In this document: piece after piece, positions 1 to 64,000 of the stretch
Layout of the letters: each line of letters opens with the position of its first letter
Position numbering within the stretch: the stretch's first letter is position 1
Assembly: GCA_044222185.1 (NCBI GenBank)
Contig: JBGANV010000002.1
Location: 736,001 to 800,000 of the forward strand
Source: Planctomycetota bacterium
Lineage (GTDB): Bacteria; Planctomycetota; GCA-002687715; CAIWVZ01
Direction of reading: 5' to 3'
Length of the DNA: 64,000 bases
Program-made: the position numbers and the translations under genes
Notes under the pieces: model-generated
Seen by the model: only the letters and a program-made list of their open reading frames with translations
Database searches by the model: none
Told to the model about the DNA's origin: nothing

Positions 1-379
1 GGCGTCCTTCGCCACGTGGCCGTCGCTCCGGCGCGTCACCATGTGCCGGTTGCCTGCTGCGACGGCGACGTCGCTGCGCGCCCTCATCAGTGCGTGCTCG
101 TTGCACTCACGGAACCACGCATATCCTGAAGCCACGACCGACCGGGATCGGAGGCGAACGAGCGAGACGCGGTCGCCCGGGTTCGTCGTGGCGGGGAACC
201 CGCGCATCCACCTGAGCGCTACCCCGCAGTAACCCCGAGGGGACGACTGCCCGGGGACGGGAAATCAGCCCCGCCGCGACGAGTGCAGGCAATCGATGCC
301 CCGCGCGGGCGGACCGGGCCAGCGGAACAGGGTTTGCAAAGGCCTCGTGCGCGATCCCGCGCGAGGCTCGGAGTCATCC

Positions 380-1561
380 ATGCGAATCTCAACTCTCGCC
401 GTGGCGGTGTGGTCTCTCGCGGCACTCGTCCACGCCCAGTCGATCACCGTCTCGCCATCGGTCGTCAACCCGGGGACGACGCTCACCGCCGTCGTCTCGG
501 GGACGCCGACGGTGCCCCTCCATCTCAACGGCACGCGCGCATTCCTGCTGACGGCGACGGGGGATCTCGTCACCCCGCGCTTCAAGCAGGGTCATACGAC
601 CACCTTCACGGCAACCGGACCCCCGGGCGAGACGGCGCAGCTTCAGGTCCCGGCTTCCGGGCCCGGGTCTACCGGATCTCACGTCCTCTTCGTGCCGAAT
701 TCGACGACGATCTCGGGGCCGTCGGGACCGCCCGGCTTCGCTGGCCTCGCCGCGCGGATCGACGTGGGGGCGCCAACTCCCGGATTCCCCGCGCTGCACC
801 CGTTTCCCATCAATCTGGTGTCCGGCTTCGGCTCCTATGCGACGTTCGGCCTGTCGATCCTCGGACCCGCAGAGTGGTGCTTCGCGAACACGTCGCCCGT
901 CCCGATCACGCTCGGGCCAACCGACGTCGCGCGCGTGTTCGTCCCAGGCGGTACGGCGCCGCTCGTCACGACCTCGCTCACGGGGATCACGATTCCCCCT
1001 TCGCAGGTGATCTCCTTCGTGATCATCGGAGCGGCGTTGCCCGCGGCGCCCTACACGGTCCAGATCGACTGGCTCGATCCGTTCGTGGGAGCGGCGTCGG
1101 TGCGCACGGGAATCCGCGGATCGAACCTGGGGTTCGGTGCCGATCTTCACCTCCCCGCGGGGCGCACCGTGGCGCCGGGCGGATCGCTCGACGTGTACGC
1201 CGACATCCCGGCCCTCTCCGGCGCGCCCAGCTTCTTCCTTCTCGTGGGATACCAACCGGGATCGACCACCGTTCCGGGCGGGGCGGTGGTCCCACTGGTG
1301 CCTGACGAACTCGTGCTCGCATCGCTCGCAGGTTCGCTGGCGCCCTACCTCCCAGGAGCGTCGGGTACTGCGGTGCCGTTCGGTCCTGCGTGTGCGGGCT
1401 ACTGCGGACCGGGAACCATCGCGACGAGTCTGGCGAGCGGGATCTCCGTGACGCACCCTGGCCCCGTGGCTTCCGGCCTCGTGCTCAGACTCGCGCTCGT
1501 CGCGTTCGTCGCGCCGGGCCAGTGGATCCCGACGCAGGGTCAGGAGATCACGCTCTTGTGA
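380..1561 (+). CDS. Secreted hypothetical protein (Pro/Gly/Thr-rich beta domains) with shared C-terminal domain
   Basis: ATG 380 after GGAG. Signal peptide MRISTLAVAVWSLAALVHA|Q. C-terminus ...HPGPVASGLVLRLALVAF...TQGQEITLL resembles those of other secreted proteins here. Confidence 0.75.
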   Translation: MRISTLAVAVWSLAALVHAQSITVSPSVVNPGTTLTAVVSGTPTVPLHLNGTRAFLLTATGDLVTPRFKQGHTTTFTATGPPGETAQLQVPASGPGSTGSHVLFVPNSTTISGPSGPPGFAGLAARIDVGAPTPGFPALHPFPINLVSGFGSYATFGLSILGPAEWCFANTSPVPITLGPTDVARVFVPGGTAPLVTTSLTGITIPPSQVISFVIIGAALPAAPYTVQIDWLDPFVGAASVRTGIRGSNLGFGADLHLPAGRTVAPGGSLDVYADIPALSGAPSFFLLVGYQPGSTTVPGGAVVPLVPDELVLASLAGSLAPYLPGASGTAVPFGPACAGYCGPGTIATSLASGISVTHPGPVASGLVLRLALVAFVAPGQWIPTQGQEITLL

Positions 1562-1675
1562 CCGCGCGCAGCCGCTCGTCCGCGTGGTGTTCCGAACTCG
1601 CGCGGGCGGGCCTCCCACGTGCGTCGCTGGCCCGCCGCGCCAGCGACGTCATGGCAGGGTGTGGGCGCCGCGCGA

Positions 1676-3550
1676 TCAGGGGACGAAGACCGTCGTCTCG
1701 GGGTTCGACATGCGGAGTCCGCCGGCGATCGTGGGGTCGGACACGACCGCTTGAAGCGTGATGGTCGCTCCCGTGGGGACCGTCGCCGGGACGAGAATCG
1801 TCTCCAGCCCTTCGCCGTTCGAGTTCGCGATCCCGGAAGGACCACCGGCGAAGCCGTTCACGATGAAGATCGGCGACGCGCTGAGATTCAGGTTGATCAG
1901 GCCGGGGCCGACGGCAATCCCGGGCGACGACGCGATCCCGACCGCGATCGCATAAGGCGAGTTGGCGTGCGCCGTCACGCCGGGGAACACGGGGATGCCC
2001 ACGCGCACCGGGCGCGGCGCCGCGGTCCCGAATCCGGCGCGGCCAGCCCAGTTGTTGATCCGCAACGTGGCGCCGCAGTCCGGTGGTTGTGCGCCAGGCG
2101 TGTTGGGCCCGTTCTGCACGTACAAGCGAGCCTGATCGGCGATCTCGTCCGTCGCGATGATGTCCACGTCGCCATCCCGGTCCAGGTCGACCAGGGTCGT
2201 GCACGAGCCCGCGGAGGTCGACGGCAGCGTCGTCGGCGGACCGAACGCCCCGGCACCGGTGTTGAATCGCACAGTGTAGTTCGACGATCCGTAGTTCGAC
2301 ACCACGCAATCGAGGTCGCCATCGCCGTCGAGATCGGCGAGGTCCACCGCGGCCGGGAGGTTTCCCACGCCGAAGGTCGTGGCTGCGCCCAGACTCCCGG
2401 CGCCATTGCCGAGCATCACGCCGAGCGTGTTCGTTCCGCGGTTGGCGGTGACGACGTCCACGTTCCCGTCACCATTCAGATCGCCCGTGGCGTTCTGGAA
2501 CGGCCCGCCGCCGCACGCGCGTGTCACGCTGATCGTGAACCCGCCAGCTCCGTTCCCGAGCAGGACCGTGACGCTGCCCGAGCCGAGGTTGCCGACGAAG
2601 AGGTCCGGTTTGCCATCGTTGTTGGCGTCGGCGACGGAGACGTTGTCCGGGCTCACGCCGCCACTGGAGATGCTCAGAAGCTGCGTGAAGGCGCCCGTGC
2701 CGTCGTTGGCGAAGGGGATGATGGCGGAGTTGTTCGCGGCGACGACGTCCTGGTCGCCGTCGCCATCGAAGTCGAGCACCGCGACACCGTGCGTGTACCC
2801 GCCAGTCGGGTACGTGACCGGTGGCAGGAATCCGCCGGAGCCGTTGCCCAGGTAGATGGAGATCGCTCCGCCGCCCTGATTCCCCGTCACGAGATCCATC
2901 CAGCCGTCGCCGTTGAAGTCACCGCCCTCGTTCGGACTGGGCTCTTGTCCGGGCGCCGGGACGATGGTCATGGGGCCGAACGTTCCACAACCGTCGTTGT
3001 GGAGCACGCGGATGTCGTGCGCGACTTCGTTCGGGGCCGTGATGTCCGGGCTGCCGTCGCGATCCACGTCGCCGCCGAATACGCCGTAGGTCGCGATCAG
3101 ACCTTCTCCTGGCTGTCGCAGCGCGATGGTCTGCTGAAGCGAGAATGCCGCCGTGCCTGGAGCCGGCCGGCCCCAGAAGTGCGAGAAGAATCCGCCCGTC
3201 AGCGCGGCTCCCGTGGCCGAGTGCACTGACGATGCGACGCGCACCGTGACGTTTTCGCCCGGGAAGTACGGTCGCGCCGGTTGGAAGACGACGTGATTGC
3301 TGCCGGGGCCGACGGTGAGCGTGCCGGAGACGTCGCCGCTCCAGCGGCCCGCGACCTTGATCGATGCGGACGTCACGGTCGCCGGATTGACGGCCGCGCT
3401 GAAAGTCAGTTCGACGGGATCGGCCGTCGACGAGAGGTTCGAGTTTCGGCTCGGCGTCACGGCGGTGACGGCAAATGATTGGGCGATGGCCGCTTGGATC
3501 GCCAGGAGGCTGATCGCAACCGAAGCCAGGTAGGGTCGTGGCGTGGACAT
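1676..3550 (-). CDS. Secreted FG-GAP/VCBS repeat protein with N-terminal bacterial Ig-like (Big_5-like) domain and shared C-terminal domain
   Basis: ATG 3550 with GGAGAG upstream. Signal peptide ending AIA|Q. PVELTFSAAVNPATV Ig-like motif. Seven DxDxDG-type repeats (GDVDRDGSPD, GDFNGDGWMD, LDFDGDGDQD, ADANNDGKPD, GDLNGDGNVD, ADLDGDGDLD, VDLDRDGDVD). Confidence 0.88.
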   Translation of the reverse strand: MSTPRPYLASVAISLLAIQAAIAQSFAVTAVTPSRNSNLSSTADPVELTFSAAVNPATVTSASIKVAGRWSGDVSGTLTVGPGSNHVVFQPARPYFPGENVTVRVASSVHSATGAALTGGFFSHFWGRPAPGTAAFSLQQTIALRQPGEGLIATYGVFGGDVDRDGSPDITAPNEVAHDIRVLHNDGCGTFGPMTIVPAPGQEPSPNEGGDFNGDGWMDLVTGNQGGGAISIYLGNGSGGFLPPVTYPTGGYTHGVAVLDFDGDGDQDVVAANNSAIIPFANDGTGAFTQLLSISSGGVSPDNVSVADANNDGKPDLFVGNLGSGSVTVLLGNGAGGFTISVTRACGGGPFQNATGDLNGDGNVDVVTANRGTNTLGVMLGNGAGSLGAATTFGVGNLPAAVDLADLDGDGDLDCVVSNYGSSNYTVRFNTGAGAFGPPTTLPSTSAGSCTTLVDLDRDGDVDIIATDEIADQARLYVQNGPNTPGAQPPDCGATLRINNWAGRAGFGTAAPRPVRVGIPVFPGVTAHANSPYAIAVGIASSPGIAVGPGLINLNLSASPIFIVNGFAGGPSGIANSNGEGLETILVPATVPTGATITLQAVVSDPTIAGGLRMSNPETTVFVP

Positions 3551-3663
3551 GGGCTCTCCGAGATCTCCGTTCCGAGGGGCTGGACGTAGTTCTATAGACA
3601 ACGGAGAGCCGCGTGGGGCGGCCTGCTCGGGTGGCAGGCCTCGCGTCGCGACCGACCGGCCTC

Positions 3664-6600
3664 TCACGTCGGCGCCAGCGTGGCTGGCGACGGCGCCGCC
3701 GCATCTTCCGGGATCGCGTAGGCCGTGAAGCTCGCATCGAGATCGTCCAGGTCCGCCGGACGCGGCCGGGCCGCCAGGATCAGGCGCGCGAGCAACGTGT
3801 CGAGCGCCGTCCGGTTGGTCACGGCCACCGGAACGAGTCTCGAAACGAACCGCACCTTCTCCGCCGGAGTGAACGCCTTCGCCGCGAGAACCCGCGAGGC
3901 GAAGAACGACGCGAGCAACGGAGCCCACCGCGGATCGGGCACCCGGACCGTCGATCCGTCCGGCAGGTCCGCATCCGGCGCGCCGACCTCGGGGTTCACT
4001 CGCTGCCAGTCGGGCAGGCGCCACTGGTACGCGCGGGCCAACGCTTCCAACGAGCGTGCTGCCAGCAACCACGCCGGGAGCCGGCTCGTCGGGTTGACGA
4101 CGCGACGTTTGGCGTACGTCTCGCCGACTTTGTGCTGTGCGCAGAATTCCATGGCCTGCGGATCCCGGATGAAGCGGTCCATCGTCGCGGGAAGCCACGT
4201 GTCGCCCTTCAGCGCCAGCGGCCACCAGATGTCCACGAGCGCGTGGACGCGGCTGACGGTGCGCGCACAGAACACCAGGTCCTGGACGTTGTGCGCCGCG
4301 CCGAACACGGACCGGAGCACGGGGTCGATGATCCCGGGAGGCGCGCCGCAGATCGCGAGCGTCTCGGCGACGAGCAGATTCGCCGGAGCCTGGAACCCCG
4401 CGTATCCCGTGGGGATCTTGAACGCCTTCTCGGCGAGCGCCCCGGCAGGCTCGTTCAGCACGAGTTGACGAACCTCCGCCAGCGCGCAGAGCGTGCGTCG
4501 ATGTTCGCCCCAGGAGTCGCCGCGCCCCCGCTCGCGTGCGAGCCCGCCGAGGGCCTCGAGTGCCTGCGTCTGCATGGCTTCGAGGAGGCCTCGCGCTCCG
4601 GGGTCGACCGCGGCGCGGCACCCGACGACGGTGATCGGCCCCGCCGACCCGAACTCCCGTCCGGCCCCGGCCAGCGCCGCCGCGAGGATTGGCTTCGCCA
4701 TGTCTCGGACCCAGTCCTGGCTCTTGTGGCGCGCGACGGCGAGGAGGATCTCCCACAGCGATCCGTTGCGGTAGACCCGATACGCGTTCGCGGAATGCAG
4801 CGCGACGTAGTCCCGCAGCTTCGCGTCACCGACCTGCGGATTCAGCTCTGCGAAGGCGACGAGCTTGGGCGCATCGAACTCGGCCTGGTAGCGCGTGCCC
4901 TCGACGTCGCGGTGTCCGCGGGCCGGTGGCGGCGCCGATTGATCCCAGAGCATGGACGGATTGACGCGCTCGTCGTCGCCGCCGCCGACGCGGTTGAAGA
5001 TCTCGTTGATCGTGTCCTCGCCGACGGGCTCGGCGATCGGCTGCACGATGGGAGCGCGTTTCTCGAATGCCGCGTTCACGCGCTCGGCGAGGCGCGCCGG
5101 ACGTTGCGCCGTCTTGCGCAGGGCGTCGGCCGTCACCGGATCCTTCGCGTGACCCAGCCACGCGATCACCAGTCGAGCTGCGTCCTGCCAGTCGACGTCC
5201 GCCTCGTAGAGCTGGAGTTCCTTGACGGCTTGTGCGACCTGTCCCTCCTCCGCGAGACGGAAGATGCGGTTCGCATCCAGCCGAGTGCGGCGGAACGTCG
5301 TGAGGCCCAGTGCCAGCCGGGCGACGTGCCCCACGGACGCGCTCGATCCCGATCCCGCGACTGCGGCGAGGGCCGAGCGCAACGTCGTGTCGACTCCGAA
5401 CGGATCGTCGATGCGCGCCTCGGTGATCTGCGTGTCGAGGCAGAAGCGAGCGATGCGCTCGTGCCACGTCGCCTTCTCGGGCGCTGGGACCACCTTCGCG
5501 ACTTCGCAGAGATGGTGACCGAGGTGTGTGAGCGCGTAGGGCCGCACGGTGAACCGATCGGCCTCGAACGTGGCGAAGAGTCCGTCCGCGAGGAGGCGGT
5601 GGCCGTCGACGACGGCGACCGCATACGGACCCCCTCGAGCCGTCTCGTCAGCGAACCACTCGCTCAAGGAGCTGTGGAAGATGGTGTGACGCGGTGTCGG
5701 GCCAGTCGTGGATCGCAGGTAGGAACTCACCGTGCGGAGCCGTGCAGCCAAATCCTTCGGTGCCGCGATCGCGGTGGCGGCAGACAGCTCCTCCGTCGCC
5801 AGCGGTTCCTGCGCCGCGCACAGAGCGGCGAAGATCGGACGCACCGAGGCCCAGGCTGCCGGATCGGCGAACTGCCGATCGAAGAAGAGGCGATATTGCT
5901 GGCGAAGCCCGGGCGGCAGCTTCCCCAGGTCGTCCACGCCGATGAGCTTCCGCTCGAGGCCGGCGAGCGTCTGTTCGGCGTACAGGAAATTGCCGTCGGC
6001 TGCGTCGGCGATCTTGCTCACGCACCACTCGGTCGTCTGGCCGCTCGCGGCGACGAGTTGCGCCAGGCCCGGCGTCGTGAGGCGCGCGTGTGCCAGAGCG
6101 CGAAGGTCGGTGGCGTTCTGCGTTCCGCTGGCCTCGAGAACCAGGGGATTGATGCCTGCGAACGACTCGAGCAGCGGTTTCTCCGGGCGGCTCGTTGCGA
6201 TCACCGTGAGCCACGACGGAAGACGGTCGAGTCGTTCTGCGACGAGGCTGGCGATGGTGGGTTTGCCCTCGATCGCACCGCGCAGAGATTCGTCGAGAGC
6301 GTCGACGATGATCGTCCACGCGCCCGGCGCGGGAGCTCCGACGGTCGCGAGCGCGGCGAGGATGCCCTCGTCGAACGCGCTCGCGGGGTCGTCGTTGCAC
6401 GCGCGTTCGGAGAGGACGTCACGGTAGGGCGACTGCTGGACGATCGCCTCGTACGCTGGATGTCGACTGGCGATGAGGCCCGCGAGGCTGCGCACGAAGC
6501 GGCTCGGGTTGACCGTCTCCGGCGTCGCGGACTGACAGCAGTGGAAGCCGAGGACGCGGCCGTCGGGATTGCGGTGGACGGACTCGGCGACGATGGCCGT

Positions 6601-7260
6601 CTTGCCCGTGCCCGGACCGCCGACGATCAAGATCGCAGGTTGAGCCCGCTTTCGGATCTGGTCGTCGATCTCCTGGAACAGCCACTCGCGGCCGGTGAAT
6701 CCGGCGCGCTTCTGATCCAGGTAGTCCCCGAAGTCCCACGGAGAGAGCTGGTCTGGCGTGGCACGGTTGCCCCACTTGCCGGTGAGGACGGCGTCGAGGC
6801 CCTCGAGGATGCGTTTGAGTCCCGCTGCATACGCCGTCGGGTCCTTCCACTTCGTGAGGTCGACGTAGTCGAGGCGGAAGATCTCGAAGGGCGGCGTGCA
6901 AGGGATCGCCATCACCGGGAGGATGGGTTTCCTCGCCTGGAACCGCGCCCAGGAGATTTCGTCGAGGCAGACGCTGTCCGTCGTGGACGTGCCGTCGCCG
7001 CGAGTGCGCACGGACGACGGCGTGAGGATCGCGAGAACTGCATCGGTTTCGTTCAACGCTCGGGCAAGTTGCTCGGCCCAGGCGCGGCCCGTGCGGATCT
7101 CGGCGCGATCCTTCCAGGGTTCGTAGTGCGCGAGCGGGTCCAGTGCGTGCGTGGCGAGGTCCTTGGCGAGCTGGTCGGCGAGTCCGCTGGCGTCGGAGCG
7201 CCCGTAGCTGACGAACACCTTCTTCGAGGCTGTCACGTTCCCGTCTCCGTCTGCATCCAT
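3664..7260 (-). CDS. TIR domain + NACHT/STAND P-loop NTPase (NLR-like) protein with C-terminal LysM-like module
   Basis: KKVFVSYGRSD...WKDRAEIRTG...SVCLDEISWA (TIR_2-like, Glu retained). Walker A GGPGTGKT, Walker B IIVDALDE, sensor VIATSRPE, GNFLYA and HTIFHSSLSEWF winged-helix motifs. Start is either ATG 7260 or GTG 7236 (GGAG upstream). Confidence 0.85.
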   Translation of the reverse strand: MDADGDGNVTASKKVFVSYGRSDASGLADQLAKDLATHALDPLAHYEPWKDRAEIRTGRAWAEQLARALNETDAVLAILTPSSVRTRGDGTSTTDSVCLDEISWARFQARKPILPVMAIPCTPPFEIFRLDYVDLTKWKDPTAYAAGLKRILEGLDAVLTGKWGNRATPDQLSPWDFGDYLDQKRAGFTGREWLFQEIDDQIRKRAQPAILIVGGPGTGKTAIVAESVHRNPDGRVLGFHCCQSATPETVNPSRFVRSLAGLIASRHPAYEAIVQQSPYRDVLSERACNDDPASAFDEGILAALATVGAPAPGAWTIIVDALDESLRGAIEGKPTIASLVAERLDRLPSWLTVIATSRPEKPLLESFAGINPLVLEASGTQNATDLRALAHARLTTPGLAQLVAASGQTTEWCVSKIADAADGNFLYAEQTLAGLERKLIGVDDLGKLPPGLRQQYRLFFDRQFADPAAWASVRPIFAALCAAQEPLATEELSAATAIAAPKDLAARLRTVSSYLRSTTGPTPRHTIFHSSLSEWFADETARGGPYAVAVVDGHRLLADGLFATFEADRFTVRPYALTHLGHHLCEVAKVVPAPEKATWHERIARFCLDTQITEARIDDPFGVDTTLRSALAAVAGSGSSASVGHVARLALGLTTFRRTRLDANRIFRLAEEGQVAQAVKELQLYEADVDWQDAARLVIAWLGHAKDPVTADALRKTAQRPARLAERVNAAFEKRAPIVQPIAEPVGEDTINEIFNRVGGGDDERVNPSMLWDQSAPPPARGHRDVEGTRYQAEFDAPKLVAFAELNPQVGDAKLRDYVALHSANAYRVYRNGSLWEILLAVARHKSQDWVRDMAKPILAAALAGAGREFGSAGPITVVGCRAAVDPGARGLLEAMQTQALEALGGLARERGRGDSWGEHRRTLCALAEVRQLVLNEPAGALAEKAFKIPTGYAGFQAPANLLVAETLAICGAPPGIIDPVLRSVFGAAHNVQDLVFCARTVSRVHALVDIWWPLALKGDTWLPATMDRFIRDPQAMEFCAQHKVGETYAKRRVVNPTSRLPAWLLAARSLEALARAYQWRLPDWQRVNPEVGAPDADLPDGSTVRVPDPRWAPLLASFFASRVLAAKAFTPAEKVRFVSRLVPVAVTNRTALDTLLARLILAARPRPADLDDLDASFTAYAIPEDAAAPSPATLAPT

Positions 7261-7469
7261 CCCACCGCAGGTACCCCACGATCGAGCGGGCCCTCGTCTG
7301 TGGCGCGCAGTGTGCCACAGGCGTGCGATCGCCGCTTCGTGAGGTGAGGATTCTGTGGCCCTGGGGCGACACGGCACGCGGCCGACGCGCCTCGAGTCGA
7401 CGTCGCGGGTGTTGCGGGCGCGGAAGTCGTTCTGTCGACGGGCGCTGCCGTCGGCATACAATCCGCGCC

Positions 7470-9551
7470 ATGTCTCGGGCGGAGTGCATTCGGTGGGGCG
7501 TCGTTCTGACCGCAGTGGCCGCGCTCGGCGTGGTCGCCGCGCGGCTGGGCCTTCCGAGCGACGCTGCGCAAGCCGTGGCGGGCCGCGGAGACGCCGGCAC
7601 ATCCGCTCCCCCTGACGTGGTGGCGTCGACGGATGGACACGGAGGGCACCACGACGCATCCCCGGACACGATCGTGCGGCCCGTTCCGTTCTCACCGGAG
7701 CCCGCTGACTCGCTCGAAGACGTTCCGGTCGTCCCTGCGGAAAGCGAAGGGACTCGGGTGCGCGTCGTCGACGGCTCCACCGGCGCACCCGTCGCGGGCG
7801 CCGACGTGTATTGGGTCCCGCCGGAACACGATGCAAGCGGCACCGACGCGTTTCGTCCGGAGTTGCTCGACGGGCCACCGTCACCAGGCACGCGGCACTA
7901 CCGGACGGACGGAAGCGGCATGACGACGGTCCCGTGGAGTTCGGAGCGGGTATCGCTGTTTGCACGCTTGGGCGATCTCGGCGCGGTTGGCCTCAGTTGG
8001 GCACGAGATGGCGAGGTCGTCACGATGACGCTCGAGTCCGTGATCAGGCTCCGCATCCTCGCCGAAGACTCCACGGGAGCGCCGGTCCGCTGGGCCGACT
8101 TGACGATGGACTCGCCCGCGCCCTGGGATGCGCGTCATCACTCCGTCGCGACGACCATGCCGCCGGATGGGATCGCCACGTTCGTCGACCTCGCTCCGCT
8201 GCTTGCGGTGAGCGGCGCGCTCGCGGCGGTTTCACGCCCATCGGTTCGCGGGGATTCCTGGACCATCGGCACCGTCCTCGGCGGTCCCATCGTGAACGGG
8301 AGCGCCGTCGATCCCCGGCAATTGGCGACGCACGTGCATTCAGTGCGGCTGGGCCCCGTCGGCGCGATCGAGGGGCGGCTCGTGACGCGCGACGGCACAC
8401 CGATTCCCGGCCCTGCATTCGTTTCCGCCGCTCGCGTCGACCCGGCACGCGCTTCGACGGGAGTGATCTACCGCCGCGCTCCCCAGTGCGGTGCGTTCCG
8501 CATCGGGGCCGTTCCGCTGAATTCCGTGCTGTCGATCACGGCACGCCTGCCGGGTCGATACGAGCAAGCGACGACGATCGTCGGGCCGACGTCCGGTGGC
8601 GAGGTGGTCGCGGCCGCGATCGTGGTGGGCGACGAATTCCTGCGCATCCGAGGCAAGCTCGTCGATGATCACGGGCATGCGATCGCCCAGGACGCGCGCG
8701 TGGTTGCCACACTGGAGGCGTCGGATGGCGCCCGGTTGCCGGAGCTCGAGACCCAGATGAAACCTGATGGCGTCTTCGAGATCGAGGTGCCGTTCCGCCT
8801 GAGGATCCGACCCGCGGTGCTGAGATTCGCCATCGCACAGAAGGGCCCCGCGCCGCCTTGGTCGGGCCAGGTGGGCTTCCCGGATCCGGCTCCGTTGCAC
8901 GTCGTCGACGTGCGCACCGTCGTTCTGGAAGTCCCAGACCTGATCGCCTCCGGAGTGGTCGTCGATCAAGAGGGAAGACACGTCCCGGGTGTGCGGGTCG
9001 TGCTCCAAGCTGCGGCACCCTCCACCGATCCCGGCGACGATTCAGGCGAAGAGGACTTCAAGTGGACCGATCTCTCCTGGACGACGGGCGCTGACGGCAC
9101 GTTCTTCGCGTTCGGCAAACCGCCGGAGGGTCATCTGGCGTTCGGGTGTGCAGGTGGCGGATTCATCCAGGTCACCTCCACGCCATTCACACGCGGAGAC
9201 CGCGGCGTGCGATTGGTCGTCGACGCGACGTCGACGATCGGCGGTCGCATCGAACTCCCGCCAGGAGTCGCGTCGAGTGACGTGACGGTCACCGCCACGT
9301 ACGGCGGCGCGTCGGTGACCGATCGCGCGGCGATCATCCCATTGAGGTTGGCGGCCGACGGCACGTTCCGCCGCGAGAATCTCGCGCCGACGTCCGTGCA
9401 TCTTCAGTTGACGGTGAGAGGCGCGCACTCGAACCTCTCGCGCGAGTTGGGGACCTTCCCTCTCGCCGTCGACGCCGTGATCGAGCCGCCCGAGCTGAAC
9501 CCGCTGGTTCTCGCCGAACCTGCTCCCGGCGGGGCCGACCGCACGCGTTGA
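7470..9551 (+). CDS. Membrane-anchored carboxypeptidase-regulatory-like (transthyretin-like beta-sandwich) repeat protein
   Basis: N-terminal hydrophobic helix. Repeated G-x-V-V-D-x2-G-x-P-V-x-G motifs (VRVVDGSTGAPVAGA, GRLVTRDGTPIPG, GVVVDQEGRHVPGV). Confidence 0.75.
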   Translation: MSRAECIRWGVVLTAVAALGVVAARLGLPSDAAQAVAGRGDAGTSAPPDVVASTDGHGGHHDASPDTIVRPVPFSPEPADSLEDVPVVPAESEGTRVRVVDGSTGAPVAGADVYWVPPEHDASGTDAFRPELLDGPPSPGTRHYRTDGSGMTTVPWSSERVSLFARLGDLGAVGLSWARDGEVVTMTLESVIRLRILAEDSTGAPVRWADLTMDSPAPWDARHHSVATTMPPDGIATFVDLAPLLAVSGALAAVSRPSVRGDSWTIGTVLGGPIVNGSAVDPRQLATHVHSVRLGPVGAIEGRLVTRDGTPIPGPAFVSAARVDPARASTGVIYRRAPQCGAFRIGAVPLNSVLSITARLPGRYEQATTIVGPTSGGEVVAAAIVVGDEFLRIRGKLVDDHGHAIAQDARVVATLEASDGARLPELETQMKPDGVFEIEVPFRLRIRPAVLRFAIAQKGPAPPWSGQVGFPDPAPLHVVDVRTVVLEVPDLIASGVVVDQEGRHVPGVRVVLQAAAPSTDPGDDSGEEDFKWTDLSWTTGADGTFFAFGKPPEGHLAFGCAGGGFIQVTSTPFTRGDRGVRLVVDATSTIGGRIELPPGVASSDVTVTATYGGASVTDRAAIIPLRLAADGTFRRENLAPTSVHLQLTVRGAHSNLSRELGTFPLAVDAVIEPPELNPLVLAEPAPGGADRTR

Positions 9552-9690
9552 CCTGAGATGCCGTTTGAGTCGTCGGCCGTCAGGTCCGGCTCGATCTCAC
9601 GCGCGCCGCCCGGCGCCGACGCCGTCCGCAGAGCCGTGCGCTCTCGTTCGGGGGATGCGTCGTCAGCACTGCGTCCATGGAATGTTCGGC

Positions 9691-10648
9691 ATGCGTCGCG
9701 GCAGGCTCATTCACCGTGGGTACGTCATCGTCACGGTCGCTGCCGTGCTCGGAATCGGGGTTTCTCTGCTCGTGAATTCGAGGCAACCCGTCGCGCCATC
9801 GCGGTCTCACGTTCCCAGCTCTGCGAAGAGCGCGAGCGACGACGCCCAGGTTTCCGTACGGATACAGCCTCCTGTTCGGACATCGACCTTCGAAGGGGCA
9901 CCGTCAGGGGCGATCGCAGACCTCGCGCTGTCTGCACCGCATCCCAACGGAATCCGCATCCGCGTCGTATCGGGCGCGACGATGTATTCGCGCGCATGAC
10001 CGATGCGTCGTGCGTCGCCACGAGATCGTCGTTGCCGGACGTGTCGTCGATGCCGCAGGGCGGCCGGTTCCTGGGATTCGTTTGTGGGAGAACGTCGCGC
10101 GGCAGACCTCCGATCCCGCGGACGCGAGCACGTTCGTCCTGACGGGAGCGACGACCGAAACGGATGCCAACGGCGAGTTCCGAATCTGCCGCCGAGCGAC
10201 AGCCCAGCAGCGAGCAACTGGGTGGTTCGCGCTCACCTGGGCGGGAGCCGGTTTCACGCACGCGCAGCCCCGTTCGTTCGTGCACGGGCAGCGCGACGTC
10301 ACGATCACGCTGGAAGAAATGGCCACCTTCTCGGGTCGGGTGGCGTTCCCTCGTGGTGTCCGAGCGCGCGACGTCACGCTCGAGCTCTTCTACTCGACGC
10401 CGCGTCAGGACGATCGGCGCCCCGCAGCGATCGGCGTTCCACTGGACGACGATGGCCATTTCGCCGTCGAACGACTCGCGCCGACGACGGCATCGCTCGT
10501 TGCCGTCGTGACCGGTACCGACGGCGAGGCGTACCGGACCATCGACGGAATTCGGCTCGTAGCCGGAGGTTCGACGTCGGATTCGCGCCTCTCGCCTTTG
10601 ACGCTCAGCGAGCGTCGGGCGGAATCCGGACCGAGTCGCGAGCGGTGA
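9691..10648 (+). pseudogene. Split, internally deleted paralogue of the upstream carboxypeptidase-regulatory-like protein
   Basis: N-terminal TM fragment 9691-9999 in one frame. The 10010-10648 fragment in another frame aligns by eye with the last ~200 aa of 7470-9551 (GRVVDAAGRPVPGI, TDANGEF, DDDGHFAVERLAPT). Confidence 0.6.
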
Positions 10649-10813
10649 GTGGCCGGCCCGCCGGCGCAGATTCCAAACCGGGAGAGCAGCTTTGAATCTC
10701 GAGCCTGAGACGACTCCGGAACACCCATTCCGGTAATCTTGCGCGCTCTCGCGACACCATGCGGTCAACGGAATTCCGCGGTGCGCGGTCTTGAGTCAGT
10801 GGAGGCTCGTCGA

Positions 10814-12586
10814 ATGTCGGCAGGGATGAAACTCGTCGTGGCCGTGGTGTGGGCCATCGTCGGTGTGCGAGAGCTCGCGGCTCAGGCCCAGGGCGGAATC
10901 GGCGGCGTCATCCTGCCGCCGCCGGAAGTGGGGAACTGCATCTCCGACGCCGACCAGCTGCGCGTCCAGGCTCAGCTGATGAACGTGTCGGCCGGCCCCG
11001 ACACCGCACCCGGGACGTTCATCACCTACCCGCAGGCAGGGTCGCTCGGCGAGGACCTCTTCATCGGCGCCTACCTCGACCACGACCCGAGCCCGGGCGT
11101 GCTCGACTGGCACTGCACGGATTACACCTACGACACGCACCTGGGCGCCGACTCGGAGATCCGCAGCTTCGGCGAGCAGCTGATCGGCGTGCCCATCTTC
11201 GCGGCGGCCGACGGCACGGTCGTCGGCACGGACGACGGCCATCCCGACATGAACACCGTGTGGGCCGGCCAGCCCTCCAACTACGTCATCGTCGACCACG
11301 GCGGCGGACGCCTGGGCTACTACTGGCACATGCGCAACGGCAGCGTGGCCGTGTCCATGGGGCAGGTCGTGAAGGCCGGCCAGCAACTGGGGGAGACGGG
11401 CTCCAGCGGCAACAGCGGCGGCCCGCACCTCCACTTCGAGGTCCACGACGCGGGCGTTCCCGTGGACCCGTGGGCCGGTGCGTGCCGCCCCGGCGGCTCC
11501 TTGTGGAAGCAGCAGACGCCGTGGACCGGAGGGCCTGTCGGCTTGCGGGACTTCGGCGTCTGCCGCACGAATCCCGGTTCCTCCGGCTACCCCTTCGCGT
11601 CGCCTCACGATCCTCAGTGGGTCACGTCCGACCCATCCATCTTCTTCTGGGGGCTCATCGCGAACCTCCCGGTCAGCTCCACGTACCGCGTGACGTTCAT
11701 CCGCCCGGACAACTCCATCTCGTATGCCACGCCCACGTTCCCCATCGGCAACACGACGGTGTGGCCGCGCGCCTGGGTGTGGTGGAACTGGAACATCTTC
11801 GACATGCACACGATCACGGGCACGTGGACCATCCGCCTCGAACTGAACGGCGTGGTCGTCGTGAATGCACCCGTCTCGGTCGTCAACGCGGTCACGCCCG
11901 GGTTCAACCGCGCGCCGTCGCCCATCACCGCGACGATCCTGCCGGCGGCTCCCACCGCGGCCGATCCGCTGGTCTGCCGCGTCCAGCAGGACCTCCTCCT
12001 CGACGACCTCGACTGGGACATCGTTCGCTTCACCTACACGTGGCGCGTGAACGGGACGATCGTGCGCACGCGGACGTCCGCGGGACGCACCGACATGATC
12101 CCGCACCACCTGGCACCTCCGGGCGCCACGGTCACCTGCACGGTCACGCCCTCCGACGGCGTGGCGAACGGGGCGACCGTCGTCGCGACGACGACGATCC
12201 GCACGCTCGGCGTCTTCCCGCAGCAGGTGTCCGCGGCGACCGGAGGCACGATCTGCTTCACCGTGGACATGGGACCCGCACAGGCCGGAGCGACCTACCT
12301 CTTGGGCGGCTCCTACACCGGGACGTCGCCGGGCATCGTCGCGTCACCGACGGTCACGATCCCGCTCGTGTACGACGGCCTCACGGACTTCCTCGTGTTC
12401 CATCCGAACACCCCGCCGTACGCAGGTACGCTCGGCGTGTTGAGCCCGCAGGGCGCGGCCGCCCCGACGCTGAGCCTGCCGCCGCTGCCGCCCGCATACG
12501 TCGGTCTCACGATCCACCACGCGGCGTTCATCGCCGGGGCGCCATGGGCGGCCACGAACGCCGCGTCGTTCGTGACGGCGCCCTGA
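10814..12586 (+). CDS. Secreted M23-family metallopeptidase with Ig-like domains and shared C-terminal domain
   Basis: GGAGG at 10801. Signal peptide ending LAA|Q. HxxxD (HLGAD), YWHM and HxH (GNSGGPHLHFEV) M23 motifs. Confidence 0.88.
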   Translation: MSAGMKLVVAVVWAIVGVRELAAQAQGGIGGVILPPPEVGNCISDADQLRVQAQLMNVSAGPDTAPGTFITYPQAGSLGEDLFIGAYLDHDPSPGVLDWHCTDYTYDTHLGADSEIRSFGEQLIGVPIFAAADGTVVGTDDGHPDMNTVWAGQPSNYVIVDHGGGRLGYYWHMRNGSVAVSMGQVVKAGQQLGETGSSGNSGGPHLHFEVHDAGVPVDPWAGACRPGGSLWKQQTPWTGGPVGLRDFGVCRTNPGSSGYPFASPHDPQWVTSDPSIFFWGLIANLPVSSTYRVTFIRPDNSISYATPTFPIGNTTVWPRAWVWWNWNIFDMHTITGTWTIRLELNGVVVVNAPVSVVNAVTPGFNRAPSPITATILPAAPTAADPLVCRVQQDLLLDDLDWDIVRFTYTWRVNGTIVRTRTSAGRTDMIPHHLAPPGATVTCTVTPSDGVANGATVVATTTIRTLGVFPQQVSAATGGTICFTVDMGPAQAGATYLLGGSYTGTSPGIVASPTVTIPLVYDGLTDFLVFHPNTPPYAGTLGVLSPQGAAAPTLSLPPLPPAYVGLTIHHAAFIAGAPWAATNAASFVTAP

Positions 12587-12596
12587 TCGCCTCCCG

Positions 12597-15212
12597 TCAG
12601 CGTCGTTCGAGGAAGTCGAGGAGCTTCGCCTGCGCGTTCCGGTTCTTGTCCTGGAACGCACCGCGGATCGCGTCCTTTTCCCGCGTCGTGAGGTGCCAGG
12701 AGAGCGGGGGAGTCTGCGTGAGTCCCTCGGGGACGAACCGGAAGAACTCGATCTGGCCCTTCAGGTGACGTGCCACGAGGTCGCGCTCGATTTCCGCGCG
12801 CACGAGCTGCGTCCGCCGCCAGGTGGCGAGGAGGAGATCCAACGGCCCGAGGAGCGCATTCCGCCAGGCATCGACCTGCCCGGCGTCCGCCGTGGTCGGA
12901 GGTGCATCCGGAAACGATTGGATCTGCACGACGGCGATTCGCGGCGGCTCGGCGACGTCGAGCGTCCGCAGAAGCCAGTCCAGGACGGTCGCTACCCCGT
13001 AGTTGTCGAAGTAGCCACCGTCGCCGACGTAATAGCCGGGCGCGATCGGATCGACGCGGCCCTCCTCGACGCGCGCGGCGCGCGACAGCGGCGAGACGTA
13101 GGGGAACGATGCCGACAGCCGCGCCGCCGTGACGATGGCGATGTCGCTCGCGCGCCCGAACACGCGGAAGAAGTTCGGTGCGCGGCCCAGATCCGACTCG
13201 CTGCTCGTCAAGTCGATCGTCGAGAGCATCAGCCTCTGACCCTTGAGCTCGAGTTCGTGGACCCCGCCCAGCGTGGCGTTGAACACGACGGGCGGTATGC
13301 GGCCGGACTTCGTCTCGGTCACCCAGTCGCCCAGCGTGGCATCCAGCGGAGGATCCACGCCGTCGCCGTCGCCGGTGAACTGTCGCTGCCACGACCGTTC
13401 CAGGGCGATGCCGCGGTCCATCTGCAGATCGACGAGCCAACGCAGCGGCATGGCGGGTCGGCGGATGTCCTTGAACACCGTCGCCCATCCCACGGCATTC
13501 AGGCTCGAGCGCATGGCGACTTCGCGCACGCGTTTGCGCGCCGCGGGAGTCAGCGATGACGAATCACGCCCGCGCCTGCGCAGCGCTTCCACGTAATACA
13601 TCGCCCCGACGCTCCCACCGGACACGGAGCTCAACAGTGCGAGCCGCGGAGCGAATCTGGGAATCGCATCGAGTTCGGTGAGGACCTCTGCGGTCCATCC
13701 CGCCGCCTGGATTCCTCCACCGGCCGTGCACACGACGACGACCGTCGGTTGTCTCGAGATCCCTTCGTCTTTCGCGCGCGCGGCGAGCGTGGTTGCGACC
13801 GTGGGTAGTTCGATGGCCTCGCGTCGAGCCTCGCTCGTCAGGAAGAAGTAATGCGTCGAGTGGCTCGAGATTCCGGACACGAGCGTCCACAGGAGGACGG
13901 CAAGCAGCAGGGGAAACCGCGCACGATCGAGGAAGAAAGACAGCCCCGAGAGTGTCGCGATCACGAGAGTCGCGAGGAACAACACCGCGGCGAGGGTAGG
14001 GAAGGAGTCCACTCCCGCACCGTCAGGAACCAGGAAGTTGCCGGCGATGAACGCGGCACCGAGCACGGACCAGGCCGCGGCGGCGCCTCGGTGCCCTGGA
14101 AGGAGCCCGCCCTCGGGACTCCAGTACCCGGCCCAGATCCAGGCGAGCGGTCGCGGACTCTGCGGGGCCTGGGGCGGCGCTTCCGGCGCCGGAGCCTCGT
14201 CCGCAGCGCGGCCCAGCACGGCGCGCTGAACCGAGATGACCAGCCCGATGGAGACGACTACCCCGAGCGACGTGATCACCGGCGCGAATCCGTCGAAGGT
14301 CGGTCCGTCGACGTGCATCATCCCCACGAAGGGGACGGAGAGTGCGACGGCGACCACGAATTGCACCAGGTCCTGCGATCGGCGCGGCCGGATCTCGTGA
14401 AGAGACGGCCAGGGCAACCGTGGGACCGAGAACCGGCTTGGCGCGTACCGCGCCGTGAGCAACGCGTTCGAGACGCACGTGATCGCCGCGAGTCCCAGCG
14501 CGAGGCCGCAGACGAAGAGATGCGCCCGGGACGGTAGCGCCATGACGCCGGCGGAGATCGCGGCGCCTCCCATCACCGCGGGAATGAGCACGAGGAAGAG
14601 CGCCCCGCTCGAAGGCACGCGGACGACCGCCGTCCACGCGAGCGCGTCGCCGAGCGAGTCCGCGACTGGGCGCCATTCGCGACGGAGCCATCGGGCTGCG
14701 GGGACGACCATGGTGATCGCGACCCACGCGAGCAGGAGCGCGAACTTGAGCGAAGCGGTGACTCCGACGATCGGCGGCACGAAACCGGGCGGCGGTGAGT
14801 CGCTCGTCGCGATCCAGAGCGCCACGTCCTCGACGACGTCGCAACCGGCGGCCAGGAGGATCAGCCGCGAAAGCGCGTTCACCGTCACGGGTCGCCAGCC
14901 GGAGCGTTCACCGCGTCGGCGCGTCACCCACAGCAGGCAGGTGGCGTATAGCGCGATGAATGGCAGGTCGTAGGCGAGGCTGCTCCGAACGAGGCGTGCC
15001 GTGGCGCCACGCACGTCCTGCGTGCGGTCGGCCTTCGGATCGAGCCGCGCCTCGAGCGCACCTGTCGAGAAGACGAATTCGAAATCGACGATGCTCCTGG
15101 CATCGCCGCCGTGGCGGCCGCAGTGACGGGCGATCTCGCCGTCGATGCAGCGCATCCACGCAGCGAGGCACAACAGGCCGACGCCGCAAACCAGCACCCG
15201 CCGTGACGTCAT
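12597..15212 (-). CDS. Polytopic membrane protein with C-terminal patatin/cPLA2-like phospholipase domain
   Basis: Many hydrophobic segments in the N-terminal half. AGGGIQAA oxyanion motif, SVSGGS nucleophile, SASFPYVSP and DGGYFDN catalytic Asp motif. Confidence 0.8.
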   Translation of the reverse strand: MTSRRVLVCGVGLLCLAAWMRCIDGEIARHCGRHGGDARSIVDFEFVFSTGALEARLDPKADRTQDVRGATARLVRSSLAYDLPFIALYATCLLWVTRRRGERSGWRPVTVNALSRLILLAAGCDVVEDVALWIATSDSPPPGFVPPIVGVTASLKFALLLAWVAITMVVPAARWLRREWRPVADSLGDALAWTAVVRVPSSGALFLVLIPAVMGGAAISAGVMALPSRAHLFVCGLALGLAAITCVSNALLTARYAPSRFSVPRLPWPSLHEIRPRRSQDLVQFVVAVALSVPFVGMMHVDGPTFDGFAPVITSLGVVVSIGLVISVQRAVLGRAADEAPAPEAPPQAPQSPRPLAWIWAGYWSPEGGLLPGHRGAAAAWSVLGAAFIAGNFLVPDGAGVDSFPTLAAVLFLATLVIATLSGLSFFLDRARFPLLLAVLLWTLVSGISSHSTHYFFLTSEARREAIELPTVATTLAARAKDEGISRQPTVVVVCTAGGGIQAAGWTAEVLTELDAIPRFAPRLALLSSVSGGSVGAMYYVEALRRRGRDSSSLTPAARKRVREVAMRSSLNAVGWATVFKDIRRPAMPLRWLVDLQMDRGIALERSWQRQFTGDGDGVDPPLDATLGDWVTETKSGRIPPVVFNATLGGVHELELKGQRLMLSTIDLTSSESDLGRAPNFFRVFGRASDIAIVTAARLSASFPYVSPLSRAARVEEGRVDPIAPGYYVGDGGYFDNYGVATVLDWLLRTLDVAEPPRIAVVQIQSFPDAPPTTADAGQVDAWRNALLGPLDLLLATWRRTQLVRAEIERDLVARHLKGQIEFFRFVPEGLTQTPPLSWHLTTREKDAIRGAFQDKNRNAQAKLLDFLERR

Positions 15213-15260
15213 GCGAAGGTCCCCCACCGTGACGCGCCCGCTGCCGTGCGATTCCTGCGC

Positions 15261-16211
15261 TCAACGCCCTTTCATCCGCACCAGTTCGGCCTCTGCCGCG
15301 ATGTGCCCGAACGCAGGCCAGTTCTCGCTGGACACGATCTCCTCGAAGATCTCACGCGCGCCATCGCGATCGCCGCCGAGCAACTTCCAGATTCCGACGC
15401 CGTAGGCGAGGGTCGCGAACGCGTTGGCGTCAGCGGAAGCCCGCGCCCCTGCCAGGACGGCGTTCGGTGATTCCTCGCCGCGAAACATCAGGAGGAGGCG
15501 CTGGTAGGCGTGATTCTCGACGAGCTGCATGTCCCGACTGATCGGCGGGAGCAGCGCGCCCGCATCGACGGCATGATTCGCACGTCGCAGCGCCAGGTAG
15601 AGCCAGTAGCTCTCCGAGCACCAGCGATCGTCGTTCGTCGCCGACTCCAATGCCTCGCGAAACACGACGGCCGCACGCTCGAACTCTCCACGCAAGTAGT
15701 AGGCGAGTCCCAGGTGATAGCGGATGTTCGATTGCAACGTCCCGATTGGAACGTTCGACGCGTTGGGCAGCCCGTCGGGTTCGACTTCGTCCGGCGTTCC
15801 GGCGACCAGCCCCCGCGCCTTCTCCAGGTCGACGATGGCGTCGCTGAACCGTCGCACGGTGATGTAGCGATGACCCCGGTGCCGCAGCAGCGCGGCCGAG
15901 TCGGGATGCCTGCCGAGCGTCTTCGTGTAGACGGCGATGGCCTCCTGGAAACGGCCGACGTATGCGAGGCGGCGTCCGACCCAGATCTGCGCTTCGACGT
16001 CGTCAGGTCGACTCGCGGCGCGCGACTCGGCGGCTTCGTACTGCTCGAGACGGCGCGTGTGCACGCCGGGGTCGAGGGGCGGCGCCACGAGCTCATCCCC
16101 GAGCAGCGATCTGGCCTGTACGCGCGGGCGATCCTCGGCCGAGCGGCAACCCGCCACGATCAGTACGAGCAGCACGCCGACCACACGGTTCCCGCACGTT
16201 CGCATTCCCAT
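15261..16211 (-). CDS. TPR-repeat lipoprotein
   Basis: Lipobox LIVAG|C. TPR-like helices (RRLAYVGRFQEAIAVY, YHLGLAYYLRGEFERA). Confidence 0.8.
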   Translation of the reverse strand: MGMRTCGNRVVGVLLVLIVAGCRSAEDRPRVQARSLLGDELVAPPLDPGVHTRRLEQYEAAESRAASRPDDVEAQIWVGRRLAYVGRFQEAIAVYTKTLGRHPDSAALLRHRGHRYITVRRFSDAIVDLEKARGLVAGTPDEVEPDGLPNASNVPIGTLQSNIRYHLGLAYYLRGEFERAAVVFREALESATNDDRWCSESYWLYLALRRANHAVDAGALLPPISRDMQLVENHAYQRLLLMFRGEESPNAVLAGARASADANAFATLAYGVGIWKLLGGDRDGAREIFEEIVSSENWPAFGHIAAEAELVRMKGR

Positions 16212-16291
16212 CGCGATCTCCGGCGCCCAGTGTGCGGCGGGGAAACGGGGGCGGCAAGTCGTCCGGGTTCACGGCCGGAGCCGCGGCGCAG

Positions 16292-18052
16292 TCATCGCGT
16301 CTTCGTCACGAGGGACAAATCGCGAGTGAGGCCCTCGAGACGCAGCACGTCTTCACGGTCGTGCGGATTCTCCGAGACGAGCACCTCCGCGACCGCGTGG
16401 GCGCGGCGCAGGAACTCCTCGGCGTGGTCGTACGACTTCGCGGCCATGTGCCCACGGGCGACGACCTCGCAGGCACTCACGAGCAGTCGCGTGAGATCGG
16501 TCTTCACGAGCGCGCCTCGGATCGCGTACTGACAGGCGCTGATCGCGCTCCGGCCGTGTGCGATGGCGAGTTCGGACTGCCCGAGCGCCAGATGGATGCG
16601 GGCCAGGCGGTAATGCGCACCGGCGACGTCGCTCTGCATGGCCGGGTTGCCGCCGTGCTCGTGGATGTACCCGCGATAGAGCGCGGCCGCCGAGTCGAGC
16701 GTGAGCTGGGCCTGGGCGTCGGACTCGGTTCCGGATTCGGTCGATGCGGCGGCCCGTGTGACGAGCCGGTCGAGGACGTCCTGGTTTCGGCGGAGCGTTG
16801 CCTCGGTACGTCGTTGCTCGGCTTCGGCCGACGTGCGCGCGCAGGTCGCCTCCAACGCCTTGAGCTCGGCACCCTTCAGCAGGTGCGTGGTCAAGTGCAG
16901 GGAGATCGTGAGGAAGATGAACAGGAACGACAGCCCCACGGCGACCGCCGGATTGCGGGCTGCCCAGCGACGTCCGCGGACGAGAGGGCCAGCGGGTTGC
17001 GCGAGGATCGCGCGGCCTTCGCGCACGCGCTGGAGCTCGTCGGCGAAGTCCGCCGCCGACTGGTATCGACGCCACGTGTCCTTCTCGAGCGCAGTTGCGA
17101 TGACCAGTGACAGTTCACGCGGCACCGCAGCGTTGACCTTGTGTGCGGCCTGCGGTTCCGTCACTTGAATCGCCTTCACGAGGCCCTCGCGCGTCGGAGC
17201 GTTGAACGGCCGGGCGAGCGTGACGAATTCGTAGAGGGTGACGCCGAGGGACCATACGTCGGTGCGCCGGTCGAGGCGTGACGTCTCGCCGCGGACCTGC
17301 TCCGGCGACATGTACGCCGGAGTGCCGAACATCTCTCCCGTTGCGGTGAGCGTCGCGGCATCCTCGTTCGTGTCGGATGCCAGGCCGAAGTCCAGGATCA
17401 CGGGCTGACCGTCGTTTGCGACGAGGATGTTGCCGGGTTTGATGTCGCGGTGGACGAACCCCGCGTTGTGGGCCACGTGGAGTGCGCGCGCCGCATCTTC
17501 GATCAGGCGGATGGCGTCGTGGATCGACTCGCGCGTGCTCGGGAGCGATGCCGGTCGCCGGCCGCGAGTCGACGGGGCACGCGGCCGTGTCTTGGCCGCG
17601 TGTGACGACCCTTCGCTGAACGCACCGGCATCGGTCAATCGCGATGAGGGCGTGATCGACGAGGGCGTCACTCGGACGGTGTCGTCACCGTCCTTGGCGC
17701 GACGAATCCGCGCAGCAAGCGTCTCGCCCTCCACGTACTTCATGGCGATGTATGGGATGTCACCCACGACGCCGGAGTCGTAGACGGTGCAGATCCCGGG
17801 GTGATCGATGCGCGCCGTCACCTGGGCCTCGCGCTCGAACCGGCCGCGGCAGACGGCGTCCGTGATCGCGCGACGCGAGAGCACCTTCAGCGCGACACGG
17901 CGTTGCTTCACGATGTCGTCGGCGAGGTAGACGACGCCTTGCCCGCCGCGACCCAGTTCGCGGATGACGTAGTACCGATCGGCCCACAGCGGGATGGACG
18001 TCGGAACCTCGCTCGCAACGTCGTGGCTGGATTTGGAGAGAATCTCTGGCAC
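16292..18052 (-). CDS. Hanks-type Ser/Thr protein kinase with TM helix and short TPR-like tail
   Basis: LGRGGQGVVY, VALK, HRDIKPGN, DFGLA, GTPAYMSPEQ, DVWSLG. Start uncertain (GTG 18052 chosen). Confidence 0.88.
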   Translation of the reverse strand: MPEILSKSSHDVASEVPTSIPLWADRYYVIRELGRGGQGVVYLADDIVKQRRVALKVLSRRAITDAVCRGRFEREAQVTARIDHPGICTVYDSGVVGDIPYIAMKYVEGETLAARIRRAKDGDDTVRVTPSSITPSSRLTDAGAFSEGSSHAAKTRPRAPSTRGRRPASLPSTRESIHDAIRLIEDAARALHVAHNAGFVHRDIKPGNILVANDGQPVILDFGLASDTNEDAATLTATGEMFGTPAYMSPEQVRGETSRLDRRTDVWSLGVTLYEFVTLARPFNAPTREGLVKAIQVTEPQAAHKVNAAVPRELSLVIATALEKDTWRRYQSAADFADELQRVREGRAILAQPAGPLVRGRRWAARNPAVAVGLSFLFIFLTISLHLTTHLLKGAELKALEATCARTSAEAEQRRTEATLRRNQDVLDRLVTRAAASTESGTESDAQAQLTLDSAAALYRGYIHEHGGNPAMQSDVAGAHYRLARIHLALGQSELAIAHGRSAISACQYAIRGALVKTDLTRLLVSACEVVARGHMAAKSYDHAEEFLRRAHAVAEVLVSENPHDREDVLRLEGLTRDLSLVTKTR

Positions 18053-18293
18053 GGAGAAAGCCGCCTGGACACGGGCGCACGGGGCGTGGGTTTCGAAGTC
18101 CCACACGCAGGTACGCGGACGCCTGACGCTGGTCTCTTTCGTCGCTTTCCGTGAATCGCTTGAGTCTCGAAAGAAAGGCCGAACTGTGCCGCCCCGGCCC
18201 GGATTCGCCCGCTGCGCGCCTGGGAAAATGCGCGGGTTCGGGACGGATGTGGGCTTGCTTCCGAACACGCGTCCGCCGATGCTGGCGCCCCTC

Positions 18294-19664
18294 ATGGATC
18301 AGATGAACGACCAAGGCCGCCCGGCGGGACACGATGAAGTGACGCGCGTGCTCGGCTTCAAGGACGTCGCGAGCATCGTGATCTCGGCGATCATCGGCGT
18401 CGGCGTGTTCTTCACGCCGGCGAAGGTTGCGGACCGTGCGCATGACGGCGGCTGGGCGATCCTCGCATGGCTCGTCGGCGCCGGCATGGCGATCCTGGGA
18501 GGCCTCACGTTCGCCGAACTGGGCACGTCGATGCCGAGCACCGGTGGGCAGTTCGTCGTCCTTTCGAGGGCGTTCGGGCGCAACATCGGCTTCGTCTACG
18601 TGGCGACGGTCTCGAGCACGGTCGTCGCTGGAGCGCTGGGGATCCTTGCGATCGTGGCGGCCGAGCTCATCCTCGGCAGTGCGGGGGTGACGGTGACGGG
18701 TGCGAACCTCACGGGGCTCGCGCTCGTCCTCCTCGGCGTGATCTTCGCGATCAACATGGCAGGCGTGCGCGTGAGTGCGGGGTTCCTGCGGTGCAACGCG
18801 GGATTGAAGCTCGCCATGCTCGTCGGATTGATCGGGATCGGGCTCTTCAGCGGGCGACCGATGGCGCCGGCGGCGTTCAGCCTGGAACACGCACCCGGGT
18901 TCGGCGGATTCTGCTACGCGACGGTTCCCGTCCTATTCGCCTATGGCGGTTGGGAGCAGGCGCTGTGGACGGGAGGGGAGGTCCGGCGCCCCGAGCGGAA
19001 CGTCGTCCTCGGCATCTTCACGGGCGTGGCCGTCGTCGTCGTCGTGTACCTCGGACTGAACACGTCGTTGCTCTATCTCTTGGGACCCGGCGGCGTATCC
19101 CAGGACAACCGGGTGACCGCGCGGGCCGTCGAGCTCGTCGTCCCGTCACTCGCGCGCTGGGTATCGCTTGCCGTCGCGGCGTCCGCGCTGGGTACGGTGC
19201 ACGCCATCATGATGACCGCTCCGAGGCAGATCGCCGCGCTCGCGACCGAAGGGCTCGCCCCCGCGGCACTCGGTCGGTTCTCACCGCGCACCGGCACGCC
19301 CGGCGCGGCGACGACCGTGGTGTTTCTCATCGCCGTGGCATTGGTCGTCGGTGCGGGCAAGGACGGCGTCGACCGCCTCCTCGATGCGGTCGGTTGCGTC
19401 AACTGGCTCTTCTTCGGAATGACCGGGCTCGCGGTGGTGATCCTCCGCAAGCGTCTTCCGAACCTGAGCCGACCCTATCGCGTGCCGGGTTATCCGGTGA
19501 CGCCGATCGTCTTTGCGTCGCTCGCGTTCGTGGCCGCTGCGAGCCCGTTCTTCGAACCCGCGGGACGCACGCCGGCAGCCCTCGCTCTCGGGCTCGTTCT
19601 CACGCTGGCGCTCCTGGCCCGTTTGTTGATAAAGACTCCTGCTGTTTCCGACGTGCGTTCCTGA
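18294..19664 (+). CDS. APC-superfamily amino acid permease
   Basis: IIGVGVFFTP, FAELGT, LFAYGGWE, GEVRRPERN and RPYRVPGYP motifs. About 12 TM segments. Confidence 0.92.
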   Translation: MDQMNDQGRPAGHDEVTRVLGFKDVASIVISAIIGVGVFFTPAKVADRAHDGGWAILAWLVGAGMAILGGLTFAELGTSMPSTGGQFVVLSRAFGRNIGFVYVATVSSTVVAGALGILAIVAAELILGSAGVTVTGANLTGLALVLLGVIFAINMAGVRVSAGFLRCNAGLKLAMLVGLIGIGLFSGRPMAPAAFSLEHAPGFGGFCYATVPVLFAYGGWEQALWTGGEVRRPERNVVLGIFTGVAVVVVVYLGLNTSLLYLLGPGGVSQDNRVTARAVELVVPSLARWVSLAVAASALGTVHAIMMTAPRQIAALATEGLAPAALGRFSPRTGTPGAATTVVFLIAVALVVGAGKDGVDRLLDAVGCVNWLFFGMTGLAVVILRKRLPNLSRPYRVPGYPVTPIVFASLAFVAAASPFFEPAGRTPAALALGLVLTLALLARLLIKTPAVSDVRS

Positions 19665-19679
19665 CCAAGGTCGATTCCG

Positions 19680-20015
19680 ATGGTGCACGAGTCGATACAC
19701 GATGGCGGCAACCCGATGACGTCTCCGACGACGGAGGCGGAAGTCGGGACGTACACGTCGGTCGCGCCGAACTGGAAGGTCATCTACCACAACGATGACT
19801 ACACGACGTTCGAGTTCGTGACGCAGACTCTCATCCGTTTCTTTCACTACGACCTGGGGCGGGCGGTCGACCTGACGAACGAGGTTCACTTCACCGGCGC
19901 CGCCGTCGTCGCCGTGCTCCCCTTCGAGGATGCCGAGTTCAAACGCGACCAGGTGATCAGCGTCGCCCGCGGCGCCGGTTTCCCGCTCAGCGTGACGATC
20001 GAGCCGGACGCGTAG
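19680..20015 (+). CDS. clpS: ATP-dependent Clp protease adaptor ClpS
   Basis: KVIYHNDDYTTFEFV, EVHFTGAAVV and FPLSVTIEP are typical ClpS motifs. Alternative start ATG 19716. Confidence 0.92.
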   Translation: MVHESIHDGGNPMTSPTTEAEVGTYTSVAPNWKVIYHNDDYTTFEFVTQTLIRFFHYDLGRAVDLTNEVHFTGAAVVAVLPFEDAEFKRDQVISVARGAGFPLSVTIEPDA

Positions 20016-20178
20016 GCGGGTCCGTGCGAGGCCGCGCTCGCGGAGGCCCTGCACATCGGCGTCGGCGTGCCGACGCACGACGCCCGCGCCGAGGCTCGCG
20101 TTCACCCGTGCCCAGGTCCGGCACGCCGCCCCCGGGTCCGCGCGGCGTCCGGGTCCACGCGACCGCACGCAGCCGCCC

Positions 20179-20226
20179 AAAAAAAAACCGCGCCGCCGAG
20201 GCGCAGGCGCACCTCGGCGGTCGCGG
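20179..20226 (-). terminator. Rho-independent terminator of the 20309-23194 gene
   Basis: On the minus strand a GC-rich hairpin (CCGCGaCCGCCGAGG...CCTCGGCGGCGCGG) is followed by T9, about 80 bp downstream of the stop codon. Confidence 0.75.
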
Positions 20227-20308
20227 CTCCGAACTCGGGCACCCATGGCGCTCGAATTCGTGGGTCAGGATTGGACTCGAAAACTCCCTCCAATCTCCTG
20301 ATCCCTGT

Positions 20309-23194
20309 TCAGAGTTCCACGAGTCCCGGCCAGGTGAGCCGGAGACCGAGCGATACGTTCGGATCGAGCACGACGGCCTGGACCGCGGCATGAATGCCGA
20401 GCGGTGGCGTCGGCAGCATCATCGGCCCGAAGCGCGCCGTACCGCCTGGCGCCGTCGCGTAGGGATCCGGCATCGTCGAGCAGCTGCCGAACGGTCCGCC
20501 GAAGATGCTGATCCCGTCGCAAAGCACGAATGCAAAGGGTGAGAACCCGCGAAGCAGATACGCGCTAGCAGTGGAGTAGGGGTCCGGGATGAGGACCGGG
20601 CCGTTGTTCTGCACGTCGAGCATCAAGGTGAAGGGTTGGCCGATCGGACAGCCGTCGAGCACGATCGTGCTGAGCGAACCTGGGACCGTGACGGCCGGGT
20701 CCGTGCGGATCGTGCCGGCGTTGCTCAGCTGCCCCGGCGCCGACTCGATCTTCACGGCAACGGCATTCGAGGGCGCCAGCGGTCCGTTCATGACGGTGAT
20801 GGTCAACGCACCGATCTGTGTCGCATCTGCGAACGGCGGCGCCACCCGCAACGAAAGAAATGTGGCCTGTTGAGAGACGAGGGTCAATCCGGCCACCGCC
20901 ATCGATGTGGAGACGAACGTGCCGTTGACGACCACGCCGAATCCGGGTGTGTTCAGCGCGAAGCCGGTACCGAACAGGAGTACGTCGTACGAACCGGATC
21001 CGACGACGAGCGGCACGTGCGACGTCGGCTGGTGCGATTGGATCTGCGGAGGACGAACCTCGAAGGTCAGCGGCACGGGAGATTCGAGCGCACAATCGAA
21101 CGGCGGCGATTGCCGTGCCGTGAGGATGAGCTGACCCGGACGCGCGAGCAGTTCCGGCGGAAGAACCAGTTGAAGCCCCGTTGGGCCGAGGAAGTTCGGC
21201 GAGATCTCCGTGACCTGATTGCCGTCCCAGACGTCGATGACCGACATGTAGTCGAAGTTCGTCCCGGTGATCGTCAGCGCGGCCGAGGACTGCCCGGCCG
21301 CGGCGCCAGACGGCACGACCGCCGAGAGCGTGGGAGTCGCCGAGACCGCGAGCACCGCGGGCTCCCAGCTGATTCCGCCGCCCGGACCCGGATTCACCAC
21401 GTTCGCATAGCGCTCGCCGATCGTCGCAAGCGTCCCCGCGGGCGCGGTGAATCGAATGAGCCCTTGGTGCACGAACGTCACGGACGAACCGGCAATCACC
21501 TGCCCCGCGAACGTCACATGACATCCTGCGACGAAGCCGCTGCCATGAATGTCGAACTGGGCCGGGCTCGCGTTCATGAGTACGCACGGTGGATCCACGT
21601 AGGACGGATAAGGCTCCGGATTGAGAATCGTGAACGTCTGACACGCGTTGCCGCCACCGGAAGGAGCGTTCACGACACACAGCGAGTGGTTGCCTGCAGT
21701 CGTCACGTCGGTTTCGGTCAGTTGGACCTGCAGCTGGCCAGACCCCATGTAGAGAAACGCATGCGCGACGCCGTCCCAGGTGACGGCCGAGTCGGGCCAG
21801 AATCCAGCGCCCGTGATCGTGATGACCGGAGGCGGATAGCCGACGGTAGTCGAGGTCGGGCTGATCGACGCGATGCTCGGAACGGTGTTGTTGACCGTGA
21901 AGGTCAGCGGTGACGTCGTTCCGCCGCCGGGGACGGGCGTCGTCGCGCGGATCGTGAGGGTTCCTGGAAGTGCCAGGTCGAACGGGCCGAGCGGAGTCGT
22001 CAGCTCGGTTGCCGAGACGAACGTCGTCGGCCGGATGTTGCCGTTGACCGTGACGTACGACGCGGGCACGAAGCCGCCGCCGAAGACGTGCAGCGTCGGA
22101 GGTGAGCTGCCGCGGACCCCGCTCGCTGGGAGAAGCCCGCTCGTGGTCGGGATCGGATAGATCACGTTGATGAAGCCGGGCGCCGATTGTGGAGTCCCCG
22201 GGTTCACCAGGGCGATCGCCAGGGTGCCGACGGTCGTGAAGTTGACCGCGGGCAGCGTCACGTTGTATTGGTTCGGGTTCACGTAGCTTCCCACGAGGCT
22301 CGTCGTTGCACCGTTTCGCGTGACGTTCACGGTCGTCCCGGGGGTGAAGTTCGCGCCGATCAACGTGAGCGGGAGCGCGCCTGCGCCGTACGACACCGTG
22401 GTTGGTACCCCTGACGTGAGGGTTGGTTGCAGAGAACCGGTTCTGACGATGCTCAGATCGTAGGTGTCGTTGGGTTGCGTCGTGACCGGTCGATCCTGGT
22501 ACACGATGAGCCCGTACCAGCCGAGAGTCGTGAGCTGCACGTTGACTGGGTTCGTCACGGTGCTCCCGAGGGCGACGTAGTCGTAACGCGTCTGCCACGC
22601 ACCGCTCGGCTGCGGCTGGTGCAGGCGCCACCGCATCGGTGACGAGGATGCGATGCTGATCCTGTAGGCGCCGACTTCGGTCACGTTGAACTTGAACAAC
22701 CGGCCGATCGACATCGACGCGCCGGTCGACGTCGATCCGCCGTTCCAGTTCAACCCCGCATAGGACGTGCCGACGACGAGCGTATTGTTGCCGTCACTCG
22801 AATAGGTGTGCCGGACGTACGCCGGGGATGGCCCGGCGAATCGGATGAAGCTCCCCGACATGTGGGTCGGGAGTCCGTGGATGCCGTCGCTGATGATGTA
22901 GTCGTACCGGTTGTCGAGGTCGTCCGAGATCACGTTGGCGATGGAGATGTCCCAGTCGCTCGCTGGAGACGTCAGGTTCTTGTTGACGATTCCAACGGCG
23001 TTCCATTGGTCATCCACATAACCGGAGAGCTGGAAGCAACGCTCCGTCGTCGTCGCCGTCGTGACCTCCGTGGCGGTCGACGCTGGAAGCGTGATGGTAG
23101 AACCGGAGCACTGGGCGCGAACGCAGCACGCAGCAGTGATGAGAGTCACGGCAAGGCGAACTGAGAGTGCGCGACGGGGTATCCCGAATGTCAT
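20309..23194 (-). CDS. Secreted IPT/TIG-repeat surface protein with shared C-terminal domain
   Basis: GGAGG RBS. Signal peptide ending VRA|Q. About six Ig-like repeats with P..S..P...lti.G.[GN]F (LIGANF, VFGGGF, ITGAGF, IHGSGF, ITGTNF, LFGTGF). Confidence 0.85.
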   Translation of the reverse strand: MTFGIPRRALSVRLAVTLITAACCVRAQCSGSTITLPASTATEVTTATTTERCFQLSGYVDDQWNAVGIVNKNLTSPASDWDISIANVISDDLDNRYDYIISDGIHGLPTHMSGSFIRFAGPSPAYVRHTYSSDGNNTLVVGTSYAGLNWNGGSTSTGASMSIGRLFKFNVTEVGAYRISIASSSPMRWRLHQPQPSGAWQTRYDYVALGSTVTNPVNVQLTTLGWYGLIVYQDRPVTTQPNDTYDLSIVRTGSLQPTLTSGVPTTVSYGAGALPLTLIGANFTPGTTVNVTRNGATTSLVGSYVNPNQYNVTLPAVNFTTVGTLAIALVNPGTPQSAPGFINVIYPIPTTSGLLPASGVRGSSPPTLHVFGGGFVPASYVTVNGNIRPTTFVSATELTTPLGPFDLALPGTLTIRATTPVPGGGTTSPLTFTVNNTVPSIASISPTSTTVGYPPPVITITGAGFWPDSAVTWDGVAHAFLYMGSGQLQVQLTETDVTTAGNHSLCVVNAPSGGGNACQTFTILNPEPYPSYVDPPCVLMNASPAQFDIHGSGFVAGCHVTFAGQVIAGSSVTFVHQGLIRFTAPAGTLATIGERYANVVNPGPGGGISWEPAVLAVSATPTLSAVVPSGAAAGQSSAALTITGTNFDYMSVIDVWDGNQVTEISPNFLGPTGLQLVLPPELLARPGQLILTARQSPPFDCALESPVPLTFEVRPPQIQSHQPTSHVPLVVGSGSYDVLLFGTGFALNTPGFGVVVNGTFVSTSMAVAGLTLVSQQATFLSLRVAPPFADATQIGALTITVMNGPLAPSNAVAVKIESAPGQLSNAGTIRTDPAVTVPGSLSTIVLDGCPIGQPFTLMLDVQNNGPVLIPDPYSTASAYLLRGFSPFAFVLCDGISIFGGPFGSCSTMPDPYATAPGGTARFGPMMLPTPPLGIHAAVQAVVLDPNVSLGLRLTWPGLVEL

Positions 23195-23442
23195 GGCTAT
23201 GCCTCCGATGGGAACGAACGTGTGATTTCGACGATGCTGGGGTCGGCAGATCGTTGGGCCGGCCGCCGGTTCGCGAGCCGCCTCGGGCGAGCTCGATCGA
23301 CCGTCGGCGATCCTTCCGCTGAGACACTCATCGCGGTCCCGAGCGACGTGTTTCGCGGCATGACGGAAATCGCCGACGACGAAACCGCGGCGCGGCGAAA
23401 ACCGGTGAACGCGGCGCGCGCTACGATTCCTGCCGAAATCAC

Positions 23443-24567
23443 ATGAGCGAGCCGACGAAAACCGTCACGAGCCGCGCGTGGCGCTGGATCCTCTCCGCCG
23501 CCCTGTTGTCCTGCGTGGTCGCAGGCGTCGCGCGCCATTCCGGTGCCGAGCCCGAGACCGACGTGGCGGCGGGCCGTCGCGAACGGGAAGCCGCCGATCC
23601 GCCCTCGGGGCCATCGCCCTTGCCGTCTCCACGCCAGGAACTCGTCGATGGCATGGTTCACCTGGCCGGCGGGACATTCACGATGGGATCGGACGGCCCC
23701 GGTTCTCGCTCAGACGAGCGGCCCCCTCACCAGGTGCGAGTCCATGCGTTCTGGATCGACCGCACGGAGGTGACGAATGCCCAGTTCCGGCGTTTCGTCG
23801 AAGCGACGCATTACGTGACGACGGCCGAGCGGGCACCAGAGTGGGAGGAGCTCCGCAAGCAGGTTCCGGAGGGCACGGCCAAACCGCCCGATGAGATGCT
23901 CAAGCCAGGTGCGTTGGTGTTCCGCGCGCCCGATCATCCCGTGCCGCTCGACGATCCATCGGCCTGGTGGATCTGGACCATCGGTGCGGACTGGCGCCAT
24001 CCATCGGGGCCGGAGACTTCGATCGAGGGCAAGGAGAATCACCCGGTCGTGCAGGTCTCGTGGGACGACGCCGTGGCGTTCGCGACGTGGGCCGGCAAGC
24101 GGTTGCCTACGGAAGCCGAATGGGAGTTCGCCGCTCGCGGCGGGCTCGACGGCGAACCGTTCACCTGGGGTCGCGCCACCGATTCGACCTTCCGAGCCAA
24201 CCTGTGGAACGGCGCGTTCCCGTACCGCAACACGAAGGTCGACGGTCACGAGACGTCGGCCCCCGTGGGCACGTTCGCACCCAACGGATTCGGGCTCGTC
24301 GACATGGCCGGGAACGTCTGGGAGTGGTGCGCCGACTGGTACCGCCAGGACACCTACGGCCTTGCCCAAGACGCCGTCATCGACGATCCGCGCGGCCCCG
24401 AGTCGAGCTTCGACCCGACGGAGCCGACGGCGAAGAAGAGGGTCATGCGCGGCGGGTCGTTCCTCTGCCACGACTCCTATTGCACGGGATATCGGGTCAG
24501 CGCGCGGATGAAGTCCACGCCCGACTCGAGCCTGATGCACGTGGGCTTCCGCTGCGTGCGGGATTGA
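23443..24567 (+). CDS. Formylglycine-generating enzyme (SUMF1/FGE-sulfatase) family protein
   Basis: FWIDRTEVTNAQF, RLPTEAEWE, GLVDMAGNVWEW, RGGSFLCHDSYC (both FGE Cys), GFRC. N-terminal hydrophobic segment. Confidence 0.92.
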   Translation: MSEPTKTVTSRAWRWILSAALLSCVVAGVARHSGAEPETDVAAGRREREAADPPSGPSPLPSPRQELVDGMVHLAGGTFTMGSDGPGSRSDERPPHQVRVHAFWIDRTEVTNAQFRRFVEATHYVTTAERAPEWEELRKQVPEGTAKPPDEMLKPGALVFRAPDHPVPLDDPSAWWIWTIGADWRHPSGPETSIEGKENHPVVQVSWDDAVAFATWAGKRLPTEAEWEFAARGGLDGEPFTWGRATDSTFRANLWNGAFPYRNTKVDGHETSAPVGTFAPNGFGLVDMAGNVWEWCADWYRQDTYGLAQDAVIDDPRGPESSFDPTEPTAKKRVMRGGSFLCHDSYCTGYRVSARMKSTPDSSLMHVGFRCVRD

Positions 24568-24588
24568 GCGGCCCGCGGGCCGCGATCA

Positions 24589-25359
24589 TCACAGGCCGAC
24601 GGCGTGGAATCCGTTGTCCACGAAGAGAGTCTCGCCGGTGACGCCGCGCGAGAGGTCGGAGAGGAAGAAGAGCGCCGCATCGGCGACCTCGGCAACCTCG
24701 ATGTTGTCGCGCATCGGCGTCTTGTCGGCGACGATGTCGAGGACCTGGGAGAAACCGGAGATGGCGGCCGCCGCCAGGGTTTTGATGGGTCCTGCGGAGA
24801 TCGCGTTCACGCGGTGCCCCTTGGGACCGACGTCGACTGAGAGGTAGCGGACGCACGCTTCGAGCGCCGCCTTCGCCACACCCATCACGTTGTAGTGCGG
24901 GATGACCCGCTCAGACCCGATGTAGGTCAACGTGAGGAAGCTCCCGCGGCGACCTTCCATCAGCGGCACGGCGCGTTTTGCGAGCGAGACGAGCGAGTAG
25001 GCCGACACGTTCAGCGCCACCTGGAAACCATCGGCGGTGGTGGCCATGAACTCTCCGTCGAGTTCCTCCTTCTTTGCGAACGCCAGCGCATGAACGACGA
25101 AGTCGAGGTGATGCTTGTGCTTCTGGATCCAGGTGAACAGGTCATCGACCTGGGATTCCTGGGTGACGTCGCAGGGCAGGAGGTGAGGGTGATGCGGCAG
25201 CTCCGCCGCCAACGCCGCCACGTTCTCCTTCAGACGCTCGTTCTGATAGGTCAGCACGAGGTGCGCGCCTTCTTCGGCCGCGCGCTTGGCGATGCCCCAG
25301 GCGATGCTTCGCTTGTTGGCGACGCCGAGGATCACACCGGTCTTTCCCTTCAGCAGCAT
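24589..25359 (-). CDS. fabI: Enoyl-[acyl-carrier-protein] reductase FabI
   Basis: GVANKRSIAWGIA, YNVMGVAKAALE, VNAISAGPIKTLAA. GGAGGAG RBS. Confidence 0.96.
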   Translation of the reverse strand: MLLKGKTGVILGVANKRSIAWGIAKRAAEEGAHLVLTYQNERLKENVAALAAELPHHPHLLPCDVTQESQVDDLFTWIQKHKHHLDFVVHALAFAKKEELDGEFMATTADGFQVALNVSAYSLVSLAKRAVPLMEGRRGSFLTLTYIGSERVIPHYNVMGVAKAALEACVRYLSVDVGPKGHRVNAISAGPIKTLAAAAISGFSQVLDIVADKTPMRDNIEVAEVADAALFFLSDLSRGVTGETLFVDNGFHAVGL

Positions 25360-25578
25360 GAATCGCTCCTCCCGCAGTGCCGCTCCGGGCGCGGGGCCGG
25401 GAAGGTTACCGGCGCGACCTCCCTGGATCGAGGGGGCGTCGGCGAGCGGCCTCGATGATCGTTTCCCGAAACCCCGGTTCGGGTTCGGGACCGATGAGCG
25501 GAATTCTCAACGCCCCTTGGACCCGGGTGTACAGTGCCGCCGGTTTGCGCTGAGCCAGAAGACTCAAGGAGAAGAACC

Positions 25579-26052
25579 ATGCGAAGGAACCCCCTTCTTG
25601 CTGCGTCGTTCCTGCTCGTCGTCTTTGCGTCCGGTGCGTTCGGACAAAGCGTGGAACTGGGAGTTCAGAGCTGCCGACTGATCGACCTCACTCCGACGGA
25701 CAGCTTCACGCTGGGTGCCACGAGCTCATTCATGGTCGATGCGGGAGTCCCCGGCCTGGAGGGCTACTTCGTCACCGTGTGGCAGGAATATGCGCCGTGG
25801 GACAACCTCGTACATTCGATTCCAGGGATCGGCGGAGGGCTGTTCATCAATGAGCACCGCCCCTATCACATCTTCCTGCAAGGCGGCCCCATGACGGGCG
25901 GTGCGAACCCAGGCCAGTCGGTGACGATGCAGTTCACCTGGCCGACGACACCAAGCCTTCTGGGCGCGCAATTCGTGGTGCAGGGCTACGTCGTCAACTG
26001 GAATTCCACCCAACAGAACTTCACGACCGCGCTCGTCGGCACGATTCGCTGA
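25579..26052 (+). CDS. Small secreted protein consisting essentially of the shared C-terminal domain
   Basis: AAGGAG RBS. Signal peptide ending AFG|Q. Ends PTTPSLLGAQFVVQGYVVN...FTTALVGTIR. Confidence 0.75.
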   Translation: MRRNPLLAASFLLVVFASGAFGQSVELGVQSCRLIDLTPTDSFTLGATSSFMVDAGVPGLEGYFVTVWQEYAPWDNLVHSIPGIGGGLFINEHRPYHIFLQGGPMTGGANPGQSVTMQFTWPTTPSLLGAQFVVQGYVVNWNSTQQNFTTALVGTIR

Positions 26053-26450
26053 TCGGTCCGCGCCTGTCGCGGTTTCGCTCGGGCCCGCATCGCGAGTCCG
26101 TTCGTGGCCTCGGAAGGGGTCGGTCCGACCGAGGCGTGGTGCGAAAGATCCAGCGCCTCACGGGGAAGACGGGAAATGCCGATCCGTTCGCTCGGTGTGG
26201 CCCGCGGCCCCGCGGTCGCGGCGCTCGTTTTGACAGCGATCGCCTGCGGGCAGCTTTCCAGTGAACCGCGCGGGATCGGCGGCACGTTCTGATTCGATTC
26301 GGCGCTGAGCCGCCCCAACCGCCTCGTGCGGGTCGCCGCCGGCACCACGGCCTACGGCGTCCTGTTGACGGCAGCGTTCACGTTGATCGGGCAGTAGGCT
26401 CGGCGGCGCACGTTGCGACGCGCGTGCCGACGCCTGGCCGGCGGCCGCGC

Positions 26451-29400
26451 TCAGTCGTGCGGTGCGCTCGCCTTCACACGGGTCATGACCGCGCGTCGCC
26501 GGGACGCGAGGTCTGCTGGCAGGTCCTGGTCGATGGCGTCATCCCGCATCAACCGCAGGTCGTGGTCGATCCGCAGGAGTCGAAGGACGAGGCGCATGTC
26601 GTCATCGCCGAGGACGGCGTCCTCGACGCGCCGCACGACCGAGTCGAACTCGTCGACTACGAGTTGAACGGCCGTGACGCGCAGTGCCGCGCGCTCGCTG
26701 CCGTCTTCGAGTTCCGCGGCTCGCAGCGCCGCCTTCGCCGCCGAGATCCGCACGGCCTCCGACAGGCTCAGGGCGAGCGAGGGATCCTTCGATAGCGCCT
26801 GTTGCATCAGGGCCAGGCCAAGACGGTAGTGCCCGCGCCGCCGCGCCACCTCGCCGTAAAAGAGACACTCCCGCGCGGGGCCGACGTCGAATTCCCGGCT
26901 GAGGTAGCGCTCGAAGCGGTCGACGAGAGGCACGATCGCCTCGCAGGCCTTCTTGCTGGCGGCGGCCGAGGCGAACCCGGGGTTGCCGTTCGCGAGCGCG
27001 AGTGCACGCGTGAACATCTCTACGGCTTCGCGCGGCTGGCCTTGGGCATCGAGGGCCATGCCGAGGTTGGCGAACGCCTCCGCGAAATCGGGTTTGATCC
27101 GCAACGCTTCGCGGGCGTGCTTCTCGGCGAGCGCATCGTCGGAGCGTGCATGAGCGATGCGCGAGGCGGTGTTGTGGATCTCGGCCGCGCCAGGAGCCAG
27201 TTCGGCGGCCCTGCGGGATGCGATCTCGGCTTCCTCGATCCGGTCCTGATCGCACAGCAGGATCGCCAGGTTGTTCCACGTGTTGGGGAACCGCGGGTCG
27301 TGCTGCGCGGCGAGCTTGTATTCGCGGATGGCGCCGGCGACGTCCCCTCGTGCCTTGAGGAGGTTGGCGAGGTTGTTGTGGGCGCCGGCGCGCTTGGGCT
27401 CGATCACGAGGCAGTCGCGGTAGGCCTGCTCGGCCTCCTCGCGCCGACCGGCCCGCGTGAGCGAGTAGGCCAGATCGAAGCGGATGCTCGCGTCCGTCGC
27501 CTCCTCCTTGCAGAGCTGCGTCAGGATGCCGACGGCTTCGTCGAACCGGCCCTTCTCCGTCAAGGCTCCGGCCTTGACCCTCGCCACCTGTACGCGAATC
27601 GCTGGATCGCCCTCGGCCTTCGCGATGGCTTCGAGGCACCGATCCGGATCGATCACGCGGTACATCACCGCGATCCAGAGGTTCGACCGTACGTCGTCGG
27701 GGAAGCGCGAGCGGATGACGCCTTCGAACTGGGTCGCGCTGTCCTGATCGCCCGCGACGTCGATCAGCGTCGCCATGGCGTAGTAATAGACCGCCCTGCG
27801 CCCGCCCGCGGCGAAGCAATGCTGCATGAACACGATGCCGTCCTTCGGCGAGAGGCCCCCCGTACCGGGGCGGTTGCCGAAAGTCGAGTTGGCGAGCAGG
27901 AACAGCGCCAATGGATCGGCCGGCCCCTGCTGCGGGGTTCGGAGGGCGTCCGCCTCGGCTTTGCGGCCGGCTCGTTCGAGGACGAGGATGCGTGCGATGC
28001 GCAGGCCGTTCGCTCGACCCTCCAGTTCGCGGCGCGAATCCAGGAGCGCGAGCGCCTCGCCTGCCCGATCCTGCGCCACGAGCGTCAGGGCGATGCCGCA
28101 GAGCATTTCCGGATCGTCGGCGTCGACCTCCTGTGCGGCGCGAAACTCCTTGAGCGCCGCGTCGTACGCCTGGGTGGTGAGGTGCAGATACCCACGTTCG
28201 ACGAAACGATCGACCCGGTCGGCCTTCTCCCGTTCCCTCGCAAGTTCCATGTCGGCGCGGATCGACGGCCACCGGGCGGCGAAGAATCCGCTGGCAGCCG
28301 CGACGACGAGCAACAGCGAGAGGAACGCGGCTCGCATGGGCTCGCGCGTGACCCAACGCCTCAGGCGAAGGATCGGCCCGATGGGGCGGGCGAGGATGGG
28401 CTCGCGCCCGCGGATCCGCCGCAGATCCTCCGCGAGATCGGCGGCGGTCTGATACCGGCGGTTCCGATCGCGCTCGATCGCGGTGAGGATCACGAGGCGA
28501 AGGTCGGCGGGGATTGCCGGGTTCAGCGCGCGTGGATCCGAGGGCCGCCCCGCGAGAACCGCCTGATAGAGGCCCTCGCGCGTTGGAGCCTCGAACGGCC
28601 GGCGCGACGTCAGCGTCTCGAAGAGGGTGACTCCGAGCGCGTAGACGTCGGAACGGCGGTCGGCCAGGTGCGGAGGCGTCTCCAACTGCTCGGGCGCGAT
28701 GTACGCGGGCGTGCCGAACACGTCGCCGGTGCGCGTGCGCGCCAGGGTGTCCGCGTCCACGTCGCGCGCGAGGCCGAAGTCGAGGATCACGGGCGTTCCG
28801 TCCGTCGCGATCATGATGTTCGCTGGCTTGAGATCGCGATGGATGATCCCGCCTTCGTGCGCAGCGTGTACGGCGCGAGCGACGGTTTCGATGATCTCGA
28901 CCTGGCGGAAGAGATCGTCTCGTCGCGTCGCCGGGGTGCTGCCTGATTGCTCGCGGCGCGTCGACGGCGCCGCGGCACGTTCGCGCTCGCGTGCAATCCG
29001 CGACGCGAGCGACTCGCCCTCGACGAAGCGCATCACGATGAAAGGCGTCCCGTTCTCCGAGCCGGTTTCGTGAATCGTGCAGATGTTCGGGTGGCTGAGG
29101 CGCGAGGCCAGCTCGGCTTCTCGGCGGAAACGATCGATCTGATCGCTGGGTGCGGCGCCGAAGCCCCGCAGGAGCTTGATTGCCACGTTGCGGTGCAGGC
29201 GTGTGTCCTCCGCGAGGTAGACCTCGCCTTGACCGCCCCGCCCGATCTCACGGAGCAGGGCGTAGGGGCCCAGGTTGCCGAGTGGGCCGACGCCCGCAGG
29301 CGTGACCTCTCCTGCGTTGGTCGCCTCGTCACCCAGCTCGGCGAACGCGCGCGCGATGGCGGCCTCGTGGCCCGGAAAACACGCGAGATACTCGGCGAGA

Positions 29401-29492
29401 GGCCGTTCCGCGCCGCGCGTCCGGTCCTCCGCGACCTGCCGGAGGAAGGCGGCGACGAACGCGTCCGAGTCGTCTGCCGAATGATCGATCAT
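26451..29492 (-). CDS. Ser/Thr protein kinase with TM helix and multiple TPR repeats
   Basis: N-terminal PLAEYLACFPGH motif. GRGGQGEVY, HRDLKPAN, DFGLA, GTPAYIAPEQ. TPRs (AHNNLANLL, WNNLAILL, FANLGMAL). Confidence 0.93.
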   Translation of the reverse strand: MIDHSADDSDAFVAAFLRQVAEDRTRGAERPLAEYLACFPGHEAAIARAFAELGDEATNAGEVTPAGVGPLGNLGPYALLREIGRGGQGEVYLAEDTRLHRNVAIKLLRGFGAAPSDQIDRFRREAELASRLSHPNICTIHETGSENGTPFIVMRFVEGESLASRIARERERAAAPSTRREQSGSTPATRRDDLFRQVEIIETVARAVHAAHEGGIIHRDLKPANIMIATDGTPVILDFGLARDVDADTLARTRTGDVFGTPAYIAPEQLETPPHLADRRSDVYALGVTLFETLTSRRPFEAPTREGLYQAVLAGRPSDPRALNPAIPADLRLVILTAIERDRNRRYQTAADLAEDLRRIRGREPILARPIGPILRLRRWVTREPMRAAFLSLLLVVAAASGFFAARWPSIRADMELAREREKADRVDRFVERGYLHLTTQAYDAALKEFRAAQEVDADDPEMLCGIALTLVAQDRAGEALALLDSRRELEGRANGLRIARILVLERAGRKAEADALRTPQQGPADPLALFLLANSTFGNRPGTGGLSPKDGIVFMQHCFAAGGRRAVYYYAMATLIDVAGDQDSATQFEGVIRSRFPDDVRSNLWIAVMYRVIDPDRCLEAIAKAEGDPAIRVQVARVKAGALTEKGRFDEAVGILTQLCKEEATDASIRFDLAYSLTRAGRREEAEQAYRDCLVIEPKRAGAHNNLANLLKARGDVAGAIREYKLAAQHDPRFPNTWNNLAILLCDQDRIEEAEIASRRAAELAPGAAEIHNTASRIAHARSDDALAEKHAREALRIKPDFAEAFANLGMALDAQGQPREAVEMFTRALALANGNPGFASAAASKKACEAIVPLVDRFERYLSREFDVGPARECLFYGEVARRRGHYRLGLALMQQALSKDPSLALSLSEAVRISAAKAALRAAELEDGSERAALRVTAVQLVVDEFDSVVRRVEDAVLGDDDMRLVLRLLRIDHDLRLMRDDAIDQDLPADLASRRRAVMTRVKASAPHD

Positions 29493-29557
29493 GGCGGGAC
29501 ATGATAGTCTCGCGCGACGTCGATCGCCCGAAGGCCGATAGCGTCCGATGAGCAAAG

Positions 29558-30211
29558 ATGAACCGCGCCGCTGATTCAGACCCGGACACGGGTGATGACA
29601 TGACGACCATGCACGTGAGGCGTGCCGTCGGCGGCGACCTGACGAGCCTTGGCTGGGTCGTGTCGCGGCTCGCGCCGCTTCTCATGGCACAGGCGAGCTG
29701 GAGACTGGGGCCGTCGCTGCGCAGGTACTACGACCCCGAGGATCTGGTGAGCGATGCGTGGGCCGTGACGCTGCCGAGGCTCTCGACGCTGCCCATGCGC
29801 GACGGCCGGATCAGTCCCGTGCTCCTGCGGTTCCTGTCGACGGCTCTGGTGAACCGCGTCAACAACCTGGCGAAGAAACACCTCCGGCGCGGTCGCGGAA
29901 ATGCCGATCCTCCATCGACCGACGACTCCGAAGGTGACATCCTCGCTGCAATCCCCGCCGACGCATCCGGCGTCGTCACGGCCGCGGTGAAGCGGGAAGT
30001 TCGCAGCCAGGTCATCACGTGCATCGACGAACTGGACCCCGTCGACCGCGAGATCCTGATGCTTCGCGGGATCGAGCAGCGCACGCCGCAGACCGTCGCG
30101 CAGCTTCTCGGGTTGACGACGGACGCAGTCGGCATGCGCTTCCATCGGGCGCTCAAGCGGCTGCGCGAGCGGCTCCCTGGATCCGTCTTCGACGACCTGC
30201 CGGCCGCCTGA
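29558..30211 (+). CDS. ECF-type sigma-70 factor
   Basis: Region 2 (DPEDLVSDAW...FLSTALVNRVNNLAKKH) and region 4 (LDPVDREILMLR...VAQLLGLTTDAVGMRFHRALKRLRE). Divergent from the kinase gene. Confidence 0.88.
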   Translation: MNRAADSDPDTGDDMTTMHVRRAVGGDLTSLGWVVSRLAPLLMAQASWRLGPSLRRYYDPEDLVSDAWAVTLPRLSTLPMRDGRISPVLLRFLSTALVNRVNNLAKKHLRRGRGNADPPSTDDSEGDILAAIPADASGVVTAAVKREVRSQVITCIDELDPVDREILMLRGIEQRTPQTVAQLLGLTTDAVGMRFHRALKRLRERLPGSVFDDLPAA

Positions 30212-30278
30212 CCGCGCTCGCCCGCGGCTACGCTCGCAGCCGCATTGCGTGCGCGCGGACCGTTCGGAGAATCGAGCC

Positions 30279-31313
30279 ATGAAGTTTCAGGACTACTACG
30301 AGGTGCTCGGGGTCCCGCGAACGGCCACGACGGACGAGATCAAGGCGGCGTACCGCAAGCTCGCGATGAAGTGGCACCCCGACCGGTACAAGGGCACCGA
30401 CAAGAAGGGCGCCGAGGACACCTTCAAGCGGATGAACGAGGCGTACGAGGTTCTCTCCGACCCCGAGAAGCGCAAGAAGTTCGACGCGTTCGGCGAGCAT
30501 TGGCGCCACGGGGAGGACTTCACTCCTCCGCCCGGTGCGCGCGGGCAGCGCATGTCCCAGGAAGAGTTCGAACAGATGTTCGGCGGCGGCGACTTCTCCG
30601 ACTTCTTCACGTCGATCTTCGGCGGCGGGGCCGGCGGTGGCGGGCGACGAACGGGGCGTGGCGGGGCGCGTCGTTCCCAGCCCCGTCCGCCCGCGGACGA
30701 CGGTGACGTGCGCGCCGAACTGGCCGTCGGAATCGGCGACGCGATCCGCGGCGGCAAGCATCAGTTCCGGATCGAGGCGCCGTCGATGTGCGCCCGCTGC
30801 TCGGGTTCCGGAGTTTCGGCGCGAGGGCGTTGTCCCGCGTGCGGCGGGATGGGCCAGACCTCCCAGTCGCGAACCGTCGAAGTCGCGATCCCCAAGGGCA
30901 CGGCCGACGGCGCCCAGCTGCGATTGCGCGGACTCGGCAACCCGTCCGAGGACGGCACGCCCGGGGATCTCTATCTGAACATCCGCCTCGTCGCCGACGA
31001 CGACTACCGCATGCGCGGGGACGACATCGAAGCGGACGTCCCGATCACGCCGTGGGAGGCGATCGAGGGGACGCGAGTCGACGTCCGCACGCCGTCCGGT
31101 CTCGTGACCCTGACGATCCCGCCTGGGACGAAGGCCGGGGCACGGTTGCGCATCCGCGGAATGGGCCTGGACGGTGCGCGCAAGCCTGCCGGCGACTTCT
31201 TCGCCGTCGTGCGATTGGCGTTGCCGGAGACGCTCACACCTCGACAACGTGAGCTGTTGGTCGAGGCGGGGCGGGCATCGAAGGGCGGGGCTGCCGGCGG
31301 CGCACGCGAGTAG
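30279..31313 (+). CDS. cbpA: DnaJ-class chaperone, CbpA-like
   Basis: J domain DYYEVLGV...HPD...NEAYEVLSDPEKR, G/F region, DnaJ_C (GDLYL, LRIRGMG). Two CxxCxGxG repeats. Confidence 0.8.
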   Translation: MKFQDYYEVLGVPRTATTDEIKAAYRKLAMKWHPDRYKGTDKKGAEDTFKRMNEAYEVLSDPEKRKKFDAFGEHWRHGEDFTPPPGARGQRMSQEEFEQMFGGGDFSDFFTSIFGGGAGGGGRRTGRGGARRSQPRPPADDGDVRAELAVGIGDAIRGGKHQFRIEAPSMCARCSGSGVSARGRCPACGGMGQTSQSRTVEVAIPKGTADGAQLRLRGLGNPSEDGTPGDLYLNIRLVADDDYRMRGDDIEADVPITPWEAIEGTRVDVRTPSGLVTLTIPPGTKAGARLRIRGMGLDGARKPAGDFFAVVRLALPETLTPRQRELLVEAGRASKGGAAGGARE

Positions 31314-31316
31314 TCA

Positions 31317-31970
31317 TCAGGCGCGGGCGTAGACTCGCTGCGCGCCGAAGCCGAACGCCACCAGATCCCCGGACCGCTCCAGGTCGACGAACGCTCGCCG
31401 CGCGCGCTGAACGCCCACGTTGTTGGCCTTGGCGAAGGCCGCGACGGTGGCGTCTCCGCCGGGCCGGTCGGACTTGCGGGTGCGCTGTTCGACCCAGGCG
31501 AGCACGCGCCGTTCCAAGGCATCCTTCGGCCCCGCTCGACCCGAGTGACCCCGAAGGGCCTTCAGCGTGGCGCCACTCGCCGTGCGGTTGCTCGATCCGA
31601 CGCGGACGACGATCTCTCGTGTCCCGTCGTCGTGCAGCACGACGTGAGGCCGATGACCGGAGAGCGGAACCCACGCGCAGATCACGGGGAGCCCGTCGAT
31701 GCGGAGGACGTCCACGTCGATCCGCGCGGGCGGCTCCACGTACCGCTCCGCGATCGCTCGGATGTGCATCGCCGTTTCCGACACCCGCCCCGCGCCGACG
31801 ACGCGCCCCTTGTCGTCGACGCCGACGAGCAGCAGGCCGCCCCGTGTGTTCGCGAAGGCACAGATCGTGCGCGCGGCCTTATCATCGCGAGGCAGCCCGC
31901 TCTTGAATTCGAGCGCGCGGCCCTCGCCGTCTTCCAGGAGCGATCGGATCTGCTGTTCGGTGAATCCCAC
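31317..31970 (-). CDS. Schlafen/AlbA_2 domain protein with short C-terminal HTH-like region
   Basis: GEGRALEFK, ICAFANTRGGLLLVGVDD and VRVGSSNR are AlbA_2 hallmarks. Start GTG 31970 inferred. Confidence 0.85.
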   Translation of the reverse strand: MGFTEQQIRSLLEDGEGRALEFKSGLPRDDKAARTICAFANTRGGLLLVGVDDKGRVVGAGRVSETAMHIRAIAERYVEPPARIDVDVLRIDGLPVICAWVPLSGHRPHVVLHDDGTREIVVRVGSSNRTASGATLKALRGHSGRAGPKDALERRVLAWVEQRTRKSDRPGGDATVAAFAKANNVGVQRARRAFVDLERSGDLVAFGFGAQRVYARA

Positions 31971-32128
31971 GAGAGTCGGGCCAGAGCGTAGCCCGCGACC
32001 GGGGCGCGGCAAGCGCGTGCTGTGCTCAAGCCGCCACGGACGGCATCCCGATCAGTCATCGAAGAGAGAGGTCCGGGTCCATCTGCAGGCACCTTCGCTG
32101 AAATCGCGGACGCGGCCCACCCACCATC

Positions 32129-33901
32129 ATGACGACGAGTGAGAGAGCTCAAACCTCGGTGAACCAGATCCGGGCGCGGACGACGTTGCTCGGCGAGCTC
32201 CTCATCAAGAAGGGAAAGCTCACCGACGAGAACCTCCAGCGCGCGCTGAAGTTCAAGAAGGAGCAAGGCTGCCGGCTCGGCCAGGCGCTGGTGACGTTGG
32301 GACTCGTCACCGAGCTCGACATCGCCGACGCGCTCAAGCAGCAAGGCCGGGTGGCGTGCATCACGCTCTACCCGGAGATCATCGACCCGAACGTCGCGGG
32401 CGAGATCGGCGAGGTCCGGTCCCGCCAGTGGAACCTGGTCGCGGTGAACCGCATCGCCGGGATGACGACCGTCGCGATGGAGGACCCTGGCGACGTCTAC
32501 CGGATCGACGAACTCTCTCGCATCTTCAACACGCCCATCATGCCGGTGCGTGCCGAGCCCTCCGCGATCACGAAGTCGCTCGAGGTGGTCTTCGGGAAGA
32601 AGGAGGAGCCACCCCCGGAGAACGCAGCCGACATCGAGGACATCATCGCTTCGGCCGGCGAGGATTTCGCCGTCAACCTGGACATCGGGACCAGCAACCC
32701 CGACGCGGAAGGGGAGAACGACGCCAACCTCGACAAGCCGATCATCAACCTCATCCGGCGCGTGTTCGAGGACGGCTATCGGGCGCGGGCCAGCGACATC
32801 CACTTCGAGGCCCGACAGAAGGCCTTCGTCGTGAGGTTCCGCGTCGACGGGTGTCTCTACGATCGCCTTTCACTGCCGCGGGGGTGGGCACGGCCCTGCC
32901 TCGCGCGTCTCAAGGTCCTCGCCGAGCTCGATCTCGCCCAGCGGCGTCTTCCGCAGGACGGTCGCGCCCAGGCGGAGATCGATGGCCGTCGCGTCGACTT
33001 GCGCGTTGCGACGACTCCGACGATCGGCGGCGAGAGCGCGGTCATCCGAATCCTGGACGGTGGTCGCGAGCTTCGCGACATCGAGAGTCTGGATCTGGAC
33101 CCGCTGCAAATGCAGCGGTTGATCGGAATGACCGAGTGCTCCGACGGCTTCGTCATGACGACGGGCCCGACGGGAAGCGGCAAGACGACGACGCTCTACG
33201 GCCTGCTCAAGCGCCTCAACAAGCCGGACACGAAGATCATCACGCTCGAGGACCCGGTCGAGAACCAACTCGATGGCGTCACGCAGATCAACGCGGCACC
33301 CAAGGTCGGACTCACGTTCGCGAAGGGCCTGCGGTCGATCCTGCGGCAAGATCCGGACGTGGTGCTCATCGGCGAGATCCGCGACGAGGAGACGGCGCAG
33401 ATCGCCGTCGAGGCCGCCCTGACGGGGCACCTCGTGCTCTCCACGCTCCACACGGTCGGTACCGCCGAGACGATCACGCGCCTCACCGAAATGGGCGTGG
33501 AGTCCTACCTGCTCGCGGACACGATCCGCGGAATCGTCAGTCAGCGTCTCATCCGGCGGATCTGCAAGGCGTGCAAGCAACTGCTCGATACGCCCCCAGA
33601 GGTCCTGAGTCGCCTCGGAATCGACCCCTCGGGGGACGTGATGTTCTTCCACGGGGCCGGGTGCGAGGAGTGCCACGGCACGGGGTACAAGGGCCGCGTC
33701 GGTCTCTACGAAGTCATGGTCATGACGCCGGCGATCGCCTCGCTCATCACCCGCGGGAAACCGACGGAGGACATCCAGGCCGAGGCGCGCGCCTCGGGCA
33801 TGACCACGCTCATGGACGACGGGATCCGCAAGGCCCGGGCCGGTCACACGAGTCTCGCGGAAGTCCTCAGCGTCACGGGGCGCCAGCAGAAACAGACATG
33901 A
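32129..33901 (+). CDS. GspE/PilB-family secretion/pilus assembly ATPase with N-terminal MshEN-like domain
   Basis: LLGELL...RLGQALVTLG tandem MshEN motifs. ASDIHFE, RRLPQDGR, GPTGSGKTTT, LRQDPDV, GEIRD, TGHLVLSTLH. CKAC/CEEC zinc motif. Confidence 0.93.
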   Translation: MTTSERAQTSVNQIRARTTLLGELLIKKGKLTDENLQRALKFKKEQGCRLGQALVTLGLVTELDIADALKQQGRVACITLYPEIIDPNVAGEIGEVRSRQWNLVAVNRIAGMTTVAMEDPGDVYRIDELSRIFNTPIMPVRAEPSAITKSLEVVFGKKEEPPPENAADIEDIIASAGEDFAVNLDIGTSNPDAEGENDANLDKPIINLIRRVFEDGYRARASDIHFEARQKAFVVRFRVDGCLYDRLSLPRGWARPCLARLKVLAELDLAQRRLPQDGRAQAEIDGRRVDLRVATTPTIGGESAVIRILDGGRELRDIESLDLDPLQMQRLIGMTECSDGFVMTTGPTGSGKTTTLYGLLKRLNKPDTKIITLEDPVENQLDGVTQINAAPKVGLTFAKGLRSILRQDPDVVLIGEIRDEETAQIAVEAALTGHLVLSTLHTVGTAETITRLTEMGVESYLLADTIRGIVSQRLIRRICKACKQLLDTPPEVLSRLGIDPSGDVMFFHGAGCEECHGTGYKGRVGLYEVMVMTPAIASLITRGKPTEDIQAEARASGMTTLMDDGIRKARAGHTSLAEVLSVTGRQQKQT

Positions 33902-34305
33902 AGACCATCCTCTTCGTTCACGACCGGCAGGGCGCGGCTCCCGACACCCAACAGTTCCTCGAGCAGTCGGGCCACGAAGTGATCGCGGTGTCGAACGGCG
34001 ATGCGGCGCTGAAATCACTCGAACGGGATCTTCCCAGCCTCGTCCTCGCGGACGTCCTCATCGACGGCATGACGGGCTTCGACCTCGTGAAACGCATCCG
34101 CCGCCAGTTCAAGGCGACGGACCTCCCGGTCATCCTGTGCTCGGCGATCTACCGGTCTCGGCATTTCCGCGAGGAAGCGCTCGCCCTCGGGGCCCAGGAG
34201 TACGTGCTCAAACCGGTGAAATACGAAGACCTCGTCGCGCGCATCGGCGAGCTCGCGATCGTGCGGACCTGCTCCATCTTCCAGAAGCCGCTGACGGTCG
34301 GGTAG
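33898..34305 (+). CDS. Single-domain response regulator (CheY-like receiver)
   Basis: ATGA overlap with the ATPase stop. LVLADVLIDGMTG (phospho-Asp), VILCSA, YVLKP. Confidence 0.85.
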   Translation: MKTILFVHDRQGAAPDTQQFLEQSGHEVIAVSNGDAALKSLERDLPSLVLADVLIDGMTGFDLVKRIRRQFKATDLPVILCSAIYRSRHFREEALALGAQEYVLKPVKYEDLVARIGELAIVRTCSIFQKPLTVG

Positions 34306-34360
34306 CTGTCGCTTGGCTCGAACTGCGCTACGGTCGCGGCTTCACCGTCCGGAGATTCGC

Positions 34361-34921
34361 ATGAAGCCCGTCGTCTCGACCGTCGTTTTCGCACTCCTGT
34401 GTGGCTTGCCGTTGAACACCAGCGTCCTCCAGGACTCTGCGCCCGAGAGTCGGGCCGCGGAGGTCCAGGCAGATCCGAAGGACGTCGAGTCGATCGACGC
34501 GATCATCGCCGCGCTCTATGACGTGATCTCCGGTCCGCCTGGCAAGGCGCGCGATTGGAATCGCTTTCGTTCGTTGTTCGTGGCCGAGGCGCGCCTCATG
34601 ACGGTGCGCGAGAATCAGAAGGGTGGCACGTCGATCGCGTCGATGACACCCGCCGACTACGTGAAACGGGCTGGGCCTTACCTCGTGAAGGAAGGGTTCT
34701 TCGAGGGCGAGGTGAGCCGCAAGACCGAGGCGTTCGGCCTGATCGCGCACGTCTTCAGCACCTACGAATCACGGCTGAAGTCCAAGGACGAGAAACCTTT
34801 CGCGCGCGGGATCAACAGCATCCAGCTCATGAAGGACAAGGATCGCTGGTGGGTCGTCTCGATCTACTGGGGTGAGGAGTCCGAGAAGTACCCGCTGCCC
34901 GCGGAGTATCTGCGGAAGTAG
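34361..34921 (+). CDS. Secreted hypothetical protein, probable NTF2/SnoaL-like fold
   Basis: GGAG RBS. Signal-like N-terminus. SIDAIIAALYDVISG...RDWNRFRSLF...AHVFSTYE...RGINSIQL...RWWVVSIYW. Confidence 0.75.
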   Translation: MKPVVSTVVFALLCGLPLNTSVLQDSAPESRAAEVQADPKDVESIDAIIAALYDVISGPPGKARDWNRFRSLFVAEARLMTVRENQKGGTSIASMTPADYVKRAGPYLVKEGFFEGEVSRKTEAFGLIAHVFSTYESRLKSKDEKPFARGINSIQLMKDKDRWWVVSIYWGEESEKYPLPAEYLRK

Positions 34922-35367
34922 GCGCGCGCCTCGCGCACGCGGGTCGAATCGACGGGGCTCTCCCGGAGCGCCAACCGTCCGGCGTCCCAGCGGGGCCTGG
35001 CCGGATCGCCGCGCGTCTCGCGGCCCTACGGGCGCCGATTTCGGCCCGGCCCGCGATCAGCACCGCCCGCCGGATTCCCTGACGCCCCGCGCCTGACCGA
35101 GATCCCCGGCACGGACGCCGGGAATCGAATCGACGGACCCTCGCGCCCGAGTGCGGCCATCCGCCCGTTCCGGCTTCGTTCGGCGCCTCGGGCGCTGCGA
35201 ATGCCGGAGATCGGCCTGGCCTCGACTGATCCTTCCACGCGGCGATCCCCGCCCTCGCCTGTAAGATGCCGCCGGCGCTCGGCGGCGCCTGGTCGGCTGA
35301 GAGTTCTCCCCGCGTGGGGAACGGCGCAACAGCGGCAATCGAACACCGCTCATGCGAAGGAGGCATC

Positions 35368-38112
35368 ATGCGAAATCTGAACGGAACCGTGACGGGCCAG
35401 GCGCTGATCGTCGTGGCGAGTCTCTTCGTCCTCTCGGCCATGGTGGCGAAGCCCGGCATGGCGCAATCGTGTGGGGGATTTCCTCCGTTGATGATCGCGG
35501 GGGTCCCGGGCACGGCGGACGCAATGTTCTGGGCGCACGCGCCGGGCGTCTCGGCGTCGTTCTCGCGGCGGCAAGTGGAGTTCCAGGCCACGCGCCTGCC
35601 CGCGGATCTGGATCCGACGGCCACGGCGCTCGTTCTGCGCCCTCGGGGCTGCGGCCACGCGTCGCCTCGCGGTGAAGTCCGGAGCCCGACGCATGTGAAC
35701 TGGTACCTGGGACAGGACCCATCGACCTGGCGGACGGATCTTTCGGCGTTCGAGCGCGTCGCATACGGGGCCGCCGGCTCGGGCATCACACTCGATTGGA
35801 GGATCACGCGCGGCGTCTTCCAGTACACGATCATCGTGGAGCCCGGCGCCGACGAATCGGTGTTCGCGTTCCAGGCCCCGCCTGTCGGGCGCTTCCTGCC
35901 GAAGGCTGACGGCAGCGTCGACCTCGATCTCGGTGCGTCGACGTGGACCCAGACGGCGCCGCGAGCCTGGGAGATCGGCGAGCTGGGAGCCCAGATCGAC
36001 GTCGACTGCAAGTTCCGCGTGGATCCCGACGGATCCCTGGGATTCGACGTGCAGCGGCGTGACCGCTCACGGCGCCTCGTCATCGACCCGTTCGTCGTGG
36101 TGACGACGCGGCTCACGGCCCAGACGGCGGCCGATGGCCTCCTCGACGTGACGACAGACCCCGCGGGGAACGTCCTCGCCACGGGAGGCATCTCGACGAC
36201 GACCATCAACTCGGATGCCTTCGTGCTCCGCCGGTCTCCCGACCTGGCCACGGCGCAGTTCCTCACGGTGATCGGCGGCACCCTCGCCGAGACGCCGAAC
36301 CGCGTCGTCGTCGCGCCCAGTGGCGACATCTACGTATGCGGCAACACGACGTCGACGAACTTTCCGACGCCCGGAGGGTATCGGACGACACAAGGCGGCG
36401 CGGGCGACGCATTCATCTCCAGGCTCACGCCGCTCGGGACCATGATCAACGGCACGTACCTCGGAGGCTCGGCCGCGGACTACGGCACGCTTGCGACGGG
36501 CGGGGGCGGGTTCCAGGTCAACGGGGGACTCGCCGTCGACAAGGCGGGCCTCGTCTACATCACCGGACAAACCGCATCGTTCAACTTCCCGACGACTCCG
36601 GGAGCGGCTTTCACGATCCGCAGTGGCGCGAGCGACGGATTCGTCTCGAAGCTCTCCGCCAATCTGGGGCAACTCGTCGCCTCGACCTACTACGGCGGAA
36701 CCAGCGACGAGACGCCGAAGGACTGCACGATCGATCCGTGGGGCGACATCCTCACGTACTCGTCCACGACGTCGAGCACGGGCGTGCCGCTGACGTCGAA
36801 CGCGCTGTCGACGTCCTTGCAAGGCACGTCCGACGACCTGCTCGTGCGTTTCGACCCCACGCTGACGCGCGTGCTGTATGCCTCGTACGTCGGCGGGAAC
36901 GGAACCGAGTTCGCGGCGCGCGTTCGCAACGGCCCACGGGGTTCGGTCTACGTCGCGGGCGTGACCACCTCGACGAACCTGGCGACGCCGGGGGCGATCA
37001 GCTCGGCGACGACGGCCGCAGGCCAGGACTGTTACGTCGCGCGACTGACGATCGGCGTTGCCGCGACGTCTCTCGACTGGGCCGCGGTTCTCGGCGGCGG
37101 CCTCACCGACTTCACGAACGGGCTCGCCGTCGACGAGGTCGGCAATGCGTACGTGTGTGGTGCGACGACCTCGACGAACTACCCCGTTCTGGCAGGCACG
37201 AGCTATTCCGGCGGAACCGCCACGGGTCCCGGCGATGGCTTCATCAGCTGCCTTTCCGCGAACGGCACCACGTTGCTTGCGAGCTCGTACCTCGGGGGCA
37301 CGGGCGACGACGCGGGCAACAGTGTCGTGCTCGGGCGTTCCTCCGGGCAGCTCGGCGTCGACGACGTCTATTTCGCCGGCTACACGACGGCCCTGCCGTT
37401 CCCTGGAGCCACGGGCGCGATCGGCGGGGGAAGCGATGGCTTCATCGCCGCGCTCCAGTTCCAGGCCGGGCCACCGCGGGTGTTGACGGTTTCGCCGGCG
37501 ACGTCCGGGCTCGCGGGCGTGCCGGTGACGATCACCGGTGGCGGCTTCCTGGGCCAGGGGACGACGACGGTGCGATTCGGAGGAGTTCCCGCCACCAGCG
37601 TCGTCGTGACGAACGCGACGACGATCACGTGCGTGGCACCGGCCGCCTCCGCCTCGGGTGCCGTGGACGTGGACGTCCAGAACAACGCGGGAACGTTCGT
37701 CCTGAATCGGGCATTCACCTACACCGTCACGAACGTCACGCCATTCGGCTGTCCGACGCCGCAGATGACGACGGCGCCACAGCTCGGGGCCGGTTTCCCA
37801 CCGGTCCAGGGCGCGCCGTTCTCGTTCGTGTGCCGCGCCGCGCAGCCCAACGTGGTCGGCTTCATCGTCGTGACGAGTGCTCGATACACCGCTCCGCTGA
37901 TGGTCGGCGCCGTGCCCGTGTGGGTCGACCTCTCGATCGCGCTGCCGATCATCCCGCTCACGTCGGATGGCGCCGGTACGTCGATCCTCGCCTTCACGAT
38001 GCCGAGTGGTCCCGGACTCTCAGGACTGAGTCTGTACGCGCAGGCGGCCTGGCCGGACGCGGCCAGCGCAGCCTTCGCAGTGACGGAAGCGATCCAGCTC
38101 ACGATCCAGTGA
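35368..38112 (+). CDS. Secreted SBBP (beta-propeller) repeat protein with IPT/TIG domain and shared C-terminal domain
   Basis: AAGGAGG RBS. Signal peptide ending GMA|Q. LVIDP followed by repeats such as AVDKAGLVYITGQTASFNFPTT and STYYGG/SSYLGG. TIG (VTITGGGF...VRFGG). Confidence 0.88.
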   Translation: MRNLNGTVTGQALIVVASLFVLSAMVAKPGMAQSCGGFPPLMIAGVPGTADAMFWAHAPGVSASFSRRQVEFQATRLPADLDPTATALVLRPRGCGHASPRGEVRSPTHVNWYLGQDPSTWRTDLSAFERVAYGAAGSGITLDWRITRGVFQYTIIVEPGADESVFAFQAPPVGRFLPKADGSVDLDLGASTWTQTAPRAWEIGELGAQIDVDCKFRVDPDGSLGFDVQRRDRSRRLVIDPFVVVTTRLTAQTAADGLLDVTTDPAGNVLATGGISTTTINSDAFVLRRSPDLATAQFLTVIGGTLAETPNRVVVAPSGDIYVCGNTTSTNFPTPGGYRTTQGGAGDAFISRLTPLGTMINGTYLGGSAADYGTLATGGGGFQVNGGLAVDKAGLVYITGQTASFNFPTTPGAAFTIRSGASDGFVSKLSANLGQLVASTYYGGTSDETPKDCTIDPWGDILTYSSTTSSTGVPLTSNALSTSLQGTSDDLLVRFDPTLTRVLYASYVGGNGTEFAARVRNGPRGSVYVAGVTTSTNLATPGAISSATTAAGQDCYVARLTIGVAATSLDWAAVLGGGLTDFTNGLAVDEVGNAYVCGATTSTNYPVLAGTSYSGGTATGPGDGFISCLSANGTTLLASSYLGGTGDDAGNSVVLGRSSGQLGVDDVYFAGYTTALPFPGATGAIGGGSDGFIAALQFQAGPPRVLTVSPATSGLAGVPVTITGGGFLGQGTTTVRFGGVPATSVVVTNATTITCVAPAASASGAVDVDVQNNAGTFVLNRAFTYTVTNVTPFGCPTPQMTTAPQLGAGFPPVQGAPFSFVCRAAQPNVVGFIVVTSARYTAPLMVGAVPVWVDLSIALPIIPLTSDGAGTSILAFTMPSGPGLSGLSLYAQAAWPDAASAAFAVTEAIQLTIQ

Positions 38113-38252
38113 GGGCCGCGCGGTCTCGCCCCTTTTCGGCGGTCGCGGAGACGAAACGCGCTCCGAGCGGCGGATGGGGGGCGCCGCTCGTTACACACGG
38201 GTGACCCGCACGGGGGGGCGGGAACCGTCAGAATGGGCAGACAGGAGATCCC

Positions 38253-40019
38253 ATGAGCTGCCCAAGGTTCGCGCTCGTCGTCGTGTGGTGGTGCGCGTGT
38301 GGCTGGGCCGTCGGAGTCGCCCAGGGGCCGGCGTCGACGACACGGCCCAAGGGCGAGATCGACCGCCTTCCGATTCGCGAGGTCACCGCGTTCAAGGATG
38401 GTCACGCCTTCGTGATCCGCCGAGGGGTCGTCCCCACGGACGGGCGCGGCAACGTGGTCCTCGACGAACTGCCCGAGCCCGTCCTCGGAACGTTCTGGCC
38501 GTTCGCGTCGCAGGCGGGACCGGCGAAGCTCGTCTCGGTCACGGCCGGGCAGCGGCGCGTCGCCGTGACGAGGACGGGCCTCACGCTCGCGGCTCTCATC
38601 GAGGCGAACGTGGGCTCGGAGGCGTTCATCACGGAGGCGGGCGGTCTTCGATATCCGGCGACCATCGTCGGCGTGCCGCAACGATCGTCCGCCGAACTCC
38701 GCGCGACGGATCCGGCGGGCTCGCGCGAACGCGCGGCGGAGAAGGCGAACCTCGTGGTCCTGAAGACGGCCGACGGCGTGAAGGTCGTCGCGCTCGACCG
38801 CATCCAGGACGTGACGATCAAGGGCGACCCCAAGCTCACGAGTCCCGTCGAGGAGTTCCGCGAAGTGCTCACGTTGAAACTCGCATGGAGCGATGGCGCG
38901 CCGCAGCCAACCGCCGACGTCGGCATGGGATACCTGCAAGAAGGGTTCCGTTGGTGGCCGAGCTATCGGGTCGTCATCACGTCCGACGGTCAGGCGACGG
39001 TCCAGCTCCAAGCGACCCTCGTGAATGATTTGGCGGACATCGAGGATGGGACGGTCCAATTGGTGATCGGAGTCCCGAGCTTCGAGGCGAAGGGGATGTT
39101 GGACCCGATCTCCCTCCAGGAGACGTTGGCTCGGGTCGCGTCGCGCCAGGACGATGCGTCACAGTTGTCGAACGTGCTCGGAAACAACGCCATCTCCAGC
39201 CAGATCATGGTCACGGCGGGAGAGGCACGGGGACGTCGCAGCGGCGCCGCTGGCGACGCGGCCGAACCGGATGCAACGGGCGAGAAACAGGAGGACCTCT
39301 TCTACTTCACCGTGAAGAACGTCACGCTCATGAAGGGGGAGCGACTCGTGACGCCGGTCGCTGAAGTGAAGGTCCCGTACAAGGACGTCTATCGGCTGGA
39401 TCTGACCTACGCACCCCCGCGGGAGATGGCGCCGAACGTCGACATCTCTCGGCAACCGTTGGCGTCGCGGCTGCTCGCCGCGCCCAAGGTTCAGCACGCA
39501 CTGCGTCTGGAGAACCAGGCGTCGTTCCCGCTGACGACGGCGCCCGCCCTGATCCTTCGGGACGAGCGCGTGCTCGCGCAGGGACTCATCACCTACACGC
39601 CTCCCGGTGGCTCGGTCGATCTGGGGCTCACCGCGGCCGTCGACGTGAAGGTCAAGAAGTCGGACGTGGAGAAGGCCCGGACGATCGGTGCCGTGCAGGT
39701 GAAGGACGCGAGGTACTCGCGCGTCGAGCTGACGGGGACGGTCGAGCTTTCGAGTTTCGCCCGCAAGCCCATCGAGATCGAGGTCACGCGATGGGTCCTC
39801 GGTGAGATGAAGTCCGCGACCGAGGGCGGCAAGGTCGAGATGGTGAACGTGCAGGAAGACGGCTCGTGGGCGGAGTCCAGGCCGCCGTGGTGGGGCTGGT
39901 ACAGTTGGCCCTATTGGTGGGCGCAGCTCAACGGTGTGGGGCGTGCCACCTGGACCGTGAAGCTCGAACCAGGCAAGTCGTCGACGCTCGGCTACGAGTG
40001 GCAGTACTACTGGCAGTGA
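38253..40019 (+). CDS. Secreted DUF4139/DUF4140-like protein
   Basis: AGGAG RBS. Signal peptide ending GVA|Q. IREVTAFKDGHAFV, MGYLQEGFRWWPSYRV, LQATLVNDL, LENQASFPLTTAP. Confidence 0.65.
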   Translation: MSCPRFALVVVWWCACGWAVGVAQGPASTTRPKGEIDRLPIREVTAFKDGHAFVIRRGVVPTDGRGNVVLDELPEPVLGTFWPFASQAGPAKLVSVTAGQRRVAVTRTGLTLAALIEANVGSEAFITEAGGLRYPATIVGVPQRSSAELRATDPAGSRERAAEKANLVVLKTADGVKVVALDRIQDVTIKGDPKLTSPVEEFREVLTLKLAWSDGAPQPTADVGMGYLQEGFRWWPSYRVVITSDGQATVQLQATLVNDLADIEDGTVQLVIGVPSFEAKGMLDPISLQETLARVASRQDDASQLSNVLGNNAISSQIMVTAGEARGRRSGAAGDAAEPDATGEKQEDLFYFTVKNVTLMKGERLVTPVAEVKVPYKDVYRLDLTYAPPREMAPNVDISRQPLASRLLAAPKVQHALRLENQASFPLTTAPALILRDERVLAQGLITYTPPGGSVDLGLTAAVDVKVKKSDVEKARTIGAVQVKDARYSRVELTGTVELSSFARKPIEIEVTRWVLGEMKSATEGGKVEMVNVQEDGSWAESRPPWWGWYSWPYWWAQLNGVGRATWTVKLEPGKSSTLGYEWQYYWQ

Positions 40020-40075
40020 TGTCGATGGCGCCGGGGCGAGGCCCTGGTGCCGGATCGCGACGGAAATCGAACCCT

Positions 40076-40783
40076 ATGCCCCCTCCGACCATCCTCGTCG
40101 TCGAAGACGATCGCGCCATTCGCCGCGGCGTCGTCGATGCCCTGAAGTTCGCGAGCTACCTCACCGCCGAAGCCGCCGACGGCGAAGAGGGGTTGAAGTT
40201 GGCGCTCGGCTCCGCCGTCGACCTCGTCCTGCTCGACGTGCTGATGCCGAAGATGGACGGGTTCACCGTCCTCGAGATGCTGCGTCAGTCCAGGCCCGCG
40301 CTCCCGGTGATCGTGCTGACGGCAAAGGGAACGGAGGAGGACCGGGTCCGCGGTCTGAAGTCCGGAGCCGACGATTACGTCGTGAAGCCGTTCTCGGCGC
40401 GTGAGCTGTTGGCGCGTGTCGAGGCCGTCCTGCGACGCTCGCCGAGTCGCCCCGATCTCGTCGGTTTGCTCGAGCTGCGTGGTCGCGTCATCGACTTCGC
40501 ACGCCGCGAGATTCGCTTCGACGATGGCGCGCGCGTGGAGATCTCCGAGCGGGAGTCGGAGATCCTCCACTACCTTGCCGCCAATCGTGGCCGGGCGATC
40601 GGCCGCGAAGAACTCCTCTCACGCGTCTGGGGCCTCGATCCTCGTGGGTTGCAGACGCGGACCGTCGACATGCACGTGGCGCGACTGCGCGAACGGCTGC
40701 GGGATTCGCTCGAGGCGCCTGAGGTGATCCTCACCGTCCGGTCGAAGGGGTACATGCTCGCCAAGTCCCCGGGTGACGGGTGA
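40076..40783 (+). CDS. OmpR/PhoB-family response regulator
   Basis: LVVEDD, LLDVLMP, GADDYVVKPF. Winged helix RTVDMHVARLR...TVRSKGY. Confidence 0.95.
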   Translation: MPPPTILVVEDDRAIRRGVVDALKFASYLTAEAADGEEGLKLALGSAVDLVLLDVLMPKMDGFTVLEMLRQSRPALPVIVLTAKGTEEDRVRGLKSGADDYVVKPFSARELLARVEAVLRRSPSRPDLVGLLELRGRVIDFARREIRFDDGARVEISERESEILHYLAANRGRAIGREELLSRVWGLDPRGLQTRTVDMHVARLRERLRDSLEAPEVILTVRSKGYMLAKSPGDG

Positions 40784-42660
40784 TGCGACGCCCATCCCCC
40801 ATCTGGATCGTGTTCTGCGGCGGCGCCGTCGTGGTGACGGCCGCACTCGCCTTCGTCAGCGTCGAGTCACTCGCGCTCGAGCGCAGCGAGCGAGCGGCGC
40901 GCGAGGAGGCGCACAGGCAGGAGCAGCTCCGTTCCGCGCTGTGGCGCATGGAGGGAACGCTCGCACCGATCCTGGGACAGGAGAGTGCGCGGCCCGGCTT
41001 CCAGTACGAGCCGTTCTATACGGTCGACCAGACCACGCGCGGGAAGTCTGGGACCATCACGACGCAACTCACCGTGGCGTCTCCGTTGCTCGGATTTCGT
41101 TTCGATCCCTTCCGCGTGCACTTCCAGATCGCCGCCGATCAGACGGTGACGTCGCCGCAGGTTCCGCCCGCGGACGCGCCGCTGGGCGTGAATGGCGCCG
41201 TCGTCGAGGAGGTCGCGACCCAGGCGCGCGCTCAGCTCGAGGAGCTTCGGCGGCTCGGCTTGCCCGAGCGCATCCTTGGAATTGCCGGGATTCCGCCGTC
41301 GCAAAATCCGGTCAGCGAACACCAGGTGCAATACGAGGCGAACGCTGGCAATGCTCAGACCCACGGTGGCCTGCAGCAGACGGTGGTGGAAGGGAAGGGC
41401 GACGACGCGACCGCCGGCGTGGGACCGCAGCAGTTCAATTGGAACGCACTCAACAACCCCGCATTGAACAACTCGAATGCGGCGGACTTCGTCCAGCGGG
41501 CCCAGGCAGCGGAGCGCATGCAGCGCCGTGCGGCCGACAGCCGCAACATGCCCAACTCGCGTCTGGCGCCGCGCGCCGGTGTGCCGTGGGAGACCTCGCC
41601 CATGGCCGTTCATTGGATCGACACGGCCATCGGCGGACGGGAACTCGTCATCATCCGCACGGCGAAGATCGAGGCACGGACCTTGGTCCAGGGCATCTGG
41701 GTGAACTGGAGCGGGCTGAAGGATTGGCTCCTCGCCGACAACCGCGAGACGTTTCCGGCCGGGGACCTTCTTCCCGCGGTCACCGCCGACGAAAGCGCCT
41801 TCGCACAGATGCTCGCGACGGTTCCGGTGTTGTTCGATCCGGGCCCCGTGGCCCGGCTGGCTCATGACGGGATCTCGGCGACACGGGTGATCCTCGGCGT
41901 GTCGTGGGTCGCAATCGTCGGCGCCGTCGTCGCCGTGGGATTGACGCTGCGAGCGGCCATGGACCTGGGAGAGCGCCGTGGTCGATTCGTGTCGGCCGTG
42001 ACTCACGAGTTGCGCACTCCGCTCACGACGTTCCGCATGTACACGCAGATGCTCGCCGACGGCATGGTGACCGACGAGCAGACGAAGTGCGAGTACGTGG
42101 AGACGCTTCGTGGCGAGTCGGACCGGCTGGCCCGCGTCGTCGAGAGCGTGCTCCTCTATTCGCGACTGGAGGAAGGGCGTGGTGGCGCGCATCGCCAGCA
42201 CGTCGGCGCGACCGCACTGATCGAGTCCGTCGTCGCGCCGCTCGAGCAGCGGGCCCGCGACGGCGGCATGGATCTCGTCGTCGACGTAGACGTGCCCGAG
42301 GCTGCGGCCCTCGACGTCGACGTCCAGGCTGTCGAGCAAATCCTCCTCAATCTCGTCGACAACGCATGCAAGTACGCTGGGGCGTGCGACGATCGCCGAA
42401 TCGAGATTCGCGCGCGTACGACCGGCACGTCGTTGGTGGTCGCCTGCAGCGACCACGGTCCCGGCGTTCCACAGGCCGAGTGTGAGGCCGTCTTCCTGCC
42501 GTTCCGCCGCGCCGCGCGTGACGTTGCGGGGCCCACGCCGGGGGTCGGGCTCGGACTCAGCGTGGCGCGGGGCCTCGCGCGGGCTCTCGGTGGCGAGCTC
42601 CGGCTGATGGATCCGTCCGCGCCGGGGGCCACGTTCGAGCTTTGCCTGCCGCTGCTTTGA
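40783..42660 (+). CDS. Membrane sensor histidine kinase
   Basis: Two TM helices around a large extracytoplasmic domain. H-box VTHELRTPL, N-box NLVDNACKY, DHGPG, GVGLGL. TGATG overlap with the regulator. Confidence 0.95.
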   Translation: MRRPSPIWIVFCGGAVVVTAALAFVSVESLALERSERAAREEAHRQEQLRSALWRMEGTLAPILGQESARPGFQYEPFYTVDQTTRGKSGTITTQLTVASPLLGFRFDPFRVHFQIAADQTVTSPQVPPADAPLGVNGAVVEEVATQARAQLEELRRLGLPERILGIAGIPPSQNPVSEHQVQYEANAGNAQTHGGLQQTVVEGKGDDATAGVGPQQFNWNALNNPALNNSNAADFVQRAQAAERMQRRAADSRNMPNSRLAPRAGVPWETSPMAVHWIDTAIGGRELVIIRTAKIEARTLVQGIWVNWSGLKDWLLADNRETFPAGDLLPAVTADESAFAQMLATVPVLFDPGPVARLAHDGISATRVILGVSWVAIVGAVVAVGLTLRAAMDLGERRGRFVSAVTHELRTPLTTFRMYTQMLADGMVTDEQTKCEYVETLRGESDRLARVVESVLLYSRLEEGRGGAHRQHVGATALIESVVAPLEQRARDGGMDLVVDVDVPEAAALDVDVQAVEQILLNLVDNACKYAGACDDRRIEIRARTTGTSLVVACSDHGPGVPQAECEAVFLPFRRAARDVAGPTPGVGLGLSVARGLARALGGELRLMDPSAPGATFELCLPLL

Positions 42661-43109
42661 GAGGGAAGGGATGCGGCTGCGTCGAGGCTCCGGCGGGTGG
42701 CGGACGAAGTGCGTCGCCTCGCCGGGTCGATGGCCGGGCGCGTCCACGTGCTTCCGCGTCGTCACCACCGGACGAACGTCGATTGCTGAGTACGCAAGGC
42801 ACGCGCGCCCGTCGCCCGTCGGCTCGTTCGTGTTCGGGCGTCGACGCTGGCGCGAGGTCGCCGGACGGGCGCAGAGCTTCCGGTGATCGTCACGGGTTGG
42901 TGTTCGCTGCGCACTCGTCTGGCAGTGGCGGCCCTGCCAGGCACCGTGGCAGCGTGTCGAGGGCTCTCGGACATCCTGAGAGACGCGCGCGCCGACGCCG
43001 CCGCTCCGCGGAACTCGCGTCAAACTGCGCGCGTGACGCGGCGCGAGCGCGGGCGAATCCGATCGCGTCGCGCGGAATCGAACGTAATTGGTGTCATGAG
43101 ATTCGGGCG

Positions 43110-43139
43110 TTGACCGCGGCTAGCGCGCGCGCGTAGGCT
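43110..43139 (+). promoter_or_regulatory. Candidate sigma-70 promoter for 43224
   Basis: TTGACC (43110)-18 bp-TAGGCT (43134), about 85 bp upstream of the ATG. Confidence 0.4.
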
Positions 43140-43223
43140 CCGCTCACCTGTCGTCGTTCGGCTCCGTGTTCCGTGCATGACCAGGAGATCGGCCGGATGG
43201 AGCCCAAAATCGCGAGGTAGACC

Positions 43224-45923
43224 ATGACTTCGAGGACCGCCATGTGCGTGCCGTCGATCGCTTGCCTGGTGCTGGCGATTGCGACAACGATCGTTCAGGG
43301 ACAGTGCGGGTCCGACTTCTCGGACAAATTCAACTCGACGACCTTCCAATTCGCGCCGACCGCGATGGTCACGTTCGATGACGGGAGCGGTCCCGCCATC
43401 TACGTGACGATCGGAGGCGTCTTCGTGAACCTGGCCCCGCTCGGCGCCGTCACGCGCTGGCGCGGTGGCCAGTTCGAGTCGGTCGGCAACGTGGCGCCGT
43501 CGGCGCTGGCGCTCGCCGTTCACGATGACGGAAGCGGGCCGGCGCTCTACGCCGCGGGCGGGTTCGTCTCCGCAGGTGGTGCGTCGGTTCATCGCGTCGC
43601 GAAATGGAACGGCACCTCGTGGAGCCAGGTGGGAAGCGGCATCGACAACGGGAGCGTGCAGGCGCTCGCCTCGTACGACGACGGGTCGGGCCCGAAGCTC
43701 TACGCCGCGGGGCAATTCAGCCTGGCTGGCGGCGTCCCCTGTACGAACATCGCGCGCTGGAACGGGACGGCATGGAGCGCGGTTGCGACGTCCATGACGG
43801 GACCGGTTCCATTCACCGCGCCCGGTCTGACGAAGGTCGCCGGCATGGCGGTGGCGGACGTGGGCCAGGGGCCGCGCCTCTTCGTCACCGGAGTATTCGG
43901 CGCGATCGACGGAGTCGCGGCGCAATGCGTCGCGAGCTACGACGGCGCGACCTGGTCGCCGCTCGGTGCGGGCGTCGGCGCGGCCGCAGTTCCCAATCCG
44001 ACCTCGATCTGCGCCTACGACTCCGGCACGGGCCCTGAGATCTACGTGGCCGGAGCGATCTCGACCGCTGGCGGCTCGGCCGCGGCGGCCATCGCGCGAT
44101 GGAACGGAACGTCGTGGTCGCCGTTGGGCGCGGGTCTGACCGGCTACACGGCCGCGACGTCGATGCGCGTCTGGAATCGCAGCACGGGTTCCGTGCTGGT
44201 CGTCGCCGGCAGTTTCGCCTCCGCAGGCGGGATTCCGGGCGGCATGGCGTTCTGGGACGGGACGGCGTGGCAGAGCGCCAACGCCGCGGGCCGCTTCTTC
44301 TCGAGCGCGACGAATTTCGACGCCGGGAACGGCGACTCCCTTTACGCGGCGGGCAACGTCACCGTGACCTTCCCCAACAACGGAGGTAGTGCCACCACGA
44401 GCCACTTCTTCCAGCGCTACGACGGGACGTCGTGGTCGACGCCCAACGGACAGGGATTCACCGGCGGCGGACCGGCTGCCATGGTGGCGCACGATGACGG
44501 CAATGGCACGAAGCTCTTCGCAGGCGGGTCGATCGGGTCGGCGGGAGCTCAGCCGCTCGCCCACGTGGGCGCATGGGACGGCGCGCAGTGGAGCGTGCTC
44601 GGGTCCGGCCTCGCGACAAGCGCCTCCGCGATGGCATCCGGCGACATCGGCAACGGCCCTCGGGTGTTTGCGGGTGGAAGCAGCGAACTGGCGATCGCCG
44701 GCGGAGTCGTGACGTCCGGTTCGGCAGTGCGCGCGTGGAACGGCACGAGCTGGGATCTCGTCGGACAGAGGCTCTCGAGCGGCACCCTCAACGCCCTCGG
44801 AATGTTCGACCTGGGTGCCGGGGCCGCGCTGTACGCCGGCACCACCTTCAACAACAGCGGGACGAATGCGGTCAACGGCGTCGGTCGATGGAACGGAACG
44901 GCCTGGGAGCAACTGGGACTCGGCATGGGCGCCAGCAGCGTCCAGCTGAACGGCGTGCATGCACTGGCGACGTTCGACGACGGCTCGGGCACGGCCCTCT
45001 ACGCCGGTGGGCTCTTCCAAACGGCTGGCGGTGTGGCAGCGAACAACGTGGCGAAGTGGGACGGTGCCAACTGGTCGCCGGTCGGCAGCGGCTTGACCGG
45101 ACCGTCGGGTGTGATTCCCGTGAAGGCGCTCGCGGTCTTCGACGATGGAACGGGGCCGGCCCTCTACGCGGGTGGTCAATTCACCAGTGCCGGCGGCATT
45201 CCAGCCGTCGGCCTCGCCCGTTGGAACGGTTCCCAGTGGACGCCGGTCGGTGGGGGAGTGGCGCTGCCCGGTGGCACGCCGGCTGTATTCGCGTTGAAGG
45301 TGTTCGATGACGGCAACGGGCCGCGGCTCTACGTGGGCGGTGCCTTCAGCCTCGTCGGAAACGTCGCGACGAATTGTTTCGCGCGATGGGACGGCCAGAA
45401 CTGGACTGCATTCGGAAGCGGTCTGGTCCTGCCCGGCGGCGCCCCGGGGGTTTCGTATGTCGCCGCGTTCGCAGAGGCGGATCTGGGCCGCGGCCGCACC
45501 CTCTTCATCGGTGGCTCGTTCGCCCTGGCGGACGCGACGAACAGCTTCGGCATCGCCGAACTCGTTCCGCGGCGTCCGTCCATCGCGATCACCCAACCCG
45601 CAGGCGGCGGGACGGGCGCGTTCATCGCGTGCTCGGGACTCGTGAGCGGCCGTGAGTACTTCGACATCTTCAGCGCAGACGTTTGCGGTGTCGCCGGATC
45701 GGGACCGTACCTGGGGCTTTGCGCGACCGATCCGTCGACGCTGCTCGCGCAGTTCGCCCTCCCGCTCGGCGTGGCACCCTTCCACTTCGCCGCCAACGGG
45801 TCGAGCGTGACGTTCGGTCCGTTCGGAGTCCCGGCAGGAATCACCGTCGATGCCGTGAGCTTCGACTTCACCGCGGGACAGCTCGGCTGCGTGAGCACGG
45901 TCGTTCGCTACACGACCCAGTGA
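43224..45923 (+). CDS. Secreted beta-propeller repeat protein (DDGxGPALYAGG / WNGxxW repeats) with C-terminal domain
   Basis: GAGG RBS. Signal peptide ending VQG|Q. More than ten ~55-aa repeats of the type FDDGSGPALYAGGxFxxAGG...A[RK]W[ND]GxxWSxLGxG. Confidence 0.85.
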   Translation: MTSRTAMCVPSIACLVLAIATTIVQGQCGSDFSDKFNSTTFQFAPTAMVTFDDGSGPAIYVTIGGVFVNLAPLGAVTRWRGGQFESVGNVAPSALALAVHDDGSGPALYAAGGFVSAGGASVHRVAKWNGTSWSQVGSGIDNGSVQALASYDDGSGPKLYAAGQFSLAGGVPCTNIARWNGTAWSAVATSMTGPVPFTAPGLTKVAGMAVADVGQGPRLFVTGVFGAIDGVAAQCVASYDGATWSPLGAGVGAAAVPNPTSICAYDSGTGPEIYVAGAISTAGGSAAAAIARWNGTSWSPLGAGLTGYTAATSMRVWNRSTGSVLVVAGSFASAGGIPGGMAFWDGTAWQSANAAGRFFSSATNFDAGNGDSLYAAGNVTVTFPNNGGSATTSHFFQRYDGTSWSTPNGQGFTGGGPAAMVAHDDGNGTKLFAGGSIGSAGAQPLAHVGAWDGAQWSVLGSGLATSASAMASGDIGNGPRVFAGGSSELAIAGGVVTSGSAVRAWNGTSWDLVGQRLSSGTLNALGMFDLGAGAALYAGTTFNNSGTNAVNGVGRWNGTAWEQLGLGMGASSVQLNGVHALATFDDGSGTALYAGGLFQTAGGVAANNVAKWDGANWSPVGSGLTGPSGVIPVKALAVFDDGTGPALYAGGQFTSAGGIPAVGLARWNGSQWTPVGGGVALPGGTPAVFALKVFDDGNGPRLYVGGAFSLVGNVATNCFARWDGQNWTAFGSGLVLPGGAPGVSYVAAFAEADLGRGRTLFIGGSFALADATNSFGIAELVPRRPSIAITQPAGGGTGAFIACSGLVSGREYFDIFSADVCGVAGSGPYLGLCATDPSTLLAQFALPLGVAPFHFAANGSSVTFGPFGVPAGITVDAVSFDFTAGQLGCVSTVVRYTTQ

Positions 45924-45946
45924 CGATCGGGTGAGGCGCGCGGCGA

Positions 45947-46903
45947 TCAGGCGGTCGTCGCGCGCTCTCCGGCGAGCATGGCGGAGAAGCCGTCGCGCCA
46001 GGAGCGGTGAGCCGGGCGCCAGTGCAGGCGCTCGGCCGCGGTGGCGTTCGACGCGCCTTGCTGATCGAGCATGAGGTACTCGGCGTAGGGGCCGCCGAAC
46101 AACCGACCGAGCCAGCGCGGCGCTCGCATGGGCGCGCGGGCCCCGAGCATGCGGGCGTACTCGGGGAGCCACTCGCGCGCGGCGACGGGCGCATCATCCA
46201 CGATGTTGTAGATACCTGCCGGGCCGTCGAGTGCGCGCAGCGTCGCCTCCGCGGCGTCGTCCACGTGGATGAACGAGAAGACGCCTGAGCCCGCGCCCAT
46301 CAGCGGAATCTTGCGGCGCCGCACGTCGTCGGCGAACGTCCCGTCGGCCGCGTAAACCGTGCCCGGTCCGTAGAAGTAGCCGTACCGCAGCACGACGCCC
46401 TCGACACCCCGGGTCTGCATCGTCACGCGTTCGAGCGCGGCGACCGCGTTGACGACTTCCGAGAAGGGCGCGGGCGCATCCACGAAGAGGGGGTCCCCTT
46501 CGGTCCAGGGACCGCCGGGCCTGGGCTTGTACGCGAACGCGATGCTCTGGGAGATCAAGCGGCGCGTTCCTGCGGCCGCGGCGGCCTCGGCGAGCCAGGT
46601 CCCGGCTTCGCGACGCAGCCGCGACGTCGGTGCAAGATCGCGATCGGCGGTGCGCGGGTTGATTCGCGGGGGGATGCGCGTGAGTTCGTTGACGATGGCG
46701 TCGGGCTTGCAGGCGCCGACCGCCCGAAAGACCGCCTCGCGGTCGAGGGCGTCCGCGGCGAGGGGATCTGCCCCCGTCTGCGCGAGCCGAGCCGCGCTCG
46801 CGGGCGACGAGACCAATCCGGTGACTCGATGGCCGGCGGCGAGGAGTTTGAGGACCAACGGGCGCCCAACCGCGCCGCTCGCACCCGCGACGAATACGTG
46901 CAT
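45947..46903 (-). CDS. NAD-dependent epimerase/dehydratase (atypical SDR)
   Basis: VFVAGASGAVG, LRYGYFYGPG, FIHVDDAA, YNIVDD. GGAGG RBS. Confidence 0.9.
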   Translation of the reverse strand: MHVFVAGASGAVGRPLVLKLLAAGHRVTGLVSSPASAARLAQTGADPLAADALDREAVFRAVGACKPDAIVNELTRIPPRINPRTADRDLAPTSRLRREAGTWLAEAAAAAGTRRLISQSIAFAYKPRPGGPWTEGDPLFVDAPAPFSEVVNAVAALERVTMQTRGVEGVVLRYGYFYGPGTVYAADGTFADDVRRRKIPLMGAGSGVFSFIHVDDAAEATLRALDGPAGIYNIVDDAPVAAREWLPEYARMLGARAPMRAPRWLGRLFGGPYAEYLMLDQQGASNATAAERLHWRPAHRSWRDGFSAMLAGERATTA

Positions 46904-47057
46904 GGCAAGCCTCCGTCGAACGGCTGCTGGCGCGTATGTCGTTTCGATGGTGCGCCAGGAGCCGCGCCACGGTATCGCGCCACTCGGTGGGCACGAAAGG
47001 CGGATGTCGTCGCCACGTCTTCACTCCCGATCTGCGCCGGCACGGTACATTCTGCCC

Positions 47058-49025
47058 ATGCTGAACCGCCGCCTGCGTCCCCGGCCCTCGATGGACTCGT
47101 GGTCGTTGCTCGTCCTCGCTCTCCTCGCAGCCGTCGCCGCCGCCCAGGAATCGCGCTTCGTGACCGACCGGCCCACGCCGCGGCTCCTTCCGCTTCCGAG
47201 CGAGGAGGAGGCGTTCCAGTTCGTCATCTTCGGCGATCGGACGAGCGGGAAGCCGGAGGGACTGAAGATCCTCGAACAGGCCACGGCCGACGTGAACCTG
47301 TTCGCGCCGGACCTCGTGATGACGGTCGGCGATCTCGTGCAGGGCTACAACGATCAGAAGACGTGGCTTGAACAGGCCCGCGACTACAAGGCCGTGATGG
47401 AGAAGCTGCGGATGCCGTGGTTCCCCGTGGTGGGCAACCACGACATCTACTTCCGCGGCCAGAACCCTCCGAAGAACCAGCACGCCGGCGACTTCGAGAC
47501 CCACTTCGGGCCGCTGTGGTACGCGTTCCAGCACAAGAAGTCGTGGTTCATCGCCATCGACTCGGACGAGGGCAACGGGCAGGGCAAGTATGCCTTCGAC
47601 GATCCGGCCTGCCAGACGATGAGTCAGGAGCAGTTCACCTGGCTCGAGGCGACGCTGAAGAAAGCCCGCGGCGCCGAGCACGTCTTCGTGTTCCTCCACC
47701 ACCCGCGCTGGCTGCGCGAGACCTATCCGGGATACGGCGACGACTGGACCCGGGTCCACAAGCTGCTCGTGGACGCGGGCAACGTCACCGCGGTGTTCGC
47801 GGGACACATCCACCGCATGATCTACTCGGGCGTGAAGGACGGCATCCAGTACTACGCGCTGGGCGCGACGGGTGCGCAGATCGACGCCGACATTCCGCAT
47901 GCCGGCTTCCTCCATCACTTCGACGTGGTGACGGTCCGCAAGGAACGCATCGACATCGTCACCGTTCCCGTCGGCGCCGTGATGGACCCGAAGAAGATCA
48001 CCATCGACGTCAGCAAGGAGTGCGTCGCGCTGGACAAGGCGCTGACGGCGACGTTCGCCAAACCGCTGGCCTTCGATGAGCGCCTGGCGATGGACGACGC
48101 CGTCGACGTGGAGATCACGAACCCCGTCAAGCGTCCGATCGAGGTCACGGCCGTGCCGATGTCGAAGGATCCGCGATATCGCTTCACGCCGGACCACGTT
48201 CACTCCGTCATCGAGCCAGGCGCGGCGACGCGCATCCACTTCGTCGTGAAGCGGAGCGCAGCCGCGATCGATGCGTGGTTCGACGTTCCGAAACTCCAAC
48301 TCCAGTGTGATTACCTGGCGGAGGGCCTTCGCGTCGGCCTGCCCGAGAGGCAGCTCGCCTTCGAACTCGTCCCGCCGCCACTCACGATGTCCGTGGGCGG
48401 CAATCGTTGGATTCAGCTCGACGGGAAATCCACGTGTGTGCGCATTCCGTCGGCGAGCCTCGCGATTCCTGACGGCCCGTTCACGGTCGAAGGCTGGATG
48501 CGTGCGACATCACTCAAGGGGCGTCGCGGGTTCGCCAACCGCTCCGAGATGTCGGAGTGGGGCCTGTTCGTCAGCGACGGCAAGCCGGCATTCAGCGTCT
48601 TCCTCGGGAGTGCGTATGCGACGGCATCCGTGAAGGAGCCCGTGCTCAAGGAGAACGAGTGGCACCATCTCGCGGGCGTGTTCGACGGCGCCGAGGTCCG
48701 CCTCTACGTCGACGGCAAGCTCCAAGGCAGGGTCCCCGGCAAAGGTGCGCGCAAGCCCAATGCGCTGCCGCTATTCATCGGCGCCGACCCGTCGAGCGAC
48801 GGACGTCCGGGGTCTTTTTTCGCGGGGGACATCGACGAGGTGCGCATCTCCAAGGTCGCCCGGTATCAAGGCGATGCCGTCGTGCCGGCGCGACGTATCG
48901 AGAGCACTGATGCTGACACGGTGCTTCTGCTCCACCTCGACGGACGAGTCGGCCCGTGGACGTTCGACGACTCGGGAAACCACGTGACGGCCGAGGTCAT
49001 CGGCAGTCCGCCGTTCGGGGGCTGA
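47058..49025 (+). CDS. Secreted calcineurin-like metallophosphoesterase with C-terminal LamG/concanavalin A-like domain
   Basis: FGDRT, VGDLV, VGNHD, LHHP, AGHIH. FTVEGW...WHHLAGVFDG...LYVDG...GDIDEVRIS (LamG). Alternative start ATG 47091. Confidence 0.88.
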   Translation: MLNRRLRPRPSMDSWSLLVLALLAAVAAAQESRFVTDRPTPRLLPLPSEEEAFQFVIFGDRTSGKPEGLKILEQATADVNLFAPDLVMTVGDLVQGYNDQKTWLEQARDYKAVMEKLRMPWFPVVGNHDIYFRGQNPPKNQHAGDFETHFGPLWYAFQHKKSWFIAIDSDEGNGQGKYAFDDPACQTMSQEQFTWLEATLKKARGAEHVFVFLHHPRWLRETYPGYGDDWTRVHKLLVDAGNVTAVFAGHIHRMIYSGVKDGIQYYALGATGAQIDADIPHAGFLHHFDVVTVRKERIDIVTVPVGAVMDPKKITIDVSKECVALDKALTATFAKPLAFDERLAMDDAVDVEITNPVKRPIEVTAVPMSKDPRYRFTPDHVHSVIEPGAATRIHFVVKRSAAAIDAWFDVPKLQLQCDYLAEGLRVGLPERQLAFELVPPPLTMSVGGNRWIQLDGKSTCVRIPSASLAIPDGPFTVEGWMRATSLKGRRGFANRSEMSEWGLFVSDGKPAFSVFLGSAYATASVKEPVLKENEWHHLAGVFDGAEVRLYVDGKLQGRVPGKGARKPNALPLFIGADPSSDGRPGSFFAGDIDEVRISKVARYQGDAVVPARRIESTDADTVLLLHLDGRVGPWTFDDSGNHVTAEVIGSPPFGG

Positions 49026-49087
49026 TTCGCGCGGCGCGGCGCGTGGTAGACTCGCCGCCCTGTTTCGCCAAACCAACGGAGTCAACC

Positions 49088-49738
49088 ATGCCCGAAACCA
49101 CGTCCGGCGGGATCCCCCGCATCGGTGAGCCCGCTCCCGACTTCACGGCCACGACGACCCACGGCGCGCTCCAGTTCTCGCAATGGCGCGGCGACAAGTG
49201 GTGCATCCTCTTCAGCCACCCGGCCGATTTCACGCCGGTCTGCTCCACCGAGCTGACCGAGTTCGCGCGGCGCTCAGCCGAGTTCGACAAGCGGAACACG
49301 AAGCTCATCGGCCTGTCGATCGACTCGATCCACAGCCACCTCGCGTGGCGCGAGAACCTGAAGCAGATCTTCGACGTGGAGATCGGCTATCCGATGATCG
49401 CCGACATCGACATGAAGGTGTCAGCGCTCTACGGCATGCTCCACCCGGGCGCGTCGGCGACGGCGACCGTGCGTTCGGTGTTCATCATCGACCCCAAGGG
49501 TGCGATCCGCGCGCTCGTCTACTACCCCATGAGCGTCGGGCGCAACATCGACGAGATCATCCGCCTGCTCGACGGTCTGCAGACGACCGAGAAGCACGCC
49601 TGCGCGACGCCGGTGAATTGGAAACCGGGCGACAAGGTCATCGTCCCGCCGCCGAAGACGGAAGCGGACGTGAAGGAGCGCGCGTCGCACAAGGAGTACG
49701 AGCGCCTCGACTTCTACTTGAACAAGAAGTCCATCTGA
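49088..49738 (+). CDS. Peroxiredoxin, Prx6 (1-Cys-type) family
   Basis: FSHPADFTPVCSTE, GRNIDEIIR, ATPVNWKPG. GGAG RBS. Confidence 0.93.
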   Translation: MPETTSGGIPRIGEPAPDFTATTTHGALQFSQWRGDKWCILFSHPADFTPVCSTELTEFARRSAEFDKRNTKLIGLSIDSIHSHLAWRENLKQIFDVEIGYPMIADIDMKVSALYGMLHPGASATATVRSVFIIDPKGAIRALVYYPMSVGRNIDEIIRLLDGLQTTEKHACATPVNWKPGDKVIVPPPKTEADVKERASHKEYERLDFYLNKKSI

Positions 49739-49760
49739 TCACGTCGTCGACGCGGGCGAG

Positions 49761-51836
49761 ATGAACATGCGAAGGGCGACGCGGTCGATCGTTGCGCTCA
49801 TCTGGTGTGCCATCGCGATCGCGTCACGGGCGCAGACGCCCGCGGAGCGACGGGTCGTCATCGCGGACGTCACCGTCGTCGACGTGGTGGCGGGACGATT
49901 GGTTCCCCATCAAACGGTGGTGATCGCCGGCGACTCGATCGAACGGGTCGCGCCGGCCGCGGACGTCGCGCCCGTCCTGGGCGCGACGGCGATCCCTGGC
50001 GAGGGCCGCTACCTCATCCCGGGCTTGTTCGACTGTCACGTTCACTTCTCCGATCCGGCGACGCAGGGCCCGATGTGTGTGGCGAACGGCGTGACGTTCG
50101 CTCGCGACATGGGCGGATTCACGGCCACCTCGATCGCGCTGCGCGAGCGGTTCTACAAGGGCGAAGCCCTCGGTCCCGATCTCATCGTCTGCGGAGCGAT
50201 CCTCGACGGCGACCCGCCCATCTGGCCGACCTCCGAGAAGTGCCCGAACCCGGACGCGGGCCGCGAGGCCGTGCGCAAGCTGGCCGAGGCCGGCGTCGAC
50301 CAGATCAAGGTCTATCAGCGGCTGCCGCGATTCGCGTACCTCGCCATCGTCGACGAGGCGAAGAAGCACGATCTGCCGGCCGTGGGGCACGTGCCCGATT
50401 CGGTGCGGCTCGGCGAGGCGCTCTCCATCGGCCAGGCGTCCATCGAGCATCTCTCGGGGTGGGAGCGCGTCGTCGCACGCTTTGCCGGTGGCAATCCCGA
50501 TTCGGCGCCCACGTTCGTGGAGGCGTCGGCCTACTGGTCGCTGTACCCCAAGGTTGATCTCTCGCAGCTTCGCGCGTTCCTGAAGGACGTGAAGGATGCG
50601 AACTGCGTCCAGTGCCCCACGCTCGCCGTCGTGGAGGGAATCGCGACCACGTTCGATCCGTCGCACGCGCGGCAGGATCTGCTCGCGTACGTGCCGTCGG
50701 CGTTTCGCGCCGCGTGGAAGGCGGACCGCTACGGCTTCGGGAAGCACCTGAAGTCGGCGCTCCCGCACATGAAGGCCCTCGTGGGCGAGCTGCACCGCGC
50801 ACAGGTCCCACTCGTCTGCGGCACCGATCTCGCCAATCCCCACGTCTTTGCAGGCTTCTCGTTGCACCGCGAGCTGGAGCTGTTCCAGGAGGCGGGCATT
50901 GCCGCGCCGGACGTGCTTCGGTGTGCGACGTCGAACGCGGCCGAGCTGTGCGGTGTCGCGGAGAAGTTCGGGACGGTTGCGACGGGGAAGATCGCGTCGT
51001 TGGTCCTCCTCTCGAAGGACCCCCTGGCAGACGTTCGCAACGCAGCGGCCATCGATGGAGTGTTCCTGAAAGGCCGGTGGTTCGACCGCAAAGCGCTGAA
51101 TGCCATGCTCGCCGAGGTGCGGCGTGAGGTGGCAGCGCCCGAGGCGGAGACTGCTCCCGCGTCGCGACCCGAGCCCGCGCCGCCCGCCATGCCTGGAACC
51201 CTCGTCGCGAAGGGCCGCTACGTCACGAGGCTCGGCAGCGCACAGATCAGCACCGAGACCTTCGCGATCTCGTCCGACGCCGCCGGGTTCCACGTGTGGA
51301 TCGATTCGCGACCGAAGACGGGCTTCGGGCGCGCATCGGTGTTCCAGGCCGAGTACGCGGTGTCCGGCCGATTCATGCGCGCCGAGTGCACCAGTGGGCG
51401 AGGCGCGCGGGACATCGCGACGTACGTCAGCGAGGGCAAGTCCTTGCGCGCGTCGATGCGCCACGGCGACGAACCGACGGGAGAAGTGACGCTGCCGGTC
51501 GAGCCCACCACGATCGTCGCCACCGAGTCCAACGCACTCGATTTCGTGACCATGCGCCTCGTCGCGTTGGTCGTCGGTGAATCGAAGTCCGTTGACGCCA
51601 TCGGACTCAGCGCCGCGGATTGGAAGCCACAGCGCACGAAGTTCACCGTCGAGCGGAAACCCGACGAGGTGATCGAACTCGCGGGTCAGCCGCCACGGAA
51701 TGCCGCGCACTACGCCGGCAGGTTGCAGTCGGCCATGGGCACTCTGAACGTCGAATCCTGGTGCGACGCGAGCGGCCTCGTGCTGCGGTCGCGCGTGATG
51801 TCGCCCTTGGGCGTGATCGAAACGAATCTCGAGTGA
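49761..51836 (+). CDS. Secreted amidohydrolase-family protein with C-terminal beta-rich extension
   Basis: Signal peptide ending SRA|Q. LIPGLFDCHVH, GVTFARDMGG, QIKVY, GHVP, SIEH, GTD, GKIASLVLL. Confidence 0.88.
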   Translation: MNMRRATRSIVALIWCAIAIASRAQTPAERRVVIADVTVVDVVAGRLVPHQTVVIAGDSIERVAPAADVAPVLGATAIPGEGRYLIPGLFDCHVHFSDPATQGPMCVANGVTFARDMGGFTATSIALRERFYKGEALGPDLIVCGAILDGDPPIWPTSEKCPNPDAGREAVRKLAEAGVDQIKVYQRLPRFAYLAIVDEAKKHDLPAVGHVPDSVRLGEALSIGQASIEHLSGWERVVARFAGGNPDSAPTFVEASAYWSLYPKVDLSQLRAFLKDVKDANCVQCPTLAVVEGIATTFDPSHARQDLLAYVPSAFRAAWKADRYGFGKHLKSALPHMKALVGELHRAQVPLVCGTDLANPHVFAGFSLHRELELFQEAGIAAPDVLRCATSNAAELCGVAEKFGTVATGKIASLVLLSKDPLADVRNAAAIDGVFLKGRWFDRKALNAMLAEVRREVAAPEAETAPASRPEPAPPAMPGTLVAKGRYVTRLGSAQISTETFAISSDAAGFHVWIDSRPKTGFGRASVFQAEYAVSGRFMRAECTSGRGARDIATYVSEGKSLRASMRHGDEPTGEVTLPVEPTTIVATESNALDFVTMRLVALVVGESKSVDAIGLSAADWKPQRTKFTVERKPDEVIELAGQPPRNAAHYAGRLQSAMGTLNVESWCDASGLVLRSRVMSPLGVIETNLE

Positions 51837-51845
51837 CCGCGGGTT

Positions 51846-52439
51846 CGCCGCGCGACCGGAGCGCCGGGCTCCGCCTGGCCGGACCGGCAGCGCACCCGCG
51901 CTGCCGCGAACGAGTGACGCCCTTCCTCATCGACGGTCGCGCCGTCGGGCCCGACTGCGTGCTGGCATCCGTCGACATTCGGGCAGGGCTGGAGCCCACC
52001 GATCCAGCCAGTCCGAGGCCGGCATTTCGATCAGCGTCGAACGTGTCTGGCGCCGCGCGACCGGAGCGCCAGGCTCCGCCTGGCCGGACCGGCAGCGCTC
52101 CTGCGCTGCCGCGAACGAGTGACGCCCTTCCTCATCGACGGTCGCGCCGTCGGGCCCGACTGCGTGCTGGCACCCTTCGACATTCCGGCAGTGCAGGAGC
52201 CCAGCCCTCCAGCCAGTCCGAGGCCGGCGTTTCGATCAGCGTCGAACGTGTCTGGCGCCGCGCGACCGGAGCGCCAGGCTCCGCCTGGCCGGACCGGCAG
52301 CGCTCCTGCGCTGCCGTGAACGAGTGACGCCCTTCCTCATCGACGGTCGCGCCGTCGGGCCCGACTGCGTGCCGGCATCCTTCGACATTCCGGCAGTGCT
52401 GGAGCCCTGCCATCCGGCCAGGCGGCGCCTGGCGCTCCG
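51846..52439. repeat. Tandem array of ~2.8 copies of a 205-bp hairpin-rich unit (REP/BIME-like)
   Basis: Units start at 51846, 52051 and 52256. 52414-52439 is an inverted copy (1 mismatch) of the unit's 5' motif CGGAGCGCCAGGCTCCGCCTGGCCGG. Confidence 0.88.
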
Positions 52440-52466
52440 CGCGCGTCGCGCCGGGATGGCGGCAAG

Positions 52467-54392
52467 TGTCAAGGTAGTTGCTGCCCAATGGGTCGTGTCT
52501 GACCCGCAAGGCGCCGCGCCTGCGGCGCGGCCAGGATCGACCTCGGCAGAGGCCGATGACGGCGCGAACGACCAGCGGGGTCGCCGGTCGAGTTCGCAGG
52601 AGGCGCCCAGTTCGACCCGAGCCGACTGCCAGCGCCTGGGACGTTCCGGTCGCGTTGACCTCGAAGCGAGCCTCATGCGTTCTGTCTCGCTCTCGGCTCG
52701 GGCTCTGGATTGAGCGTCACGGCTTCGATCTGCGACCAGTTTCTCGTGTCACCCGTCCAGCGCTCAGGGCGCATGGCGCGCGCCTTCTCGTAGACGCAGC
52801 TGCGCCCCCGAGCTGGGGACGCTTCGCGACCGCTATGGCGTTCCTCGGCGTGACGAAGCGGATGCCGCTGTGTCGATGCTCGGTGTTGTACCAGCGCGTG
52901 AACGTCACCATCCACGAACGCGCGTGTGCGACCGACGGGAAGGCCCGCTGGGAACCTGGCCGGTACTTGAGCGTGCAGAACAGCGACTCCGAGAAGGGAT
53001 TGTCGTTGCTCACGCTCGGGCGACTGAACGACGTCGCCACGCCGAGCGACTGCAGCGTGGCGAGCAACGTCGCGCCTCATCGGACTGCCGTTGTCCGAGT
53101 GGATGACGAGATCGCCGCGCGAGACCCTCACGGGCACACGCCGCCGCAATGAAGCACGAGGAGTGAGCGGTGTCTTCCGACTCCTCGATCACCCATCCGA
53201 CGATCTTTTCGACTCCACACGTCGATCGCGACGTAGAGGTAGAAAAAGACGCCCTTTATAGGGGACCGCAGGTAAGGTGATGTCCCAGCTCCAGACCTGG
53301 TTCTTGGCTGTCGCCCAGCTCGCGTGGTCGCTTCCGTGTCGTTGGTGCCCGCGAGGGCCCTCGGTGATGCTGCATCCCTTCCGAGCGCAGGATCCGGTAG
53401 ATCGTGGACTCCAGAAGCGACGTAAATCTCTCGATCGGCGAGCCTCGGAACGATCTGGCTTGGCGGGAGGTCGCGGAACTCCGGCGACGTCACGAGGGTG
53501 CGGACCTCCTGCTGCTCTGCCGCAGTGAGCTTGTTCTTCGGTGGTTGCTTGGGCCCATTGCGGCGATCGGTGCCACTGGGCTGCTGCGCCAGTGCTGGAT
53601 GGTCGTTTCGCTGATGTCCAAGATCTTGCATGCCTCGGCCTGGCTCGCTCCACCAGCCACAGCATCCGCGAGGAGGTTCATGATCATGGATCGCTCTTCG
53701 GCTGGGTGGGCTCGTCCGCGTCCCCCAGATTTCCGCAGACTTTTTTGGAGGTCGAGCAGAGCCTCGACGGCTCGCAGCCGCTTCTCCTTCTTCGCCAGAT
53801 CCGTCTCGAGTTCCTTGATCCGGCGTGCGGCTGTAGCGGCGGCCTTCGTCGAGGAGCGCGTGCCGTCAAGCCATCTGAGGCGGCTGCCGTCACGATCGTG
53901 CGCCGGGCATTGAGGTCCGCCTCGTGAACGCCTCTGCGGCGCAAGAACTCTCGAGCTCGACTTGAGGGATCGACGATGCCTCCATGACGACTGGAAGCTT
54001 CCCGCAGCACTCCACCGCTTCGGACTCATGGGGCTCTCGCGCTGCTCGTCGTTGTGGGTTCCCATGGGAGGGAGCCCTATTCGCCAACTGAACCCAGTGC
54101 CTCTCAACGTACTTCGGGCGATTCCCAGTTCCTCGTGGAGGGCTGTGATCTTCGCTCCTCGGGCCCGAAGATCCGCTGGAGAATCCGTTCCCGAAGCCTT
54201 CGCTGTGAATCACCCAGAGCTCTCCTTCGCCCCGGATCCGTGATCTCCTTGCGGAGAAGATTTTTTTGCCCCCCCGCGGGGGGGCAAACGAGCACGCCTT
54301 GAGGGCGTGCTCGAGCAGGGCCGCGCCCTGCCCGGCTCGGAGCCGGGCAGGGAACCCCGCGGCCCTCGACCGAGGCGGCAACTACCCTGACA
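52467..54392 (-). mobile_element. IS3-family insertion sequence (~1.9 kb)
   Basis: Terminal IRs TGTCAAGGTAGTTGCTGCC and TGTCAGGGTAGTTGCCGCC (17/19, TG...CA ends). orfA/orfB transposase inside. No clear target duplication. Confidence 0.85.
52673..54213 (-). pseudogene. IS3-family transposase (orfA/orfB) with multiple frameshifts
   Basis: Fragments in alternating frames: IHSEGF/ERILQRIFGP, MSPKRWS, ELETDLAKKEK, WSWDIT, FYLYVAIDVWSRK, HSDNGSPM, SNDNPFSESLFCTLKY, RPERWTG. A6G slippery site at 53740-53746. Confidence 0.85.
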
Positions 54393-54403
54393 CTGGGGGA
54401 TGG

Positions 54404-57400
54404 TCATTTGCGGGTCTCGGGCGCGGCGGTCGCCGGCGCGAACGGACCGCACAGCGTGCGCATACGCGCCCACAGCGAGGACCACGCGGGACGCAACGCC
54501 TCCGGAAGCGCAGCAAGATCACCGTCGCGAACACGCGCGAACTCCGGCATGAGCAGGCACTGGCGGAGCGCGAGCCGCGTGGCCCGCGCGTTCGTGGGCT
54601 CGGAGGTGATCGACGAACTCGCCACGTCGAGTCCGCGGTCGAGCCAGGCGAATGCCTCCGAAAGGAGCGCGGTTCGCGCCGATTCGGCCTGCGGATCGGA
54701 AGCGGCGCGACCCGCCGTGGCGGCGACGGCCGCGGCAGCGGCCGCCGGCACGCGCCACGGCGAGCGAGCGCCGTCGACGAGCGACGGATCCTGCTCGAAT
54801 CCGCGGCGGAAGAACTGCACGGCCTCCTGGATCCGACCCATGCGAAGCGCGGCCTGACCGAACGCGCAGGCCTCGGCGGCCGACGCGGGCGGCTCGTAGG
54901 GACGCACGGTGCCGAGGAGTCGATCGCGAATGACGATGAACCGACGGACGTCCTGGATCCACGATTCCGTCGGGTAGCTCCACCCCGGCTTCGACGTGCC
55001 GATGGCGTGGGCCTTCTCGAATGCCGCGAGCGCCTCCTCCCATCGCCCGAGGTTGCGGAACGAGAGGCCGAGGTTCGCGATGAGCTCCGCCGACGTCGGT
55101 TCCAGCGCCAACGCGCGCTGCGCGGCCATGAGAGCCTCGTCGAACTCGCCCAGACCTCCCAGCGCCTGCGAGAGATCGGACCAGGAGATGGGCGCGTTCG
55201 GGCGCAGCGCGACGGCGCGCCGTCCGGCCTCGGCGGCCGTGTCCAGGTGGCCGGCATCGAGACGGATCTGAGTCAACACTCTCCACACCGCCTCGTTTTG
55301 CGTTCCTTGCTCCGCCGCGTCCTCGAGGATCCGAGAAGCCTCGGCCCGCCGGCCCTCCGCCGTGAGGAAGAGGCCGAGCTGGACCTGCGCCGAGTCGCGC
55401 GCGCCGTTCCCCTTCGGGATTTGATTCACGGCCTCCTCGAGCATGCGAACGCCGTCGGCCTTGCGGCCTGCGGAATAGAGCGATCGCCCGAGAAACGCCT
55501 TGGACTCCGGGTCGAGGGTGGCGAGCTTCGGCTCGAACCTCGCCACGCAGCGTCCGTACCGCGCGCTGCTCGTCCAGATCGACGCCAGCGCCTTGTTTGC
55601 GATGCGCTCCGTGGCTCCGCGGGCGAGCGCGCGATCGACCATTGCCTCCGCGCGATCGGGGTCCGATCTTCCGAGAGCCATGGCCGCGCGAAGCAGCGCC
55701 GAGTCGGACTCGGGCCACCGCGTCGCGAGCGTCGTGGCGACCCTGCCGAGGAGCCCCGTGTCCGTCGAGCGGTTGAGCGCCTGCGCCAATCCCAGCATGG
55801 GAATCTCGCCCGGAAGCTCGCCCGCCAGGATGCAGCGCTGGAACGCGTCGATCGCCTCGTCGAGGTCCGACCCCACGAGGTGTTGCCCGTTGGACGTGCG
55901 CCGCATCGCCGCGAAGAACCAATCCAGGCCCGTGCTCGGCGGCGGCAACGACGCGCGAAGCTGATTGGCTTCGTCGTGGCGCCCGAGCCGATGGAGAACG
56001 TCGACACGCAGATCCATGAGCCCTGGCGGCGCCTCGTGCTCCGTTCGCCACGCGTCGAACTGATGGAGCACCGGCTCCAGATCGTCTCCCGTCTGGAGTG
56101 CGCTCCAGACCAGACCGAATTCCGCCAGGACGTTTCCCGGGTCGGTGGCGAAGACGGAGTCCAGCAGTTGACGCGAGCGATCGAAGTCCGTGTCCGTCAT
56201 CGCGACAAAGGCGGCTTGGACTCGCGACAGGACGTCCTGCTCGTGCTCTCGCCGCTGCGTCGCTTCCACGTCGCGACGCACGGCCAGGCCGTATCCACCC
56301 AGTCCGGCGATCGCCGGAATGGCCAGCGCGAGAAACAGCGCCAACGCCGCGCGCGCCGGGTGGCGACGACTCCACCGCAGGGCGCGGTACGCGAGCGTGG
56401 CGGGACGCGCGAGCGTCCGCTCCGTGTGACGAAACCGCTCCAGATCGTCCGCGAAGTGCCTCGCGGTCTGGTACCTGCGATCGCGATCCTTCTCGAGCGC
56501 CGTCTCGATGATGGCGGCGAGATCACTTCCGATGGCCGCGTTCAGTCGGCGCGCGTCCACCGGTTCCTTCCCGACGACGGCCTGGAACAACCCTTGCCGC
56601 GTCGGTGCGTCGAAGGGGCGGCGCAACGTCACGGCTTCATAGAGCGCGACGCCGAGCGACCAGACGTCCGTGCGTCGATCGAGCGGGATCCGCTGGGCGA
56701 CGAGTTGCTCGGGAGACATGTAGGCCGGCGTTCCGAAGAGATCACCGGAGAGCGTGAGCGTGTGCTCGGCGGCGTCCTTCGCCATGCCGAAATCCAGGAG
56801 GAACGGCTCGCCTGATTCATCCAGCAGGATGTTGGCCGGCTTCACGTCGCGGTGAAGGACTCCGGCTTCGTGCGCAACGTCGAGAGCGCGCGCGACCTTC
56901 TCGAACAGATGGACGATGTGAGTGATCTCGCCCGCGTCCGGCAGGGAGCTCGACGGAACGTCCACGGACTTCCGCGGATCGGAAGGGACGTCTCCCATGC
57001 GCAGCGTCGTCGGCGTGCGCCCGCTGTCTCGCCCCGTGTCCGACAACCGCTCCTGGATTCGGTATCCGAGGGAGCGCCCTTCGATGGGTTGCATGGCGAT
57101 CCACGGCTGACCGTGGGTCACGCCCGAGGCGAAGACCTTGCAGATGTTCGGGTGATCGAGACGCGACACGATCGACGCCTCACGCCGGAAACGCTCGAAG
57201 AGCTCGCCCGAGTGCCCAACGATCGTGTTGAGCAACTTCAACGCGACGACACGCTGCTCCTGCAAGTCGAACGCTCGATAGACGACGGCCTGACCGCCTC
57301 GGCCGAGTTCCGATTCGATGCGAAAGCGCGCGTCGAGCGTGGGCGCATCGAACGCCGCCGGAAGGTCCTGCGCGAATCCAGACAGCTCGCGCATGTGCCG

Positions 57401-57436
57401 CTCGATCGAATCCGGATCCACGTCGTCGTCGCTCAC
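54404..57436 (-). CDS. Ser/Thr protein kinase with TM helix and TPR repeats (paralogue 3)
   Basis: GTG 57436 overlaps the upstream stop (GTGA). GRGGQAVVY, HRDVKPAN, DFGMA, GTPAYMSPEQ. TPRs. Confidence 0.92.
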   Translation of the reverse strand: MSDDDVDPDSIERHMRELSGFAQDLPAAFDAPTLDARFRIESELGRGGQAVVYRAFDLQEQRVVALKLLNTIVGHSGELFERFRREASIVSRLDHPNICKVFASGVTHGQPWIAMQPIEGRSLGYRIQERLSDTGRDSGRTPTTLRMGDVPSDPRKSVDVPSSSLPDAGEITHIVHLFEKVARALDVAHEAGVLHRDVKPANILLDESGEPFLLDFGMAKDAAEHTLTLSGDLFGTPAYMSPEQLVAQRIPLDRRTDVWSLGVALYEAVTLRRPFDAPTRQGLFQAVVGKEPVDARRLNAAIGSDLAAIIETALEKDRDRRYQTARHFADDLERFRHTERTLARPATLAYRALRWSRRHPARAALALFLALAIPAIAGLGGYGLAVRRDVEATQRREHEQDVLSRVQAAFVAMTDTDFDRSRQLLDSVFATDPGNVLAEFGLVWSALQTGDDLEPVLHQFDAWRTEHEAPPGLMDLRVDVLHRLGRHDEANQLRASLPPPSTGLDWFFAAMRRTSNGQHLVGSDLDEAIDAFQRCILAGELPGEIPMLGLAQALNRSTDTGLLGRVATTLATRWPESDSALLRAAMALGRSDPDRAEAMVDRALARGATERIANKALASIWTSSARYGRCVARFEPKLATLDPESKAFLGRSLYSAGRKADGVRMLEEAVNQIPKGNGARDSAQVQLGLFLTAEGRRAEASRILEDAAEQGTQNEAVWRVLTQIRLDAGHLDTAAEAGRRAVALRPNAPISWSDLSQALGGLGEFDEALMAAQRALALEPTSAELIANLGLSFRNLGRWEEALAAFEKAHAIGTSKPGWSYPTESWIQDVRRFIVIRDRLLGTVRPYEPPASAAEACAFGQAALRMGRIQEAVQFFRRGFEQDPSLVDGARSPWRVPAAAAAAVAATAGRAASDPQAESARTALLSEAFAWLDRGLDVASSSITSEPTNARATRLALRQCLLMPEFARVRDGDLAALPEALRPAWSSLWARMRTLCGPFAPATAAPETRK

Positions 57437-60396
57437 GGGCGACTCTCCGCCGCGGCGTCGGACTTTGGAGCGTGCGGTCCGCAGGCCGTGCGCACCTGGG
57501 ACCAGAACGCGGTCCACGCGGAGCGAGCCTCGATCGGAACGACAGGCATTCCGCCGTCACGCACGGGAGCGAGTTGGCGCAGGACGAGCCAGCGGCGCAG
57601 CTCGAGCTGGACGGCGTCGCGGGCGTTCTCCGCGGCGCGCATGCGGTCGAGCAGGAGTCGCAGTTCGAGCTGGAGCCACGGCAACGCCTCATCGAGCAGG
57701 CCTCGGCGAGCGGAGTCGTCGGACGCCAGGGCTGCCGCGTCGACGGCTGCGCGTGCCGCCATGAATCGCACCGTGGACTTCGGACTCTCGACCAGATTCG
57801 GATCCTCCTCGATGGCGCGACGGAAATACCCGATGGCGAGGTCCGGTCTGTTCGTCCGCGCGGCGACTCGCCCGAACTCGAGCTGTTCCGTCGTGGATTG
57901 GGGAGGGTTCGTGCCGCTCGTCGCCATGCGCACGCGATCGCGCACGTCGATGGAGCGACGCGCGTCGTCGAGCCACGCCCGCGAGGGCAGCGACCATCCC
58001 GGCTGCGACGCGGCGAGCGCGTGTCCCCTTTCGATGAGCGCGAGCGACTCATCCAACGGGCCCGTCTCCTGCAAGACGTGGCCCAATCGACAGAGCGCTT
58101 CCGCGGAGTCGGGGCGGAGCGCGACGGCGCGGCGGAGGCACGCGATCGCGGAGTCGGTCTGTCCGACTTCGGCGAGCACGCGCGCGGCGTTCACGTCGAC
58201 GTCGAAGTCGTCGGGCCGCAGGGCCACGGCCCGTTCACAGGCCGCGGCGCCTGCGTCGATGCGCTCGGCATCGATGAGGAGTCGACCGAGCGTGAGCCAC
58301 GCCGATGCGGATCGAGGGTCGCGCTCGAGGGCCGCTTCGCACGCCAGGATCGCGTCGTCACGTCGCCCCAGCTGCTGGAGCGCCTGCCCACGCAGATGAT
58401 CGGCGGCCGCGGCCAACGGAGTCGGAACCGACCGTCGTGCCGAGAACGCATCGAGCGTGGCGAGCGCCTCGGCAGCGCGACCCGCGTCATGGAGGATGCG
58501 CACGAGCGTGATCACGGCCCTCGCGCCGTCGGACTGCGCGGCGAGCGAGCGTCGCAGCGCGGCCGCCGCGTCCTCCGATCTCCCGAGCGCGAGGTACGCG
58601 TCGCCCGCGATCGCACCCGCGCGCGCCGCGTTCGTCCCGCGGGATCGGGCGCGCTCGAGCAGCGACAGGGCTCGGGCGGACTCGCACTGCGTGAGGGCAA
58701 AGGCAGCCCAGGTGAGCGCCTCGGGCGAATCCGGCCAGCGGTGCTCGAGCGTGTCGGCCGTCCGGAGACACGCGGCGCGATCCTGGGCCTCCCGAGCGGC
58801 GCACGCCATCCCGAACAGAGTCACCGGGCGCAGTGACTCCGACAGGAACGCACACTGAGCGAAGGCGTCGAGGGCGTCCCTCGCCGTCGGAGGCATGGCA
58901 GGAGCCAGAGCCCGTTCGCCGGCAAGGAGACGGATGCCTTCCAGGTGCCAGTCGAGCTTCGTCGCCGGTTTGGGAATGGTCGCGCCGAGCTTCTCCGCGT
59001 CGTCCCTGCGGTCGAGCCGGTTCAGCAGATCGCGGCGGAGCTGCAGCAACGCTGGCGGAATCGGCGACGGGTGATCAGCTCGCCAGGCATCGAGGTCGGC
59101 CAGCGCGCGTTGCGGGTCGCCACCGAGATGCAAGGCGCTCCACACGACGCCGAACTCGGCCTCCACGTTCCCGGGATCGCGAGAGAGGACGTCGGCGAGT
59201 CCGGCGTTCGCGATCGACGGCGTCAGCGACATCAGGGCTGCGAATGCCGCCTCGACGCGCTGGTCGACGTCACGGCGGAACGCATCGACGCGCGCGGCCT
59301 CCACCTTGTCGCGGTTCGCGAAGATGTACCCCGACAGGCCGGCGACCGTGGGAATCGCCAGGACGATGGCGGCGATGAGCGCGGCGCGCGCGGGATGGCG
59401 GCGGCTCCAACGCAGCGTGCGTCGTGCGAACGTGATGGGGCGGGCGAGGGTCGACTCGTTGCGGCGCAGGCGCGCGAGGTCGTCGGCGAGATGCTTCGCG
59501 GTCTGATATCGGCGATCGCGATCCTTCTCGAGGGCGGTCTCGATGATGGCGCGGAGGTCGGCGGTGACCGCGCGATTCCACGTGCGCGGATCGGGGGGAT
59601 CCTTGCCGAGCACGGCCGCGAAGAGCCCCTGTCGCGTGGGCGCATCGAACGGGCGACGCAGCGTCACGGCTTCGTACAGCGCCACGCCGAGCGACCACAC
59701 GTCCGTGCGCCGATCGAGCGGCACTCGTTGCGCGAGGAGCTGTTCGGGTGACATGTACGCGGGCGTGCCGAAGAGATCGCCCGTCGCCGTGAGCGTCTGG
59801 TCGGCGTCGTCCTTCGCCATGCCGAAGTCGAGCACGAACGGTTCGTCCGAGCGATCGACCATGATGTTGGCGGGTTTCACGTCGCGGTGGATGACGCCCG
59901 CTTCGTGGGCCGCGTGCAGCGCGCGCGCGGCCTTCTCCAGGATCTCGACGATCGTGGTGATCTCGGACCGCGAGGGAACGGCGGGAGAGGCGACCGTCGC
60001 CGGCTCCTCCCGTTCGGGTGCGAGGCTTCCGTCTCCGACGAACAGGGTCGAGGGGAGAGCACTCGCGCCGATGGACGGCTTCTCGCGGATCCGTGCGCCC
60101 AGCGATCGCCCGTCGATGAACTGCATGGCGATCCACGGCTGTCCATCCGTCACGCCCGACGCGAGGATGCGGCAGATGTTGGGATGGTCGAGCCGCGCCG
60201 CCGTGGCCGCCTCGCGGCGGAACCGCTCGAAGAGTTCGCCCGATTGCCCGACGACGGTGTTGAGGACCTTCAACGCGACCGTCTGCTGCAAGACGAGATC
60301 GCGGGCGCGATAGACGACCGCCTGGCCGCCGCGGCCCAACTCGCGTTCGATGCGGAACCGCTCGTGGATCGCTCGGACTTCTCGTGGTTCCGTCAT
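57433..60396 (-). CDS. Ser/Thr protein kinase with TM helix and TPR repeats (paralogue 2)
   Basis: GAGAGG RBS and TATGAT upstream. Same kinase motifs. TPRs. Confidence 0.93.
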   Translation of the reverse strand: MTEPREVRAIHERFRIERELGRGGQAVVYRARDLVLQQTVALKVLNTVVGQSGELFERFRREAATAARLDHPNICRILASGVTDGQPWIAMQFIDGRSLGARIREKPSIGASALPSTLFVGDGSLAPEREEPATVASPAVPSRSEITTIVEILEKAARALHAAHEAGVIHRDVKPANIMVDRSDEPFVLDFGMAKDDADQTLTATGDLFGTPAYMSPEQLLAQRVPLDRRTDVWSLGVALYEAVTLRRPFDAPTRQGLFAAVLGKDPPDPRTWNRAVTADLRAIIETALEKDRDRRYQTAKHLADDLARLRRNESTLARPITFARRTLRWSRRHPARAALIAAIVLAIPTVAGLSGYIFANRDKVEAARVDAFRRDVDQRVEAAFAALMSLTPSIANAGLADVLSRDPGNVEAEFGVVWSALHLGGDPQRALADLDAWRADHPSPIPPALLQLRRDLLNRLDRRDDAEKLGATIPKPATKLDWHLEGIRLLAGERALAPAMPPTARDALDAFAQCAFLSESLRPVTLFGMACAAREAQDRAACLRTADTLEHRWPDSPEALTWAAFALTQCESARALSLLERARSRGTNAARAGAIAGDAYLALGRSEDAAAALRRSLAAQSDGARAVITLVRILHDAGRAAEALATLDAFSARRSVPTPLAAAADHLRGQALQQLGRRDDAILACEAALERDPRSASAWLTLGRLLIDAERIDAGAAACERAVALRPDDFDVDVNAARVLAEVGQTDSAIACLRRAVALRPDSAEALCRLGHVLQETGPLDESLALIERGHALAASQPGWSLPSRAWLDDARRSIDVRDRVRMATSGTNPPQSTTEQLEFGRVAARTNRPDLAIGYFRRAIEEDPNLVESPKSTVRFMAARAAVDAAALASDDSARRGLLDEALPWLQLELRLLLDRMRAAENARDAVQLELRRWLVLRQLAPVRDGGMPVVPIEARSAWTAFWSQVRTACGPHAPKSDAAAESRP

Positions 60397-60511
60397 GGCC
60401 TCTCGAAGGCCGGGCATCATACCGGGCGAATGCGAGCGTGGTGTCGCCGTCTCACCCGGTCAGTCCTCCATCACGAGTGAGGTTCGGAGGGTGCGCGCGA
60501 CCCGATCGAAA

Positions 60512-63535
<3,024 letters not shown>

Positions 63536-63756
63536 GGCTCCTCGGGGAGGGGGCCATCCTACACGCCGAGACTGCGCGCAGGAGCGCCGGGCTCCGCCCG
63601 GCTGGCTCGCGGGGCTCCAGCCCCGCGTGAACGTCGGAGAGCCTTGGATCGCGTCCGACCCCTGCCCCCGTGGTGGCGGCGAGGTCATGCCCGACGACGT
63701 TCCCGGCAGCGCGGAGCCCTGCCGGCAAAGCCACGCGGAGTGTGGCGCTCTTCGTT

Positions 63757-63999
63757 CTAGAGCTGCTCGATCCGCGTCCACCCCAACCGGAATCCCGACG
63801 GGGCCGCGGCGTCGAGCCACGCGACTTGCATCGCTGCGGTGAGATTCAGCGGTGACGCGGGACGATTGAAGCCGCTCAACACGAAGATCCCCAGCGCGGG
63901 ATTCGACGGGTTGGGAGTGAAGACCACGGACGGGCTCGGCGGCCCGAGGACTCCGATGCCGTCCACGAGCGCGAGCGTCGAGCCAGGCGTTCCGACGCC
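63757..63999 (-). CDS. 3' end of a gene entering from the right edge; carries the shared C-terminal domain
   Basis: Frame is open to the window edge. DGIGVLGP...PLNLTAAMQVAWLDAAAPSGFRLGWTRIEQL matches the end of 20309-23194 (DGISIFGG...PLGIHAAVQAVVLDPNVSLGLRLTWPGLVEL). Confidence 0.7.
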   Translation of the reverse strand, partial: GVGTPGSTLALVDGIGVLGPPSPSVVFTPNPSNPALGIFVLSGFNRPASPLNLTAAMQVAWLDAAAPSGFRLGWTRIEQL

Positions 64000-64000
64000 G

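Follow-up and report, generated by a model that had tools for sequence, protein, structure and literature searches.

The window analysed here, a 64,000-nucleotide stretch of a planctomycete contig, contains on its minus strand an open reading frame of 1198 codons plus a stop (3664-7260), encoding a 1198-residue protein (Table 1). Its ATG start at position 7260 matches the start sites of the homologues, and its GC3 of 0.85 falls within the range of coding sequences in this genome (0.835 ± 0.037). An overlapping plus-strand reading frame (3613-7347) has an Arg/Gly-rich translation and was set aside as the antisense shadow of this gene. The protein is probably cytoplasmic, since neither a signal peptide nor a membrane segment was found in its 1198 residues, the top 19-residue hydropathy being 1.57. 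Its neighbours in the window encode an FG-GAP secreted protein, a CarboxypepD_reg protein, an M23 peptidase, a patatin-like protein, kinases, a permease and ClpS. These surroundings are ordinary chromosome and not a defence island.

Table 1. Features of the TIR-NACHT gene, with positions in the window and residues of the product.
Feature	Residues	Positions	Strand	Evidence
Whole gene: TIR, NACHT-like NTPase, lid and winged helix, conserved sensor		3664..7260	-	Translation, Pfam, 31 full-length homologues
TIR domain	15-148	6817..7218	-	Pfam TIR_2 (PF13676), E 3.4e-14, 53.8 bits vs cut-off 28
Glu101 codon (CLDEI motif), presumed catalytic	101	6958..6960	-	Conservation and SARM1 alignment
NACHT-clan P-loop NTPase	192-358	6187..6687	-	Pfam NPHP3_N, E 2.2e-12, 47.9 bits vs cut-off 24.8
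Walker A, GGPGTGKT	214-221	6598..6621	-	G214, P216, G217, G219 and K220 at least 90% conserved
Walker B, IIVDALDE	317-324	6289..6312	-	D320, L322, D323 and E324 at least 90% conserved
Winged helix after the NTPase	464-590	5491..5871	-	Pfam HTH_TANC1, E 1.4e-9, 38.4 bits vs cut-off 27
Conserved non-repeat C-terminal sensor	600-1198	3667..5463	-	Homologue conservation
HxVGE..Y..R motif, just before the LysM-like module	1043-1052	4105..4134	-	H1043, G1046 and R1052 at least 85% conserved in 148 rows
LysM-clan module, assigned at family level	1060-1110	3931..4083	-	Family-level Pfam, PDB profile search, hhalign

An earlier note on this DNA had described the protein as a TIR domain, a NACHT-type STAND NTPase and a sensor without repeats. 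This order is borne out, with TIR_2, NPHP3_N and HTH_TANC1 all above their cut-offs and no repeats found in the sensor. The TIR domain carries the conserved glutamate of the CLDEI motif that had been pointed out at the time: Glu101 is kept in 12 of 12 rows of alignment A7 and found in all 18 close TIR-bearing rows, plus P0029. A comparison of the family TIR profile with solved structures gave the SARM1 TIR as the best match, at a modest score (E 9.3e-5, 25.8 bits) and over profile positions 3-106 only. In this alignment Glu101 lies opposite a glutamate at SARM1 position 642 (numbered from the 563-657 range), which we take to be the catalytic residue of SARM1. The closest solved relative suggests a likeness to NAD+-cleaving TIRs, and a NADase role is predicted here; SARM1 is activated on an ARM-SAM scaffold, whereas in the planctomycete protein the scaffold would be the NACHT module. 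The top NCBIfam and PADLOC matches of the domain are Thoeris-type signalling TIRs, and these are weak and partial.

The assignment of a STAND/NACHT-type NTPase holds through the NPHP3_N match, intact Walker A and B motifs and the winged helix. The NACHT model itself (PF05729) reaches 15.1 bits on this protein, below its cut-off of 26.7, and matches 23 of 32 family members at E<=0.01. The Walker B stretch reads IIVDALDES. The lid is represented by a weak AAA_lid_TANC1 match at residues 383-459 (14 bits, under its cut-off).

No Pfam family was found in residues 600-1198, even at E<=10, and no internal repeats were detected, all 21 hhalign pairs of seven sensor blocks staying at or below 3.2% probability; this agrees with the earlier observation that no LRR, WD40 or TPR array is recognisable. 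A search for PDB relatives of residues 790-1055 found none. The sensor nevertheless belongs to a large family, with 494 cluster representatives at E<=1e-3 and 256 at E<=1e-30, whose record titles place it in at least 10 groups at phylum level. Many of the hosts are complex soil and sludge bacteria, for example Chloroflexota, Actinomycetota, Acidobacteriota and Polyangiaceae. Few genomes of any lineage searched have the gene: searches of its own order recovered it from 1 of 23 genomes, of its own phylum from 1 of 301 sampled genomes, and of the order to which a Burkholderiales relative belongs from 3 of 251. Frame breaks are present in 7 of 48 related loci. The low prevalence and the frame breaks are more what one expects of a dispensable accessory gene than of core physiology. 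No experimental study of the family was found in the literature searched.

The effector joined to this sensor varies. Among 176 family proteins, 31 carry a TIR, 7 a CHAT and 3 a trypsin-like domain, and the P-loop lies within the first 70 residues in 55; the NTPase is NACHT-like in 115 and NB-ARC-like in 11. The tree of the sensor (97 members) requires at least 19 effector changes, against 41-45 with shuffled labels. A conserved C-terminus with swapped N-terminal effectors, as had been envisaged, is therefore what the family displays: TIR, CHAT, trypsin-like or no effector on one sensor. The sensor itself does not seem to be fast-evolving. In the 20 closest homologues, the set that allows a fair comparison since the distant homologues were picked by sensor similarity, the LysM-like segment is conserved best, at 63% identity, while the NACHT reaches 58%, and many polar sensor residues are near-invariant across phyla. 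Because of these two features, the sensor resembles a pocket that holds an invariant ligand more than a surface shaped by an arms race. No relative was found in phage records and viral contigs, which thus give no hint of a phage partner.

Within the sensor, residues ~1060-1110 are assigned, solidly at the level of the family, to a diverged LysM-clan module. Pfam LysM (PF01476) matches 22 of 42 homologous segments (best E 2.8e-5) and Phage_tail_X, from the same clan, matches 10 (best E 1.5e-4); no other unrelated Pfam family is matched by more than one segment. When the family profile is run against the PDB, the best 11 of 24 matches carry LysM or the LysM-like tail protein X, whose structure 2ltf comes fifth (E 6.6e-4). 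Alignment of the family with canonical LysM by hhalign gives 92.7% probability (P 4.3e-7), compared with 5.1% for the reversed control and at most 5.3% for 15 sensor windows that lack the segment. This alignment, of ~44 columns, covers all four elements without a large gap. The elements are proposed at ~1063-1067 (strand 1), 1070-1078 (helix 1), 1083-1089 (helix 2) and 1104-1107 (strand 2), and the alignment-averaged propensity profile, a crude measure, also reads strand-helix-helix-strand. Shared with LysM are the Thr-Leu of helix 1, the Asn closing helix 2 and, in strand 2, the Gly...Pro; of 148 rows, 145 have N1089 and 138 have P1108. Where canonical LysM has Gly-Asp ahead of that Thr-Leu, the module has Ala and a variable residue. 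Core columns have 2-6 gaps per 148 rows, so that the module is present in nearly all members. With such a module, the sensor is a candidate for recognising a trigger that is not a phage protein.

Could the likeness be convergence or chance, two helices of an all-helical sensor without LysM kinship? The copy in the window gives some reason to ask. No match to Pfam LysM was obtained for this protein at E<=10 over residues 600-1198, nor in the search of its own genome, and none at E<=1 for its 65-residue segment alone. Only one of 32 full-length members, P0024, reaches E<=0.01, at the same place and just under the cut-off (20.4 vs 20.9 bits), and in the planctomycete genome the family profile recovers only 1 of 3 canonical LysM reading frames, at E 0.12. 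We nevertheless regard chance as highly improbable given the 22 matching segments with no unrelated family matched by more than one, the PDB matches, the low hhalign controls, the alignment of all four elements without a large gap and the propensity profile. The LysM pattern that the earlier note had placed at 3937-4062 (residues 1067-1108) thus stands beyond chance for the family, although the window segment taken alone has no Pfam match. Its suggestion that a HKVGET stretch just upstream might be a displaced first strand is unneeded and not supported, as the LysM alignments put strand 1 directly upstream of the segment; H1043, G1046 and R1052 form a separate conserved motif outside the LysM match.

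A search of PADLOC-DB 2.0.0, as proposed in the earlier note, returned only weak TIR and P-loop matches for the protein (best ThsB, E 4.9e-4). No model of a described system matched, which counts against assigning it to the Avs/bNACHT kind. Around 46 related loci, 7 of the 125 nearest reading frames match PADLOC at E<=1e-8, as a raw count. An LCAT-like alpha/beta-hydrolase lies directly upstream at L044, L066 and L077, the last of which also has an integrase. Other loci harbour a DUF4062-NACHT-FGE-sulfatase STAND (L034), a second NACHT (L072), a TIR protein (L047), a CHAT protein (L059) and a subtilase (L042). A copy on a Rhizobium conjugative plasmid sits between transposases and adjoins an S8 peptidase and a RES toxin. 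In the available part of 10.1101/2025.11.14.688446, protease and alpha/beta-hydrolase modules fused to STAND sensors are described as defence effectors. Effectors swapped among TIR, CHAT and trypsin-like domains, and lipase partners besides, are what one sees in immune STANDs.

By analogy with Avs and bNACHT proteins, we see about an even chance that the gene encodes a cytoplasmic NLR-like switch of this kind, acting by abortive infection through a new type of sensor. At rest, the large C-terminal domain would keep the NACHT-type NTPase closed. A trigger would bind this domain, which is conserved, non-repeat and predicted to be mostly helical with the LysM-clan module embedded, and binding would lead to nucleotide exchange by the NTPase and to oligomerisation. 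The oligomer would gather the N-terminal TIRs into composite active sites around Glu101 that cleave NAD+, and growth would stop or the cell would die before the invader completes its cycle. We infer oligomerisation, NADase output, defence role and trigger from the better known systems. Counting against the switch are the unmatched PADLOC models, the surroundings of the gene in the window, the few PADLOC matches around related loci, a sensor that is not fast-evolving, and the phage records and viral contigs in which no relative was found. As to the trigger, we lean towards a macromolecule of the invader, most likely a phage protein that is conserved, and suppose that the LysM-derived module helps to form the surface that binds it; a glycan with GlcNAc ranks second.

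That second trigger underlies an alternative reading, possible in our view though doubtful, in which the LysM-clan module binds a GlcNAc glycan that arises in the cytoplasm on wall attack or blocked wall synthesis and so turns on the NACHT and the TIR NADase. The ligand may be a recycled anhydro-muropeptide, UDP-MurNAc-peptide, accumulating lipid II, or a chito- or peptidoglycan oligomer, and the protein would parallel NOD1/NOD2 or the LysM receptors of plants in function. The family-level LysM homology, the near-universal presence of the module and its top conservation in close orthologues all favour this, and polar residues that stay invariant across phyla with different phages and the same glycan backbone fit an invariant small ligand. 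According to the Discussion of PMC13581612, some STANDs may sense non-protein molecules, and in the available part of 10.1101/2022.07.19.500537 bacterial NACHT proteins have predicted small-molecule-sensing C-terminal domains, for example GUN4. Against it stand the single module and the loss of the canonical Gly-Asp, and neither in the window nor at the 48 loci is the gene flanked by peptidoglycan-recycling genes. Peptidoglycan strands are normally absent from the cytoplasm, where the hydropathy maximum and missing signal peptide would place the protein, and a LysM domain on its own binds weakly, with a preference for oligomers. LysM-clan members also act as protein-contact modules, among them Phage_tail_X, a family used in phage tails and matched by 10 of the 42 segments. 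The LysM of Kbp works through contact with a BON domain when K+ is present, according to part of PMC5681659, and the Avs families with known triggers that are named in the available part of PMC13581612 all sense phage proteins. In its full form, the reading is rather unlikely: a LysM-derived pocket would bind cell-wall GlcNAc glycan or muropeptide, and the NACHT would relay this to NAD+ collapse by the TIR or, in sister proteins, to activation of a protease or lipase. Such glycans would accumulate when the envelope comes under attack from phage lysins, from lysis proteins blocking wall synthesis, from predators or from antibiotics. If true, this would be the first prokaryotic NLR-like receptor for a non-protein molecule, and a bacterial parallel to NOD1/NOD2 and to the LysM immunity of plants, made of the same two ancient components. 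The interpretation of the earlier note is partly supported: sequence comparison favours its architecture, LysM homology and effector swapping, while its glycan binding, NADase activity and phage defence are conjectural.

A different possibility is that the protein does not act against phages and serves as the cell's own death or stress switch, in development, kin conflict or envelope stress, with a TIR that makes a signal and does not deplete NAD+. The ordinary chromosomal neighbourhood in the window, the native GC3, the small share of known defence genes among neighbours of relatives and the many complex soil and sludge hosts are consistent with this, as are the Thoeris-type TIR matches, though weak and partial. 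Similar NTPase conflict systems are linked to multicellular lifestyles in the available part of PMC7159879. We consider such a switch quite improbable in view of the very low prevalence in all lineages searched, the broken frames, the plasmid copy between transposases and the immune-like effector swapping with lipase partners.

The preferred reading, an Avs/bNACHT-like switch, draws on a common order of effector, STAND NTPase and large sensor, on effectors (TIR, proteases) swapped over a constant sensor, and on a single gene that is rare within the lineages searched. None of the PADLOC models of Avs/bNACHT matches the protein, however, and according to section 5 of PMC13581612 the sensors described so far are mostly TPR-like repeats, whereas the planctomycete sensor is free of sequence repeats and has a LysM-clan module. 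The word LysM is absent from the main text and seven supplementary files of PMC13581612 and from the available part of the bNACHT preprint. No description of a TIR-NACHT-LysM architecture was found in the literature searched, in line with the earlier failure to recognise it from described systems; on our reading, this type of sensor is new among Avs/bNACHT-like switches.

NOD1 and NOD2, which recognise peptidoglycan fragments (cited in PMC13581612, Main), are also NACHT-type NLRs, and a cytosolic response to cell-wall fragments may be a further likeness. Their sensors are LRRs and their effectors CARDs, whereas the planctomycete protein has no LRR, a TIR output and a hypothetical ligand. With the LysM domains of Ecp6, CERK1, YkuD, SafA, MltD and NlpC/P60, the module shares profile-level homology over ~44 columns. 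Those domains of hydrolases and receptors are extracytoplasmic and often in tandem; the planctomycete copy is single, predicted to be cytoplasmic and set inside a 600-residue domain, scores below the Pfam threshold and has Ala where the canonical turn has Gly. Phage tail protein X, presumably a protein-contact module, is of the LysM clan as well, but is a small phage tail protein and not part of a host STAND sensor. Kbp (YgaU), which we take to be cytoplasmic, is a BON-LysM potassium-binding protein without NTPase or TIR, and kinship with it is considered at the level of the LysM clan only. It resembles the sensor in having a LysM within a non-secreted bacterial protein that works through contact with another domain (PMC5681659, available part).

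The 1198-residue window protein comprises a TIR domain, a P-loop NTPase of the NACHT clan and a winged helix (listed with the other features in the table), followed by a C-terminal sensor at residues 600-1198. The first two modules had been read directly from the sequence in an earlier note, and Pfam recovers both above cut-off, with the Walker motifs intact. On the window protein the NACHT model itself stays below its cut-off (15.1 bits); among family members, 23 of 32 match it at E<=0.01. The conserved glutamate of the TIR domain, E101 in the motif CLDEI, is invariant in 12 of 12 rows of the TIR alignment and present in 18 of 18 close TIR-bearing rows as well as in the homologue P0029. The best solved relative of a profile built from this alignment is the SARM1 TIR domain (E 9.3e-5), in which E101 lies opposite a glutamate that counts out to residue 642, presumably the catalytic glutamate of SARM1. 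The profile was required for this comparison, as the window TIR domain alone reached only E 0.44 against the PDB. The window genome contains eight ORFs with TIR_2 above cut-off, several of them in open frames of 800-1270 aa; an NPHP3_N-type NTPase occurs among them in the window gene only.

The gene occupies 3664-7260 (-). The window has a G+C content of ~69%, and long ORFs are thus found in many frames; the plus-strand ORF 3613-7347 was rejected as an antisense shadow. GC3 is 0.85 within the gene, while 5' of position 7260 the frame remains open and the coding signal is gone (GC3 0.64 at 7261-7965). The start at 7260 coincides with the point where homologues begin. The gene is native to its host in composition and present as a single copy in its own genome. 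The protein lacks a signal peptide, and its hydropathy over 19 residues stays below membrane type throughout (maximum 1.57, within the NTPase); it was therefore treated as cytoplasmic. Rfam matched nothing in the window, and neither a tRNA nor convincing flanking repeats were found near the gene. A weak 37-nt inverted repeat (73% complementary) lies on either side of it, at 3665-3701 and 7772-7808, which is probably due to chance in DNA of 69% G+C.

Features of the window protein (residue numbering) and of its neighbourhood (window coordinates)
Feature	Position	Strand	Details
TIR_2	residues 15-148		Pfam 53.8 bits, cut-off 28
NPHP3_N, NACHT-clan P-loop	residues 192-358		Pfam 47.9 bits, cut-off 24.8
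Walker A	residues 214-221		GGPGTGKT, intact, conserved
Walker B	residues 317-324		IIVDALDE, intact, conserved
TANC1-type winged helix	residues 464-590		Pfam 38.4 bits, cut-off 27
LysM-like module	A1068		conserved in 139/148 rows
LysM-like module	T/S1070		conserved in 140/148 rows
LysM-like module	L1071		conserved in 136/148 rows
LysM-like module	Y/F1078		conserved in 136/148 rows
LysM-like module	N1089		conserved in 145/148 rows
LysM-like module	G1102		conserved in 103/148 rows
LysM-like module	P1108		conserved in 138/148 rows
Big_5/FG-GAP secreted protein, 624 aa	1676-3550	-	signal-peptide-like start, Big_5 Ig-like domain, five FG-GAP repeats
CarboxypepD_reg protein	7323-9551	+	divergent upstream gene
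Stretch of ~1.2 kb	9558-10738		no clear coding signal; between CarboxypepD_reg and M23 genes
M23 peptidase	10739-12586	+	
876-aa protein, last third patatin-like	12597-15227	-	26.1 bits, just under cut-off 27.7
TPR protein	15261-16268	-	
Ser/Thr kinase	16292-18298	-	

Even at E<=10, Pfam has no match to residues 600-1198. Internal repeats are absent as well: none of 21 block pairs exceeded 3.2% hhalign probability. This agrees with the earlier note, which recognised no LRR, WD40 or TPR array in the C-terminal region. Apart from the LysM-like segment (residues ~1060-1110), the sensor has no sequence relative in the PDB: a profile of the whole protein retrieved TIR and P-loop relatives only, and a profile of residues 790-1055 gave three inconsistent hits. 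In the ESM Atlas the sensor reached 0.87 at most, always with unnamed clusters, and the LysM-like part had no usable match. The sensor defines a family. With residues 600-1198 as query, 31 homologues (32-55% identity) came from a word-indexed search, and in an exhaustive phmmer search 494 of 1.84 billion cluster representatives matched at E<=1e-3, 375 of them at <=1e-10 and 256 at <=1e-30. Near-invariant polar residues are scattered over the sensor across phyla; the conserved residues of the family include E101, K220, H990, N991, Q993, C998 and N1089.

We assigned effectors in 176 family proteins, fragments included, using profiles built from members labelled by Pfam. This analysis revealed TIR in 31 proteins, CHAT in 7 and a trypsin-like domain in 3; 55 begin directly at the P-loop, 13 carry an unassigned N-terminal extension, and 67 lack a recognisable P-loop (36 of these are shorter than 700 aa). 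The NTPase is NACHT-like in 115 of the 176, NB-ARC-like in 11 and absent from 50. In a FastTree phylogeny of the sensor (97 full-length members), at least 19 changes of effector state occur, against 41-45 with shuffled labels. By these counts and this tree, the sensor is the constant part of the family, to which effector and NTPase modules are attached interchangeably; an exchange of N-terminal effectors over a conserved C-terminal region had been envisaged in the earlier note. The search for fused forms yielded none above 2098 aa, a weak piece of evidence. Short matches of 126-447 aa do not show a split gene: their contigs measure 1 to 36 kb, and many of the short proteins are truncated at contig ends.

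The LysM module proposed in the earlier note holds at the family level, but the window protein alone has no Pfam LysM match. The full-length homologue P0024 has LysM at the homologous place, just below cut-off (20.4 bits against 20.9). When 42 homologous segments of 60-67 aa were scanned singly against Pfam, 22 matched LysM (best E 2.8e-5), 10 matched Phage_tail_X, which belongs to the same clan, two matched LysM1_NFP_LYK and one LysM_RLK, and each unrelated family was hit by one segment only. Against all 177,635 distinct PDB sequences, the segment profile gave 24 matches at E<=10, of which 17 are proteins of the LysM/tail protein X kind. The top 11 are Ecp6, two Thermus NlpC/P60 entries, SafA, tail protein X, three YkuD entries, a protein named LysM peptidoglycan-binding, LytE and CERK1, chains that we take, from their names, to carry LysM. 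The remaining seven, none of them better than E 0.27, are five DnaB helicases, a tail fibre and DapE.

Profile comparison points the same way: hhalign aligned the segment family with canonical LysM domains from the window genome and 20 relatives over 44 columns with 92.7% probability (P 4e-7), against 5.1% for a reversed-alignment control. Among 17 sliding 64-column windows of the sensor, the two that hold the segment reached 92.2% and 79.7% and the other 15 at most 5.3%. Compared with the whole 598-column sensor, LysM aligned at the right place but with only 36% probability. A custom LysM HMM gave weak matches only among the 176 family proteins (best E 1e-4), and when the 72,359 six-frame ORFs of the window genome were searched, a canonical LysM ORF ranked first after the self match, at only E 0.12. 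The core LysM columns show good conservation over 148 rows, and a crude, alignment-averaged propensity profile follows a strand-helix-helix-strand order. Altogether, the sequence comparisons are consistent with LysM homology at the family level, and a spurious resemblance is very improbable. The alignments place strand 1 at ~1063-1067; thus the upstream HKVGET, once suggested as a displaced first strand, is instead a separate conserved motif.

Judged by its architecture, the window protein is a switch of the Avs/bNACHT type. A trigger would bind the C-terminal domain and release the NTPase, oligomerisation would cluster the TIR domains, and NAD+ would be cleaved. In sister proteins a CHAT or trypsin-like protease would supply the output, or else a protease paired with a hydrolase; such pairs are demonstrated defence effectors, according to 10.1101/2025.11.14.688446. 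Beyond the domain assignments, we infer every step of this mechanism.

We give an even chance to a defence system in which the sensor detects a phage protein. This reading draws on the Avs families with identified triggers, all of which sense a phage protein as far as they are named in PMC13581612, on the presumed cytoplasmic location of the LysM-like module, and on the use of LysM-clan modules for protein contact, as with the LysM of Kbp (PMC5681659) and Phage_tail_X. A glycan or muropeptide bound through the LysM-derived module is a less likely trigger, to which the ancestry of the module nonetheless points. The LysM-like segment is the best conserved part among close orthologues (63% identity against 58% for NACHT), near-invariant polar residues run throughout the sensor across phyla, and the Discussion of PMC13581612 states that non-protein sensing by STANDs is still possible. 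A role of the family outside defence seems more doubtful still.

Bacterial NLR-like STANDs with a TIR effector are of a kind already described, whereas the sensor of this family appears undescribed in the searchable literature. A full-text search for LysM with bacterial NACHT or STAND listed papers on fungi, mammals and LysM-Cre mice, judged from titles and the beginnings of abstracts, and 'LysM domain' was absent among the matches listed for anti-phage defence or STAND NTPases. The word LysM is likewise absent from the main text and seven supplementary files of PMC13581612, and from the available parts of the bNACHT preprint (10.1101/2022.07.19.500537) and of PMC7159879, which fits the earlier remark that the architecture was not recognisable from described systems. 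None of six contig accessions, a protein accession and a plasmid accession was in these seven files, which are possibly incomplete; one of the 684 unnamed sensor clusters in PMC13581612 may thus still correspond to the family. As a test case the family is concrete: its sensor is large, conserved and free of repeats, has a recognisable ancestor that binds glycans, occurs in many phyla and is connected to no fewer than three types of effector. Binding of wall fragments by the LysM-derived module would mean that bacteria share guard-type sensing of cell-wall damage with the immune systems of plants and animals; with a phage protein as its ligand, a glycan-binding fold would have been recruited as a protein sensor and the Avs catalogue would gain a new sensor class. 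Under either reading, the domain boundaries, conserved residues and orthologues in cultured strains make experiments straightforward.

These orthologues include those of Tunturiibacter lichenicola, Aromatoleum diolicum and Variovorax brevis and one on a Rhizobium jaguaris plasmid. Prevalence is very low in every lineage searched: the gene is carried by one of 23 genomes of its own order, one of 301 sampled genomes of its phylum and three of 251 sampled genomes from the order of a Burkholderiales relative. Judged by record titles, the 48 related loci are spread over Burkholderiales and other Pseudomonadota, Chloroflexota, Acidobacteriota, Actinomycetota, Deinococcales, Verrucomicrobia, Gemmatimonadota, Nitrospira, Polyangiaceae and Desulfuromonadales. 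No relatives were found among INPHARED phages or in the viral collection IMG/VR. The one plasmid match (locus L083, on the conjugative R. jaguaris plasmid NZ_CP032697.1) encodes an effector-less member annotated as hypothetical (WP_120709336.1), flanked by two transposase genes, with an S8 peptidase and an I9 inhibitor upstream and a RES-family toxin nearby. The gene is broken over two or three reading frames in seven of the 48 loci (L036, L038, L053, L065, L071, L080 and L081), where pseudogenes are indistinguishable from assembly errors or sequencing indels because several are long-read MAGs.

The neighbourhood in the window is ordinary. The downstream Big_5/FG-GAP gene begins 113 bp past the stop of the STAND gene on the same strand, with no evident link to it. 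Kinases are also among the surrounding genes; the kinase, TPR and patatin-like genes follow in a row on one strand (12597-18298, -), possibly as a phospholipase module under kinase regulation.

Across the loci of relatives there is no generally conserved neighbour, and PADLOC at 1e-8 matched only seven of the 125 nearest ORFs scanned, out of 144 candidates. Several conflict-type partners recur: a second STAND (L034, L072), a TIR protein (L047), CHAT (L059), an upstream subtilase (L042) and an integrase (L077). An LCAT/PGAP1-like alpha/beta-hydrolase of ~490 aa lies directly upstream of the STAND in L044, L066 and L077 and adjacent to it in L037, at 4-32 bp, as a two-gene unit. BLASTP showed no adaptor shared between the lipase and the STAND N-terminus. 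The lipase-associated STANDs have an N-terminal domain of ~280 aa with no PDB match, whose conserved Cys and His motifs may be those of transglutaminase-like cysteine peptidases. Directly downstream of the closest Burkholderiales homologue, L034:6386-9526 encodes a STAND with DUF4062, NACHT and an FGE-sulfatase sensor, an architecture figured in section 5 of PMC13581612.
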